DNA of 64,000 nt from NCBI GenBank assembly GCA_002269645.1, contig NIVC01000140.1, positions 124,001 through 188,000 of the forward strand. Reading direction: 5' to 3'. Below are positions 1 to 64,000 of this stretch, piece by piece (within the stretch, counting starts at the first letter, position 1; every line of letters starts with the position of its first letter). Below the pieces are notes generated by a model. It ran no database searches and was not told the origin of the DNA. It was given only the letters and a program-made list of their open reading frames with translations. The stretch comes from Macrostomum lignano (taxonomy: Eukaryota). Made by a program: the position numbers and the translations under genes.

Positions 1-3000
1 CTGCTGGCACTGCAGTGCGCCATGCTGCTGCTTCCCGACGAGAACAGGGAGGTTTTGCAGTCGCTGCTGTACTTCCTCAAGGACTTCGCCGAGAACGCGG
101 ACACCACGCAGATGAACGCCTCGAACTTGGCAGTGTGCCTGGCGCCCTCTCTGTTCTACTTCCCGCACGAGACCCCGACTGGGAGCGGCCTGTCGCCGCG
201 CCGCTTCCGTCGTGCCACCGGGGTGCCCGATCCACGCGACCTGCAGGACCACAAGGCGGCCACAGCCTGCGTCACCTTCATGATCACCCACTGCCACCAG
301 CTGTTCACAGTGAGTGACCGCGCTGACGGAGGGCCCTGAGTTTTAATACGCATGGATTTTGTTGGCTTCGGAGAGCCGTGAGCTGAGAGAACTGAGAGGT
401 GGTTTAGTTGGCTATAATTCGCTACCAGACCATGTAAACTGGGCTGTCTCGGGCTCAGACTTAGACTCAGGTAGAACCGTCACTGGCCCTCTCTCCCAGT
501 ATAGCTCGGCCCCAATACTGTAGGGGGGAGGCAATCACATGAGCTCGGACAAAATTGCATGTGGCTCTGGAGGACAATATTACCTATGTTATGGGACCAA
601 AAATCTTCATCCAATTCTTACGGCTGCGAGAATTTCGAATGAATTATCTAGCCAGGCTACTACTTGAACAAAGAAAAAGTAATATATTAAATATCACTTG
701 TTGCTAGATAAGCAAAACAAAAACATTAGGATAGTGAAAAACGGAATGTACAGATCGACAATGTGGCGGTACTCAAACTTCTAATTTCATATTTTTAAAA
801 CGTGAAACCTTTAATTCTGTAGAGTAAGGCCGGAAAAAAGACTGCTTCGACTAAGACCTCAGCACCCGTTATCTCTTTCAAATGTCTCTGCTCTTTCTGT
901 TTCTGTCAAAAAATGCTGAGTTGGGCCAGACTCATTTTTAGACTAGAATAAATAAGCCGAGGCAGGTGAGTCTCTTTGATAAAGGGATTCTAGCGACCCC
1001 AAGACTTTCCCTGTGTGTTTGAGTGAAAAAGCAGACTTAGAGCTGACTCTGTTCTAAGTATAGGAGATTCTAAGCTGCCGAGATTTACAGAGGCGGCTGA
1101 ATCAGTTAGATGAAGAGGTTATAGCGACCCCATGACTTTCCCTTTATGTTTGAGTTAATATGCAGAGTTATTCCATGCTGGACTCCATGTCGCGAGGTAA
1201 AGCAAGCTGAATTGTTGTCTTTTCCCACAAAACTATATTCATTTTATTATCGATTTCTCCTCAATCGCAGATACACACGGTTCAAGCAACTTTTCACCCT
1301 TTTCATCGCCAGCTGAAACCAAACCAAACCCTTTATCTTTGCTAGTGTAGAATTGCATCCATTCTGTGTTGGACAAAAATACACTGGCTACCGCCTTGCG
1401 CCCCTCTCTTTCTTTCGCACCTTTGCCTTCTAATGTATCTTATGTGCATGAATTTCTCCGCTTCCCAGCTTCTGTCCGCTTCCCTCTGATATCCCAGCTT
1501 CTCACCGCTTCTTTCTGATAATCCCAGCTTCTCTCCGCTTCTTTCTGATAATCCCAGCTTCTCTCCGCTTCTTTCTGATAATCCCAGCTTCTCTCCGCTT
1601 CTTTCTGATAATCCCAGCTTCTCTCCGCTTCTTTCTGATAATCCCAGCTTCTCTCCGCTTCTTTCTGATAATCCCAGCTTCTCTCCGCTTCTTTCTGATA
1701 ATCCCAGCTTCTCTCCGCTTCCCTCTGATATCCCAGCTTCTCTCCGCTTCCCTCTGATATCCCAGCTTCTCTCGGCTTCCTTCTGACAATCCCAGCTTCT
1801 CTCCTTTTCTTTCTGAAAATCCTAGCATCTCTCCGCTTCGGTCTGCTAATCATAAGTGCATGTAATAGTGTCTAAATAAATGCGCTAGCTATGGTGGAGC
1901 AAAGTGCATGTAATAGTGTCCAAATAGATGGGCCAGCTATAGGGGAGCAAAGTGCATGTAATAGTGTCCAAATAGATGGGCCAGCTATAGGGGAGCAAAG
2001 TGCATGTAATAGTGTCCAAATAGATGGGCTAGCTATAGGGGAGCAAAGTGCATGTAATAGTGTCCAAATAGATTGGGCCAGCTATAGGTGAGCAAAGTAC
2101 ATGTAATAGTGTCCAAAAAGATGGGCCAGCTATAGGTGAGCAAAGTACATGTAATAGTGTCCAAAAAGATGGGCCAGCTATAGGTGAGCAAAGTACATGT
2201 AATAGTGTCCAAAAAGATGGGCCAGCTATAGGTGAGCAAAGTACATGTAATAGTGTCCAAAAAGATGGGCCAGCTATAGGGGAGATGGCACGGGAGACCT
2301 ATGCAATCTGAAGCTCGGCCCCAATACTGTAGGGAGATGGCACGGGAGACCTATGCAATCTGAAGCTCGGCCCCAATACTGTAGGGAGATGGCACGGGAG
2401 ACCTATGCAATCTGAAGCTCGGCCCCAATACTGTAGGGAGATGGCACGGGAGACCTATGCAATCTGATGCTCGGCCCCAATACTGTAGGGAGATGGCACG
2501 GGAGACCTATGCAATCTGATGCTCGGCCCCAATACTGTAGGGAGATGGCACGGGAGACCTATGCAATCTGATGCTCGGCCCCAATACTGTAGGGAGCTGG
2601 CACGGGAGACCTATGCAATCTGAAGCTCAGGCTATGAAGTCGCACCCGCTCCACAGGTGTCAGAAGAGCTCTACCGACAAGCCGCATTCTCCGCCGTGGA
2701 GCTGGCGGAACCGCCCGCCCTGGACTCGCTGGCCCCCGTGGACGCATCGCAGCGACGGCACTGCTTCGCCTTCGTGGATAACCACGCCCAGATGGTCGGC
2801 CGCGAGTGCTCTGAAGGTGCCGCCAAGTGGACGCCATTCAGCAGCCGCTGCGGTGTCGAGACCTTCTGCAAGAAGCTGGACGATAAGTGCCCGCTGCGCC
2901 TGTGGAAGGCTGTCATGAATGTGGAGGCTGACCCGACCAGAATCCTCAACAGGATTGTACAGGACAAGTGAGCTGCTGGGAGCGTTTATATGGAATGCCG

Positions 3001-4257
3001 AATTCTCTTGGTGGGGCTATTGGGAGGTTATATGATTATCAAAACTGTCGATGAGATTACCGATATTGAGAGGTTGGATTATCTTGACTGACGGTGGAAT
3101 TATCGTGACTGACGGTGGGATTATCGTGACTGACGGTGGGCTTATTGTGACTGATGGTGGGATTATCGTGACTGACGGTGGGATTATTATGACTGACGGT
3201 GGGATTATCGTGACTGACGGTGGGATTATTATGACTGACAGTGGGATTATCGTGACTGACGGTGGGATTATCGTGACTGACGGTCGGCTTATCGTGACTG
3301 ACGGTGGGATTATTATGACTGACGGTGGGACTATTGTGACTGACGGTGGGATTATCGAGACTGACGGTGGGATTATCGTGACTGACGGTCGGCTTATCGT
3401 GACTGACGGTAGGATTATTGTGACTGACGGTGGAATTATCAAAACTGTCGATGAGTTTACCGATATTGAGAGGGTGGATTATCCTGACTGACGGTGGGAT
3501 TATTATGACTGACGGTGGGATTATCGTGACTGACGGTAGGATTATTATGACTGACGGTGGGATTATTGTGACTGACGGTGGAATTATCTTGACTGACGGT
3601 GGGATTATCGTGACTGACGGTGGGATTATCGTGACTGACGGTGGGATTATCGTGACTGACGGTGGGATTATCGAGGCTGACGGTGGGATTAGCGAGACTG
3701 ACAGGTTGGGATTATTGTGGAATTTTGTGGCTGGCAGGGTGGGATTATTGTGGAATTTTGTGGCTGGCAGGGTGGGATTATTGTGGAATTTTGTGGCTGG
3801 CAGGGTGGGATTATTGTGGATGGCAGGGTGGGATTCTGCTACAACTGATGATGGACGCCCGCCCCTCCCAAGCAGAGCCTCTTGGGACCCGGACGTACTG
3901 AATTCAGAGCTGGTGGAGATGATCGACGACAACTCGGATGTGACCCGCTTCACGCTGACGTCGCCACCCGCCCAGCCCGCCAGGGAGCAGTGCGTGCTGC
4001 GGGCCTGGCGCTCCGCCGGCTCCCACAGCCACTGCCTGTACACGGCCTCCGTGCGGCTGCCACCCACCCCTCTGACGCTGCCGACGCTGATCCTGAACGA
4101 AGACTGGCTGATCGAGGCCTGCGGGCCCGGCAACTCGCGGGTGACGCTGCTGTCCCGGGTGGACCTGCGCGGCCACAGCCTGGAATGGTACAACAGGACC
4201 TGGGGCCACAGCATCGCCAGGCAGCTCGTGCACCTCAAGAAGTCCTTCGCTGACTGA
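1..4257 (+). CDS. DLC1/STARD13: 3' part of a DLC1/STARD13/crossveinless-c family RhoGAP-START protein (5' end lies outside the window)
   Basis: Exons <1-309, 2657-2967 and 3876-4257 join in frame at GT-AG junctions (phase 0, phase 2). The RhoGAP C-terminus reads LLPDENREVLQSLLYFL...QMNASNLAVCLAPSLF. The START domain reads PLRLWK...WDPD...LIEACGPGNSRVTLLSRVDLRGHSLEWYNRTWGH...KKSF. Assignment is family-level only. Confidence 0.9.
1453..1845. repeat. Intronic minisatellite, ~30-bp unit (ttctctccgcttctttctgataatcccagc)
   Basis: Directly visible tandem copies in the 310-2656 intron of the RhoGAP gene. Confidence 0.9.
1855..2281. repeat. Intronic minisatellite, 48-bp unit (aagtgcatgtaatagtgtccaaatagatgggccagctataggggagca)
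   Basis: About 9 tandem copies. Confidence 0.9.
2280..2630. repeat. Intronic minisatellite, 52-bp unit (gggagatggcacgggagacctatgcaatctgaagctcggccccaatactgta)
   Basis: About 6.5 tandem copies ending ~26 nt before the acceptor at 2656. Confidence 0.9.
3035..3837. repeat. Compound intronic minisatellite: 21-bp unit (gactgacggtgggattatcgt) followed by a 33-bp unit
   Basis: Visible tandem copies in the 2968-3875 intron; these arrays generate the long repetitive ORFs in the track. Confidence 0.9.
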
Positions 4258-4817
4258 GGCTGCCGCCGCCGGCTACTCCGCATTTACATTTCGCCAGCGG
4301 GAGGCGCCTTTCTCACGTACCCCAACTCGTGTGCTGACTACTTACAGTAGGCTTGTGCTTGACTCTGGCACTCTGTAGCATAAACCAATCCAGACTTCTC
4401 AGTTTCCATGCGCTGCTTGCAATCTGTCTGCTTTACCTGTACACTTGTTGCGCAGCCCCTCTTCTCAGCCAGATCTTTCGTCTTTATCCTCTATTAGATT
4501 GTTCTCCCCTTCCCGTTTTATCCCGCCTCATCTACTTGAGTTTTCCCTCCCTTGCGCCCCATCGCTTTATTAAGAATTTCTCCCAGTTGCGCTGCAGGAA
4601 GTTCAGTTGTTCGAAAATAAAAAGGACGCAGGCTTTGCCAGTCTCAGTAACTCGTACTCAGCATGCGCTGCTCCAAGCTTAACTCAGCTTATCTGGGTGA
4701 CAACCGGCGCTGCGGGTGGCTGCGTTCGCCTTTCTCACTGAGCAGTTGAAAGCAGATTAAATCGATTCGGCGGTCATCAAATAGGAGCTTATTAACTGGA
4801 ATTGTAGCTAATATACC

Positions 4818-5395
4818 AATATTGATGGGCTGCAGAGGGCAGAAACGAGCTATAACGCCGAGGCGCGTAGTGCCGAGGAGCGTTAGCTCGTTTCTGCCCG
4901 ATGCGGCCCATCCATATTAGTGTTATAGTTAGCGGGCGTGAAACCGCGTTTCACAGCCCGTTGAGACTGTCTATGGTAAAATCCCATTAACTCCAATGCA
5001 TTTAGTTGGTTTCACGGCCCGCTGAAAATGTCTAAGGCAAATTCAAAAGAAAGCGGTGTCAAGGGGGCGCTGAGCCCCCTTGCGGGGGTGTGGGGGCGGA
5101 GCCGCCACATTAGCACTCCAGCACTCTAGACAAAGAAAGAAAGAACAAAATCTAAAAATTGTCTATGGCCAAAACTCCTTATTTTACGAATTGAAAAAAA
5201 TTGATAACTGATACTAAGCATCATTTAGCAGTACTAAGCTTTACTTTCAAAATCTACAAGTTGTAGAAACATTAACTAGATACTTATATGCATACGAGTT
5301 TTTTTACTTATGGAAGTCGGCCATAGATATTGCAGCGGGCGGGATGCCATGCGTTTCACCCCGTTTCAACACGCCTAGACTAACTATAATACCAC
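4818..5395. mobile_element. Probable non-autonomous DNA-transposon relic with a ~100-nt hairpin and imperfect inverted repeats
   Basis: Perfect 14-bp stem at 4837-4850/4886-4899 with imperfect outer arms. Imperfect inverted repeats ttatagttag (~4924) and ctaactataa (~5378). No coding capacity or TSD identified. Confidence 0.4.
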
Positions 5396-6136
5396 ATTAT
5401 TACCATATAGATACCATATTATCATATATGATTGCTACTATCTGGGGAGATGAGATAAAATCCGTTATAATTTATTATTTCATAGAAATGTGAAAATCCG
5501 AGCTGACAGGAAAAGCATCTTGCTCAGGTTATGAAGAGCTGTCTGGCTTGAGAGTCAATTGGTTGTTGGCTGCGAGCGTGTTAATAAAAATGATATAAAA
5601 TGACAAACCTACTCCAAGCACTCACGTTACTCATCCTTGGTGTAATAAATCAGACTTTTACTCGTCACAGGCAATAATCCACGGATACAAATTTCTCAAT
5701 GAGATAAAAAATATGTTTAAGTTAACTTTAGATTTCATTTTATCTTTAACTTGAAGTTACACGGAAAAATCCTCTGAAGTGCTTATCTGAGGCAGCTCAA
5801 ATTTGAGTTGCTTCAAAAGTTTAACAACCGCAATACACGGAAAGCACCCACATCAAGAGGTGTATCAATCAGTCAAATCAGTAAATATTGGCCATCCAGT
5901 GAGCCAATAAGCAACTGTAAGAACTGCAATTGGTTTAAATGCATTGGCATCGCCGGGAATTCTTGCAAAGAATCAATCTTCTCGCTTTTTCATTGCAGAA
6001 TTGCCATAGACTAAGCACTAAATGTCGCTCTATTTAGCCGAATTAGCTCCCGAGTACCCAACGTCGGCGCATGATTGCATGTATTCCCTGCTGAACCACC
6101 AAGATTGCACTGCGCCAGGCACTCATTTATTGACCA

Positions 6137-9100
6137 ATGGAGTGGAACGCCCTGCCCCCGAATGTCGGCTTCGACTTTGATGTTGACGCAAAGAGCGGCT
6201 ATCTGAATCGCTTCGTGGTAGCGCCAAGCACCCACACCGGTGAGTGGGCCGGCCTGCTGCGCTATTTCACCAGACCTGTGGATCAGAAGCCCTGGGATCT
6301 CAAGCGGACTTACCTGGATGTGGAAGCTGAGTTTGTCTGCTGCTGTCCCAAGCTGCTGGGAGACAAGCCTGGCGGACTGGTTGTACATCTGCTCAGCAAG
6401 AGGTACATGTAGGGGATTAAAGCTTGCAATTTCAGCAATGCAAACTGGTGTCAATAGAATCGCATTATCACTCCAGCGGCAAGCGCGGATCAGTTATTCT
6501 GATGAGCAAAATCCTGACTGAAGCGGCCGAGAAGGCGAAGAACTATGCAACTATCGCGGTGGACAAGACAAAGGACATTCTGTACTGCGGTTACAACTCT
6601 AGGTCCGAACAGCAGGCATATGTCGAGGTGTTCACCGATGTCAGCTCGCTGGCCTTCAACTTCCGCAGCCGCCACCCGATCCCGGGGATGCGACAGGCCT
6701 GCCAGTTCTGCCTGCAGGTCAGTCGGGCTGGAAAGCCACTCTGCCTGGTACAGTCAGCGACTGTACAGATACCCAGAGATGATACTCAGTTCATCTTAGG
6801 GATGAAGTTAATACTGATCTCCTGCCCCATTTTGTCTGTACCTGAGTGCAAGCTCCTCATTTCTGTCTGCATCCATCTGATCTGCGTGTGACCTCCTCGT
6901 CAATAATGTCCGTCAGAGCTTCTCAATCCTGTTCGCCTGATCTCATCAATCCTGTTCCCCTGACCACCTCAATCCTGTTCCCCTGACCCCCTCAATCCTG
7001 TTCCCCTGACCACCTCAATCCTGTTCCCCTGACCTCATCAATCCTGTTCCCCTGACCTCATCCATCCCGTCCCCCTGATCTCATCAATCCTGTTCTCCTG
7101 ACCTCCTCAATTATGTCCGTCAGAGCTTCTCAATCCTGTTCCCCTGACCCCCTCAATCCTGTTCCCCTGACCACCTCAATCCTGTTCCCCTGACCACCTC
7201 AATCCTGTTCCCCTGACCACCTCAATCCTGTTCCCCTGACCCCCTCAATCCTGTTCCCCTGACCCCCTCAATCCTGTTCCCCTGACCACCTCAATCCTGT
7301 TCCCCTGACCCCCTCAATCCTGTTCCCCTGACCCCCTCAATCCTGTTCCCCTGACCACCTCAATCCTGTTCCCCTGACCACCTCAATCCTGTTCCCCTGA
7401 CCACCTCAATCCTGTTCCCCTGACCTCATCAATCCTGTTCCCCTGACCTCATCAATCCTGTTCCCCTGACCACCTCAATCCTGTTCCCCTGACCTCATCA
7501 ATCCTGTTCCCCTGACCTCATCAATCCTGTTCCCCTGACCTCATCAATCCTGTCCCCCTGACCTCATCAATCCCGTTCTCCTGACCTCATCAATCCTGTT
7601 CCCCTGACCACCTCAATCCTGTTCCCCTGACCACCTCAATCCTGTCCCCCTGACCACCTCAATCCTGTCCGTCAGAGCTTCTCAACCCTGTTCCCCTCAC
7701 CTCATCAATCCTGTTCCCCTGACCTCATCAATCCTGTTCCCCTGACCTCATCAATCCTGTTCCCCTGACCTCATCAATCCCGTCCCCCTGACCTCATCAA
7801 TCCCGTTCTCCTGACCTCATCAATCCTGTTCCCCTGACCACCTCAATCCTGTTCCCCTGACCACCTCAATCCTGTCCCCCTGACCACCTCAATCCTGTCC
7901 GTCAGAGCTTCTCAATCCTGTTCCCCTGACCTCATCAATCCTGTTCCCCTGACCTCATCAATCCTGTTCCCCTGACCTCATCAATCCTGTTCCCCTGACC
8001 TCATCAATCCTGTTCCCCTGACCTCATCAATCCCGTTCTCCTGACCTCATCAACCCTGTTCCCCTGACCTCATCAATCCTGTTCTCCTGACCTCCTCAAT
8101 CTTGTTCCCCTGACCTCATCAATCCTGTTCCCCTGACCACCTCAATCCTGTTCCCCTGACCACCTCAATCCTATCTGCATCTGGTGTGTGACCTCCTCAA
8201 GCATGTCCACCTGAGCTCCCCAATCATATCCACCTAAGCTCCTCAATCATGTCTGCATCTGGTCCGTGACCTCAGCTCTGTCCGCCTGAGCCTCCCCAAT
8301 CCTGTTCTCCTGACCTCCTCAACTCTGTCCGCCTGAGCCTCCCCAATCCTGTTCTCCTGACCTCCTCAACCCTGTCCGCCTGAGCCTCCCCAATCCTGTT
8401 CTCCTGACCTCCTCAACCCTATCCGCCTGAGCCTCCCCAATCCTGTTCTCCTGACCTCCTCAACCCTATCCGCCTGAGCCTCCCCAATCCTGTTCTCCTG
8501 ACCTCCTCAACCCTATCCGCCTGAGCCTCCCCAATCCTGTTCTCCTGACCTCCTCAACCCTATCCGCCTGAGCCTCCCCAATCCTGTTCTCCTGACCTCC
8601 TCAACCCTATCCGCCTGAGCCTCCCCAATCCTGACGCCTTGATCCCTGAGATTTTGTCTGCATCATTAACAAATTTTCCACCTGCAGTCGAACAACTTGT
8701 GCGTCTCTGGCTTCGGACCCGGAAATTCGGGCTGCTCGGTGGCCCTGATGAAGTGGGACACTCTGGCGCCAGTCAGCAGCTCCCAGTCTCCATTCTCAGA
8801 TCCCAACAGTCTCTGGTTCGACCTCGAGTGCGACCTTGTGGCTGTGCAGCACAGCAGCGACGACCAGGCGCTGCAGATCGAGACCAGGAAGCGCGGCGAG
8901 CGGATCATGTACACCTTCCCGAAGATGCGGCAGACCCGCCTGCAGCTGTGCAACGACCGCTTCGGCCGGCTGTACGTCCACGCCAGGACGCTGAGCGACC
9001 CGGCTTCGAATCTGTTCGGGCCGCTGGAGCTGTTCTTCTCTACTTTTCAGGTGGACACCCGGCGGACTGCCCTGCCAGCGGATGGCGACCGCCGGCGATC

Positions 9101-9158
9101 GAGACGGCGCAGCTCAGAGGGCGGGTGGCGCAACGAGAAGCAGCTGCAGGGGCTGTGA
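6137..9158 (+). CDS. Uncharacterised ~325-aa protein, possibly an NHL-like/beta-propeller fold
   Basis: Exons 6137-6402, 6477-6717 and 8688-9158 join in frame via GT-AG introns (phase 2, phase 0). Codons are GC-rich and AATAAA lies at ~9175. The motif IAVDKTKDILY resembles an NHL/propeller blade. The true start is uncertain. Confidence 0.6.
6905..8633. repeat. Compound intronic minisatellite: 23-24-bp unit (tcaatcctgttcccctgaccacc) then a ~46-bp derivative unit
   Basis: Tandem copies with a recurring higher-order interruption tgtccgtcagagcttc. Confidence 0.9.
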
Positions 9159-10155
9159 CCTTCCGTTTTTTCATAATAAATGTATTGCCCACTTTTTAAT
9201 TTGATGTTATTGAGGCCATAATAAAAGTACTGGTTGTTTTTTTATGGCTAATTAAGTTCGGCTCATCATAGCAGCTTTCTGGATTGCATAATTAGGCTCT
9301 TTTGCTACATTTTTTCTAAGGTTTTATCAAGCCAATAAATCATAATATAACTAGCTTTTAATCGATCGAACCTATACAGAAGCTTAAGAATGATAAAATT
9401 TATGTAGGAGCCAGACTGTCAATGCCACTGCTAAGTCAAACCTTTTAGATATTTGCGCCGCCAGTACCTGCAAGTTGAGCAGAGTAGGCCGCATTTAGCA
9501 TGCCAGGCCCAGGGTGCGAAATTCAGGCTGGGAGCTGCAATGAACGACAGCCCCGGGCTTGCAGTGGGTCATCTATGCAGATGTATTTAGCCTTCTATAT
9601 GAATATGTTGTGTAACCATATGTATGCATATTGCTCGTACGTTTAAATATCATAGCTACGCATGACCCGTGAAGAATCAATAAAACAAAGGATGTCAAGC
9701 GAACACAGGCAAATAATGTAGACAGGTGCAACTATTTAAATGACTGTGAACTGCAGCACAGCAAGGCAAAAGATTTATCTAGCATGGGCAGTAAAATTTA
9801 TATGCATTCGATATAAAAGTGCGGCATGGGACATTGAATGCAAGAGGTTCGCGGGAGCGGATGGTTTGCAGTAGGGCGAATGCTTGAAGTTCCGGTGAAA
9901 TTCGAGTAAGGCCAAAACTTGTCAGCACCTACAGGGAATCGTTGGGCAGCTGGCCAGCAGCTCAGAAATGATGAGGCTTTAAGTCTGGCTCAGCCACAAA
10001 ATCAATAAAAAGACAGAAGATAGGACGGAGCACTGGACAATCAGGCAGATGAATCCCAGCATTCTCAGCAAAATAAAACACAGCAGAGCATCAAGCTACA
10101 TGTGCGATGGTCCTGTCATTACACGGCTATCTGAGATCGCCATGCCTGCAGTCGG

Positions 10156-12780
10156 TCACTCGGCAGAGGCGCGCAGCGCAGGAGCTGCCGCCGAGCCCAG
10201 CAGCGACTGCGTCCCCGCGATGAGCTGCTCGATGCGCTTGGCCTGGCTCAGGAGGTCCTGCTGCATCGCAGCCGCTGTGGCCTCGGCTGCCTGCGCGGCC
10301 GCCACCTCCTCGCTGACGGAGGCATCCCGGCTGCGGCTGCGAAGCATCGGTGGCGGCGACGGCGACACCGGCGGCCTGCGGCGATAGTCGGCGGTGGCAA
10401 AGGCGGCCGACGGCTGCTGCGGTTGCGGCGACTCTTCGGAAGTCTGCAGGCGGCCCTGGACGAGGCGACCGCTGGTGACGCTCGCTGAGGTCTGCGGCGC
10501 CCAGTGGGCCTGGGCGGGTGGCGGCGGCGGCGGCTGTCCGTGAATCGAGGCTGCGACGGGCTGCTGCTGCTGCTGCAAAAGCGGAGGCGCCACGCCGTCA
10601 AGACGGGCCACTCGCTGCTCCAGCAGAGTGAGACGGGCGGCCAGGTCGGACACCTGCTGGGCCAGACCGCTAGCTAGCTCTGCTACTCGCTGCTCGGCCG
10701 CCCAAGGGCCCGTCTGTACCGCTCTGTTGGCCAGGCCGGGCGGCTCTGGGTGTAATGGCAAAATAGCTATGGACTCAATGGCAAAATGGCTATGGACTCA
10801 ATGGCAAAATAGCTATGGACTCAATGGCAAAATGGCTATGGACTCAATGGCAAAATGGCTATGGACTCAATGGCAAAGTGGCTATGGACTCAATGGCAGA
10901 ATGGCTATGGACTCAATGGCAAAGTGGCTATGGACTCAATGGCAAAGTGGCTATGGACTCAATGGCAAAATGGCTATGGACTCAATGGCAAAATGGCTAT
11001 GGACTCAATGGCAAAGTGGCTATGGACTCAATGGCAGAATGGCTATGGACTCAATGGCAAAATGGCTATGGACTCAATAGCAGAATGGCTATGGATTCAA
11101 TAGCAGAATGGCTATGGACTCAATAGCAGAATGGCTATGGATTCAATAGCAAAATGGCTATGGACTCAATAGCAGAATGGCTATGGATTCAATAGCAAAA
11201 TGGCTATAGACTCAATAGCAGAATGGCTATGGATTCAATAGCAAGGTGATTATGGACTCAATGGCAAAATGGCTATGGACTCAATAGCAGAATGGCTATG
11301 GACTCAATAGCAAAATGGCTATGGACTCAATAGCAGAATGGCTATGGACTCAATAGCAAAATGGCTATGGACTCAATAGCAAAATGGCTATGGACTCAAT
11401 AGCAAAATGGCTATGGACTCAATAGCCGGTTATGGACATTTCAACATGTCTGATGGACGAGCATTTTCCGGATTCCCGCCTATTGACACGGTTAGCACAG
11501 ATTTGTCGTCTAAAGACCACGCCATTGTGACCAGGCACTTCAACCACCCACTGTCGCTACAGGTCGGGCACGTTGCATGGATTGTGAGGGCCCGTACTAA
11601 CCTCGATTCAATGTGAGTTTTATTCCTGTGTTAGTTATCGACCCTTTACTCATTTCTATACTCAGCAATGCGCGGCCCATGAAGAACAGCGACAAGGCAA
11701 ACAATTTCCTGGGCGGGTAAGCCTGGCTGTCATGCAAACACAAAACAAATTATTTTAATACTAATTGCTCATCTAACTCATTCAAGAGCAGCTCACCATC
11801 CTCGGAGGCCAGCACAGTGGTGACAGGCACGGAGTAGCGGGCGGCCAAAGGGAAAGTGGCTGATGCCGCAGCATGGGAGGCTGCCGGAGCTCTCGGGCTG
11901 GCGCCGCAGCTGCTGGGGTGGCGGGGCTCGCGCACTACCTGAGCCCTGGGCGGCTGGGAGGCGGCGCCAGGCCCAGCCGCAGTGGCAGACCGTGGCCGGT
12001 CGCTCATCGCAGCGGAATTTGAGGGCGCCGTCTCAATGACTTCGACTTCACCGCTTGGCGCCGTCGCAGCTGCCGTGGCCGGCCGCTTGAGCCGCTGCGG
12101 GTCGAAGACGGACCGGTGGACGGCTGGTCGGCGCAGACGGGCCGCCAGCTCGCGGCCAAGGCGGCAGACATCCGCAACCAGAGCGGCCTTGCGGCTGGGG
12201 TAGCTTTGGCTGAGGAACTGGGCGCAGGTGACCGCAGGCCGGTAGCTCAGCTGGTCCCGCAGCACCAGGTACACGGTCTCCAGGAAACGACGCTCGTCCT
12301 TGCCAGCCAGCTCGTAGCCCAGCTTGTTGAGGTGGCCGGTGAGGGCTGGGCTGAAGTCGCAGAACAGGTGGCGCAGCACGGACACCAGATCTGAGTGGGC
12401 CCCCTTGGCAAGGCTGCAAGTGCGGGGAAAGGATTCCGCCATGAGAGTATGTGGACCTACAGACAGGACTCAGTCATGAGAACCTGTAGAGACAGACAGG
12501 ACTCAGTCATGAGAATCTGTAGACAGACAGGACTCAGTCATGAGAAACTGTAGAGACAGACAGGACTCAGTCATGAGAAAATGTAGGACGGGATTTCAGT
12601 GGCAGAGAGTAAATATTTTTATTTCAATAACATGTGAAGCAGGAAGGCAGGCAAAAATTCGCACCCATGATAGTCAATGGAGCCTGGAAACTTGACTCTT
12701 CGGACCTCCTGCTGCAGACAGTCGAGGCTGTTCTTCAGGTCTGCATTGGAGACAGTCACGCTGCTGCTTCCACCTTTCAT
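10156..12780 (-). CDS. CEP44: Centrosomal protein of 44 kDa
   Basis: Exons 12780-12665, 12413-11797 and 10745-10156 join in frame (phase 2, phase 1). The N-terminal domain DLKNSLDCLQQEVRRVKFPGSIDYHGLAKG...ELAGKDERRFLETVYLVLRDQLSYRPAVTCAQF matches the CEP44 pattern, followed by a low-complexity linker and coiled-coil segments. Confidence 0.88.
10753..11425. repeat. Intronic minisatellite, 23-bp unit (ggctatggactcaatggcaaaat)
   Basis: About 29 tandem copies in CEP44 intron 2, running almost up to the acceptor AG at 10747-10746. Confidence 0.92.
12452..12585. repeat. Short 31-33-bp tandem repeat (agacagacaggactcagtcatgag...)
   Basis: Four copies in CEP44 intron 1. Confidence 0.8.
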
Positions 12781-13890
12781 GCTGATTGCAGCAAAGAGCA
12801 CCAGGTTGATTGCAGCAGGGAAAATTCGATAAAGCCCTGTTCTAACAATTGTTTTCTTGTATGCTAGAAAATCTACTAAGTGCTAAATTCAAGAAATAGT
12901 TATACTATGAGTATTTTGATGCTAAAGTTTTTATTCTTGTAATTAATAAATAATTGCATATTCTATTCTTTGCATAAGTGATAGTGCTTTGATTGTATTT
13001 TGCATATGACTATGATTATGTTTTTAATACCCAACTTTTTTATCTATGAAAATTAGTTTATAAGCATCTAGAAATAACATTTAGGGTCTAGTTGTTGCAT
13101 CCCAATTATCTTAAATTATCTTAATGACCTAAAATTATGGCATTTTAACATTTGAATGGAATAAATTTAAGAGTAAAAATTAGGCAAATTTAAAGTATAT
13201 ATACTTTCTTCAAACACTTCATTTGTTGCTGCTTTTCAATTTATTTTCTTATGGAGAAAAAATAGTAATTAAATAATGATTTTGCTATTTTAACCTATTA
13301 TTACAGATTCCATGACTTATAAAAGTTCTATTTTCAAATAATTATTATTCTATTTGATAAATCTCATTTAAGATAAATAAATTTCATTTAAATTTGAAAT
13401 TTGATTTTAACCTTAATTTTGAAAATTGGTCAAGTAATAGAGATTTATAAAAACCTTTATAAATTATAAAGGTTTATATTTTTTGCCAAAAACTTTATCT
13501 CTCTAAATATTTCTGATATAATTTTTTATTTAACAATTTTTTATGTGTTATATGCCATTTTTAGCTTTTTATCTTTCATCTATTGGTTACAATAAATCTA
13601 ATACAACTATAATAGCCTAATTCTTTGTAATAATACCTACAAAACTTAACCTTGGGTCTAAATGTATGCTATAGAAAAAAGTTTTTAGCCATTTTTGCTA
13701 CAGCTAATGCCTTTAATTATTTTTTCTCTTGCAATAGAGATAGTTAAATATCTAAAAAGTTATTTCCAAACTAGTGGCAATAATGCCCCAATATTTAAAT
13801 TAATACAAAAGATTAGTTAGGATTTTAAAAAAGTATTATATACTTTTAATATATAAATCCTCCATCCTCCAATCATCATCATCATCATCA

Positions 13891-16408
13891 TCACAATATA
13901 CTAAATCTCTAAGATTTGTCTGTCTGTCTGACCGGTATTCCAGTCCACAGCCTGAATGCCTGAACCGATTTTTTTCAAACTTGCTTTATTCAATTGCAAA
14001 TTCTTGTGAGACTGTGTGGGTGTAATTGCATTGAAAAATTCGAATGAGAAGTTGGTTAAATATTCGAAAAACGAGTTTTTTTAATGCTATTAATGGGAGG
14101 CTAGAATTTTTAATGCTATTAATGGGAGGCTAGAATTTTTAATGCTATTAATGGGAGGCTAGAAAAGGTCAAAATCTCACTAACTGAATTTCAATTCCAA
14201 TTAAGATTGCGCCACAACTTTTCTCTGTTCACTGTGTACGTGAAGACTCAATAAGGGAGTCAATACTGGCTGCAATAAAGGAGAGGAAAAAAATGCTCAG
14301 TGGCTGCGTGTGTACATTCTGACCCTGGCTGACTGGCGGACTGCATAGACAATTGCTATTAATAGATTTCACTCAACTCTGCATTGGCTCTGCCTGCACA
14401 ACCTGTGCACACTGAGCAGCCTATCACTGCTATGTATTTGACTGCAGTGCCGAAGCATATATGGCTGATTTTTGCGCCCTCCGATCAGTAGGCGGAATAG
14501 CCGCAGTGTAGGCACTAGGACTAGGTTTAGGCTAGGCATAAGGTCCAAGGTTCGAGTCCGCCTCCCCAGTGGTTAATTAAAATTAAATAAATTCATTCAT
14601 TAGTAGCTTCTGCCTCGACTATTTTGAACATTTTTTGATTAATTGTAATTAAATTTTTTTATTAATTACAATAATTTATTTTTGCTACTCGCACAAGCCA
14701 CTAAGCAAATTTGATTTGATTTGTAAAATCCTAAGATCCCATTAATTGTTATTATCTAGGTCTATAGAAGTAGATATTACTAAACTGCAGAGGATTAAAT
14801 TACTAAACTGCAGATGATGCTGCTAAACTGCTGAGGTATTGCTAAATGCTGAGTGGTGCAAGAGATTGCCGATATGTGTCAAAAATCGATTAGTGAGCCA
14901 TAAAATGCTAAGCTAATTTCTACATTGTTGAAAGGATCATTGCAGTAGACGATGCTGCTAAACTGCTGAGGTTATTGCTAAATGCTGAGTTGCGCAAGAC
15001 TGCCAATATGTATCGAAAATTGATTAGTGCGCTGTCGTAAATGCTGAGCAAATTTTTAAATAATTGAAAAGATCATTGCAGTTTGCTGAAAATACTGAGG
15101 GGCCAGCTGAGATAACTGCAGACTGCTGAAGGGATAAATGAGAATTATTAAGGTAACACTTGCTGACTGCAAATGAATTGACTGCAGACTACTGAGGGGA
15201 ACTGCAGATTGTTGAAAGGATCATTGCAGACTGCAAAGGGGACAAACTGCAAACTGCTGACGTTGGTTAGTTTCTCGAGACTTATGAGCGTATAAGCTGC
15301 AAACTGCCGAGTGGATAGCTGCAGACTGCTAGGATAATAATGGCAGACTATGATAATAATGGCAGACTTCTAAGGCGGATATCTAACTGTGAATAATTGT
15401 AGCTTGCAGAAGGGACAATTCTGGGTCCCTGAGGGATAAATGAATAATAATAATAAAAGTTGTAGAGTGCAAATGAGTTGTATGACTGCAGTCTGTTTTG
15501 CGGAATTAGAAGGGATAATTTCAGGTTGTTATGGGGATAACTGCCAATTTCTAGGGAGGGTTTAACTTTAAACTTCTGAGGCGATAATAGTAGTCACCTT
15601 TTAGCAGTTTGGGAGTGGTGCTAATCTGGGGAGCAGTGCTATCTAAGGGAGTGGGGCTAATATAAAGGAGTGGGGGGCTAATCTGGGGGATTGGGGCTAA
15701 TCTGGAGGAAGTAGCGGTGCAAATTTTTGCGGAGTAGTGCAAATCTGGAGAAGTAGTGCTAATCTGGGAAGGTGAAACTATCTGGGAAGCGGCGGTAATC
15801 TGTGGAGCGGTGCTAATCTGGGCTGAGTGCTAATTTGGACTAAGTGCTAATCTAGGCTGAGTGCTAATCTAGGCTGAGTGCTAATCTGGGCTGAGTGCTA
15901 ATCTGGGCGCAATGCTAATCTGGGCTGAGTGCTAATCTAGGCTGAGTGCTAATCTGGGCTGAGTGCTAATCTAGGCTGAGTGCTAATCTGGGCTGAGTGC
16001 TAATCTGGGCTGAGTGCTAATCTGGGCTGAGTGCTAATCTGGGCGCAGTGCTAATCTGGGTGTAGTGCTAATCTGGGTGTAGTGCTAATCTGGGGGAAGT
16101 GGGGCTAATCTGGGGGTGTGCAGCTAATATGGGAGAATAGCGCTAATCTGGTGAGGATTTGAATATAACAAATAATCATAAAAGAACTATAAATGAATTG
16201 ACATTGCAAAGTTTCAAACATTAAGAAATGTAACTTTTTTAGAACTTTTTAGTTTTAGTCTCAGTAAAATTGGTGTACAACTGCTTAGAGATTTGCTACT
16301 GCAGAACTTCTCGGAGATTAGTGAGATTTGCTCAGCGACTATGCAAAACTGCTTATAGACAAGCGCTAAACTGCTAAGAAGCCACCCGGAGGGGGGCTAA
16401 ATGGCTAG
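13891..16408 (+). mobile_element. Non-autonomous Helitron-like unit 1
   Basis: 5' end A|TCACAATATACTAAA followed by (tgtc)n and gaaccgattttt..aaact. 3' GC-rich hairpin near 16380-16398 then CTAG at 16405-16408. Internal minisatellites; no RepHel ORF. Confidence 0.6.
15740..16150. repeat. 17-bp minisatellite (gtgctaatctgggctga)
   Basis: Tandem copies inside Helitron-like unit 1. Confidence 0.85.
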
Positions 16409-19400
16409 TCCAATATACTAAAAATCAAAACTATGTACCTACCTATCTATATATCTATAGGAACCTTCGTTTAACTTGACTGTGTGGTCCAAATTTTGTG
16501 GGGTTTTCTGCATTCGATGTGTATTGATGGTGCGCTGGTACACAACATTTTGCTAAGAAATTGCTTCATTTTTTCGGGATTAAATATTCGAAAAACTCGA
16601 TTTTTGCCCCGTTTTTTAAAGTTCAAACAGTTCTTTCCAATTGAGAAGCATTCTGACTGCCAATGGAATTGTATTGCATCATAACTCAGTGCCAACTATA
16701 GCATTGGTTCTCTACACTGGCATGGACAGCTACAAGTGTTGAAAGGTTGCGCAAAACATTTTAGTTATTGAAATTGAGGGGCGGGAGTTGCTATTCAATT
16801 AGTCCTGGGCATTGGTTTGGTTGTTAATTTTAATGCACCAACTTGCAGGCCTCTCACTGTAGCTGGCGCTAAATGTACACCTTTATGAATTTGACTGCTT
16901 TAAAGCAGGAATATCCAATCATTGTTTGTGCTTCAAGTTTTTCACTTTTAGAAGAGAGCCTTGTATTGCTGGAAAGAGCTTAAAACGCTGAGTTCGGGAA
17001 TATAATTTGTTTGCTGAGATTCAAAAAATTAAAAGCACAGCTTTAAAAAGAAGATTTCTATGCATTTTACTATATATACTCATTGTACGCTCTCCAATAA
17101 TGCAAACCCCTACTTTATCGCAACTCCACAATTCAAGCCAGCGCCATTGGATTTCAATTTAGATTGCGTAACTACATTGTTGACTTTAATTGTTGACTTC
17201 ATTAATTGAAACTGATATTGACTACCTGAGAAATTGATTATGTCATAACTTGCTTCAAGTGATTTCTACTCTATGCTTGGAGTTTTCAGTGTTGAATTAC
17301 GAGCGTATATAAGTGCTACAATTCATGTTATCAAAACGATGAGACCTAGCCTAGAGGTGAACACACTGAACTGCTAATGCAGCGAAATGGGTTCGAATTT
17401 TTAGTGTGTAAAATTTTTTTATTAACAATTTTAATTTCAAGACAGGTAAAGGAAACTTAAAAAAAACGTCAGGTAAATCAGGTAAAAGAGAAGAAGCTAC
17501 GAGCATTCATGTAGTGTATTAAATTTTTTTATTAAACTTTAAATTTTGATAAGGATTATTGCACTAGATAAGAAATTAATTATTGTACTAGCTGAGGAAA
17601 TTGTTTTACTATCTTGCTTGGGGTACTTTCTATCAGGGGATGCTTGCTATTGGCTGATGCTTGCTCGGGGGAGATTGCTAAGATGTCAAGACTCACTGGG
17701 GAATCACTGAGATATAAATGCTTATAGGGGGAATTACTGAGATGTCAAGGCATGGGGGGAATCGCTGAGATGTCAAGACTTAATGGGGGAATTACTGAGA
17801 TATAAAGGCTTACTAAGGGAATTACTGATATGCCAAGGCTTAAGAGAGAATTGCTGAGATGTCAAGGCGTAGGGGGAATTGCTGAGATGTCAAGACTTTG
17901 ACTTACTGGGGAATTATTCAGATATGCAGGCTTACTGGGGGAATTACTGAGATGCCAAGGCTTAGGAGGAAATCGCTGAGATTTCAAGGCGTGGCGAGAA
18001 TTTCTGAGATGTCAAGTTGTGGGGGGAATCGCTGAGATGTCAGGGCTTTGGACGGGGAGAAATTGCTAAGGTGTGAAGACTTACTGGGGGAATCACTGAG
18101 ATATAATAAAGGCTTATAGGGGGAATTGCTAAGATGTCAAGTCTTAAGGGGGAATTTATGAGACGTCAAGTATTGGGCGGGAATTCCTGAAATTTCAACT
18201 TTTGAGAGTGAATTGCTGAGATGTCAAAGCTTAAGAGAGAATTACTGAGGTGTCAAGGCTCATTGGGGATTGGGGATTCTTTCCATGAGGGCTGCTTTTA
18301 ATGGATATCTTTAGATAGGCGATTCATTGCTAAATTCCTTTGATGGGGGATTCTTTAGATGAAGGATTCTTTCGATAAAGGGATCCTTTGGATATGGGAT
18401 TATTTGGACGAGGATTCTTTAGATGAGGGGATTCTTTGGCGTAGGATTCTATTGATGGGGGATTATTTGGATGGGAGATTCTTTGGATTCTTTTGATGGG
18501 GATTCTGTGGATAGGGATTTTTGGATGGGTATTATTTGGAGTCAGAATCTTTGGATTATTTGGACGGGGTTCTTTAGATGAGGGGACTCTTTGGCCAATG
18601 ATTCTTTTGATGGAGGTTTATTTGGATGAGAGAATATTTGCATTATTTTGATCGGGATTCTGTGGATGGGGATTATTTGGATTGGGATTCTTTAGGGGGG
18701 ATTTTTTGGATATGGATGGAGGTCGGGGATTCTTTGGATAGGGATGGATGGGGAGATTCTTTGGATAGGGATGTATAGGCCAGGGGATTCTTTGGATAGG
18801 GGATTCTGTCGATGGGGGATTCCTTAAATAGGGGATTCATTGGATGGGGAATTCTTTGGATTGGGATTCTATCGGAGGGGGTTCTTTGAAAGGGGGATCA
18901 TTTAGATGAAGGATTCTTTAGATAAGGGTTATTTTCACGGGGGTTCTTCAGATGAAGGAATTCTTTGGCCAAGAATTCTATTGATTTGGGGATTATTTGG
19001 ATGGGAGATTCTTTGGATTCTTTGGATGGGGATTATTTCGACGGGGTTCTGTTGATGAGGGAATTATTTGGCCAATTTTTTTTTGATGGGGGATTATTTT
19101 GATGGGAGATCTAAGAATTATTTGGATGGGGATGGGGATGGGGATTATGATGTAAATTATTTGGATGGGGATTCTTTGGCGGGAGATTCATTGGATATGA
19201 ATGGATGGGGGATTCTTTAGATAGGAATGGATGGGGAAATTTTTTTGATAGGGATAGATGGGGGATTCTTTGGATAGGGATGGATGGAGGATTCTTTGGA
19301 TGGGGATTCTGTAGATGAGGGATTCTTTAGATGGGGATTCTTCAAATACGGGGCTTCTGTAGATGGGGGATTTCTTGAGTAAGGGATTCATTGGATGGGG

Positions 19401-19582
19401 AATTCTTCAGATGAGAGGATTCTTGAATGGGGAATTCTTCGGATCAATGATTCTATCCATGGGGGTTCTTGGGATGGGGGATTCCTTGCATGTGAGATTC
19501 TTTGCATTGGGGATTTTGTGGATGGGGAAAACTGTAGTTGGAGTTTGGACAGAAAGCCCCAACGGGGGTTGGAATTAGCTAG
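16409..19582 (+). mobile_element. Non-autonomous Helitron-like unit 2
   Basis: Begins TCCAATATACTAAAAAT immediately after the CTAG of unit 1. Ends with hairpin gcccc-aac-ggggt (19556-19569) and CTAG at 19579-19582. Confidence 0.65.
17680..19530. repeat. Degenerate minisatellite arrays (ctgagatgtcaaggc...-type, then ggatgggggattcttt-type)
   Basis: Diverged tandem copies inside Helitron-like unit 2. Confidence 0.8.
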
Positions 19583-20179
19583 TCCAATATACTAAAAATG
19601 AGTTGTCTGTGTATATGTATGTGTAAGATAGATTTCAGAAAAACGGCTTAACCGATTTTCTTCAAACTTGCACCATTTGATCAGAAATTTTTCTGGGACA
19701 GTACATGCATCTTGGCTAAAAAATTGCTCAATTTTAAAGGGATTAAATATTCAAAAACATGCTTTTTTGCAAAGGTCAAGCAAAATTTTCAACTTGAAAT
19801 GCATTGTAAAAATGCTAGAGAAAAACCTGACTGGCTGAATTCCGATTATGATAAAGATTGCATCACAACAAGTTGAAAACAGTGCCGAAGAAATGCACAC
19901 ACAACTTGATTTAAATTGCGTAACCATATTGCTAACTTAAATTGAGACTAATACTGGCTGACTGAGAAATTGATTATGTCATAACTTTTTACTTCAATTG
20001 ACTTGCTGTAAGAATTGAATTATAAGGGCCACAATTCATGTTCTCCAATTGAAAAGAGATAGCCAAGATGCGAACAGACTGGAATGCTAATGTAGCGACC
20101 TGGGTTTGAATCTTAGTAGTGCAAAAAGATTTTTTTTATTAAAACACCTTAAAAACATAAAAGAAGCGCAATATCAAAC

Positions 20180-21120
20180 ATAGAAGAGCCACCATGTCGA
20201 ACATTAAAGAGCCACCATATTGAATATAAAAGAGTTACCATGTCAAACATCAAAGAGCCACCATGCCAAACATAAAAGAAGCACCATGTCAAACATATAC
20301 GTGACTCCATGTCAAAGATTAAAAAGCCACCATGTCAAACATTTAAGAGCCACCATGTCAAACATTTAAGAGCCACCATGTCAAACATATATGTGACTTT
20401 ATGTCAAACACTAAAGAGCCACCATTGTGAACATTAAAGAGCCACCATGTCGAACATTAAAGAGCCACCATGTCAAACATAAAAAGGTATACCATGAAGA
20501 ACATTGAAGAGCCACCATGTCAAACTTTAAAGAGTCACCATTTTGAACATTAAAGAGCTACCATTTTGAACATTAAAGAGCCACCATGTCGAACAGTAAA
20601 AAGCCACCATGTCAAACATTGAAGAGCCACCATGTCAAACATTAAAGAGCCACCATGTCAAACATAGAAGAGCCACCATGTCAAACATTGAAGAGCCACC
20701 ATGTCAAACATTAAATAGCCACTTTGTAGAACATTAAAGAGCCGCCGTGTCAAACATAAAAGAGCCACCAGGTTAAACATTAAAGAGCCACCATGTCAAA
20801 CAATAAAGAGCCACCATGTCAAACATAGAAGAGCCACCATGTAAAGCATAGAAGAGCCACCATGTCAAACATAAAAGAGCTATACCATGAAGAACATTAA
20901 AGAGCCACTTTGTCGAACATTAAAGAGCCACCATTTTGAACATTAAAGAGCCACCATGTCTAACATAAAAGAACCACCATGTTAAACATTAAAGAGCCAC
21001 AATGTCAAACAATAAAGAGCCACCATGTCAAACATAGAAGAGCCACCATGTCAAACATAGAAGAGCCACCATGTCAAACATAGAAGAGCCACCATGTCAG
21101 ACATTGAAAAGCCACCGTAT
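20180..21120. repeat. 23-bp minisatellite (aaacattaaagagccaccatgtc)
   Basis: About 40 diverged tandem copies inside unit 3. Confidence 0.88.
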
Positions 21121-21214
21121 CAAACATAAAAGATACACAATTTCAAACATAAAAGTAAGCGAATTTTAAAGGAGCCACTATAATGCTAAGGAAATTGTCA
21201 CACTAGCTACTTAT

Positions 21215-21545
21215 TGTCTGGTGGATGCTTGCTATTTGGGGATGCTATCTATCTGGGGGATGCTTGCTCTCTGGGGGGTGCTTGCTATCTAGGGGATGCT
21301 TGCTATCTGGGGGATGCTTGCTCTCTAGGGGATGCTTGCTATCTAGGGGGTGCTTGCTATCTGGGGGATGCTTGCTATCTGGGGGATGCTTGCTATTTGG
21401 GGATGCTATCTATCTGGGGGATGCTTGCTATCTGGGGGATGCTTGCTATCTGGGAGATGCTTGCTATCTGGGGCATGCTTGCTATCCGGGGGATGCTTGC
21501 AATCTAGGAGATGCTTGCTATCTGGGGGATGCTTGCTGTCTTGGG
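21215..21545. repeat. 18-bp minisatellite (gggggatgcttgctatct)
   Basis: Tandem copies near the 3' end of unit 3; a related motif occurs at ~17635-17670 in unit 2. Confidence 0.88.
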
Positions 21546-22813
21546 ATGATTTCTTTTTGCATTGCACTTCATTTGAGTATTTTGTCTGTTTTGTAAAGGC
21601 TTTATTTGGCGATCTTTTTGTTACTTGTAGAGAGCAGAGATTCTATACAGATGCCCCCTAATGGGGGCAAAGATTGCTAGTATATATTAAAAGTATATTA
21701 AAATAATATTAAAATATTATTAAAATATTAAAATAATAAGAAACAATATAGAATAAATTAAAAAAGTATATTAAATATATTTAAGTATTTTATTAATTTT
21801 TCTTTTTCTTATTATAGTTTTTTCTATATGATTGCATTACAAAGTAATTTATTAAAAAAACTTTTTATTATTCAAGTTTGCTGTTTGCATATATATTAGC
21901 AAGATATAAGACTCTTACTAAAGTCTTTACTATTATAATAATCAATTTTTTTTCTAAAAAATAAAAAAAAATTCTAAATACCAGATTGATAATAATAACA
22001 TATAGGTTGGTAAACTTTTTAATTAAAGACCAAAAAGAGGATGACTCTTTATTTAATGATTGTCCACTAGAAAAAAAAGAATATTTAGGCATAGGCATAT
22101 AATAGAACAACATTTATATTTGTTAAAGCAAAGAGAATATATTGGCAATCTTTAGTTTAAAAACCATATACTAAGTTTAACTTTGTATAAAAAGGCAAAA
22201 AGCTATTGTTAAATTTAAATTTTAATAACAAAATGGAGTATTAAAATGCTAATATAAACTTGTTTTAATTGCATATTAACTAACAACATATCCTTAGTCC
22301 CCCCCTCCTAAATTATTCTTTTCTCAATGCTTAGTGATCAGTCTAATGAATTGATATCAGCCCTAGCCCTATTCTCTTCTTATTCTCATGGACATGAAGC
22401 AATATGGACATTACCCAAAGGCAATCAGTGTATATTATATATAGTAATAATCACAGTGTATTCTGTGGTAATAATCCTTTTTAATTGCTATAAAAATAAG
22501 CAAAGAAACATTTTTTTTAATTAAAAAAGATCATCCAAGAGATCCAACCAATCCAGATCGAATTACACAAGCACAACCCAAATTAATATTCCAAAAAGAA
22601 AATTACTGAATAGCTTAAATTGAAAAGCATTGCCATAAGATCCAAAAATTTATAACTATGATTCTCTTATTTCAAATTTTATATTTATACCGGTAGTTTC
22701 TGTAGGTAGTGCTCCATAGGTATAGTAGTATTGCACAATTTCATTCTTATACACAAAAAGTCATAAGACATAATTTATATTTTTGCCAATTTGGCAATTT
22801 GGGTGAACTCTAT

Positions 22814-23073
22814 GGGCCTTTTCATATTGCTTGCTCTGGTTCCAGAACCAGAACCAATTTGTGAAGTATAACTTTTTGTCTCCATAACTAGAGGGAGATA
22901 CGTGCTATAAAGTTTTTATTATTGAATGACAATCGCCAAGAAGAAAGTGAAAAATTGTGCTAAGTTAGGTTGTTAAGGCAGTCAAATATTAACAGAGTTT
23001 AATAGTTATACTGCTGTTTTTCTTGGAATTCCGAACCGATTCTGGTTCTGGAATTGGTAATATGAAAAGGCCC
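22814..23073. mobile_element. 260-bp MITE, PIF/Harbinger-like
   Basis: Perfect 15-bp TIRs gggccttttcatatt (22814-22828) and aatatgaaaaggccc (23059-23073), subterminal ttccagaaccagaa inverted motifs, and a 3-bp TAT duplication on both flanks. Confidence 0.75.
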
Positions 23074-23189
23074 TATGGTTCCATTCGTTAAACTCAAATT
23101 CGCGCTAAAACGTAAGTACGAGCTAAAATACCAAAAACGAAGCTAGCCAGCGTGAAAGTGTCTATGGTAAAAAAAGTTACAAAAGCTTT

Positions 23190-23655
23190 GGTATAAAGCT
23201 TTATATAAATGTATAAAGCTTTACATTTATATAAAGCTGTATAAAGCTGTATAAAGCTGTATAAGCTCTGTAAAAGCTGTATAAGCTGTATAAAGCTGTA
23301 TAAAGCTGTATAAAGCTGTATGAAGCTGTATGAAGCTGTATAAAGCTGTATAAGCTGTATAAAGCTGTATAAGCTGGATAAGCTGTAAAAGCTGTATAAG
23401 CTGTATAAAGCTGTATAAAGCTGTATAAAGCTGTATAAGCTGTATAAGGCTGTATAAGCTGTAAAAGCTGTATAAAACTGTATAAAGCTGCATAAAGCTG
23501 TATAAAGCTGTATAAAGCTGTATGAAGCTGTATAAAGCTGTATAAGCTGTATAAGCTGTAAAAGCTGTATAAGCTGTATAAAGCTGTATAAAGCTGTATA
23601 AAGCTGTATAAAGCTGTATAAAGCTGTATAAAGCTGTATAAAGCTGTATAAAGAA
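23190..23655. repeat. 9-10-bp minisatellite (tataaagctg)
   Basis: Directly visible tandem copies. Confidence 0.92.
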
Positions 23656-23879
23656 AAAAATCAGAAAAAAATCATAAGTTTGTAAAAGTCATGAAGTTAA
23701 TATTCGTAAAGTTTATCACTTTACTAATGGACCACGAGTTTATACTTATGTGCATGCCAATTTCGCCAACTGCTGTATTGCCAAGCTAGCTACGCCAATC
23801 TTACCCGAGAAGACTGCTACAAACATTTGTATGCCAAATATAAGCCAAGGATTACGCCAAGGATAGGCTTTAGCAGCAT

Positions 23880-24725
23880 ACACCAAGAGTCACAGGTAGT
23901 GATTTCTTCCAAGCCTTGACATTGTAGCAATTTTCCCAAATTAATCTTGTGTTCGACATGACGCTTCTAGATCTTTTGTCTGAGATGACGCTCCTTAATT
24001 TTATGCTTTGCATGACTTTTCTTTCTGACTCGACACTTCTTCTATTTTTTAAATGACGCTTCTAATTCTATCAGAGCCGCCCGTTCATGGGGAGGGAGCC
24101 AACAATTAGGCATGTAATAAAATTTTCAATAGCCACATGCTTCCGACCGCAGCAATCCGTTAGCAATTCCCCCCACGCCTTGACATCTCAGCAATTCCAC
24201 GCGTAAGCATTGACATCTCAGCCATTCCTCCAAGCCTTGACATCTCAGCAATTCTCCCAGGCTATATATGACAATTCTTTTTTGACATGTTTGATATGAC
24301 ATGCTACCTTCATTTCTGACATGATGCTTCTTTAATGCGTACATGACACTTCTTTTATTTTTTACATGACACTTTTATTATGTTTACATAACGCTTCTTT
24401 CCTTTCCTACTATGACGCTTTAACATCTTGAATGACGCTTTTTTAATGTTTTATATGACGCTTCTTCTTGGTCTACATGATGTTTTTTTTATTTTTTACA
24501 TGACGCTTCTTTTATGCCTTTATACATAACGCTTCTTTCATGTCTGACATGACACATCTGTTAGGTCTACATATGGCGCTTCTTTTATGTCTTGCATGAC
24601 GCTGTTATGTTTTTGCATACGCGCTTCTTTCATGTCTGACATAACACTTCTTTTAGGTCTAAATGACGCTTCTTCTATGTCAACATGACGCTTCTATTTT
24701 TTTATAACGCTTCTTCTATTTTTTA
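23880..24725 (-). mobile_element. Inverted partial copy of the Helitron-like family internal satellites
   Basis: ccttgacatctcagcaatt is the reverse complement of the 17680-18260 unit; catgacgcttcttttatg resembles the reverse complement of the 20180-21120 unit. Termini were not resolved. Confidence 0.4.
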
Positions 24726-25833
24726 GCCTTTTAGCCTATTTTTTCTACCGGTAGTATATAGTGCATGCACTTTGCATGCTTTATATTGCATGTCAGCTGA
24801 GCTGGATTAAAACAATTCGGAGCGAAACTGGCGAGGCTATATGGGGAGGCAATCAATCAAATTTACTTTGTTAAGAAGGTTATCTTAACGAACAGCCGTC
24901 TCCCAGCTCCAATCGATGCCTACTAGCTCTGTGCGCCTACGCAGTCGCAAGATCTTTGAAAATTCAAGTTTCTATGTCAGTGATGTACTAGATTTCATAA
25001 AACTCTTAATATCGCCATGTATCCTTTTCTCCTACTTCCAGTAGTTCTTGCGAGTTTTAATTCTCTCTGTTTGCTCTTCCTTGAAAAGTAGAGCAGCTCA
25101 AATTGACTTGTGACCGATTGTTAGAGCAGGAAAACTCCGGCCCGTGGGCTACGAGCTATATGCGGCCCGCGAAGCCTCTCTATCCGGTCCTCGGGGTCCT
25201 TATAATTTGAAAATTCACCATGGCAATCCGGCTTGCTCAAGGTTTGTGTCTCTTCTCAGCACTATTCTCTCTCTTCGTTTCTCGTTTCTCCTATCTCTCA
25301 TCTCTCCTCTCTTCTCTATTCTCTCTCCTCTCCCCTCCTCTGGCTCGCAGTCATGCGCTAGGTTCTCAATCTGAGGTAAAAAAATTGCCGACTCCCGGTT
25401 TAGAGTCTGCAGCTACTCACCAGCTAAAGGCTGAGTGGAGCTGCAGCATTTTTGAAGCCGTATCTGCATTAGCAAATTATTATTGCCCCCCGTGGCCATC
25501 TGCAGTGGTGAGCTGCGTTTATGAAACTTAATGATGGGGTAAGGAATTGACAGCATCACCGTATTGAAACAGTGCTGGGGAATGCCATTGCTCGCAGATA
25601 AAATTGATGAGTCAAAGTCACTTACTGGGAGTTATGCAAATGGCCTGAGGGACTCAGGCTCATCCTGCTAGTATATTATCAGTTCCTCTGCATTTTTCCA
25701 CTGTCAACAGGAGAGCTAAAGCAGCAGCAGAAGTAGCCAGCCAGCTCTAAGCAGCAGCAGAAGTAGCCAGCCAGCTCTAAGCAGCGGCCTGAGTAGTGAG
25801 CAACACAGCAACTACGGAAGCAACAGCAGCAGC

Positions 25834-28492
25834 ATGTCAGCACCAACAAAATCTGCGGCAGCGATTGTGAAGGAAGAATGGAACCACTTCCGGACTTCTT
25901 CCTCCGTTCGTGGTCTGAAGAGAACAATGACGTCACCAACATGGAGCTTGAAAATTTTCTGGATCCTGTTTCTGCTTGCGTTTTTTGCAGTTACGATCGC
26001 CCAAATGTACAATGTGCTGTCAGTGTATTTGAAGCAAAAAGACGCCACGATCATGCAGATTCGAAAAGAAGAGAACTTGCCGCAGGAATTTCCTGCCATT
26101 TCCTTCTGCAGACAGCAGCCGTTCGTCAAAGGCAGCATCGTGATGGAGAAACTCAGACAGCACAATGCTACCTTTCTCTCCCAAGAGGAGTACAATCTGT
26201 TCCTCAATAAGGAAACTCAGGACTTGCTGTCATTGAACCTGAGTACCGCCCAAATGAACCATCAATCGCAGAGAATTTTAATTTTTTTCGACAAAATGCA
26301 AGAGTTCGTTGCGCAAATTCCAACTGCAGCAGTGCCAGAAGTCGCCATGCCGATGAAGCATATGCTTCTGTATCTCAAGCTCACCTTTCAAAATTTCACT
26401 ACTGGATTTCACCACCTATCATTCGACGTTTTGGAGCACTTCACGAATCGGACTGTATGGAATGAGTTTACAACGAGTTTCGTGGATTTTTCAGTCTTCT
26501 ACCATCACGATTACTTGCTGTGTCATACCATCACACTTAAGGCAAGTTGGCATTCACCAGCTCTTCCTCTTTGCTTCAAAATTTTCCATAAAAATAGATC
26601 ATTTTTCCGCTATTTGGCCTATTTTCTCCAAGACACATTACTCCATCAGATGAAAACCCACTGTCAAAGTTTTTTGTTTTATTTGGAAGTCATTCGTTTT
26701 CTTTTGTAATCCTTTTTATCTTTTCACCTTAGAAGCAAATCATTTGGGCCATGCATGCTGGTGTAGATATTTTAGCAGCCTTCAGATACGAGTCTAAAAC
26801 ACGATCCTATGCCAATGCTTTAGATATTTTAGCAGCCTTCAGATACGAGTCTAAAACACGATCCCATGCCAATGCTTTAGATATTTTAGCAGCCTTCAGA
26901 TACGAGTCTAAAACACGATCCTATGCCAATGCTTTAGATATTTTAGCAGCCTTCAGATACGAGTCTAAAACACGATCCCATGCCAATGCCAGTATAATAC
27001 CTGATAGGGCCACAGAAAGCGCCTCTTTGGTACACCTCTGTCCGATAACGGATTTTGACACACCTTTGACATAAAGCTCATCAAGGCTTGATCAATCATA
27101 GCACAGCGCACGCGTTTGCTCCCAATTCTGCTTATTGCGTCAAGTTCCATTCTGGATTCAAAGCAATGAGAGCTACAAATTTTGCAGATGGCTGAAGCGC
27201 AGCTGCAGCAAATTTCCTTCATGGATTTGCTGCTCTGGAACCCGGAAATCGATCTCAGCACGGAGTCGCAATCCTCATCGCGTGCAGCTGCAATCGAGGG
27301 TTTCCTGAATGGAGACTCAATTATGATGGCGCTGCACCCGACTGAAGTGCACGGCCTCTCAGCCATAAAAACTTCCGCCATTCATCTGCAGCATGGCAAG
27401 ATGAGCGAGCTTCACTTTGATGTGACAGTGTCAAACTTTATGAATTGTGCCAGACAAAAACTGCAGCATGGAAACTCTGGTGAATTCAGCTACACAAGTG
27501 GCCACTGCAGGTTTGTGGGATTGTATTGTCGATTGTCAACTTTGGTTATTAGCAAAATATTGCTCAGCAACTACTCTGGTATGGGGAAGATTTTTTCCAA
27601 CGCATTTGTAAGCCTGGAACAGCCTATGTACAGCATCAATTTAATTAATAAGTTGAGTTGACTTACGCTACATTTATACAATGTCAGATCGCCAATCCTA
27701 TGAATATATTTTTGCTTTTCGTGTAGTTAAAGACTAATTAAAAATGGAGAGCTTATCAATCAAAGATTCATGTCTAACTAAGCCACCAGGAAAAGTTAAT
27801 GATATGCTCGATTCAATGCAGCCATAGGGCTATGCAATAAAAACGAATGCAATTAAATGCTACCTCTGATCTGCAGGTTTCTGGACTTTGACGCCAAAAC
27901 TAGGCGAGAGTGCAACTGCACTTATGACCCGATGGCTTTCCCGATGCCCAGATGCGGCCAGCTGCACAAAGGACAGTCAGTGCTCACTGAATTCAACAGA
28001 CGCATCAGCTGCGCTACAAAAACCAGCACAGAAAATTCCGTCTGCAGTTTGCCGCCTTGCTCGCAAACTGAGTACGCCGTGTCGCCTCTGTTTTACGACT
28101 GGGGCATCAATGACTTCCAGTGGAAATGGTTCTGGGAATTCGCGACGAACTGGGAGAAAGGTTTGGTCGAGTACTGGCAGTACAGAGGCCTCAACGCCTC
28201 GCAGAGAACTCAAGCACTTCGGCAGCCTCTCGTTAACTTCTCGGAAGTCAGCCGTCATTTGTCATCGGTGAGAATCGTGCGCAGATCGCTTCAGACTACT
28301 TTCGAGACTGAGGTAGCGCTGACCAGCGCAGCGAATCTGCTGAGCAGCCTCGGAGGCGCGCTGTCAATGTACATGGGCGTCACGGTGACTTTGGTGGCGG
28401 AGTTCGCGGAGTTCTTAGTTCTGGTGTTCAGGGCTCTGAGGAGCAGACGCAGAGCCGTCATTGAGGTTCAGGAAGTTAGTGCGAAACAGTGA
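25834..28492 (+). CDS. DEG/ENaC family sodium channel, tandem copy A (548 aa)
   Basis: Exons 25834-26541, 27188-27510 and 27877-28492; intron 1 is GC-AG. Features are TM1 (IFWILFLLAFFAVTIAQ), post-TM1 FPAISFC, a Cys-rich thumb (CNC...C...PPC) and TM2 LLSSLGGALSMYMGVTVTLVAEFAEF. Confidence 0.85.
26760..26990. repeat. 57-bp tandem repeat, 4 copies
   Basis: tagatattttagcagccttcagatacgagtctaaaacacgatcc... in intron 1 of ENaC copy A. Confidence 0.88.
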
Positions 28493-30234
28493 TCATTAGG
28501 TTGTAAGTAACTCGTAAGTCGTTCCTCGCACTTACGCATATGTTTTGACCATGACCTCATCGACAAGAAAACAAAAAGGAAAACGCACTCGTACTATCAT
28601 TTTCCAGAATGAATGCAACATTTAATCAAATTAGCTCGTAAGAGTAAAATTCATCCTAAATTTAGCTATTTTTAAGACCAAATAGACTCATAAATGTAAT
28701 ATTCTAATACAGGCAAGCGTATTATACTACTCCCTTCTATGTTAAGATTCTTGATGATACTAATTTGTTATCAAGTCTATCAATATTTAGCTTACTTGAT
28801 TCATGATGTGCGAATATCTAAATATCATATCTGCGACTATCGACAAGATGTGCCATCAGATGTCAGACTAAGTGCAGTTTCATACCGAAAGGCATAAAAT
28901 TTTACCACGTAATTGCAATTCGCCAACCGATGCAAGCTCTCTCGAAAGTGAGTGCCTCGCTGCGGTGCACTTTTTATTACAAGCGAAATGTAAGGTTGCT
29001 CCTATGTACTTTACTTCCTATGTACTTTACTTCCTATGTACTTTACTTCCTGTGCACTTTACTTTACTGAATTTTCAATTATCTGTAAACTGTAAACTAC
29101 TTTGAACTGTAGTGATCGGTGGATACTATCAGATAGATTTTTTTGCAAAAAAAGTTGTTGACCTTGTTGCGTACTTAAATGCTTTCTTCAGCATAAGAAT
29201 ATATTTTAAATAACTAGATTCCACCTATCAGTGGCAGATACTCTCCTGTGACCTCATGCTTTGTTACAAGCTGGCGTTTTTGCTTGCTCTGGGCTAAGTT
29301 ACCACAGTAGCTGAATCAGTATAGAGTATCTATTAACATGATGATGACCCATTGTGGTGCGTCTGACACAAAAATTGCCCCCATTTTTTGCTCCAGTGCA
29401 TCAATTCCTTGAAAAGAACATCCTGGACTCAAGGAGTCAATGACAGCTACATGTAGCGACCCAGGCTATACTGCAGATGCAGAACGGTATTAGTATTTGC
29501 AATTATGTTGTGTGCTTCAAATGCTATGTTTTGTATTTTGGAGTCCTTGCCACAAAGCATGGCAAATAAACATGAATCATTACGACTTAAAAAATTTATG
29601 AAGGACTTCCTGATAGTGGGCTTTGAATCAATTGGCCAAAATGATTCCTTCAAGTAACTCCTGAATGCCCATGCTTAACGCTGTCCGTCACAAAAGCAAC
29701 TAATTTTGGCTGCTATTGCACTGGAGTTGCACTGGGGTAGAAGCACAAACCAACTGCAGGCTTGCAAAGCGCTACTGCCAGTACTCGTATCACAGGTTAA
29801 TACTTTATGATTGTCAGACAGAATTTTATCGCTTTATCTTTGAGACCAGTAGAGAAGTTGAGGCTCTCGAACCCCCTCAGTTCGCGACAGGCAAGTTGCA
29901 GCACAATGAACTGGCGTCTACCCCTCATCGCTCTGTCAGAGCTACTGTTCAAGCTCACGCCACGCCAATTAGGCGCAGGCCAAATCTATCAGAATTGCTC
30001 ACTTTTGACAGGCCGAATAGAGGCCTGCAGGCACCGCCTGGGAGCCATGCCACTGCGGCGTTGCGATATTTAGATCTTCTGAATTCGGCTTTATGATAGT
30101 GGATGCTTTAAATTTTGTTTTTTGGCGATGTGAAAATTGGGTCTTTTCATCGAACTTTCAACAAGAGAGCTGATTGACAGCAGCGTCACAGGTCGCACGC
30201 TGGGCGCACGCTGGGCGCAAACGTAGGCCGTGCC

Positions 30235-30605
30235 CGCCGACCGATTCCGACGCGCCGGCGTCAACCAGGACGACCAGTCGACGAAAGTCCAAGTGGGCGA
30301 TGCCTTAGCCGGTAGGGTGCCTGCCGCGTCAGCAGAAGCATCTCCTGCACCGGCTGTGGCAGTAAGACTCGGCGCGGATGATGTGGCCTGCCAGCTGGAG
30401 TTTCAGGCGCAACCGGTCGCTTGGACGCACCAGCCAGCGAGGCGATACAGTTCCGCGTTGGTGACTCGCTCGTTGTCAATCTTAGAGATGACGCACAGCA
30501 GGCCCTCGTGCGTCAACTTGCTGTTTGAGCGAGTCTGTCAGCGTCCAGGTTCAGAGCTGTGCAGCAAGACGGCCTCGAGCTACGCTTGGAACAACATTTT
30601 ATCTG
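30235..30605 (-). mobile_element. Decayed 3' fragment of a non-LTR retrotransposon (region C-terminal to the RT)
   Basis: Frameshifted minus-strand translation gives EAVLLHSSE...NERVTNAELYR...LQLAGHIIRAESYC.QPVQEMLLL, typical of RTE/L2-like ORF2 C-termini. Confidence 0.55.
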
Positions 30606-31309
30606 GACTAAACCAACTAGGTAATTTAGCCGGAGATTTGTGATGCGAGTTTGGATGCTACATGTCAACTTCATTTTCAGATATCTTCGGTGCAAAATTT
30701 AGGATCATTATGTGCAGTGTTACCATGTGAAAAAATCTTTTCAGAGGCATTACCACTTGTGCTAACAACCTGTAATATATTCTCGGAATCACAATATTAA
30801 TTTACACCAGAACCCACTTTATCCAGCAAGAGTTCTTCCTTACGGGGACTTAGATGCACCCAGCAGTTTGCTAAGCTCAAACACTAGACAGCCAGTCAGT
30901 TCCACTCCAGCAGCAGCGGACTTCGGACCAGTCTGGCATCAATTTGCTCCGAGTTTGACCAAATTTGTTTGCACTTGCTGCTCAGTGGAAATTTTATTGG
31001 CGAATGAAGTCAGCAAGGCGGTCTTTAATTGCAAGCACACATTTGCAGGGTTAGCGACGAGTGCAGGCTGACTGCCGACAAATATATAGAACTGCCGGGT
31101 CAGAATCAATTAGTTGATGAATTATGAGATGTGCAGCAGCTTGAATTGACTGCACTTGCACTCTGGTTGGTAATTGCCGGACTGCAGGCAAACAGAATTG
31201 CTGTACGGGTCCCAGCCATTAAATAATTGGCTTCCCAGTCAGTTTACCTGGGCTCATTCGCGTCTATATTTACCAAGCAGCTGCTGTAGCCAGGATGTAA
31301 CCGAGCAGC

Positions 31310-33454
31310 ATGTCAGCAACAACCAAATCTGCGGCGGCGATTGTGAAGGAAGAATGGAACCACTTCCGGGCTTCTTCATCCGTTCGTGGTCTGAAGAGAA
31401 CAATGACGTCACCAACATGGAGTTTGAAAATTTTCTGGATCCTGTTTCTGCTTGCATTTTTTGCAGTTACGATCGCGCAAATGTACAATGTGCTGTCAGT
31501 GTATTTGAAGCAAAAAGACGCTACGATCATGCAGATTCGAAAAGAAGAGAACTCGCCGCAGAAATTTCCTGCCATTTCCTTCTGCAGCCAGCAGCCGTTC
31601 GTCAAGGGCAGCATCGTGATGGAGAAACTCAGACAGCACAATGCTACCTTTCTCTCCCAAGAGGAGTACAGTCTGTTCCTCAATAAGGAAACTCAGGACT
31701 TGCTGTCATTGAACCTGAGTGATGTACAGCTGAGCGACACATCGCAGAGCATTTTGATTTTCTACGATACACTACAAGAGTTCTATGCTCAAATTCCAAC
31801 TGCAGCAGTGCCAGAAGTCGCCATGCAATTCGATCATTTGGTCCTGTATCTCAAGATCACTGATCAAGACGGAAAAACCGCCGTACATCACGTTTCATTT
31901 GAAATTTTGACGGAGTTCACAAATCGGACAATACTGAAGGGGTTTACAAGTCGATTTTTACGGAAATCGGCCTTTTATCATCCAAACTATTTGCTGTGTC
32001 ATACCCTGCGATTGGAAGTAAGTGACCGCAGGGTAGATTCTCAAATGCTATCCATAAAAAATCGAATTCAATTTAACACAGCATGAGTGAATAACATTTG
32101 TCAATTTATGTGTCCAATGTTTATCTTCAATATTCATAAAATTGAATTCCAGCTGTCTGAAGTAGACCTGAAGCGCATTGCCTCAGTAGACATGCTACTC
32201 TGGAATCCTAAAAAAAAATTCAGCACTGAGTCACAGAACTCTGCCTCTCGTGCAGCCGCATTTCAAGGTTTCGTGAATGGCGACTCAATTCTGGTGGCTC
32301 TGCACCCACCTGAAGTGCATGGATATTCTGGCATACAAATTTCTGCCACACATCTGCAGCACGGCAGGATGAATATGTTGCAATTCGATACCATTGTGTC
32401 AGACTACGTGAATTGTGCCGATCGCAAAGTGCGGCATGGCAGTTTTGGTGAATTCAGCTACACAAGTGGCCACTGCAAGTTAGTGTTTTGTTCAAGTAAT
32501 TATATCAGATAGCAAATTATTTTGGTGTAAGTTGTGTTGATTGAAATGCTGTGGATGTGAAGTTGCTTTTATTCATAAGCATCCAGCAAAATCTGTACAA
32601 GATAGTATGTGAACTTTTATAGCATTTGGCAAAAAACAAAATAGTCTCGCATTTACATGATAGATTTAGTGATCACTGACGTCATTGGTATACTGCAAAT
32701 GCAAAAGCGACAAGTAAGTCGATCCGCAGTCAGCAATGAGACAGCAGGTTATAATTATGCCCTTTTCACCCCCTGAGTATCCACAAGACTATAGTTATCT
32801 GGTACATATTGTAACTGGTGACAACTTTAAAATTGCAGCTTTCTTGAACTTGATGCCCAGCTCAGGCGAGAGTGCAACTGCACTTATGACCCGATGGCTT
32901 TCCCGATGCCCAGATGCGGCCAGTTGCACAAAGGACAGTCACTGATGAGCAGCATCTTTGATTTATTCAGTTGCGTTAATAAAATCAGCACAGAAAATTC
33001 CGTCTGCAGTTTGCCGCCTTGCTCGCAAACTGAGTACGCCGTGTCGCCTCTGTTTTACGACTGGGGCATCAATGACTTCCAGTGGAAATGGTTCTGGGAA
33101 TTCGCGACGAACTGGGAGAAAGGTTTGGTCGAGTACTGGCAGTACAGAGGCCTCAACGCCTCGCAGAGAACTCAAGCACTTCGGCAGCCTCTCGTTAACT
33201 TCTCGGAAGTCAGCCGTCATTTGTCATCGGTGAGAATCGTGCGCAGATCGCTTCAGACTACTTTCGAGACTGAGGTAGCGCTGACCAGCGCAGCGAATCT
33301 GCTGAGCAGCCTCGGAGGCGCGCTGTCAATGTACATGGGCGTCACGGTGACTTTGGTGGCGGAGTTCGCAGAGTTCTTAGTTCTGGTGTTCAGGGCTCTG
33401 AGGAGCAGACGCAGAGCCGTCATTGAGGTTCAGGAAGCTGCTAATAAACATTGA
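31310..33454 (+). CDS. DEG/ENaC family sodium channel, tandem copy B (~548 aa)
   Basis: Exons 31310-32017, 32153-32478 and 32839-33454, with the same intron positions and phases (0, 2) and the same motifs as copy A. Confidence 0.87.
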
Positions 33455-34984
33455 TTTTATAATAGCACTGTAAACAGTTCATACACTGCAGTGCATGCGT
33501 TCTGTTAAATACACTGGACAACAGGAGCAGGGGTTGGCGCAATTAGAACAATTCGATGACTCCTTAAGGCTGCTTTAAGTGCTAAGTTACAAAAGCCTAG
33601 TTGCGCCATAAAATGGCCTAAGTGCAGAAGAGACAAGTCAGTTTTATAGTGCAGACAGACATGCACGTAAAAGTTATCGGGGGACATGCCAATGCTTTGT
33701 CCCCCCACCCAACCCCACCTTGTGACCCGTTGTGGTAATCAATAATTTTTCTTCAGGGCGTCAAAATATAGCGCCTTCGGCCTGCGGCGCTAAAAGAAAT
33801 GCCTGCGGCGTCAAAAGGAGTGCCTGGGGCGCTAAAGGAATGCCTACGGCGCCAAAATGAGTGCCTGTGGCTCTAAAATGAGTACCAGCTGCGGCGCCAA
33901 AAGGAACACGATTCTCAAAAAATGGAAATGTAGAAATTTAGTCAGCTGTATAATGTGCATGTTGAATTCTTGGCTTTGTCCCCCCACCATAAATCCATGG
34001 CGACGCCCCTGAGTGCAGAAGTTTCCTACCTAATCTGCTGCTCACTGTTTACTTTCCGAATAGGTGTATTTCGCACTTTGTTCTTTCTATCATCCCGTTT
34101 TACTTAAACTCTTTTATGAAGATTTTTAGAACTCGCTCGCCGTGAGCTTTTAGAATTAATACGTGATAAGTCTTTCGAAATCAGACTGCAAATTCACTCG
34201 CAGACTTCTTATCTGACACAAAATACACGTTCTTGTTTGCGGCACACGAACTGGCAAATTGTTCTTTTGCAGACTTTTTTATATCCATTAAGGGAATTCC
34301 GAAAACCTGAAGTTCGAGTTTCGCAAATCTACTATGAGTGGGACTGGGAAGCTTAGGGTTCCCGGATTGCAACAGCAAAAATCATTAAACCTATTGGTGC
34401 TTAAGAGACCAAAAGCAGAGTCCAGGCTATTGCAGACAAATGACTCAGTGCCACAAGAGGCAAATCTTAACTCCAGTTTATTAGGGCAATAATGGCGATT
34501 GAGTTTATATTATTGCTTTTGCAAGAATGTTGGTCACTGGTCATAGAAATTTGCACAAGCACGCCAGAAGATGCGAATAACACTGACTGCATTAATCAAT
34601 AGCCCAGCTTCAGCGCGGAGAAGTGCACAAAATAAATATTAAGAACTTTATGCACTAAAACAGCCTGAATCTGCTGTCCACGAGCGACCAATGCAGCAAC
34701 AATGATTTCAGGTCAGGAACTCCTAAAATAGTGACCATTTGTCAAACTGACGCAATCCAAAGCATTCAAATATAATGATAAGCTATAGATAATAACATCA
34801 GATAATTTCACTAAATATTCCTGCGTATTTTACATGCAAAGATGATCCTAGGTGCCTAGTGAGGAGAGTTACAGTCGAAATTCGCGGTCAGCGGGCCGCA
34901 GTTAAACGCCTACGGTCTTATAAGAGAAAAAACGAAAACAGAAATCGAGAGCAGAGAAAACAAAGAAGTTTAAAAGGTCAGAGC

Positions 34985-37410
<2,426 letters not shown>

Positions 37411-39405
37411 GATGAGTTTTTCAGTACTTAAATGTGATTTAACAGAACTTGAGAATCACAGCAATATCTTGAGACAGTTGTTGAGGCGAATGATTAAAAG
37501 TCTGTGGTATATATGCAAAAATTGAACCGAGATTCTGACAGCAAGAACAAAGTAGATCTATACCAATAAAAACATTTTACATTTAATTTTTTAAATTAGA
37601 AAACTTTTAAAATTATTATAACATATTTTAATGTTCATTCTGAGTCTACTGTAAATCTTGAATAAAAGTTTTTGTTAAAATCTACAGCAGAACAAGATTG
37701 GTATTTTAAATTTATGAAGCGTTTTTCCACGATTGAGGCTCTTTCTATAACTATGACGGCGAAAAATTCATTGTTCTTTTTTAAACAAGTAATACTAGCT
37801 CAAGGAAAGCATTATAGTCTAGATCCAACGAGCTAATTCATAACCCCAAATCCAATGAAATGCTGCCTACAATATCAACACACCTTATATAGGTATAGGC
37901 TGCCATTGTTATCAATGACAATGATACAAAACTTATAAAAGAGAAATAAATTTTATAACTTTTTACTTTATTATTTTAATTGAATTATATAGTTCATATG
38001 TATTGGATTAGTCCATACTCTATACACAGTCTATAATATACAATGTTATTATTATTATATTTTTAAACAGTGGCAGCACAGCACCTCCAATTAGGGGGTG
38101 GGGGCAGGGGTTGGGTGGTCAACCCCCATGCCCCCTACCCCTACAAGAAAAAAAATTTTCTTGTGGCCTTGCGCATACTTTCAGATTTTTTTGTTAAAGG
38201 GGTGGTCACCCAGGAGCTACAGCCGCTCTCCCTGCCCCTTTGTAACATGTCTAACTTAGCTTGTCTATCTTTATCAAGGTGTCATTAATTAGTAATGACT
38301 ATTATGATAAGGCTTGAGTAGCCTTTGTAAAGTTTATAATTAAATTTGACCAAGCTATATTACAGATGACAAGGCTACTTATTAATTATTATTATTAATG
38401 TATAATAATATTAATATTAGTAATATTAATGTAATGTATGTAATATATGAATTTTCTTGCATAGAAGTTTTTGTTTCAAACATAATCAATGTAGTATATA
38501 AGTATAACATTTTTATATTCATTATTCATTTTTGATGTAAACCATTATTAATAGTGCTATTTTAGTATTTATTTAAAATAATAATCCAACATAGCATATA
38601 TTTAAACTAAAGACTAAATGATTATTTATTAGCTTTAAAAATTATTTAACATTTAGTTCCCAAATAGAGACTATTTTAGTATTATGAATATATATATATA
38701 TATATATAATAAACTAAAAATAGCATTAAAATTAATGATAGGCCCTATAAAAACATTTTCTTTTTAAAATGTACATGGCATACAGCATTAGGCTAGAATT
38801 CTTAGAAAGCCAATAAAAAATTGGGGCTGGATAGGGTAGTATGAAAAGGCAGGGTTAGAAGATTTAAGCTGGGATAAAAGTCAATAAATGAGCCTTGACT
38901 TAAAAAATAAATTAAAATGCTTCTATTTAACTTACTACTAAACTAAAAGTAGAATACGCACAAATGTGCTAAGTGGCTCATCTAGTTATTCTAGTATCGA
39001 TGGTTTTAATTAGGCAATATACTCGTAATCATAGGCAATGGGATCTTGTGGCACTGGGGATATGTGCCCAGTGCCCCCCTTGAAAATGAGTCCACGTGGT
39101 AATTTTTTAGGCCATAATTAACAGCTTATAAAGGTACCTATGCCCCCCTTGCCCTGTGCCCAGTGTCCCCCCTAAAATATTAGGCTCCGCCACCCCTGCT
39201 CTTAATGGCTATATGCAACTTTTTTCGTTTAGCTCTCAGTTAACAAGCCCTTTAATTTTTAGATATAGCAAAGGCATCTAATCCCTTTGCTTTTGTTGAA
39301 AATATCCTATTTGATATACATGAGTAACATATGCTGGAAACATTGATTTGTCTGACTTATTCTAATGGCTTTATCACTTTCTGAAAAGTTTTATACCTAT
39401 ACATA

Positions 39406-39719
39406 GGGGTTTATAGCCTAGTGGTTCGAGCATTGGACTCTTGACTGAAAGTTTGGGGGTTAGATTCTCAACCTTCTCAAAACAGTTTGTGTCCTTGAGC
39501 AAGGCACTTAATTCTGCATTGCATATGCATAGTTCACCCACCTGTAAAATGGGTACCAGCATTAGCTGGGATGATTGAGGGTGTGTGTGATGACCCCCAG
39601 TCCTTGGACTGAAAAGCTGTATGCAGCCTTTACTCGTAGATGCGCCGCTCAATAGCTGTGGCTGAGCTGTCAGCTGCACATGTGCACAATAGGGCAATAG
39701 TAATTAGTTATTATTATTA
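39406..39719 (+). mobile_element. tRNA-derived SINE with a CORE-like central domain
   Basis: A-box tagcctagtgg (~39414), degenerate B-box ggttagattc (~39458), gtgtccttgagcaaggcacttaa and ctgtaaaatggg resembling the MIR/CORE consensus from memory, and a (tta)n tail. Confidence 0.6.
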
Positions 39720-39874
39720 CGAGCGTATTATCATGTACCTATGCTAAAAGTGAATATAAGAAAAAGCAAGGGTAGTCTAGCAAAAGAATGCTGACCAAAT
39801 GATTTGATCAAACGCAACCCACCAATCAAATCCGCATTGGTTTCAGACTGTCAGCCCTACTGGCAATAAACGCC

Positions 39875-42800
39875 ATGAAGTTTTCAACCCGGGAGATGGT
39901 TTTTTCTGCTATCCGCAGTCACACTGGCAAGTCAGGCGCATCTCTGATGGCCATTAAAAAGTACATCATCGAGCACTTTATGCTGGCCATAGACAGGAGG
40001 CTGGCGGGCCGCATCCGCTCGATTTTGAGGAACTCGGTCATTAATGGCACGTTGGTGAGGGTTGGTGGCCGGGGCCGCGGCGCTTGCGGCTCCTTCAGGC
40101 TGTCCAGAGGTAGTGCGGGCCCAGCTGGACCGGCCGCCAGGTCGAGCAGGCCGGCCTCGACCGCCCGCAAGTTCGGACCCATCCCGGAACCAAAGTCAAG
40201 CATTTCTTCTGAAGGGTTGGTCATTTTACATTAGTTTTGGAGCCATTTTTGTTTCCTGATATCGCCTTCTGAATTTCAACAAATCATGGTTTATTTACTC
40301 AGTGTAATTTTTCCTGGGTCTTTGCTCCGTGATCTACCCGAATATTAATAATCTTAAACCGGAATCAGAGCCCATCGAGCAAGACTTCAGGTTCTTAAAT
40401 TACTGTTCGTCTCGGAATCGCATTATTGAATCGATTGATTCACTCATTTCGTGCTAACTTCTATATCGAAGCAGCACCATCCAAGCATCATCCTGTCACC
40501 ATCACCCTCTCACCATCACCCTGTCACCATCACCCTGTCACCATCACCCTATCACCATCACCCTGTCACCATCACCCTATCACCATCACCCTGTCACCAT
40601 CACCCTGTCACCATCACCCTATCACCATCACCCTATCACCATCACCCTATCACCATCACCCTGTCACCATCACCCTATCACCATCACCCTATCACCCTCA
40701 CCCTGTCACCATCACCCTGTCACCATCACAGTCGTTAAACTCCCTGCTGTCAGTATATCATACAAGGTGTACATATAAATCATAACCCATGGTTCGCAGA
40801 GGCGGTCGAGACCCCTCTGAACAGCTGCCGCAGGCGCTGATGATCCGCATTCTGTCCGAGCTGGACCAGCCCAGTCGCATGCAGTGCGCCCTTGTGAGCC
40901 GCGCCTGGCACGAGCTGGTCATGCAGCCGCTGGTGTGGCGCCGACTGCACCTCTACTACGACTGTCTCGGTAAGCCCGGCGTGGCATCACGGCTGTCTCG
41001 CTGGCTGTCTCCGACTTTGGTTCAGGTGGTGTCAGATGGCTCCATCGATCTGAACATTGTTCTGGCCGACTGTCCCAGGCTGCAGCTGCTGACGCTGCGC
41101 TCTGAGCACTGCGAATACTACGCTGAGGGCAACCCGCTGATTGCAGCCGTCAAAGGCTGTCCGCGTCTACGCTGCCTCCGCGTGCTCGACTGCGACAGCT
41201 TGCTGACACCGGACACGCTGTCCGGCCTGCTGACCGGTTGCCCGCGCCTTGACCACCTAGAGCTCGACGATGAGCGCAAGCTGTTCCTGAGCTCGACGGT
41301 GTTCTCCGACGCAGCTGCCTGCGCGCAGCCGTTCTGCAAGCTGCTGGCCCGTCTGACTTCGCTGAGACTCCCGAATTTCTTAGAAAGCTCGCGGCCCGTG
41401 GCTGCCGCCGTGTCGGAGAACTGGCCTAACTGCACCAACCTGGTGTGTCTGGACGTGGCCTCCGCTACGGAATCCAGTGAGTCTTGCTGCGATTGCGCCT
41501 ACATTGGGCTTTTTGCACTGCTAGCACAGGCAGGCAGCGAGCTTCAACTTCGGATTCTCATATTCGCCCGCAGACCTGCTGGCTGCAATCAGCGGCCTGC
41601 CGAGCCTACAGGAGCTGTCTGAGAGGCTGCTTGCCATTACTGATCAGCTGGCTGCCAGCGGAATTCCAGCTGCTGTTCGCCGTAGCAGCTGCCGCCTACG
41701 CAGCCTGCAGCTGGAGCAGTGCAGCCCCCTATCAGCCAGGGGCCTCCGAGCTCTGCTCACCGCCTGGCCGGGACTGCTGAGCTTCCGACTGAGAAACTGC
41801 CAGCAACTGGGCGCCGAGGGCTACTTGCTGGCTACCGGGGTGGCCACCCTGACTGAGCTGGAGCTAACTGGCCCCGCCTGGCCGGGTCTCAGGGACGCTG
41901 ACTTGGCCAGCCAGCCCCTGCCGTCAGGTCTGAAGAAGCTGCTGTTGAGCTCCAACGGCTGGCCGTTCGGTGTCACCGGCCTGGGACTGCGGGCTGGCTT
42001 GGCCACCTGCCGGGGTGAGCAGCGGGCTGGAGTGGCTGCGCAGCCTACAGAACAGCAGGCTGTAGGGTTAGGGGAGATACAGAATAACAGCAGGCTGTAG
42101 GGGTAGGGGAGCTACAGAATAACAGCAGGCTGTAGGGGTAGGGGAGCTACAGAATAACAGCAGGCTGTAGGGGTAGGGGAGCTACAGAATAACAGCAGGC
42201 TGTAGGGGTAGGGGAGCTACAGAATAACAGCAGGCTGTAGGGGTAGGGGAGCTACAGAATAACAGCAGGCTGTAGGGGTAGGGGAGCTACAGAATAACAG
42301 CAGGCTGTAGGGGTAGGGGAGCTACAGAAGAACTGCAGGCTGTAGGGGTAGGGGAGCTACAGAAGAACTGCAGGCTGTAGGGGTAGGGGAGCTACAGAAG
42401 AACAGCAGGCTGTAGGGGTAGGGGAGCTACAGAAGAACTGCAGGCTGTAGGGGTAGGGGAGCTAGAGAAGAACAGCAGGCTGTAGGGGTAGGGGAGCTAG
42501 AGAAGAACAGCAGGCTGTAGGGGTAGGGGAGCTAGAGAAGAACAGCAGGCTGTAGGGGTAGGGGAGCTAGAGAAGAACAGCAGGCTGTAGGGGTAGGGGA
42601 GCTACAGAAGAACTGCAGGCTGTAGGGGTAGGGGAGCTACAGAAGAACTGCAGGCTGTAGGGGTAGGGGAGCTAGAGAAGAACAGCAGGCTGTAGGGGTA
42701 GGGGAGCTACAGAATAACAGCAGGCTGTAGGGGTAGGGGAGCTACAGAAGAACTGCAGGCTGTAGGGGTAGGGGAGCTACAGAAGAACAGCAGGCTGTAG

Positions 42801-43695
42801 GGGTAGGGGAGCTACAGTAGAAGAGCAGACTGTAGGGGTAGGGGAGCTACAGAAGAACAGCAGGCTGTAGGGGTAGGGGAGCTACAGAAGAACAGCAGGC
42901 TGTAGGGGTAGGGGAGCTACAGTAGAAGAGCAGACTGTAGGGGTAGGGGAGCTACAGAAAAACTGCAGCTGTAGGGGTAGGGGAGCTACAGAAGAAGAGC
43001 AGGCTGTAGGGGTAGGGGAGCTACAGAAGAACTGCAGGCTGTAGGGGTAGGGGAGCTACAGTAGAAGAGCAGACTGTAGGGGTGAGGTAGCTGAATACAT
43101 CAAGCTTCAAACTGTTATTAATGACCTTAAAGACAGCGGACTGACGAACGCGTTGAGTAAAATGGCTGAATAACTTTCTGTTTGCGGAGCTCCAATGCAC
43201 AGATCAGTAATAAAACTTATTCCACTTTGATGCCCAGGCCTGACCCACCTGACCGTCGATCTGCCCTGCCATGACGAGCTGCTGCCGGCTCTGCTCACCC
43301 AGCTGCCCCGCCTGCGCTGCCTTCGCCTGGCCGACTGCAGCGGTTTGACCTCCCGGGCCTGGCAGGGCCTGTCAAATCTGCGGATCCCGGCGGACTCGTG
43401 GCCGGATCTACACGAGCTGCATCTGCACCAGTGCCGCAGCCTCACTGATGAGGCGCTGGCCAACTTGTGCGACACTCCGGCTGTCAGGGGACTGCGCCAC
43501 CTCGAGCTGCACTCCAGCCGCCTGCTGGGCCCGGTGGCACTGCCCATGATCGCTGAGGCCTGTCCCTGGCTGGCTGTGCTGGAGCTGAAGAACTGCCGGA
43601 TGCACGCGGCCTGGCTCGCAGTCATGTTCACCCGCGACCCGCATATGTTCGGCTTCCACCGGACCCAGATCCGCCTGTCTGCCGGGGACTACTAA
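39875..43695 (+). CDS. Putative linker-histone H1 globular domain + F-box + leucine-rich-repeat protein (638 aa)
   Basis: Exons 39875-40215, 40800-41476, 41574-42014 and 43238-43695 total 1917 nt, all GT-AG and phase-compatible (2,1,1). H15-like region: EMVFSAIRS...GASLMAIKKYIIEHF...GRGACGSFRL. F-box: LPQALMIRILSELDQPSRMQCALVSRAWHEL. LRRs: CPRLRCLRVLDC, LPRLRCLRLADCSGLT, LRHLELHS. The first splice is the least certain; the alternative is two genes with the F-box gene starting at ATG 40789. Confidence 0.7.
40488..40730. repeat. 14-bp minisatellite (caccatcaccctgt)
   Basis: Tandem copies between the H1-like and F-box exons. Confidence 0.9.
42035..43085. repeat. 35-bp G-rich minisatellite (agctacagaataacagcaggctgtaggggtagggg)
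   Basis: About 30 copies in intron 3 of the F-box/LRR gene. Confidence 0.93.
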
Positions 43696-43754
43696 TAATA
43701 TTGACTTTAGTTGTTAACCTAAATACCTGCCGAAATGGAAGTTGAAAATCAGTA

Positions 43755-44308
43755 GCTGAGTTCAGTGAGTATCGGCTCTGCTGAGTTTAGTGAGTATCGG
43801 CTCTGCTGAGTTCAGTGAGTATCGGCTCTGCTGAGTTCAGTGAGTATCGGCTCTGCTGAGTTCAGTGAGTATCGGCTCTGCTGAGTTCAGTGAGTATCGG
43901 CTCTGCTGAGTTCAGTGAGTATCGGCTCTGCTGAGTTCAGTGTCGGCTCTGCTGAGTTCAGTGAGCTCTGCTGAGTTCAGTGAGTATCGGCTCTGCTGAG
44001 TTCAGTGAGTATCGGCTCTGCTGAGTTCAGTGAGTATCGGCTCTGCTGAGTTCAGTGAGTATCGGCTCTGCTGAGTTCAGTGAGTATCGGCTCTGCTGAG
44101 TTCAGTGAGTATCGGCTCTGCTGAGTTCAGTGAGTATCGGCTCTGCTGAGTTCAGTGAGTATCGGCTCTGCTGAGTTCAGTGTCGGCTCTGCTGAGTTCA
44201 GTGAGCTCTGCTGAGTTCAGTGAGCTCTGCTGAGTTCAGTGAGTATCGGCTCTGCTGAGTTCAGTGAGTATCGGCTCTGCTGAGTTCAGTGAATATCGGC
44301 TCTGCTGT
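43755..44308. repeat. 25-bp minisatellite (gctgagttcagtgagtatcggctct)
   Basis: Tandem copies just downstream of the F-box/LRR stop codon. Confidence 0.93.
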
Positions 44309-45084
44309 CCATTTTGATGCTGCTTAAATTTTGCATATTAAACTGTGCAAACCTACTGTAATTTTATTCAAACATATTTATTGCTGCCTGTTAAATCCGC
44401 GCCTGTCTGTTTGACAGCGCAGACTCAAGTTGCATTTTGCCTGGCGCTGTAGCCAATTATTTACACTTTTCCACCTTTTTCACTATTTAGCATTTTCCTG
44501 CTGTTTTTCTTCCATTTTTGTCTCTTCAGTGAGAGAATGGCCGCTAAATAGAAAGTCAATGCAGGGTGTGTTTTGTTTGAAACAGATCACTTTGCTTTGT
44601 TGCTACAAGCTCGTAAGAAAAAAATCTCCAAAATTGCTGTCGTTTTGCGATATTGATGTGCAGCCCGTAATTTTACGCTGCCCAGGACCCGCTTTATTGC
44701 ATCCTTTTGCGTTGTTTAATATACCAAAGCATTGCACTGCATTGAGAAGTTTTCCTCTTGCATTTGGTCCTCCATCTGGCGACAATGTTACCTTTGCTTA
44801 AATTTAAACTGATGATCAGCATGCCACGAAGGGGGGCAAGGGAAGGTAGGGGAGACTCGCAAAAGTACATGACTACCCTTACATTGTAGCTTTCGGACCC
44901 AGTGAAATACAGTGGCACTTTTCTCAGGCTAACAAAATTCTATATGCGAGGGTACTGTGAGAAACCTAGAAGCGTGCCTTGTTTACGGTTTAACAGTAGG
45001 AATGCTCTCAAGTCGCCAGCCCTCCGGACCGTCGATATATTCAACGATTCTGCCAGAATTTCGAAATCTTTCCATAAGCGCCAC

Positions 45085-45298
45085 TGTATTCAACACACTC
45101 CTGTGCGCCCGTGTATTCAACACACTCCTGTGCGCCCGTGTATTCAACACACTCCTGTGCGCCAGTGTATTCAACACACTCCTGTGCGCCAGTGTATTCA
45201 ACACACTCCTGTGCGCCAGTGTATTCAACACACTCCTGTGCGCCAGTGTATTCAACACACTCCTGTGCGCCAGTGTATTCAACACACTCCTGTGCGCC
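45085..45298. repeat. 27-bp minisatellite (gtattcaacacactcctgtgcgcca..)
   Basis: About 8 tandem copies. Confidence 0.9.
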
Positions 45299-45709
45299 AA
45301 TCAGCCAATTCAGTCTGCCACGTCGTCTGCATCAGCTCTGATGAAGCTTCTGAATCTTCAGGTTTGCCCGCTGTAGAGGCTTGACCAGCTAAATGAACAG
45401 TCGCAACAGGGTGTCCATAGTAAAGTGCGATATTGAATTTTTGGGATGTCCGAAGTTATACTGCGCTGTGAGATTTCACGAGAAGAAAGAAATTGAAAAC
45501 AACTGCAATTAAGGAGTAAGACAGGCACATGTCGGTTTTCTAAGTTATTTCAATTTCTCATAGACCCTAAACAGGAAGACAATTGTTGACTCTGACAATT
45601 AAACCAATATTAAAATACCATTTTTGTCCGAAATCTGGCTGTTACTAAAAAATTGACTTTTCCGGACTTCTGATCGTAGCGAATAATTTTTCCTGAAAAA
45701 TGGCTGCTG

Positions 45710-47125
45710 CTCTCCTGCAGGCAAGATCTTTATTGGCTATTGAGGAGGCTTTAGCTCTCCTGCAGGCAAGATCTTTATTAGCTATTGAGGAGGCTTTAGC
45801 TCTCCTGCAGGCAAGATCTTTATTAGCTATTGAGGAGGCTTTAGCTCTCCTGCAGGCAAGATCTTTATTAGCTATTGAGGAGGCTTTAGCTCTCCTGCAG
45901 GCAAGATCTTTATTAGCTATTGAGGAGGCTTAGCTCTCCTGCAGGCAAGATCTTTATTAGCTATTGAGGAGGCTTTAGCTCTCCTGCAGGCAAGATCTTT
46001 ATTGGCTATTGAGGAGGCTTTAGCTCTCCTGCAGGCAAGATCTTTATTAGCTATTGAGGAGGCTTTAGCTCTCCTGCAGGCAAGATCTTTATTAGCTATT
46101 GAGGAGGCTTTAGCTCTCCTGCAGGCAAGATCTTTATTAGCTATTGAGGAGGCAGTAGCTCTCCTGCAGGCAAGATCTTTATTAGCTATTGAGGAGGCTT
46201 TAGCTCTCCTGCAGGCAAGATCTTTATTAGCTATTGAGGAGGCTTTAGCTCTCCTGCAGGCAAGATCTTTATTAGCTATTGAGGAGGCTTTAGCTCTCCT
46301 GCAGGCAAGATCTTTATTAGCTATTGAGGAGGCTTTAGCTCTCCTGCAGGCAAGATCTTTATTAGCTATTGAGGAGGCTTTAGCTCTCCTGCAGGCAAGA
46401 TCTTTATTAGCTATTGAGGAGGCTTAGCTCTCCTGCAGGCAAGATCTTTATTGGCTATTGAGGAGGCTTTAGCTCTCCTGCAGGCAAGATCTTTATTGGC
46501 TATTAAGGAGGCTTTAGCTCTCCTGCAGGCAAGATCTTTATTGGCTATTGAGGAGGCTTTAGCTCTCCTGCAGGCAAGATCTTTATTGGCTATTGAGGAG
46601 GCTTTAGCTCTCCTGCAGGCAAGATCTTTATTGGCTATTGAGGAGGCTTTAGCTCTCCTGCAGGCAAGATCTTTATTGGCTATTGAGGAGGCTTTAGCTC
46701 TCCTGCAGGCAAGATCTTTATTGGCTATTGAGGAGGCTTAGCTCTCCTGCAGGCAAGATCTTTATTAGCTATTGAGGAGGCTTTAGCTCTCCTGCAGGCA
46801 AGATCTTTATTAGCTATTGAGGAGGCTTTAGCTCTCCTGCAGGCAAGATCTTTATTAGCTATTGAGGAGGCTTAGCTCTCCTGCAGGCAAGATCTTTATT
46901 GGCTATTGAGGAGGCTTTAGCTCTCCTGCAGGCAAGATCTTTATTGGCTATTAAGGAGGCTTTAGCTCTCCTGCAGGCAAGATCTTTATTGGCTATTGAG
47001 GAGGCTTTAGCTCTCCTGCAGGCAAGATCTTTATTGGCTATTGAGGAGGCTTTAGCTCTCCTGCAGGCAAGATCTTTATTAGCTATTGAGGAGGCTTTAG
47101 CTCTCCTGCAGGCAAGATCTTTATT
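45710..47125. repeat. 45-bp minisatellite (gctctcctgcaggcaagatctttattagctattgaggaggcttta)
   Basis: About 31 highly homogeneous copies with occasional 44-bp variants. Confidence 0.95.
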
Positions 47126-47456
47126 ATCTACGAGCTACTTATCTACAGGCAACACCAGGGGCGCCAGCACAGGGAAGAAACAGTGATCCCAATTTCCAAT
47201 AAAAAATATCTGCTCTGGTGAAATAAATTGAATATTGAAACCTATTGAGTTGATGAAGCACTGATTCAACACACTAGTTTTCACTGGCTTAGAAGGTTGC
47301 TTCCATATAAGGTCAGTCCAGAGGCTATTAAGAGGCCCAAGATTTGGGCTTGGTGGAGTTGCAGGTGGCGCCAGGTGACTATGGGCACCCTGTTGTCCCC
47401 CCCCCCGTAGTTCTACGAGTACTGTTAGAGTTTTCTGTGTAAGCCGAGGTAGATCC

Positions 47457-47839
47457 TGACGTGACGCGAAAGTCAGGAATCGAATGTTGTTTGAACGAAT
47501 ATAAATTCTTGCGATATATTTGCAGTAGTAGAATAGTCTAAGTTGCTTGACGAGACACAGATCGAGAGCAATGGTTTAAATATTGCGACTATTGAAAATA
47601 TTGAAGTGGAGTATTGAACTATATTGATGCACTGCATGATTGAGCAAGTGGAGGGACTTAAGGGGCGAGGCAAGGCTAGAGCAATGATGTACACTGAATT
47701 GCACAGAGTACGCATTCGTTTACAGAGTACATAGAAGTTTAGCATTGAATAAAGTTAAGTGACTGAGTTAGCAGAATAAAGTTAAGCAAAAAACCGCACA
47801 CAGTTACCCATGCTAGCAAACCAACGAACCGTCACTTCA
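47457..47839 (-). repeat. 3' LTR (383 bp)
   Basis: No difference from 51716-52098 seen by eye. Confidence 0.95.
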
Positions 47840-50800
47840 TCTCCCCCCTTCGAATCGAGCTGGCGGCAGGCCCCTTGTCGAACGAACCGGATAGCGAGGC
47901 AGCTTCACCGGCGAGAGGCCGGCGGTCGGCTGCGGCCGATGCAACTCGGTAGCCTCCCCGCCCTGCAGTCCGGTGATTTCACCGTCCTCAGCGGCTGCAG
48001 TAGCGGTGTCGCTGCCACTGCTGCTCACGTCACCTTGGCAGCTGGTTTGCGGCAGCATCGTATACTCGTCCGTGGCGCGGGAGGTTGCCGGATCATCGGC
48101 TCCGGCCTCGATGCGTTCACTCAGCTGGTCTGCATGCGCCAGGACGGTGCGACCGCCTTGGCGGGCGATGATGGCCGTGTTCGTCCCTTTCTGACATAGA
48201 AACTCGGCCGGCTCGCGCTCCAGCCCTGCGCCCGGTGCGTACCAGATGTTGGCTCTAATTGGCGTCTTCATTGTGATAGGATTGCGAAGCTGCCGTCCCA
48301 TGAGCTGTGCTGGACTTTGGGCCCGACCGGCGTGGGGAATGCACCTGTAATTGAGTAGGAGTCTGAACAGGAATGAGTCGTACGGCTCCGACGCTTGGTC
48401 CCAGGCCGCCGACGCCCTCTTGATCGAGCCAACCATCCGCTCCGCAAGTCCGTTCGATTGCGGATGCCTTGGAGGAGTTTTGAGGGCTCGACAGCCAATT
48501 CGCTCAAGCCAGGACAGCAGTCCAGCGTCGTGATACTCAGCGGCATTATCGCTAACCAGGACGTGCGGGACACCGTTTCTAGCGAATACTGACTGAAGAG
48601 CGGCCTTAACAGTCGCAGCATCGCGGTTTGGTACTCTCAGGACCTCAGGCCATCCCGACATTGCATCGACTAGAATGAGCACCAGTCCAACCTTCGGGAT
48701 TGTGGCGTGGTCCATATGCACGCGATGCCACGGTTCGTCTTCCTTTGGCCACTGATGTACCGTAGGTGTGCCGGAAGGCCGAATTCGCGTGCAGGTGGGG
48801 CAGTTGCGCACGTGCCGCTCCACATCCGTGCAATATCCTGGCCACCAGGCCGAGTTGCGGATGAGTGCGCGAGTTGCCATGGCTCCCTGATGCGAGTCAT
48901 TGTGTACCTGATCCAGGACGCGCTGCCTGAGTGTCGCAGGAATCACCGGTCGATCGCCGTAGCAGAGAATGCCGTCGTCTATCACTAAGGCATGGCGAAC
49001 TGACTTGTACGGTCTCTCAGCTGGGGAGCATCCTGACCATCTGCTTGATGCGACTCGCTCAGCAATATCTTGGAGTAGACGATCGCGCTGGGTCTCTGCT
49101 TGCAGCTCCACCCATGGAATCACCGGGCTGCCAGCCCAATGAACCAGACCTTCCAAGGCAGCAGGTTCTGATTCGGATAGTTCACCGTCGCATTCAAGGC
49201 GAGAGAGAGCATCAGCGTGTGGAATGTGCTCGCCTTTTGTGTAGATCGTGTCAAAATCGAAGGCCATTAGCTTGATCGCCCAGCGAAGTAGCCGAGCGTT
49301 CGCCACCTTTGGAAGTTGCCGCCGCGCTCCGAAGAGAAACTCTAGAGGCCGATGATCTGTCCGTAGAGTGAATCGGGCACCGAGAAGGAACTGCTTGGCG
49401 CGTTCCATCGCCCAAACGATGGCGAGGGCTTCTCTTTCGATATTCGAATAGCGCGACTCCGTGCTGCTCAACCGTCTGCTAAGGTATATAACCGGGTGGC
49501 CGTTTTGGGTGAGCACAGCGGCGATGGCCCTCTCACTGGCATCTGTGGTAAGAGTCGTCTCTTTGGTCTTGTCGTAGGGCTGTAGGACTGGCGCACTGCT
49601 AAGAATGGCTTTGATTCTCTCGAAGGCCTGAGTCTGATCGGGTCCCCAACTGAACCTTGCGTTCTTGGTTCGTAACCGGTTGAGTGGCTCGATGATCTGT
49701 GAGTAGTTGCGAATGAATCTGCCAAAAAAGTTGGCAAGGCCAAGAAAAGATTCTAGTTGCTTCTTGTCTCCAGGAGTCTTGACGGCGCGGATCCGATCGA
49801 CCAGATTTGGATCAGGAGAAATTCCTCTCTCGCTGACTCTGTACCCGAGAAATGAGACCTCCCTAGCCTTGAGGGTTGATTTTTCCAAGTTGATTGACAT
49901 TCCTGCCTTCTTTAGGGTAGCTATGACATTTTGGACCTTTGAGTCGATCTCTGAGTCAGACTTTCCGCCGAGAAGAATGTCGTCCTGATAAACTATCTTG
50001 CCGGTGATGTCGGCAAGGACTGATTCCATTGCCTTTTGAAAGATAGATGATGCTGATTTGAGGCCTGGAACGAGACGCTTATAGCGATAGAGGCCCAAAG
50101 GTGTGGCGATGGTGGTGATCTCTCTGCTGTCTTCGTCCAGCTCTATCTGTAAATAAGCATCTGAAAGGTCGATTTTCGAGAAGTGCGACATTCCAGAGGT
50201 CTCCGCAAAGATTGTCTCCATCTCAGGCATCGGGTACGTATCGTTGCACACCTGATGATTAACTCCTGCTTTGAAGTCAGCACAGACGCGCACCTTTCCG
50301 TTAGGTTTCAGCACGCTGACAATTGGTGAGGCCCACTGACTCCCTCCGGCTGGAACAGGCTCGATTATCTGCTCAGCCTCCATTCGCCCGAGCTCCTCGT
50401 TAACCCGGTCTCGCAGGTGAATTGGGACGGGCCTAGCTGCGCAGTAAAACGGTTTTGCTCCATCAACAAGGCGAATCTTGGCTTTGAAGTTTTTGAGACA
50501 ACTTTTTTTGAGTTGGCCGACAGCGTTGATTGTAATAGCGTCCCCTTGCAGCTTGATGACGTCCATTCCCAGCAGTCCATGTGGTTTGCTGGCCTCCGTG
50601 ACGATTAAGTCCAGTGTGACAAAGTTGGTGTCGGTTTCTAGGGAGGCAGTGAATTCTCCTAGACAGGAAATGCTGGATCCGTCGTACTGCCTGAGTGTTC
50701 GCCTGCACTTCCTGAGAGAAGGGCGGCCGAGCTTGACCCACAGATTTTGCGGAAGTAGACTCACCTCGGCGCCCGTGTCAATCTGCATAGGCAGGGTCCG

Positions 50801-51715
50801 ACCATTGATCTTCGCCTCGTGAAAGACTCCGTTGCTACGCCCGGGAGTGACCACAAAAATGTCGGCTGGCCCTTGGTCCTGATTCTCATGATCGCCTGTC
50901 GATTCTCCTTGGGTCAAGTGCACTTCTCTGGATCTGCAGACCGCAGCAAAATGATTCTTCCGTTTACACTTGGTGCACCTCTGACCAAAAGCGGGGCAAC
51001 TGCCTTTGGGGTGAGTTGTACCGCAGTAATAGCACCTGCCTTTACCAGCTGCTCCTGGAGACTTGGCTGCTGCACCAGTCGTTCTTGGTTGCCCTGCAAA
51101 AGCGATCTCCAGGGGGACGGGCGCGCCTGATGAAGCGCTGTTGGTTGTGCCTTTGTTATATTGTTGAATTTGCTCGAGCTGCTGCAGGTTTTGCAGGATA
51201 TCATCAAGAAGTTTTTCTTCGCCTTGAAGCTGCTCCAAAATTCTCTTCTTGTGTTCGGGAGAGGCAAGGCCGTCGATTAGTCTCATCGCGATGAGGTCGT
51301 TTTCCTTGGACTGCTTGGCCCCAAGTTCCTCGAATTCGCAAAGCGCCGCCGCTGCTCGAAGCCGACGATAGTAAGTGCTGATCGATTCACCTGGCTCTTG
51401 CTTCAGGCTTAGAAATCTGGTGCGCTCAGCGATGACCAGCCTTTTCTTAGGCCGGATTGTTGCTGTTACTAGTGTCTCGATTTCGCTAAATTTGAGTGCC
51501 TCCAGCTTTTTTGGTGCAGCCATCAGAGAGAGCGTCCGGATCGCCTGTAGTCCAGCCTTGGACAGGAACAAGTCAGTCTTATCCCGCGCTTCGTCCGTGT
51601 CCGTAAGTTTCTTAATGCGGGCTGTGGCGGAGAGCTGCTGCATCCATGCCTCAGCGAGTTCAGGATCGTTGAGGTTGAGTTCTTGACTCCGAATTTCGCC
51701 TGCTTGCGACGCCAT
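47837..51715 (-). CDS. Gag-Pol polyprotein (1292 aa)
   Basis: Single intact ORF with Cys-His knuckles CYYCGTTHPKGSCPAFGQRCTKCKRKNHFAAVC, protease DTGA, RT YQDD, RNase H LTTDAS, and integrase HHCC plus DDE core (HMDHA, VSDNA, GLAERMV) in Gypsy order. Confidence 0.97.
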   Translation of the reverse strand: MASQAGEIRSQELNLNDPELAEAWMQQLSATARIKKLTDTDEARDKTDLFLSKAGLQAIRTLSLMAAPKKLEALKFSEIETLVTATIRPKKRLVIAERTRFLSLKQEPGESISTYYRRLRAAAALCEFEELGAKQSKENDLIAMRLIDGLASPEHKKRILEQLQGEEKLLDDILQNLQQLEQIQQYNKGTTNSASSGAPVPLEIAFAGQPRTTGAAAKSPGAAGKGRCYYCGTTHPKGSCPAFGQRCTKCKRKNHFAAVCRSREVHLTQGESTGDHENQDQGPADIFVVTPGRSNGVFHEAKINGRTLPMQIDTGAEVSLLPQNLWVKLGRPSLRKCRRTLRQYDGSSISCLGEFTASLETDTNFVTLDLIVTEASKPHGLLGMDVIKLQGDAITINAVGQLKKSCLKNFKAKIRLVDGAKPFYCAARPVPIHLRDRVNEELGRMEAEQIIEPVPAGGSQWASPIVSVLKPNGKVRVCADFKAGVNHQVCNDTYPMPEMETIFAETSGMSHFSKIDLSDAYLQIELDEDSREITTIATPLGLYRYKRLVPGLKSASSIFQKAMESVLADITGKIVYQDDILLGGKSDSEIDSKVQNVIATLKKAGMSINLEKSTLKAREVSFLGYRVSERGISPDPNLVDRIRAVKTPGDKKQLESFLGLANFFGRFIRNYSQIIEPLNRLRTKNARFSWGPDQTQAFERIKAILSSAPVLQPYDKTKETTLTTDASERAIAAVLTQNGHPVIYLSRRLSSTESRYSNIEREALAIVWAMERAKQFLLGARFTLRTDHRPLEFLFGARRQLPKVANARLLRWAIKLMAFDFDTIYTKGEHIPHADALSRLECDGELSESEPAALEGLVHWAGSPVIPWVELQAETQRDRLLQDIAERVASSRWSGCSPAERPYKSVRHALVIDDGILCYGDRPVIPATLRQRVLDQVHNDSHQGAMATRALIRNSAWWPGYCTDVERHVRNCPTCTRIRPSGTPTVHQWPKEDEPWHRVHMDHATIPKVGLVLILVDAMSGWPEVLRVPNRDAATVKAALQSVFARNGVPHVLVSDNAAEYHDAGLLSWLERIGCRALKTPPRHPQSNGLAERMVGSIKRASAAWDQASEPYDSFLFRLLLNYRCIPHAGRAQSPAQLMGRQLRNPITMKTPIRANIWYAPGAGLEREPAEFLCQKGTNTAIIARQGGRTVLAHADQLSERIEAGADDPATSRATDEYTMLPQTSCQGDVSSSGSDTATAAAEDGEITGLQGGEATELHRPQPTAGLSPVKLPRYPVRSTRGLPPARFEGGR

Positions 51716-52098
51716 TGACGTGACGCGAAAGTCAGGAATCGAATGTTGTTTGAACGAATATAAATTCTTGCGATATATTTGCAGTAGTAGAATAGTCTAA
51801 GTTGCTTGACGAGACACAGATCGAGAGCAATGGTTTAAATATTGCGACTATTGAAAATATTGAAGTGGAGTATTGAACTATATTGATGCACTGCATGATT
51901 GAGCAAGTGGAGGGACTTAAGGGGCGAGGCAAGGCTAGAGCAATGATGTACACTGAATTGCACAGAGTACGCATTCGTTTACAGAGTACATAGAAGTTTA
52001 GCATTGAATAAAGTTAAGTGACTGAGTTAGCAGAATAAAGTTAAGCAAAAAACCGCACACAGTTACCCATGCTAGCAAACCAACGAACCGTCACTTCA
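51716..52098 (-). repeat. 5' LTR (383 bp)
   Basis: No difference from 47457-47839 seen by eye. Confidence 0.95.
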
Positions 52099-52651
52099 GA
52101 TCCCTTGGCTGATCAATGAAATACTTGACTCTACCTATAAAAATCATCTTCAACTCGCATCGAACGATTAAGGATTAATTCGTAGAGCAGTTAAAATTTT
52201 TGCAAAGTTTGGGCTCAGCTCTTGAATAAACTGATAAATTTTATTTGTCTAAATGCTGAGAGCAAATTGTTCTAACCAGCTTTGTTTCCTATTCAGATTT
52301 CGCCCAGGACCGGCATTGAATCAGCAGATGAGGCCCAAATAGGCCGAGAGGCAACAAAACCAATTCTGCTGCGGAATGGCTTCAGACCAATTAGTTTTAA
52401 AAGAGCAATTTCCTGTTGAAAAAAACATTTCGTTGTTTATCCGGTCGCAAAAGCAGTTTGTCATTTTTAGCCTAAATCGACAGCAAAACGCTTAGACAAT
52501 TCGCTTTCAAATGTATCCAGCAAAGCTTGCTCCATTCCTACTGTTTCGGCGTTCGGGTTCGCCGCGCTATCAATTAAAGCAGGCGGCTCTGCGGCACCGG
52601 AAGGCTGGTCGGGCTGACAGCTTTACAGCCAGGAAACAGCAGAGCATTGCC

Positions 52652-52657
52652 TATAAA
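52652..52657 (+). promoter_or_regulatory. Candidate TATA box
   Basis: cTATAAAtg about 95 nt upstream of ATG 52750. Confidence 0.5.
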
Positions 52658-52749
52658 TGCGCAGTTTTACAGCAACTGCAAAGGCGTATCGGTTTGCCGA
52701 GCTCGAACTTAGCATAGTTATCAAAATTTAGTTGTCACCCAGCAACCAA

Positions 52750-53226
52750 ATGGCATCCTCCGTGATTCTCCTGATCGGCGCGGCCTTGGTTCTGACCGTG
52801 TCAGGCCTGCGCTGCCCGCAGCTGGACCCGGAGTCTGTGTGCTCCGCGGCCAGAGAGGGCTTCAAGTACAACGACGGCTGCAACGGGGTGGAGTGCACAG
52901 GCAGCGGGCAGTACACCACTACCATGCGCTGGTGCCCGCGGCCGCAGTCTGCCGAGGAGCGCCGTGAGTGCCGCGGCAGGGCGTCCGCCATCTTCGAGCG
53001 GCTGGGCCCGTTCTCCTGCAGCAACCTGGAGGCCGCCAGCGTCTGCAGTCGTCGCGGCAGCGTCTTCAGTTACTTCGACGGCTGCAACCGGGTCACTTGC
53101 GAGGCTGACGGCGGCTACACTAGCTCGTTCCGGATGTGCCCGCAGGCCGATGCCGAGGGCGCCTACTGCCAGTTCATGGAGTCCCGCCTGGGCGAGGCTG
53201 CTCGGCGGAGGAGGCGTCGCCGCTAG
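52750..53226 (+). CDS. Secreted Cys-rich protein with two pacifastin-like repeats (158 aa)
   Basis: Signal peptide MASSVILLIGAALVLTVSG and two internal repeats C..G.F...DGCN.V.C...G.YT....CP. Single exon with upstream TATAAA and downstream AATAAA at 53293. Confidence 0.75.
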   Translation: MASSVILLIGAALVLTVSGLRCPQLDPESVCSAAREGFKYNDGCNGVECTGSGQYTTTMRWCPRPQSAEERRECRGRASAIFERLGPFSCSNLEAASVCSRRGSVFSYFDGCNRVTCEADGGYTSSFRMCPQADAEGAYCQFMESRLGEAARRRRRRR

Positions 53227-53799
53227 GCTGAAGCCGAGCTGGAGCTGATGGGCCGTTGTTACCGAGGATTGAGGCTCGATTCATTTAATATTAATAAACT
53301 CTGAGCTTGAGATTAAGGCTCTAAATAACCGAGTTGTTCTGCTTGACTACATAAATGGTTGAGCAGTTTTTCCGCTTTTTATTTTATTCGAAGCACTGAT
53401 TGACAATTTAAAAATGAGGAAATCGCAGGTATTTCAAAAATAATTTTAAGAACATGACGGAGTCCCAGTAGTGAATGAAAAATCCTAACAATGAGATTAA
53501 AATATTAGCGGAAATGTTTATTCTACTGCTGAAAGTAGAATACAAGCGCAGCAAAGTATTGCCTCAACTCTTTTGACCGTTTAGCTCTACTATTTTAGAC
53601 GGCATGTGAATAAGGCAGCAGCCACGCTTATGGACGAACGGGACGTTGATGTCGTTAAGACGGCAAATAAACAGGAGAGTCGCTTTCGGGTTCCGTCCTT
53701 GGTAATAAGGATAGCAGATAGGCTGTTGTGCTGATTGGGGATATTAGAGACGGAAAAAAGAAAACGCATGGAGGAGGCAAAAAGACAGACACACGGACT

Positions 53800-54445
53800 T
53801 CACAAACCGGAGCCTTCACAAACCATAGCCTTCACAAACCATAGCTTTCACAAACCATAGTCTTCACAAACTGGAGCCTTCACAAACCATAGCCTTCACA
53901 AACCATAGCCTTCACAAACTATAGCCTTCACAAACCATAGCCTTCACAAACGATAGCCTTCACAAAACATAGCCTTCACAAACTGGAGCCTTCACAAACT
54001 GGAGCCTTCACAAACCATAGCCTTCACAAACCGGAGCCTTCACAAACCATAGCCTTCACAAACTACAGCCTTCACAAACTGGAGCCTTCACAAACTGGAG
54101 CCTTCACAAACTATAGCCTTCACAAACCGGAGCCTTCACAAACCATAGCCTTCACAAACTATAGCCTTCACAAACCGGAGCCTTCACAAACTATAGCCTT
54201 CACAAACGATAGCCTTCACAAACCATAGCCTTCACAAACCATAGCCTTTACAAACCATAGCCTTCACAAACCATAGCCTTTACAAACCATAGACTTCACA
54301 AACCATAGCCTTCACAAACCATAGCCTTTACAAACCATAGCCTTCACAAACCATAGCTTTCACAAACCATAGCCTTCACAAACCATAGCCTTCACAAACC
54401 ATAGCCTTCACAAACCATAGCCTTCACAAACCATAGCCTTCACAA
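53800..54445. repeat. 16-bp minisatellite (gccttcacaaaccata)
   Basis: About 40 tandem copies. Confidence 0.92.
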
Positions 54446-55649
54446 TAGTCAGTAGTACTGGGAAAATCTCAAATTCTGTTTCAGCACTTCAATCCAAACA
54501 GACGATAAAGACAGCAGAGTAACTGGTGCGATGATGGTGCAGCCCAGCAACCACCTTGCAGACCGGAAGTTGTCAGGCCGCACACAGCAGCGGAAGTGTC
54601 CAGGAATCAGCTGACAGGCACTGCGGGTCCCCAGGGCCAGCTGCAGCGGCAGCGCTCGCCCCTTCCGTTTCCATGCGGAGCCAAATTTCCACCGGGCGCG
54701 GCGGACCGAGCTGCTGCATTATTGATCCGCCCATTTCCTACCGCTCAGCTGCTCATCTCAGCCCCCCCCCCCACTCGACCTGGCGGGCCTCGATTTCTTG
54801 GCTGGGGGGAGGGGGCGCCGTTTTTCCTCCCATCAGAAGTTTTCACGGATAATTTGGCCGGCAGAGTCGCTAAAACGCTGATGAAGTCTGGCAATGGGCT
54901 GTGAAAATCAATTTTCATCTCATTAATCACTGCGCGCGGCCCAATTCAGCGCCACAGTTTTTAGGCGCCCAGATGGCTGGCCGCAGTGTCGGGTTGCAGG
55001 AAATTGGCTGGCTGGGACAAGCCGTGGGGCCGCCAGCTCATTGGGAGGGCATCCCCGCATATCTGGCAGCAGATCAATGTCAGCTGGGTGATTGAGCAAC
55101 CGAGAAAGGGAAAGTGGCTTGGGGCGAAGGTGGCCAAGCAAATATCCAGCTGAGTGGCTGTCTGTGATGCGGCATGGAGGCTGAGCGCTCCCAGAGTTTT
55201 ATGGGATGAAGAAGACGGCTTTTCTGCCATTTAATAGCCATGAGTTCCTCTGCAGTTGCTGATTGGAGCTGTTATTTTCTATTATTTTGTGCTTCAGAAA
55301 CGAAGCGCTGAGTTCTCCGCGTGAGCATGCGAGTGAGTACTCAGAGGTCACCAAATGTTGCTTGCTTCCTCCTCGCTGGCACCTTGCACCCTGCGCCCTG
55401 CAAACTTAACGAGACTGCAGCTTCTCTGATTGACTGCGGTTTTCCTTGCAGTCGGAGTTGAGTGAGTCTGGAGCCTTCTTTCCTGGAATTGTGACAGCTG
55501 GGAGACCTCAGTCTCCAGTTCACCATATCCATATTCCATCCATCCAGCTATCCTTGACCCATTCAAGATCCAGCAAAATTCGGAGCAGAAGAGTCCGCTT
55601 AGAGCCGCAATGCTTTTGCTTTTCCAGATAGATGGATAGAAACACGCAA

Positions 55650-56250
55650 AGCTCTTGCGCACACGAGCTCGCGAAACAGACAGGAGCGGTCTGGGGTCTG
55701 AGACCCAGCGCCTGCAATTCAGCCACAAAACAGTCAGTCAGCGTCACTGTTCGCCCTTGGCTAGGTGCTTCGGCTGGTGCGCCTGGTGCAGGAGGACCTG
55801 CTCCAATGGGACTTGGTCTCCGCGGGCGCTACTCCGGAGGCAGTGGCCCAGCAGCATCTGGTGGGAGACCAGCAGGGAGACGCTCAGGTCTGGAACGCCG
55901 GCGCCCCATCAGGTCTATGGATGGCAACCTCTTGAGGTAGAGCACGCCCAAGGCTCGCTCTCGGAGGAGGATCGGCTCCATGGCCTCGCAAAAGAGGTGC
56001 ATTTTCAGGCCGTCCCTCCAAGCTGAGTTGAAGACATTCCTGAGCAGGCCTGATTCCTCCTGTCGGAGAAGATGGAGTCCGGCTAGCGATTTGAGGTATC
56101 GAGGCATGTTGTCCCCGCTGGGCAGCGCAAGTGCCGGGGCGGTGTCAGTGGCCACGTTCATCACCTCTGTCTTGCGCGCGTTGACCACCAGCACCACCCC
56201 GACGCCCTCCTCACAGTGGCATGCAGTGAATGGCTTCCAGACTGAATAGT
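55650..56250 (-). mobile_element. Decayed non-LTR retrotransposon RT/C-terminal fragment
   Basis: Frameshifted translation VLVVNARKTEVM...LPSG...RNVFNS...KMHLFCEAMEPILL...MLLGHCLR resembles the end of a LINE RT domain. Confidence 0.55.
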
Positions 56251-57102
56251 CAAGTGAGAATTCTACTACATTTTTGGCGGATCTCCGTGACCATTTTTAG
56301 CGAGCCCCTGCAATGCTGCTAGAAGCAGATACAGTCCAGAGCTGCAGTTAAAACAGCAAAATGAACTTCCGAAAAACAAATGGCCGAGCTGAGAGAATCG
56401 ATCGATGCCGAGCAGGGAGAAATTCGGCGGTGCAAACTCGGGGGCTCCGCCTGCCAGTGACGGATGGCTCGTCAGTCCCCAGGCGCCCCCCCCGCATCCC
56501 AGCGCGGGGATTCTCCGCTCCATCGGCCGCGCTGTCCCCATCGATTAGGGCGGGCGGGGCCGCCTGTTGCTTCTCCGGCCGGCCGGGCCGCCAGCCGCTC
56601 ATTAATTCGGGCCAAGACAGCCCGAAAGAACTCATGGGGATGAAGAGCAGAGGCTGGGAGAAAGACGTGAAAGCAGGCCAGCGAAAATATTTGCTGCTGC
56701 CGCCGCCGCCGCTGCTGCTGCAAAAGGAGCAGAGAGGCCTCGGCTCGTCCCCGGCGCCTCTGGGCTCGATAAATATTTGATTGGGCCTAATCGCATTAAG
56801 TCCCCAGCCCGCCAGCCGCATTCTGACTAATTGAGGGATGCGTCACTGAGCCGCAGCCTGCCGGCCTCATCGAACTCAGGATCAGCGATTGGCCGCTGAG
56901 GGGGTGGCCCGAGCTTGAGGCCTCCGCGCCGGCTCCCACCCGCCCTCCTTTCCACTTTGATCTCTGGGAAATTTTTCCCCGTGGAGCAGGCAAAAATTTC
57001 TCTAGGCGCGTGTCCTTCGTATTTTCCTGACTTTATAAAATTTGCTTGGGGAGCCCAGCATTGCCCGCCCGACAGCTTTGCTCCTAGAAGGAAATTAAAT
57101 CG

Positions 57103-61287
<4,185 letters not shown>

Positions 61288-61612
61288 GGCGGCAGCCGAG
61301 CGGTGAACCGTTTGCGGTCCGGAGACCCAAGCGGGGGTTCGAATTCGAGACATTTTCTAACGCTTGTCCCATGTGACCCCCCTGTAAAATATTTAGCGAG
61401 CAGAAAACTGTCTGAGTACAAAATAAACATTTCTTGCTTCTTGATGTCCTGATTTGGCTGCGGAGTTCGGGCGCATTGGCTGCCAATAAAACTTTCGGCC
61501 TGCTCTCGAATCAGAATGCGACCTTAAAGCATGCAATTTTTCTGGAGGTCCTGAAGCGCTAAATTCTGAAGCCTGATAATTCTGAAGCATCTTAAATCTG
61601 AGTTGAGTGCAC

Positions 61613-62150
61613 AGGCATAAGCTCACAGTTTGATTGTCACACACTGGCATAAGCTTACAGTTTGATTGTCACACACTGGCATAAGCTTACAGTTTGATTG
61701 TCACACACTGGCATAAGCTCACAGTTTGATTGTCACACACAGGCATAAGCCCACAGTTTGATTGTCACACACTGGCATAAGCTCACAGTTTGATTGTCAC
61801 ACACAGGCATAAGCTCACAGTTTGATTGTCACAGACTGGCATAAGCTCACAGTTTGATTGTCACACACAGGCATAAGCCCACCGTTTGATTGTCACAGAC
61901 TGGCATAAGCTCACAGTTTGATTGTCACACACTGGCATAAGCTCACAGTTTGATTGTCACACACAGGCATAAGCCCACCGTTTGATTGTCACAGACTGGC
62001 ATAAGCCCACCGTTTGATTGCCACAGACTGGCATAAGCCCACCGTTTGATTGTCACAGACTGGCATAAGCCCACAGTTTGATTGTCACAGACTGGCATAA
62101 GCCCACAGTTTGATTGTCACAGACTGGCATAAGCCCACAGTTTGATTGTC
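61613..62150. repeat. 32-bp minisatellite (ggcataagctcacagtttgattgtcacacact)
   Basis: About 17 tandem copies. Confidence 0.92.
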
Positions 62151-62422
62151 ATATGTACTTCGTAGTGGCATAAGCGCGCACATGGACAACTAAAGCAACG
62201 TATATACTTTAGTAGTCCTGCAGCGCGCACTAGGGAGTTACGAATAAATTTAATCCAATTATTTGATCAGAGGATGTCATATAGAAATTTCTCATTATCT
62301 AGCTGCATTGACTGGATGCATAAAATTTTGTAGTTAGCAACGAAAGTGCAAAAATGTTTTTCCGTGGAGTGCACCTGTTGTGCAAACAATATTTTCTGTG
62401 GTATTTCCCTATAGATCAGTAG

Positions 62423-62747
62423 ACCAGCAACAGCTCATCAGTAGCCCAGCAACAGCTCATCAGTAGCCCAGCAACAGCTCATCAGTAGCCCAGCAACAGC
62501 TCATCAGTAGCCCAGCAACAGCTCATCAGTAGCCCAGCAACAGCTCATCAGTAGCCCAGCAACAGCTCATCAGTAGCCCAGCAACAGCTCATCAGTAGCC
62601 CAGCAACAGCTCATCAGTAGCCCAGCAACAGCTCATCAGTAGCCCAGCAACAGCTCATCAGTACTCATAGCCCAGCAACAGCTCATCAGTAGCCCAGCAA
62701 CAGCTCATCAGTACTCATAGCCCAGCAACAGCTCATCAGTAGCCCAG
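62423..62747. repeat. 22-bp minisatellite (cccagcaacagctcatcagtag)
   Basis: Tandem copies. Confidence 0.92.
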
Positions 62748-63397
62748 AAAGGTAGCGCGTGTCCCATGGAGACTGTGCACCCACAATGACACGAGATTCC
62801 GGTCTCAGCCGTCTCACTTCCCCAGGGTTTTGGGAGACGCGGGAATTCCGGTCAGGAACCGGTAGGAAGGCTGGAGACGGGACTCCACCAGTTGTAACCG
62901 AATTCCCAGAGGGCAGCTCGCGGGACAAAGGCAGCAGGGGCGGGCAGACACTGCCGGCAGAAGCTGAGCTTTCTCGCTGATTTATGGCCAGTTTACTGCC
63001 GGGAGCAAAACTGCCGCAGTCTCATCGGGAGAGACTTGTCTGCTACCAGTTTCTGCAAAAACATCTCTGACAGAAATTTCTGCTATAAAGCCTCCTTCAA
63101 TTATGAGCGTTTAATTGCTTGCGCTCAGTCTGGCGAACTGTCTCGGAGAAGCGAGTTGCAATTCGGATTCTAAATTTCTCGGGAAGTTTTTAATCTTCAT
63201 ATCTTGCCACAAATTTTGTTTAAATTGAAGGCTATCTTCATTTAGAACCCGTGCAGTGCGGCCAGTACTACTGCTAGTATTGAATCAGGCACCGGTTTCA
63301 GTTTTTTATTTGCTAATGTCAGTTTTTATAGCTATTCTCATGACTTTGATTCACCAGCTTTCTTCCTATTCGCACGATGAATTCGGTGAGCTTTTGT

Positions 63398-63945
63398 TGG
63401 GCTAGTTCATGGCTATTCTGGGCTATTGCTGGGCTAGTTCATGGCTATTCTGGGCTATTGCTGGGCTAGTTCATGGCTATTCTGGGCTATTGCTGGGCTA
63501 GTTCATGGCTATTCTGGGCTATTTCTGGGCTAGTTCATGGCTATTGCTGGGCTAGTTCATGGCTATTGCTGGACTAGTTCATGGCTATTGCTGGACTAGT
63601 TCATGGCTATTGCTGGGCTAGTTCATGGCTATTGCTGGGCTAATTGCTGGGCTAGTTCATGGCTATTCTGGGCTATTGCTGGGCTAGTTCATGGCTATTC
63701 TGGGCTATTTCTGGGCTAGTTCATGGCTATTGCTGGACTAGTTCATGGCTATTGCTGGGCTAGTTCATGGCTATTGCTGGACTAGTTCATGGCTATTGCT
63801 GGGCTAGTTCATGGCTATTACTGGACTAGTTCATGGGTATTGCTGGGCTAGTTCTGGGCTATTGCTGGGCTAGTTCATGGCTATTGCTGGGCTAGTTCAT
63901 GGCTATTGCTGGGCTAGTTCTGGGCTATTGCTGGGCTAGTTCTGA
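63398..63945. repeat. ~22-bp compound minisatellite (gggctagttcatggctattgct)
   Basis: Tandem copies. Confidence 0.9.
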
Positions 63946-64000
63946 GCTCATTAGCTACTAATTGGTATTCAGAATTGTGCTTTTCATTCAACAATCCGCA

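Follow-up and report, generated by a model that had tools for sequence, protein, structure and literature searches.

A single gene of the flatworm Macrostomum lignano joins a linker-histone globular domain (H15, or GH1) to an F-box/leucine-rich-repeat (LRR) adaptor, and the evidence supports a real fusion. The window, the whole 64,000-nt stretch of contig NIVC01000140.1 analysed here, had earlier been read from its sequence only as holding a gene fusion whose product could be a nucleosome-tethered SCF adaptor. The structural half of that proposal stands: an in-frame splice links an H15 exon to an F-box/LRR gene in a transcript-based model, at three loci, through an acceptor whose position is shared with paralogues. 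The functional half did not reach the same standing; KDM2A/B and FBXL19 offer an analogy that makes it plausible for an SCF receptor to be tethered to chromatin. The reading as a whole, a chimeric gene made by H15 replacement of exon 1 whose product is an H15-tethered SCF receptor, is evenly balanced between right and wrong.

Gene structure and deposited records

Table 1. Features of the fusion gene, numbered from the first nucleotide of the window.
Feature	Position	Strand	Remarks
Putative SL trans-splice acceptor TTTCAG	39841..39846	+	predicted by motif scan; matches YTNCAG; directly before the deposited CDS 5' end (39848)
Exon 1, coding part	39875..40215	+	ATG 39875; H15/GH1 winged helix, disordered linker, phase-2 donor
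Intron 1	40216..40799	+	584 nt; weak donor GTTGGT, acceptor CGCAG
In-frame stop of unspliced H15 ORF	40232-40234	+	inside intron 1
Minisatellite, 14-bp unit	40486-40729	+	17.4 copies, inside intron 1
ATG opening stand-alone F-box ORF (528 aa)	40789	+	last 11 nt of intron 1; G at +4
Exon 2	40800..41476	+	F-box (nt about 40819-40953) and first LRRs
Intron 2	41477..41573	+	97 nt, phase 1, GTGAGT..CAG
Exon 3	41574..42014	+	LRRs
Intron 3	42015..43237	+	1223 nt, phase 1; 35-bp minisatellite 42049-43083, 29.6 copies
Exon 4	43238..43695	+	C-terminal LRRs; stop TAA 43693-43695; most conserved block of the paralogue family
Inferred 3' UTR	43696..44342	+	25-bp minisatellite 43755-44307; first ATTAAA at 44337

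The sequence-only reading described four exons that give a clean ORF, and its description holds in each particular. All borders are GT..AG, and the spliced product is a stop-free ORF of 638 aa. The phase-2 donor at 40215/40216 (AGG/GTTGGT; exon 1 measures 341 nt from the ATG) and the acceptor at 40799/40800 (GTTCGCAG/A) are phase-compatible, with the split codon GG/A encoding Gly. The gap between them holds the minisatellite noted in that reading. Unspliced, the H15 ORF runs from 39875 to 40234 on the forward strand (119 aa), ending without a Lys-rich tail.

GenBank lists this CDS as the product of the locus (PAA89724.1; BOX15_Mlig027362g1; NIVC01000140.1), so a chance match of phase does not account for the join. 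The stretches compared within 38800-43695, repeat cores excepted, are 100% identical to NIVC01000140.1, and translation of the spliced CDS gives exactly PAA89724.1. The deposited CDS has an open 5' end and includes nine residues more than a start at ATG 39875. The M. lignano spliced-leader (SL) acceptor motif, YTNCAG, and the SL sequence were taken from PMC8629364; at the site equivalent to the putative acceptor, one paralogous copy has TTTCTG instead of TTTCAG.

The gene model itself is not new: it is already deposited, unnamed. PAA89724.1 is recorded as a 'hypothetical protein', and A0A1I8F2G2 as an 'F-box domain-containing protein'. The GenBank annotation was based on RNA-seq, assembled via StringTie/TACO, and on a de novo transcriptome, and its pipeline broke transcriptional units at SL and poly(A) read peaks (PMC5730564). 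Knowledge of junction use, isoform ratios, and SL and poly(A) tracks here is only indirect and comes from the deposited model. One candidate artefact, the pipeline's 'merge across repeats' step, was rejected: the rule is limited to a downstream transcript lacking an ORF, and a join made that way would not have exact GT..AG borders in matching phase.

A word-indexed homology search with the full protein returned three M. lignano models only. (The same search with exon 1 alone returned no match, its own protein included, and is not counted as evidence; paralogues were retrieved instead by an exhaustive search of representatives.) The UniProt models A0A1I8F2G2 and A0A1I8JRN1, based on the ML2 assembly, likewise join the H15 and F-box parts. 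These are not strong independent support, because the ML2 annotation over-merges neighbours. Over-merging by ML2/UniProt and splitting by GenBank are both seen at an F-box paralogue, the third gene of its transcriptional unit: an RNA-polymerase-subunit gene and this paralogue are merged in the older model and split by the GenBank pipeline.

An H15 winged helix and an FBXL-type solenoid

Both domains named in the sequence-only reading are matched by Pfam. Linker_histone (PF00538) covers aa 4-77 (nt 39884-40105) at 54.4 bits (E 1.5e-14; cut-off 22.4). Sequence comparison of exon 1 with the PDB identified H1.0 and H5 (E 7e-07), and HP1BP3 was matched also. Full-length AF2 modelling, which had only a shallow alignment to work from, handled both the H15 domain and the F-box poorly and leaves the F-box at low confidence; the H15 part was remodelled with an H1 alignment. 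The resulting model (three helices and a hairpin) has pLDDT above 90 over aa 1-60. Its top 17 Foldseek matches in the PDB are all linker-histone globular domains (H5, H1.0, H1.4, and H1.10), mostly in nucleosome complexes, with TM scores of 0.72-0.88 and rmsd values of 1.6-3.7 Å; superposition on H5, H1.0, and H1.4 falls at 1.6-2.3 Å.

The H15 region is strongly basic, with 16 Lys plus Arg against 3 Asp plus Glu. Alignment to the H5 globular domain (GH5) shows that basic residues are kept at the DNA-contact positions R48, R52, R66, K19, K29, R75, and R78 (GH5 K69, R73, K85, R42, K52, R94, and K97, respectively). Unlike in linker histones, these are Arg and not Lys, with two exceptions; the whole protein contains 13 Lys and 58 Arg. 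Five basic GH5 positions are lost: K40 to T, R47 to L, K55 to I, K59 to M, and R74 to N. The wing keeps its GSFRL motif and carries a two-residue insertion relative to GH5. Identity is about 31-41% to aligned H1s and does not exceed 46% for any H15 match. The domain has diverged but not decayed, and is therefore no fresh copy of a canonical H1; long persistence is indicated. No second H15 copy was found within the 64-kb window.

The Lys-rich C-terminal tail of linker histones condenses linker DNA. This protein has no such tail, so it is an H15-domain carrier and not a linker histone. Only two Lys occur after aa 80 (aa 81-120), there is essentially no N-terminal tail, and the F-box/LRR part stands in place of the C-terminal tail. 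The H15 domain is followed instead by a disordered, Lys-poor linker of about 35 residues (aa 79-114), rich in Ala, Pro, Ser, and Arg.

The F-box is canonical (LP..L..IL..L...C..VS..W...LW), scoring 43.7 bits for F-box-like (PF12937; cut-off 24.3) and 30.3 bits for F-box (PF00646; cut-off 20.5). It aligns to the FBXL2 F-box, and its top sequence matches in the PDB are FBXL2 (E 3.2e-13) and FBXL17. Alternating strand and helix repeats occupy aa 162-634 of the AF2 model (pLDDT 75-90) and form a solenoid of about 17-18 FBXL-type, cysteine-containing LRRs, all of which score below the cut-offs of the Pfam LRR models. The best Foldseek matches to this part are FBXL2-SKP1, TIR1, COI1, and D3, with ribonuclease inhibitor also matched.

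An F-box followed directly by a long, cysteine-containing LRR solenoid is likewise the layout of FBXL2, FBXL17, TIR1, COI1, and D3/MAX2. None of the FBXL receptors found has an H15 domain, however, and the repeat number is nearer that of TIR1 than that of FBXL2. Identity to any solved structure is only 15-20%, and no named FBXL is a detectable orthologue.

A probable first-exon replacement

The four-exon structure recurs, with identical splice sites, at two further, near-identical loci, and the three differ in intron length (584, 943, and 654 nt for intron 1; 1223, 944, and 490 nt for intron 3). The three loci are 98-100% identical, introns included, as expected because the DV1 genome is duplicated. 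Each pair of copies differs by 12-16 substitutions (4-6 synonymous, 8-10 non-synonymous; omega 0.48-0.73), which are too few for selection among the copies to be read. The H15 ORF is intact in all three, and aa 1-80 are identical.

Other members of the F-box/LRR family in M. lignano (Mlig001195, Mlig030928, A0A1I8HG30, A0A1I8GB72, and others) are 29-34% identical to the fusion protein over the whole F-box/LRR part. The paralogues and the fusion protein have in common 29 invariant alignment columns, the F-box signature LSELDQ.S...CA..SR.W, and the C-terminal block; shared sequence and a shared exon-intron plan both place the fusion gene in this family. In Mlig001195g2 (34% identity), introns 2 and 3 interrupt the same aligned residues in the same phase as in the fusion gene. 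Upstream of the F-box 'LP', intron 1 sits 9 codons away in Mlig001195g2 and 11 codons away in Mlig030928g3, and that of the fusion gene falls within 2-8 nt of the paralogues' position. The intron 1 acceptors of these genes all read CGCAG. Paralogues without H15 thus match introns 2 and 3 and also carry an intron 9-11 codons ahead of the F-box, which makes the acceptor at 40799/40800 an inherited cis-splice site.

What differs is the upstream side of this intron. In the paralogues, exon 1 has its own ATG, codes for a short peptide other than H15, and is followed by a strong donor (GTGAGT or GTAAGA) and a phase-0 intron, whereas the fusion gene has the H15 exon, the weak GTTGGT donor, and a phase-2 intron. 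No H15 ORF was found within 8 kb upstream of Mlig001195g2. All of the nearest F-box relatives are paralogues within M. lignano that lack H15. The conserved four-exon plan of the family comprises a short, variable exon 1, an intron some 9-11 codons ahead of the F-box, and three exons for the F-box and about 17-18 cysteine-containing LRRs; the fusion may have originated when an H15 exon took the place of the short first exon and was joined to the inherited acceptor CGCAG/A. (Homology between the linker before the F-box, aa 78-122, and the paralogues' exon-1 peptides was considered and rejected: an [ST]xRPxS resemblance is visible by eye, and BLASTP gives no alignment.) The locus would then represent a clean, datable exon-1 replacement through which a lineage-specific F-box expansion gained a new domain architecture.

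Domain shuffling is notorious among F-box proteins. The H15 and F-box combination appears, so far, only in M. lignano. A phmmer search with aa 1-191 against 1.84e9 representatives matched both domains in the M. lignano cluster only; the multi-stretch and long H15 matches lacked an F-box, and the matches of this search include no H15 plus F-box protein, and no orthologue, from outside M. lignano. Judged by titles and abstracts, none of the papers found to mention linker histone, F-box, and H15 together is about such a protein, in keeping with the sequence-only reading, which knew the architecture from no characterised protein. The three gene identifiers are absent from the full texts searched and from the Grudniewska 2018 supplements, which assign them no expression class or phenotype. 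As far as is visible the fusion is confined to one species, and it makes a good curiosity, not the answer to an open question.

Proposed chromatin tethering and competing readings

The product combines an N-terminal winged helix and a flexible linker with a canonical F-box and, after it, an LRR solenoid of FBXL type, a layout that suggests Skp1 binding, nucleosome binding, and chromatin substrates. The F-box presumably docks on Skp1-Cul1-Rbx1 and the LRR arc would bind the substrate, while H15, competing with H1, could station the ligase on linker DNA or at the nucleosome dyad. Ubiquitylation would thereby be confined to chromatin-bound targets. A functional SKP1 is present in M. lignano (PMC9740662).

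FBXL proteins that bear a DNA- or chromatin-binding module are already known. KDM2A (FBXL11), KDM2B (FBXL10), and FBXL19 are F-box/LRR proteins that work on chromatin (PMC3524939, PMC5997449, PMC5499583, PMC3685328). Each has its own DNA or chromatin reader N-terminal to the F-box, as H15 would be here, and they provide the closest functional analogy. Their readers are a ZF-CxxC, specific for unmethylated CpG, and a PHD, with a JmjC demethylase added in KDM2A/B; here the reader would be a winged helix. Pfam finds no CXXC, PHD, or JmjC in the M. lignano protein, and outside the F-box/LRR part there is no sequence relation to KDM2 or FBXL19. The likeness is one of design; Pfam gives only Linker_histone, F-box, and weak LRR matches. 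Use of H15/GH1 as a chromatin-targeting module outside histones also has precedent, in plant GH1-Myb (TRB) and GH1-HMGA proteins (PMC11287191, PMC8195489) and in animal HP1BP3. Its partners there are Myb/SANT, AT-hooks, or further H15 domains, never a ubiquitin-ligase adaptor.

If H15 does tether the ligase to nucleosomes, SCF targeting would be guided by nucleosome shape, not by DNA sequence or histone marks, and would complement the CxxC-based KDM2 and FBXL19 proteins. The linker-histone winged helix recognises the nucleosome dyad and linker DNA, not a sequence. Such a protein would also be a ready-made design for chromatin-directed degraders. A bolder version can be offered only tentatively: that a recent exon-1 replacement produced the first ubiquitin-ligase receptor to read the nucleosome through H15, sitting at the dyad in place of H1 and ubiquitylating H1, core histones, or neighbouring chromatin proteins. 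Flatworm stem-cell chromatin remodelling and spermiogenesis are possible settings. RNAi and transgenesis are in use in M. lignano, so the tethering idea is directly testable.

The fused protein might instead be an ordinary soluble SCF receptor in which H15 is a young passenger with no tethering role. This is doubtful, and it survives better than the other alternatives. A near-neutral replacement of exon 1 in a fast-evolving family, kept in three copies by recent polyploidy, would account for a fusion seen in M. lignano only, with closest F-box relatives lacking H15; the omega values, indistinguishable from neutrality, the weak donor, the lost canonical basic residues, and the near identity of the loci are also compatible with it. 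A passenger fits less well with an ORF that is intact in 3/3 copies, a domain well above its Pfam threshold with a confident fold, and a sequence that has diverged from H1s without decay while its main DNA-contact positions remain basic.

More improbable is that the 119-aa H15 ORF and the 528-aa F-box/LRR ORF are made mainly as separate products, with the fusion a minor read-through or mis-spliced isoform. An internal promoter could yield separate products, and so could an operon-like pair that polyadenylation and SL trans-splicing resolve. Operons are numerous in M. lignano, and their intergenic spacers are rich in repeats and shorter than 1 kb (PMC8629364); the distance from the H15 stop to ATG 40789 is 555 nt, 244 nt of it minisatellite. 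The intron 1 donor departs from the M. lignano consensus GT[G/A]AG (PMC8629364), so retention may be frequent, and a retained intron 1 leaves just the H15 ORF. The presence of ATG 40789, a YTNCAG motif at 40385 within intron 1, and the wrong merging of an F-box paralogue with its neighbour in older annotation point the same way. Yet the transcript-based GenBank pipeline, which splits units at SL and poly(A) peaks, left the CDS fused at all three loci. Exon 2 is no natural first exon, because the paralogues have their own upstream coding exon and intron there. The sequence-only reading saw no AATAAA after the H15 stop, and indeed neither AATAAA nor ATTAAA occurs in 40235-40800, where the only variant is TATAAA at 40774. 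SL trans-splicing at 40800 was rejected as the main route to an F-box mRNA: it deletes ATG 40789; the SL's own ATG is out of frame and meets a stop after six codons; and the first Met in frame after that, M18 of the 528-aa ORF, falls within the F-box, past its 'LP' start. The last six bases of intron 1, TCGCAG, do not fit YTNCAG either. ATG 40789 is probably incidental.

Least probable is a chromatin-bound fusion without SCF activity, in which the LRR arc would recruit other factors to a scaffold, or the protein would compete with H1 or serve as its decoy, and the F-box would be purely structural: KDM2B and FBXL19 do work largely by bringing PRC1.1, CDK-Mediator, or RNF20 to DNA, and less as classical SCF degraders (PMC3524939, PMC5997449, PMC5499583), and the GH1 of plant TRB proteins brings PRC2 and JMJ14 to chromatin (PMC11287191), but here the sequence carries no sign of lost Skp1 binding, the F-box pattern is canonical with clear Pfam scores, and the best solved relative is Skp1-bound FBXL2.

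The H15-F-box-LRR gene and its sister copies

The locus at 39875-43695 (+) is a real gene, whose product carries a linker-histone globular domain (H15), a linker, an F-box and LRRs in that order. A sequence-only reading had proposed this arrangement, and its description is borne out exactly by the ORFs, the Pfam matches and the splice borders. The four exons join into 1917 nt, giving a 638-aa ORF; all borders are GT..AG, and the first junction is phase-compatible as claimed (intron 1 in phase 2; split codon GG/A, Gly).

Features of the locus and of the surrounding window
Feature	Position	Strand	Details
H15-F-box-LRR gene	39875-40215, 40800-41476, 41574-42014, 43238-43695	+	four exons
H15 ORF, ATG-initiated	39875-40234	+	119 aa; Linker_histone 54.4 bits, aa 4-77 (Pfam)
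F-box ORF, second	from ATG 40789	+	F-box-like 43.7 bits, F-box 30.3 bits (Pfam)
Minisatellite, intron 1	40486-40729		14-mer x 17.4
Minisatellite, intron 3	42049-43083		35-mer x 29.6
Minisatellite, shortly 3' of stop	43755-44307		25-mer x 23
Sec61-alpha gene (SecY, Plug_translocon)	34985-37410	-	divergent, upstream of H15 exon
ASC/DEG-ENaC genes	25834-28492; 31310-33454	+	PF00858
Polyprotein ORF	47837-51715	-	1292 aa
CEP44 centrosomal-protein domain ORF	11750-12442	-	79 bits
Cys-rich ORF	52732-53226	+	164 aa
Minisatellite regions	1440-4283; 10628-11080; 45078-47130; 58429-59529		45-mer x 31.7 at 45709-47130; 27-mer x 8 at 45078-45299
Long periodic ORFs from repeats	58429-59529; 3017-4283; 1440-1853		

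The gene model is already in GenBank, unnamed and uncharacterised. Three M. lignano proteins matched the 638-aa product in a homology search: GenBank 'hypothetical protein BOX15_Mlig022843g1, partial' (99% identity, 100% coverage; PF00538 + PF00646 + PF12937), and UniProt A0A1I8F2G2 ('F-box domain-containing protein') and A0A1I8JRN1. The 90% cluster consists of three GenBank proteins on three scaffolds of GCA_002269645.1 (Mlig_3_7). The NIVC01000140.1 locus is 100% identical in all nine tested stretches (38800-43695 without repeat cores), and the spliced CDS, once 27 nt are added at its 5' end (start at 39848), gives exactly PAA89724.1 (BOX15_Mlig027362g1) on translation; the proposed model is therefore the deposited CDS of the same locus.

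At the other two loci (Mlig022843g1 and Mlig024235g1), the four exons and splice-site sequences are unchanged, while minisatellite copy number sets the lengths of intron 1 (584, 943 and 654 nt across the three loci) and intron 3 (1223, 944 and 490 nt). A Sec61-alpha gene on the opposite strand adjoins all three, so the whole block was duplicated. That the chimera is real but young and functionally neutral is a rather doubtful reading. Bearing on it are Nei-Gojobori estimates among the three copies (dS 0.008-0.012, dN 0.006-0.007, omega 0.48-0.73), which come from only 12-16 coding differences per pair; non-repeat intron segments that are 97-100% identical where compared; and an H15 domain (aa 1-80) that is identical in all three. 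These values fit constraint and its absence alike.

Transcript evidence, rarity and family plan

GenBank's annotation of Mlig_3_7 was not predicted ab initio. It was built on RNA-seq alignments (STAR, StringTie, TACO) together with a de novo transcriptome that had been mapped; next, transcriptional units were split by the TBONE pipeline at every spliced-leader (SL) or poly(A) read peak, and TransDecoder called ORFs after that step (PMC5730564). Hence the exact in-phase GT..AG junction rests on spliced alignments, and that the H15 part was left joined to the F-box part implies that no SL or poly(A) peak was detected between the two. That this pipeline does separate neighbouring genes is shown by one case. 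UniProt A0A1I8F616, from the older ML2 annotation, merges an RNA-polymerase Rpb3/Rpb11-type subunit with an F-box/LRR paralogue; GenBank keeps these apart at the same locus (on NIVC01001673.1; 4193-9310 of the locus sequence) as two genes that share a transcriptional unit, in which the F-box gene is 'g3'. A0A1I8F616 is thus an operon read-through taken for a fusion, and A0A1I8F2G2 and A0A1I8JRN1 are given little independent weight because of such merging.

It is unlikely that the H15 and F-box parts are made mainly as separate products. As the sequence-only reading had stated for AATAAA, neither that signal nor ATTAAA occurs from the H15 stop to exon 2; the first ATTAAA 3' of the final stop is at 44337. 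Within intron 1, a TATAAA lies 15 nt 5' of ATG 40789 (40774-40791); it could act as a variant poly(A) signal or, for an alternative H15-less transcript, as a TATA-like element. The ATG itself falls within the final 11 nt of intron 1 and is most simply incidental. We are highly confident in the joined structure.

The 5' end is probably set by trans-splicing. The start of the deposited CDS, 39848, follows TTTCAG/A by one base. TTTCAG fits YTNCAG, the M. lignano SL acceptor motif (PMC8629364), which makes SL trans-splicing of the mRNA at 39846/39847 probable. The Mlig022843g1 copy (5993-6000 of its locus) reads TTTCTGA in place of the TTTCAGA found at 39840-39847 and in another near-identical copy. 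It thereby lacks the AG of the putative acceptor and has an in-frame TGA there, just 5' of the annotated CDS start; its GenBank CDS is nonetheless 5'-partial from the same base. This suggests that the same transcripts, each mapping to more than one locus, shaped the three GenBank models.

The combination of H15 and F-box appears, from database comparison, to be unique to M. lignano within the data searched. An exhaustive phmmer search (query aa 1-191) covered 1.84 billion representative proteins. Among the best 150 matches, the M. lignano cluster was alone in matching both halves (106 bits); next came multi-H15 proteins (60-71 bits over several stretches), and the remainder were H1-like proteins or M. 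lignano F-box paralogues, nothing else. Pfam scans of 10 + 28 longer matches found no F-box beside H15, in a single-query search that would miss proteins with a very divergent F-box. By title and abstract, none of the four papers that mention linker histone, F-box and H15 together concerned such a protein.

The F-box half belongs to a local family. All six F-box-only matches among those listed are M. lignano proteins; aligned paralogues are 29-34% identical to the product over shared stretches, as are the full-length Mlig001195g2 and A0A1I8HG30 across the whole F-box/LRR part, and Pfam scans found no H15 in them. Gene models were rebuilt on the GenBank loci of two paralogues, for Mlig030928g3 at exon 1 and intron 1 only.

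Gene structure in the F-box/LRR family ('LP', first residues of the F-box; caret, intron position)
	H15-F-box-LRR gene	Mlig001195g2	Mlig030928g3
Intron 1, codons before 'LP'	8 1/3	9	11
Intron 1, phase	2	0	0
Intron 1, acceptor	GTTCGCAG	ACTCGCAG	TCCCGCAG
Exon 1	H15 exon	short peptide, own ATG	short peptide, own ATG
Exon 1 donor	GTTGGT	GTGAGT	GTAAGA
Intron 2	ATES^N, phase 1	IEFS^A, phase 1, same aligned residue	
Intron 3	ATCR^G, phase 1	ACRS^T, phase 1, same aligned residue	

These structures are independent support for the acceptor at 40799/40800: the family plan is conserved, always with a coding exon ahead of the F-box exon, and the acceptor is the inherited one of intron 1. By the same comparison, exon 1 is the special part of the gene, with its H15, its shifted phase and a weak donor that departs from the species consensus GT[G/A]AG (PMC8629364). 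No H15 was found within 8 kb upstream of Mlig001195g2, nor a second one in the 64-kb window. The most economical origin is a first exon replaced or extended by H1-derived sequence, of which the A/P/S/R-rich residues 79-114 may be a remnant tail. A tempting similarity between the linker and the paralogue exon-1 peptides was dropped, being without statistical support.

Domains and a proposed chromatin-tethered receptor

The H15 domain matches H1.0, H5, H1.4 and HP1BP3 in PDB sequences (best E 7e-07). An AlphaFold2 model made with a 40-sequence H1 alignment has pLDDT above 90 over aa 1-60, with helices at 5-15, 24-35 and 41-57, a beta hairpin at 60-63 and 73-76, and disorder at 79-114. In Foldseek against the PDB, the top 17 matches are linker-histone globular domains, mostly from nucleosome complexes, at TM 0.72-0.88 and rmsd 1.6-3.7 A; forkhead domains come next. 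DNA-contact positions were taken from the HMMER alignment to GH5, the globular domain of H5, in its standard residue numbering. Basic residues are kept at K69, R73 and K85 (R48, R52, R66) and at R42, K52, R94 and K97 (K19, K29, R75, R78), and are lost at K40, R47, K55, K59 and R74. The wing has two residues more than that of GH5. Residues 1-80 hold 16 K+R against 3 D+E.

On its own, the globular domain of H1 is able to recognise the dyad of the nucleosome as well as linker DNA. From family knowledge, the H15 domain would do likewise, the F-box would bind Skp1-Cul1-Rbx1, and the LRR arc would bind substrate; together, these roles would confine an SCF receptor to chromatin. We hold this whole mechanistic statement to be evenly poised between right and wrong. 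A chromatin-bound scaffold without SCF activity is very unlikely; the F-box keeps the usual pattern LP..L..IL..L....C..VS..W.......LW, and the LRR part (pLDDT 75-90; about 18 strands, aa 162 to 634) is closest in likeness to FBXL2-SKP1, TIR1, COI1 and D3/MAX2.

For a chromatin-confined receptor there are two sets of close design analogues, although by Pfam the product is a member of neither: KDM2A, KDM2B and FBXL19, in which ZF-CxxC and PHD precede F-box/LRR and which act at CpG islands (PMC3524939, PMC5997449, PMC5499583); and plant GH1-Myb (TRB) and GH1-HMGA, in which GH1 is a chromatin-targeting module of non-histone proteins (PMC11287191, PMC8195489). A chromatin-reading FBXL is thus already a known concept. 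Lacking a Lys-rich tail, the product is not a linker histone.

With 13 K and 58 R among its 638 residues, the whole protein is strikingly poor in Lys, and nearly all linker-histone DNA-contact Lys are Arg. This scarcity may come simply from GC-rich coding (GC3 0.78); alternatively, it may hold down auto-ubiquitylation in an F-box protein.

Other features of the window

The two ASC/DEG-ENaC (amiloride-sensitive sodium channel) genes are tandem and closely alike, each spread over several ORFs. The polyprotein ORF is unbroken, with aspartyl protease, reverse transcriptase, RNase H and integrase domains, and apparently encodes an intact polyprotein of a Ty3/gypsy-type LTR retrotransposon. The Cys-rich ORF has two similar halves, an N-terminal hydrophobic stretch resembling a signal peptide, and a sub-threshold Pacifastin-inhibitor match (21 bits). 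Long minisatellites are unusually abundant in the window; such repeats also occupy the introns and UTRs of the H15-F-box-LRR gene, where their copy number differs among paralogous loci.
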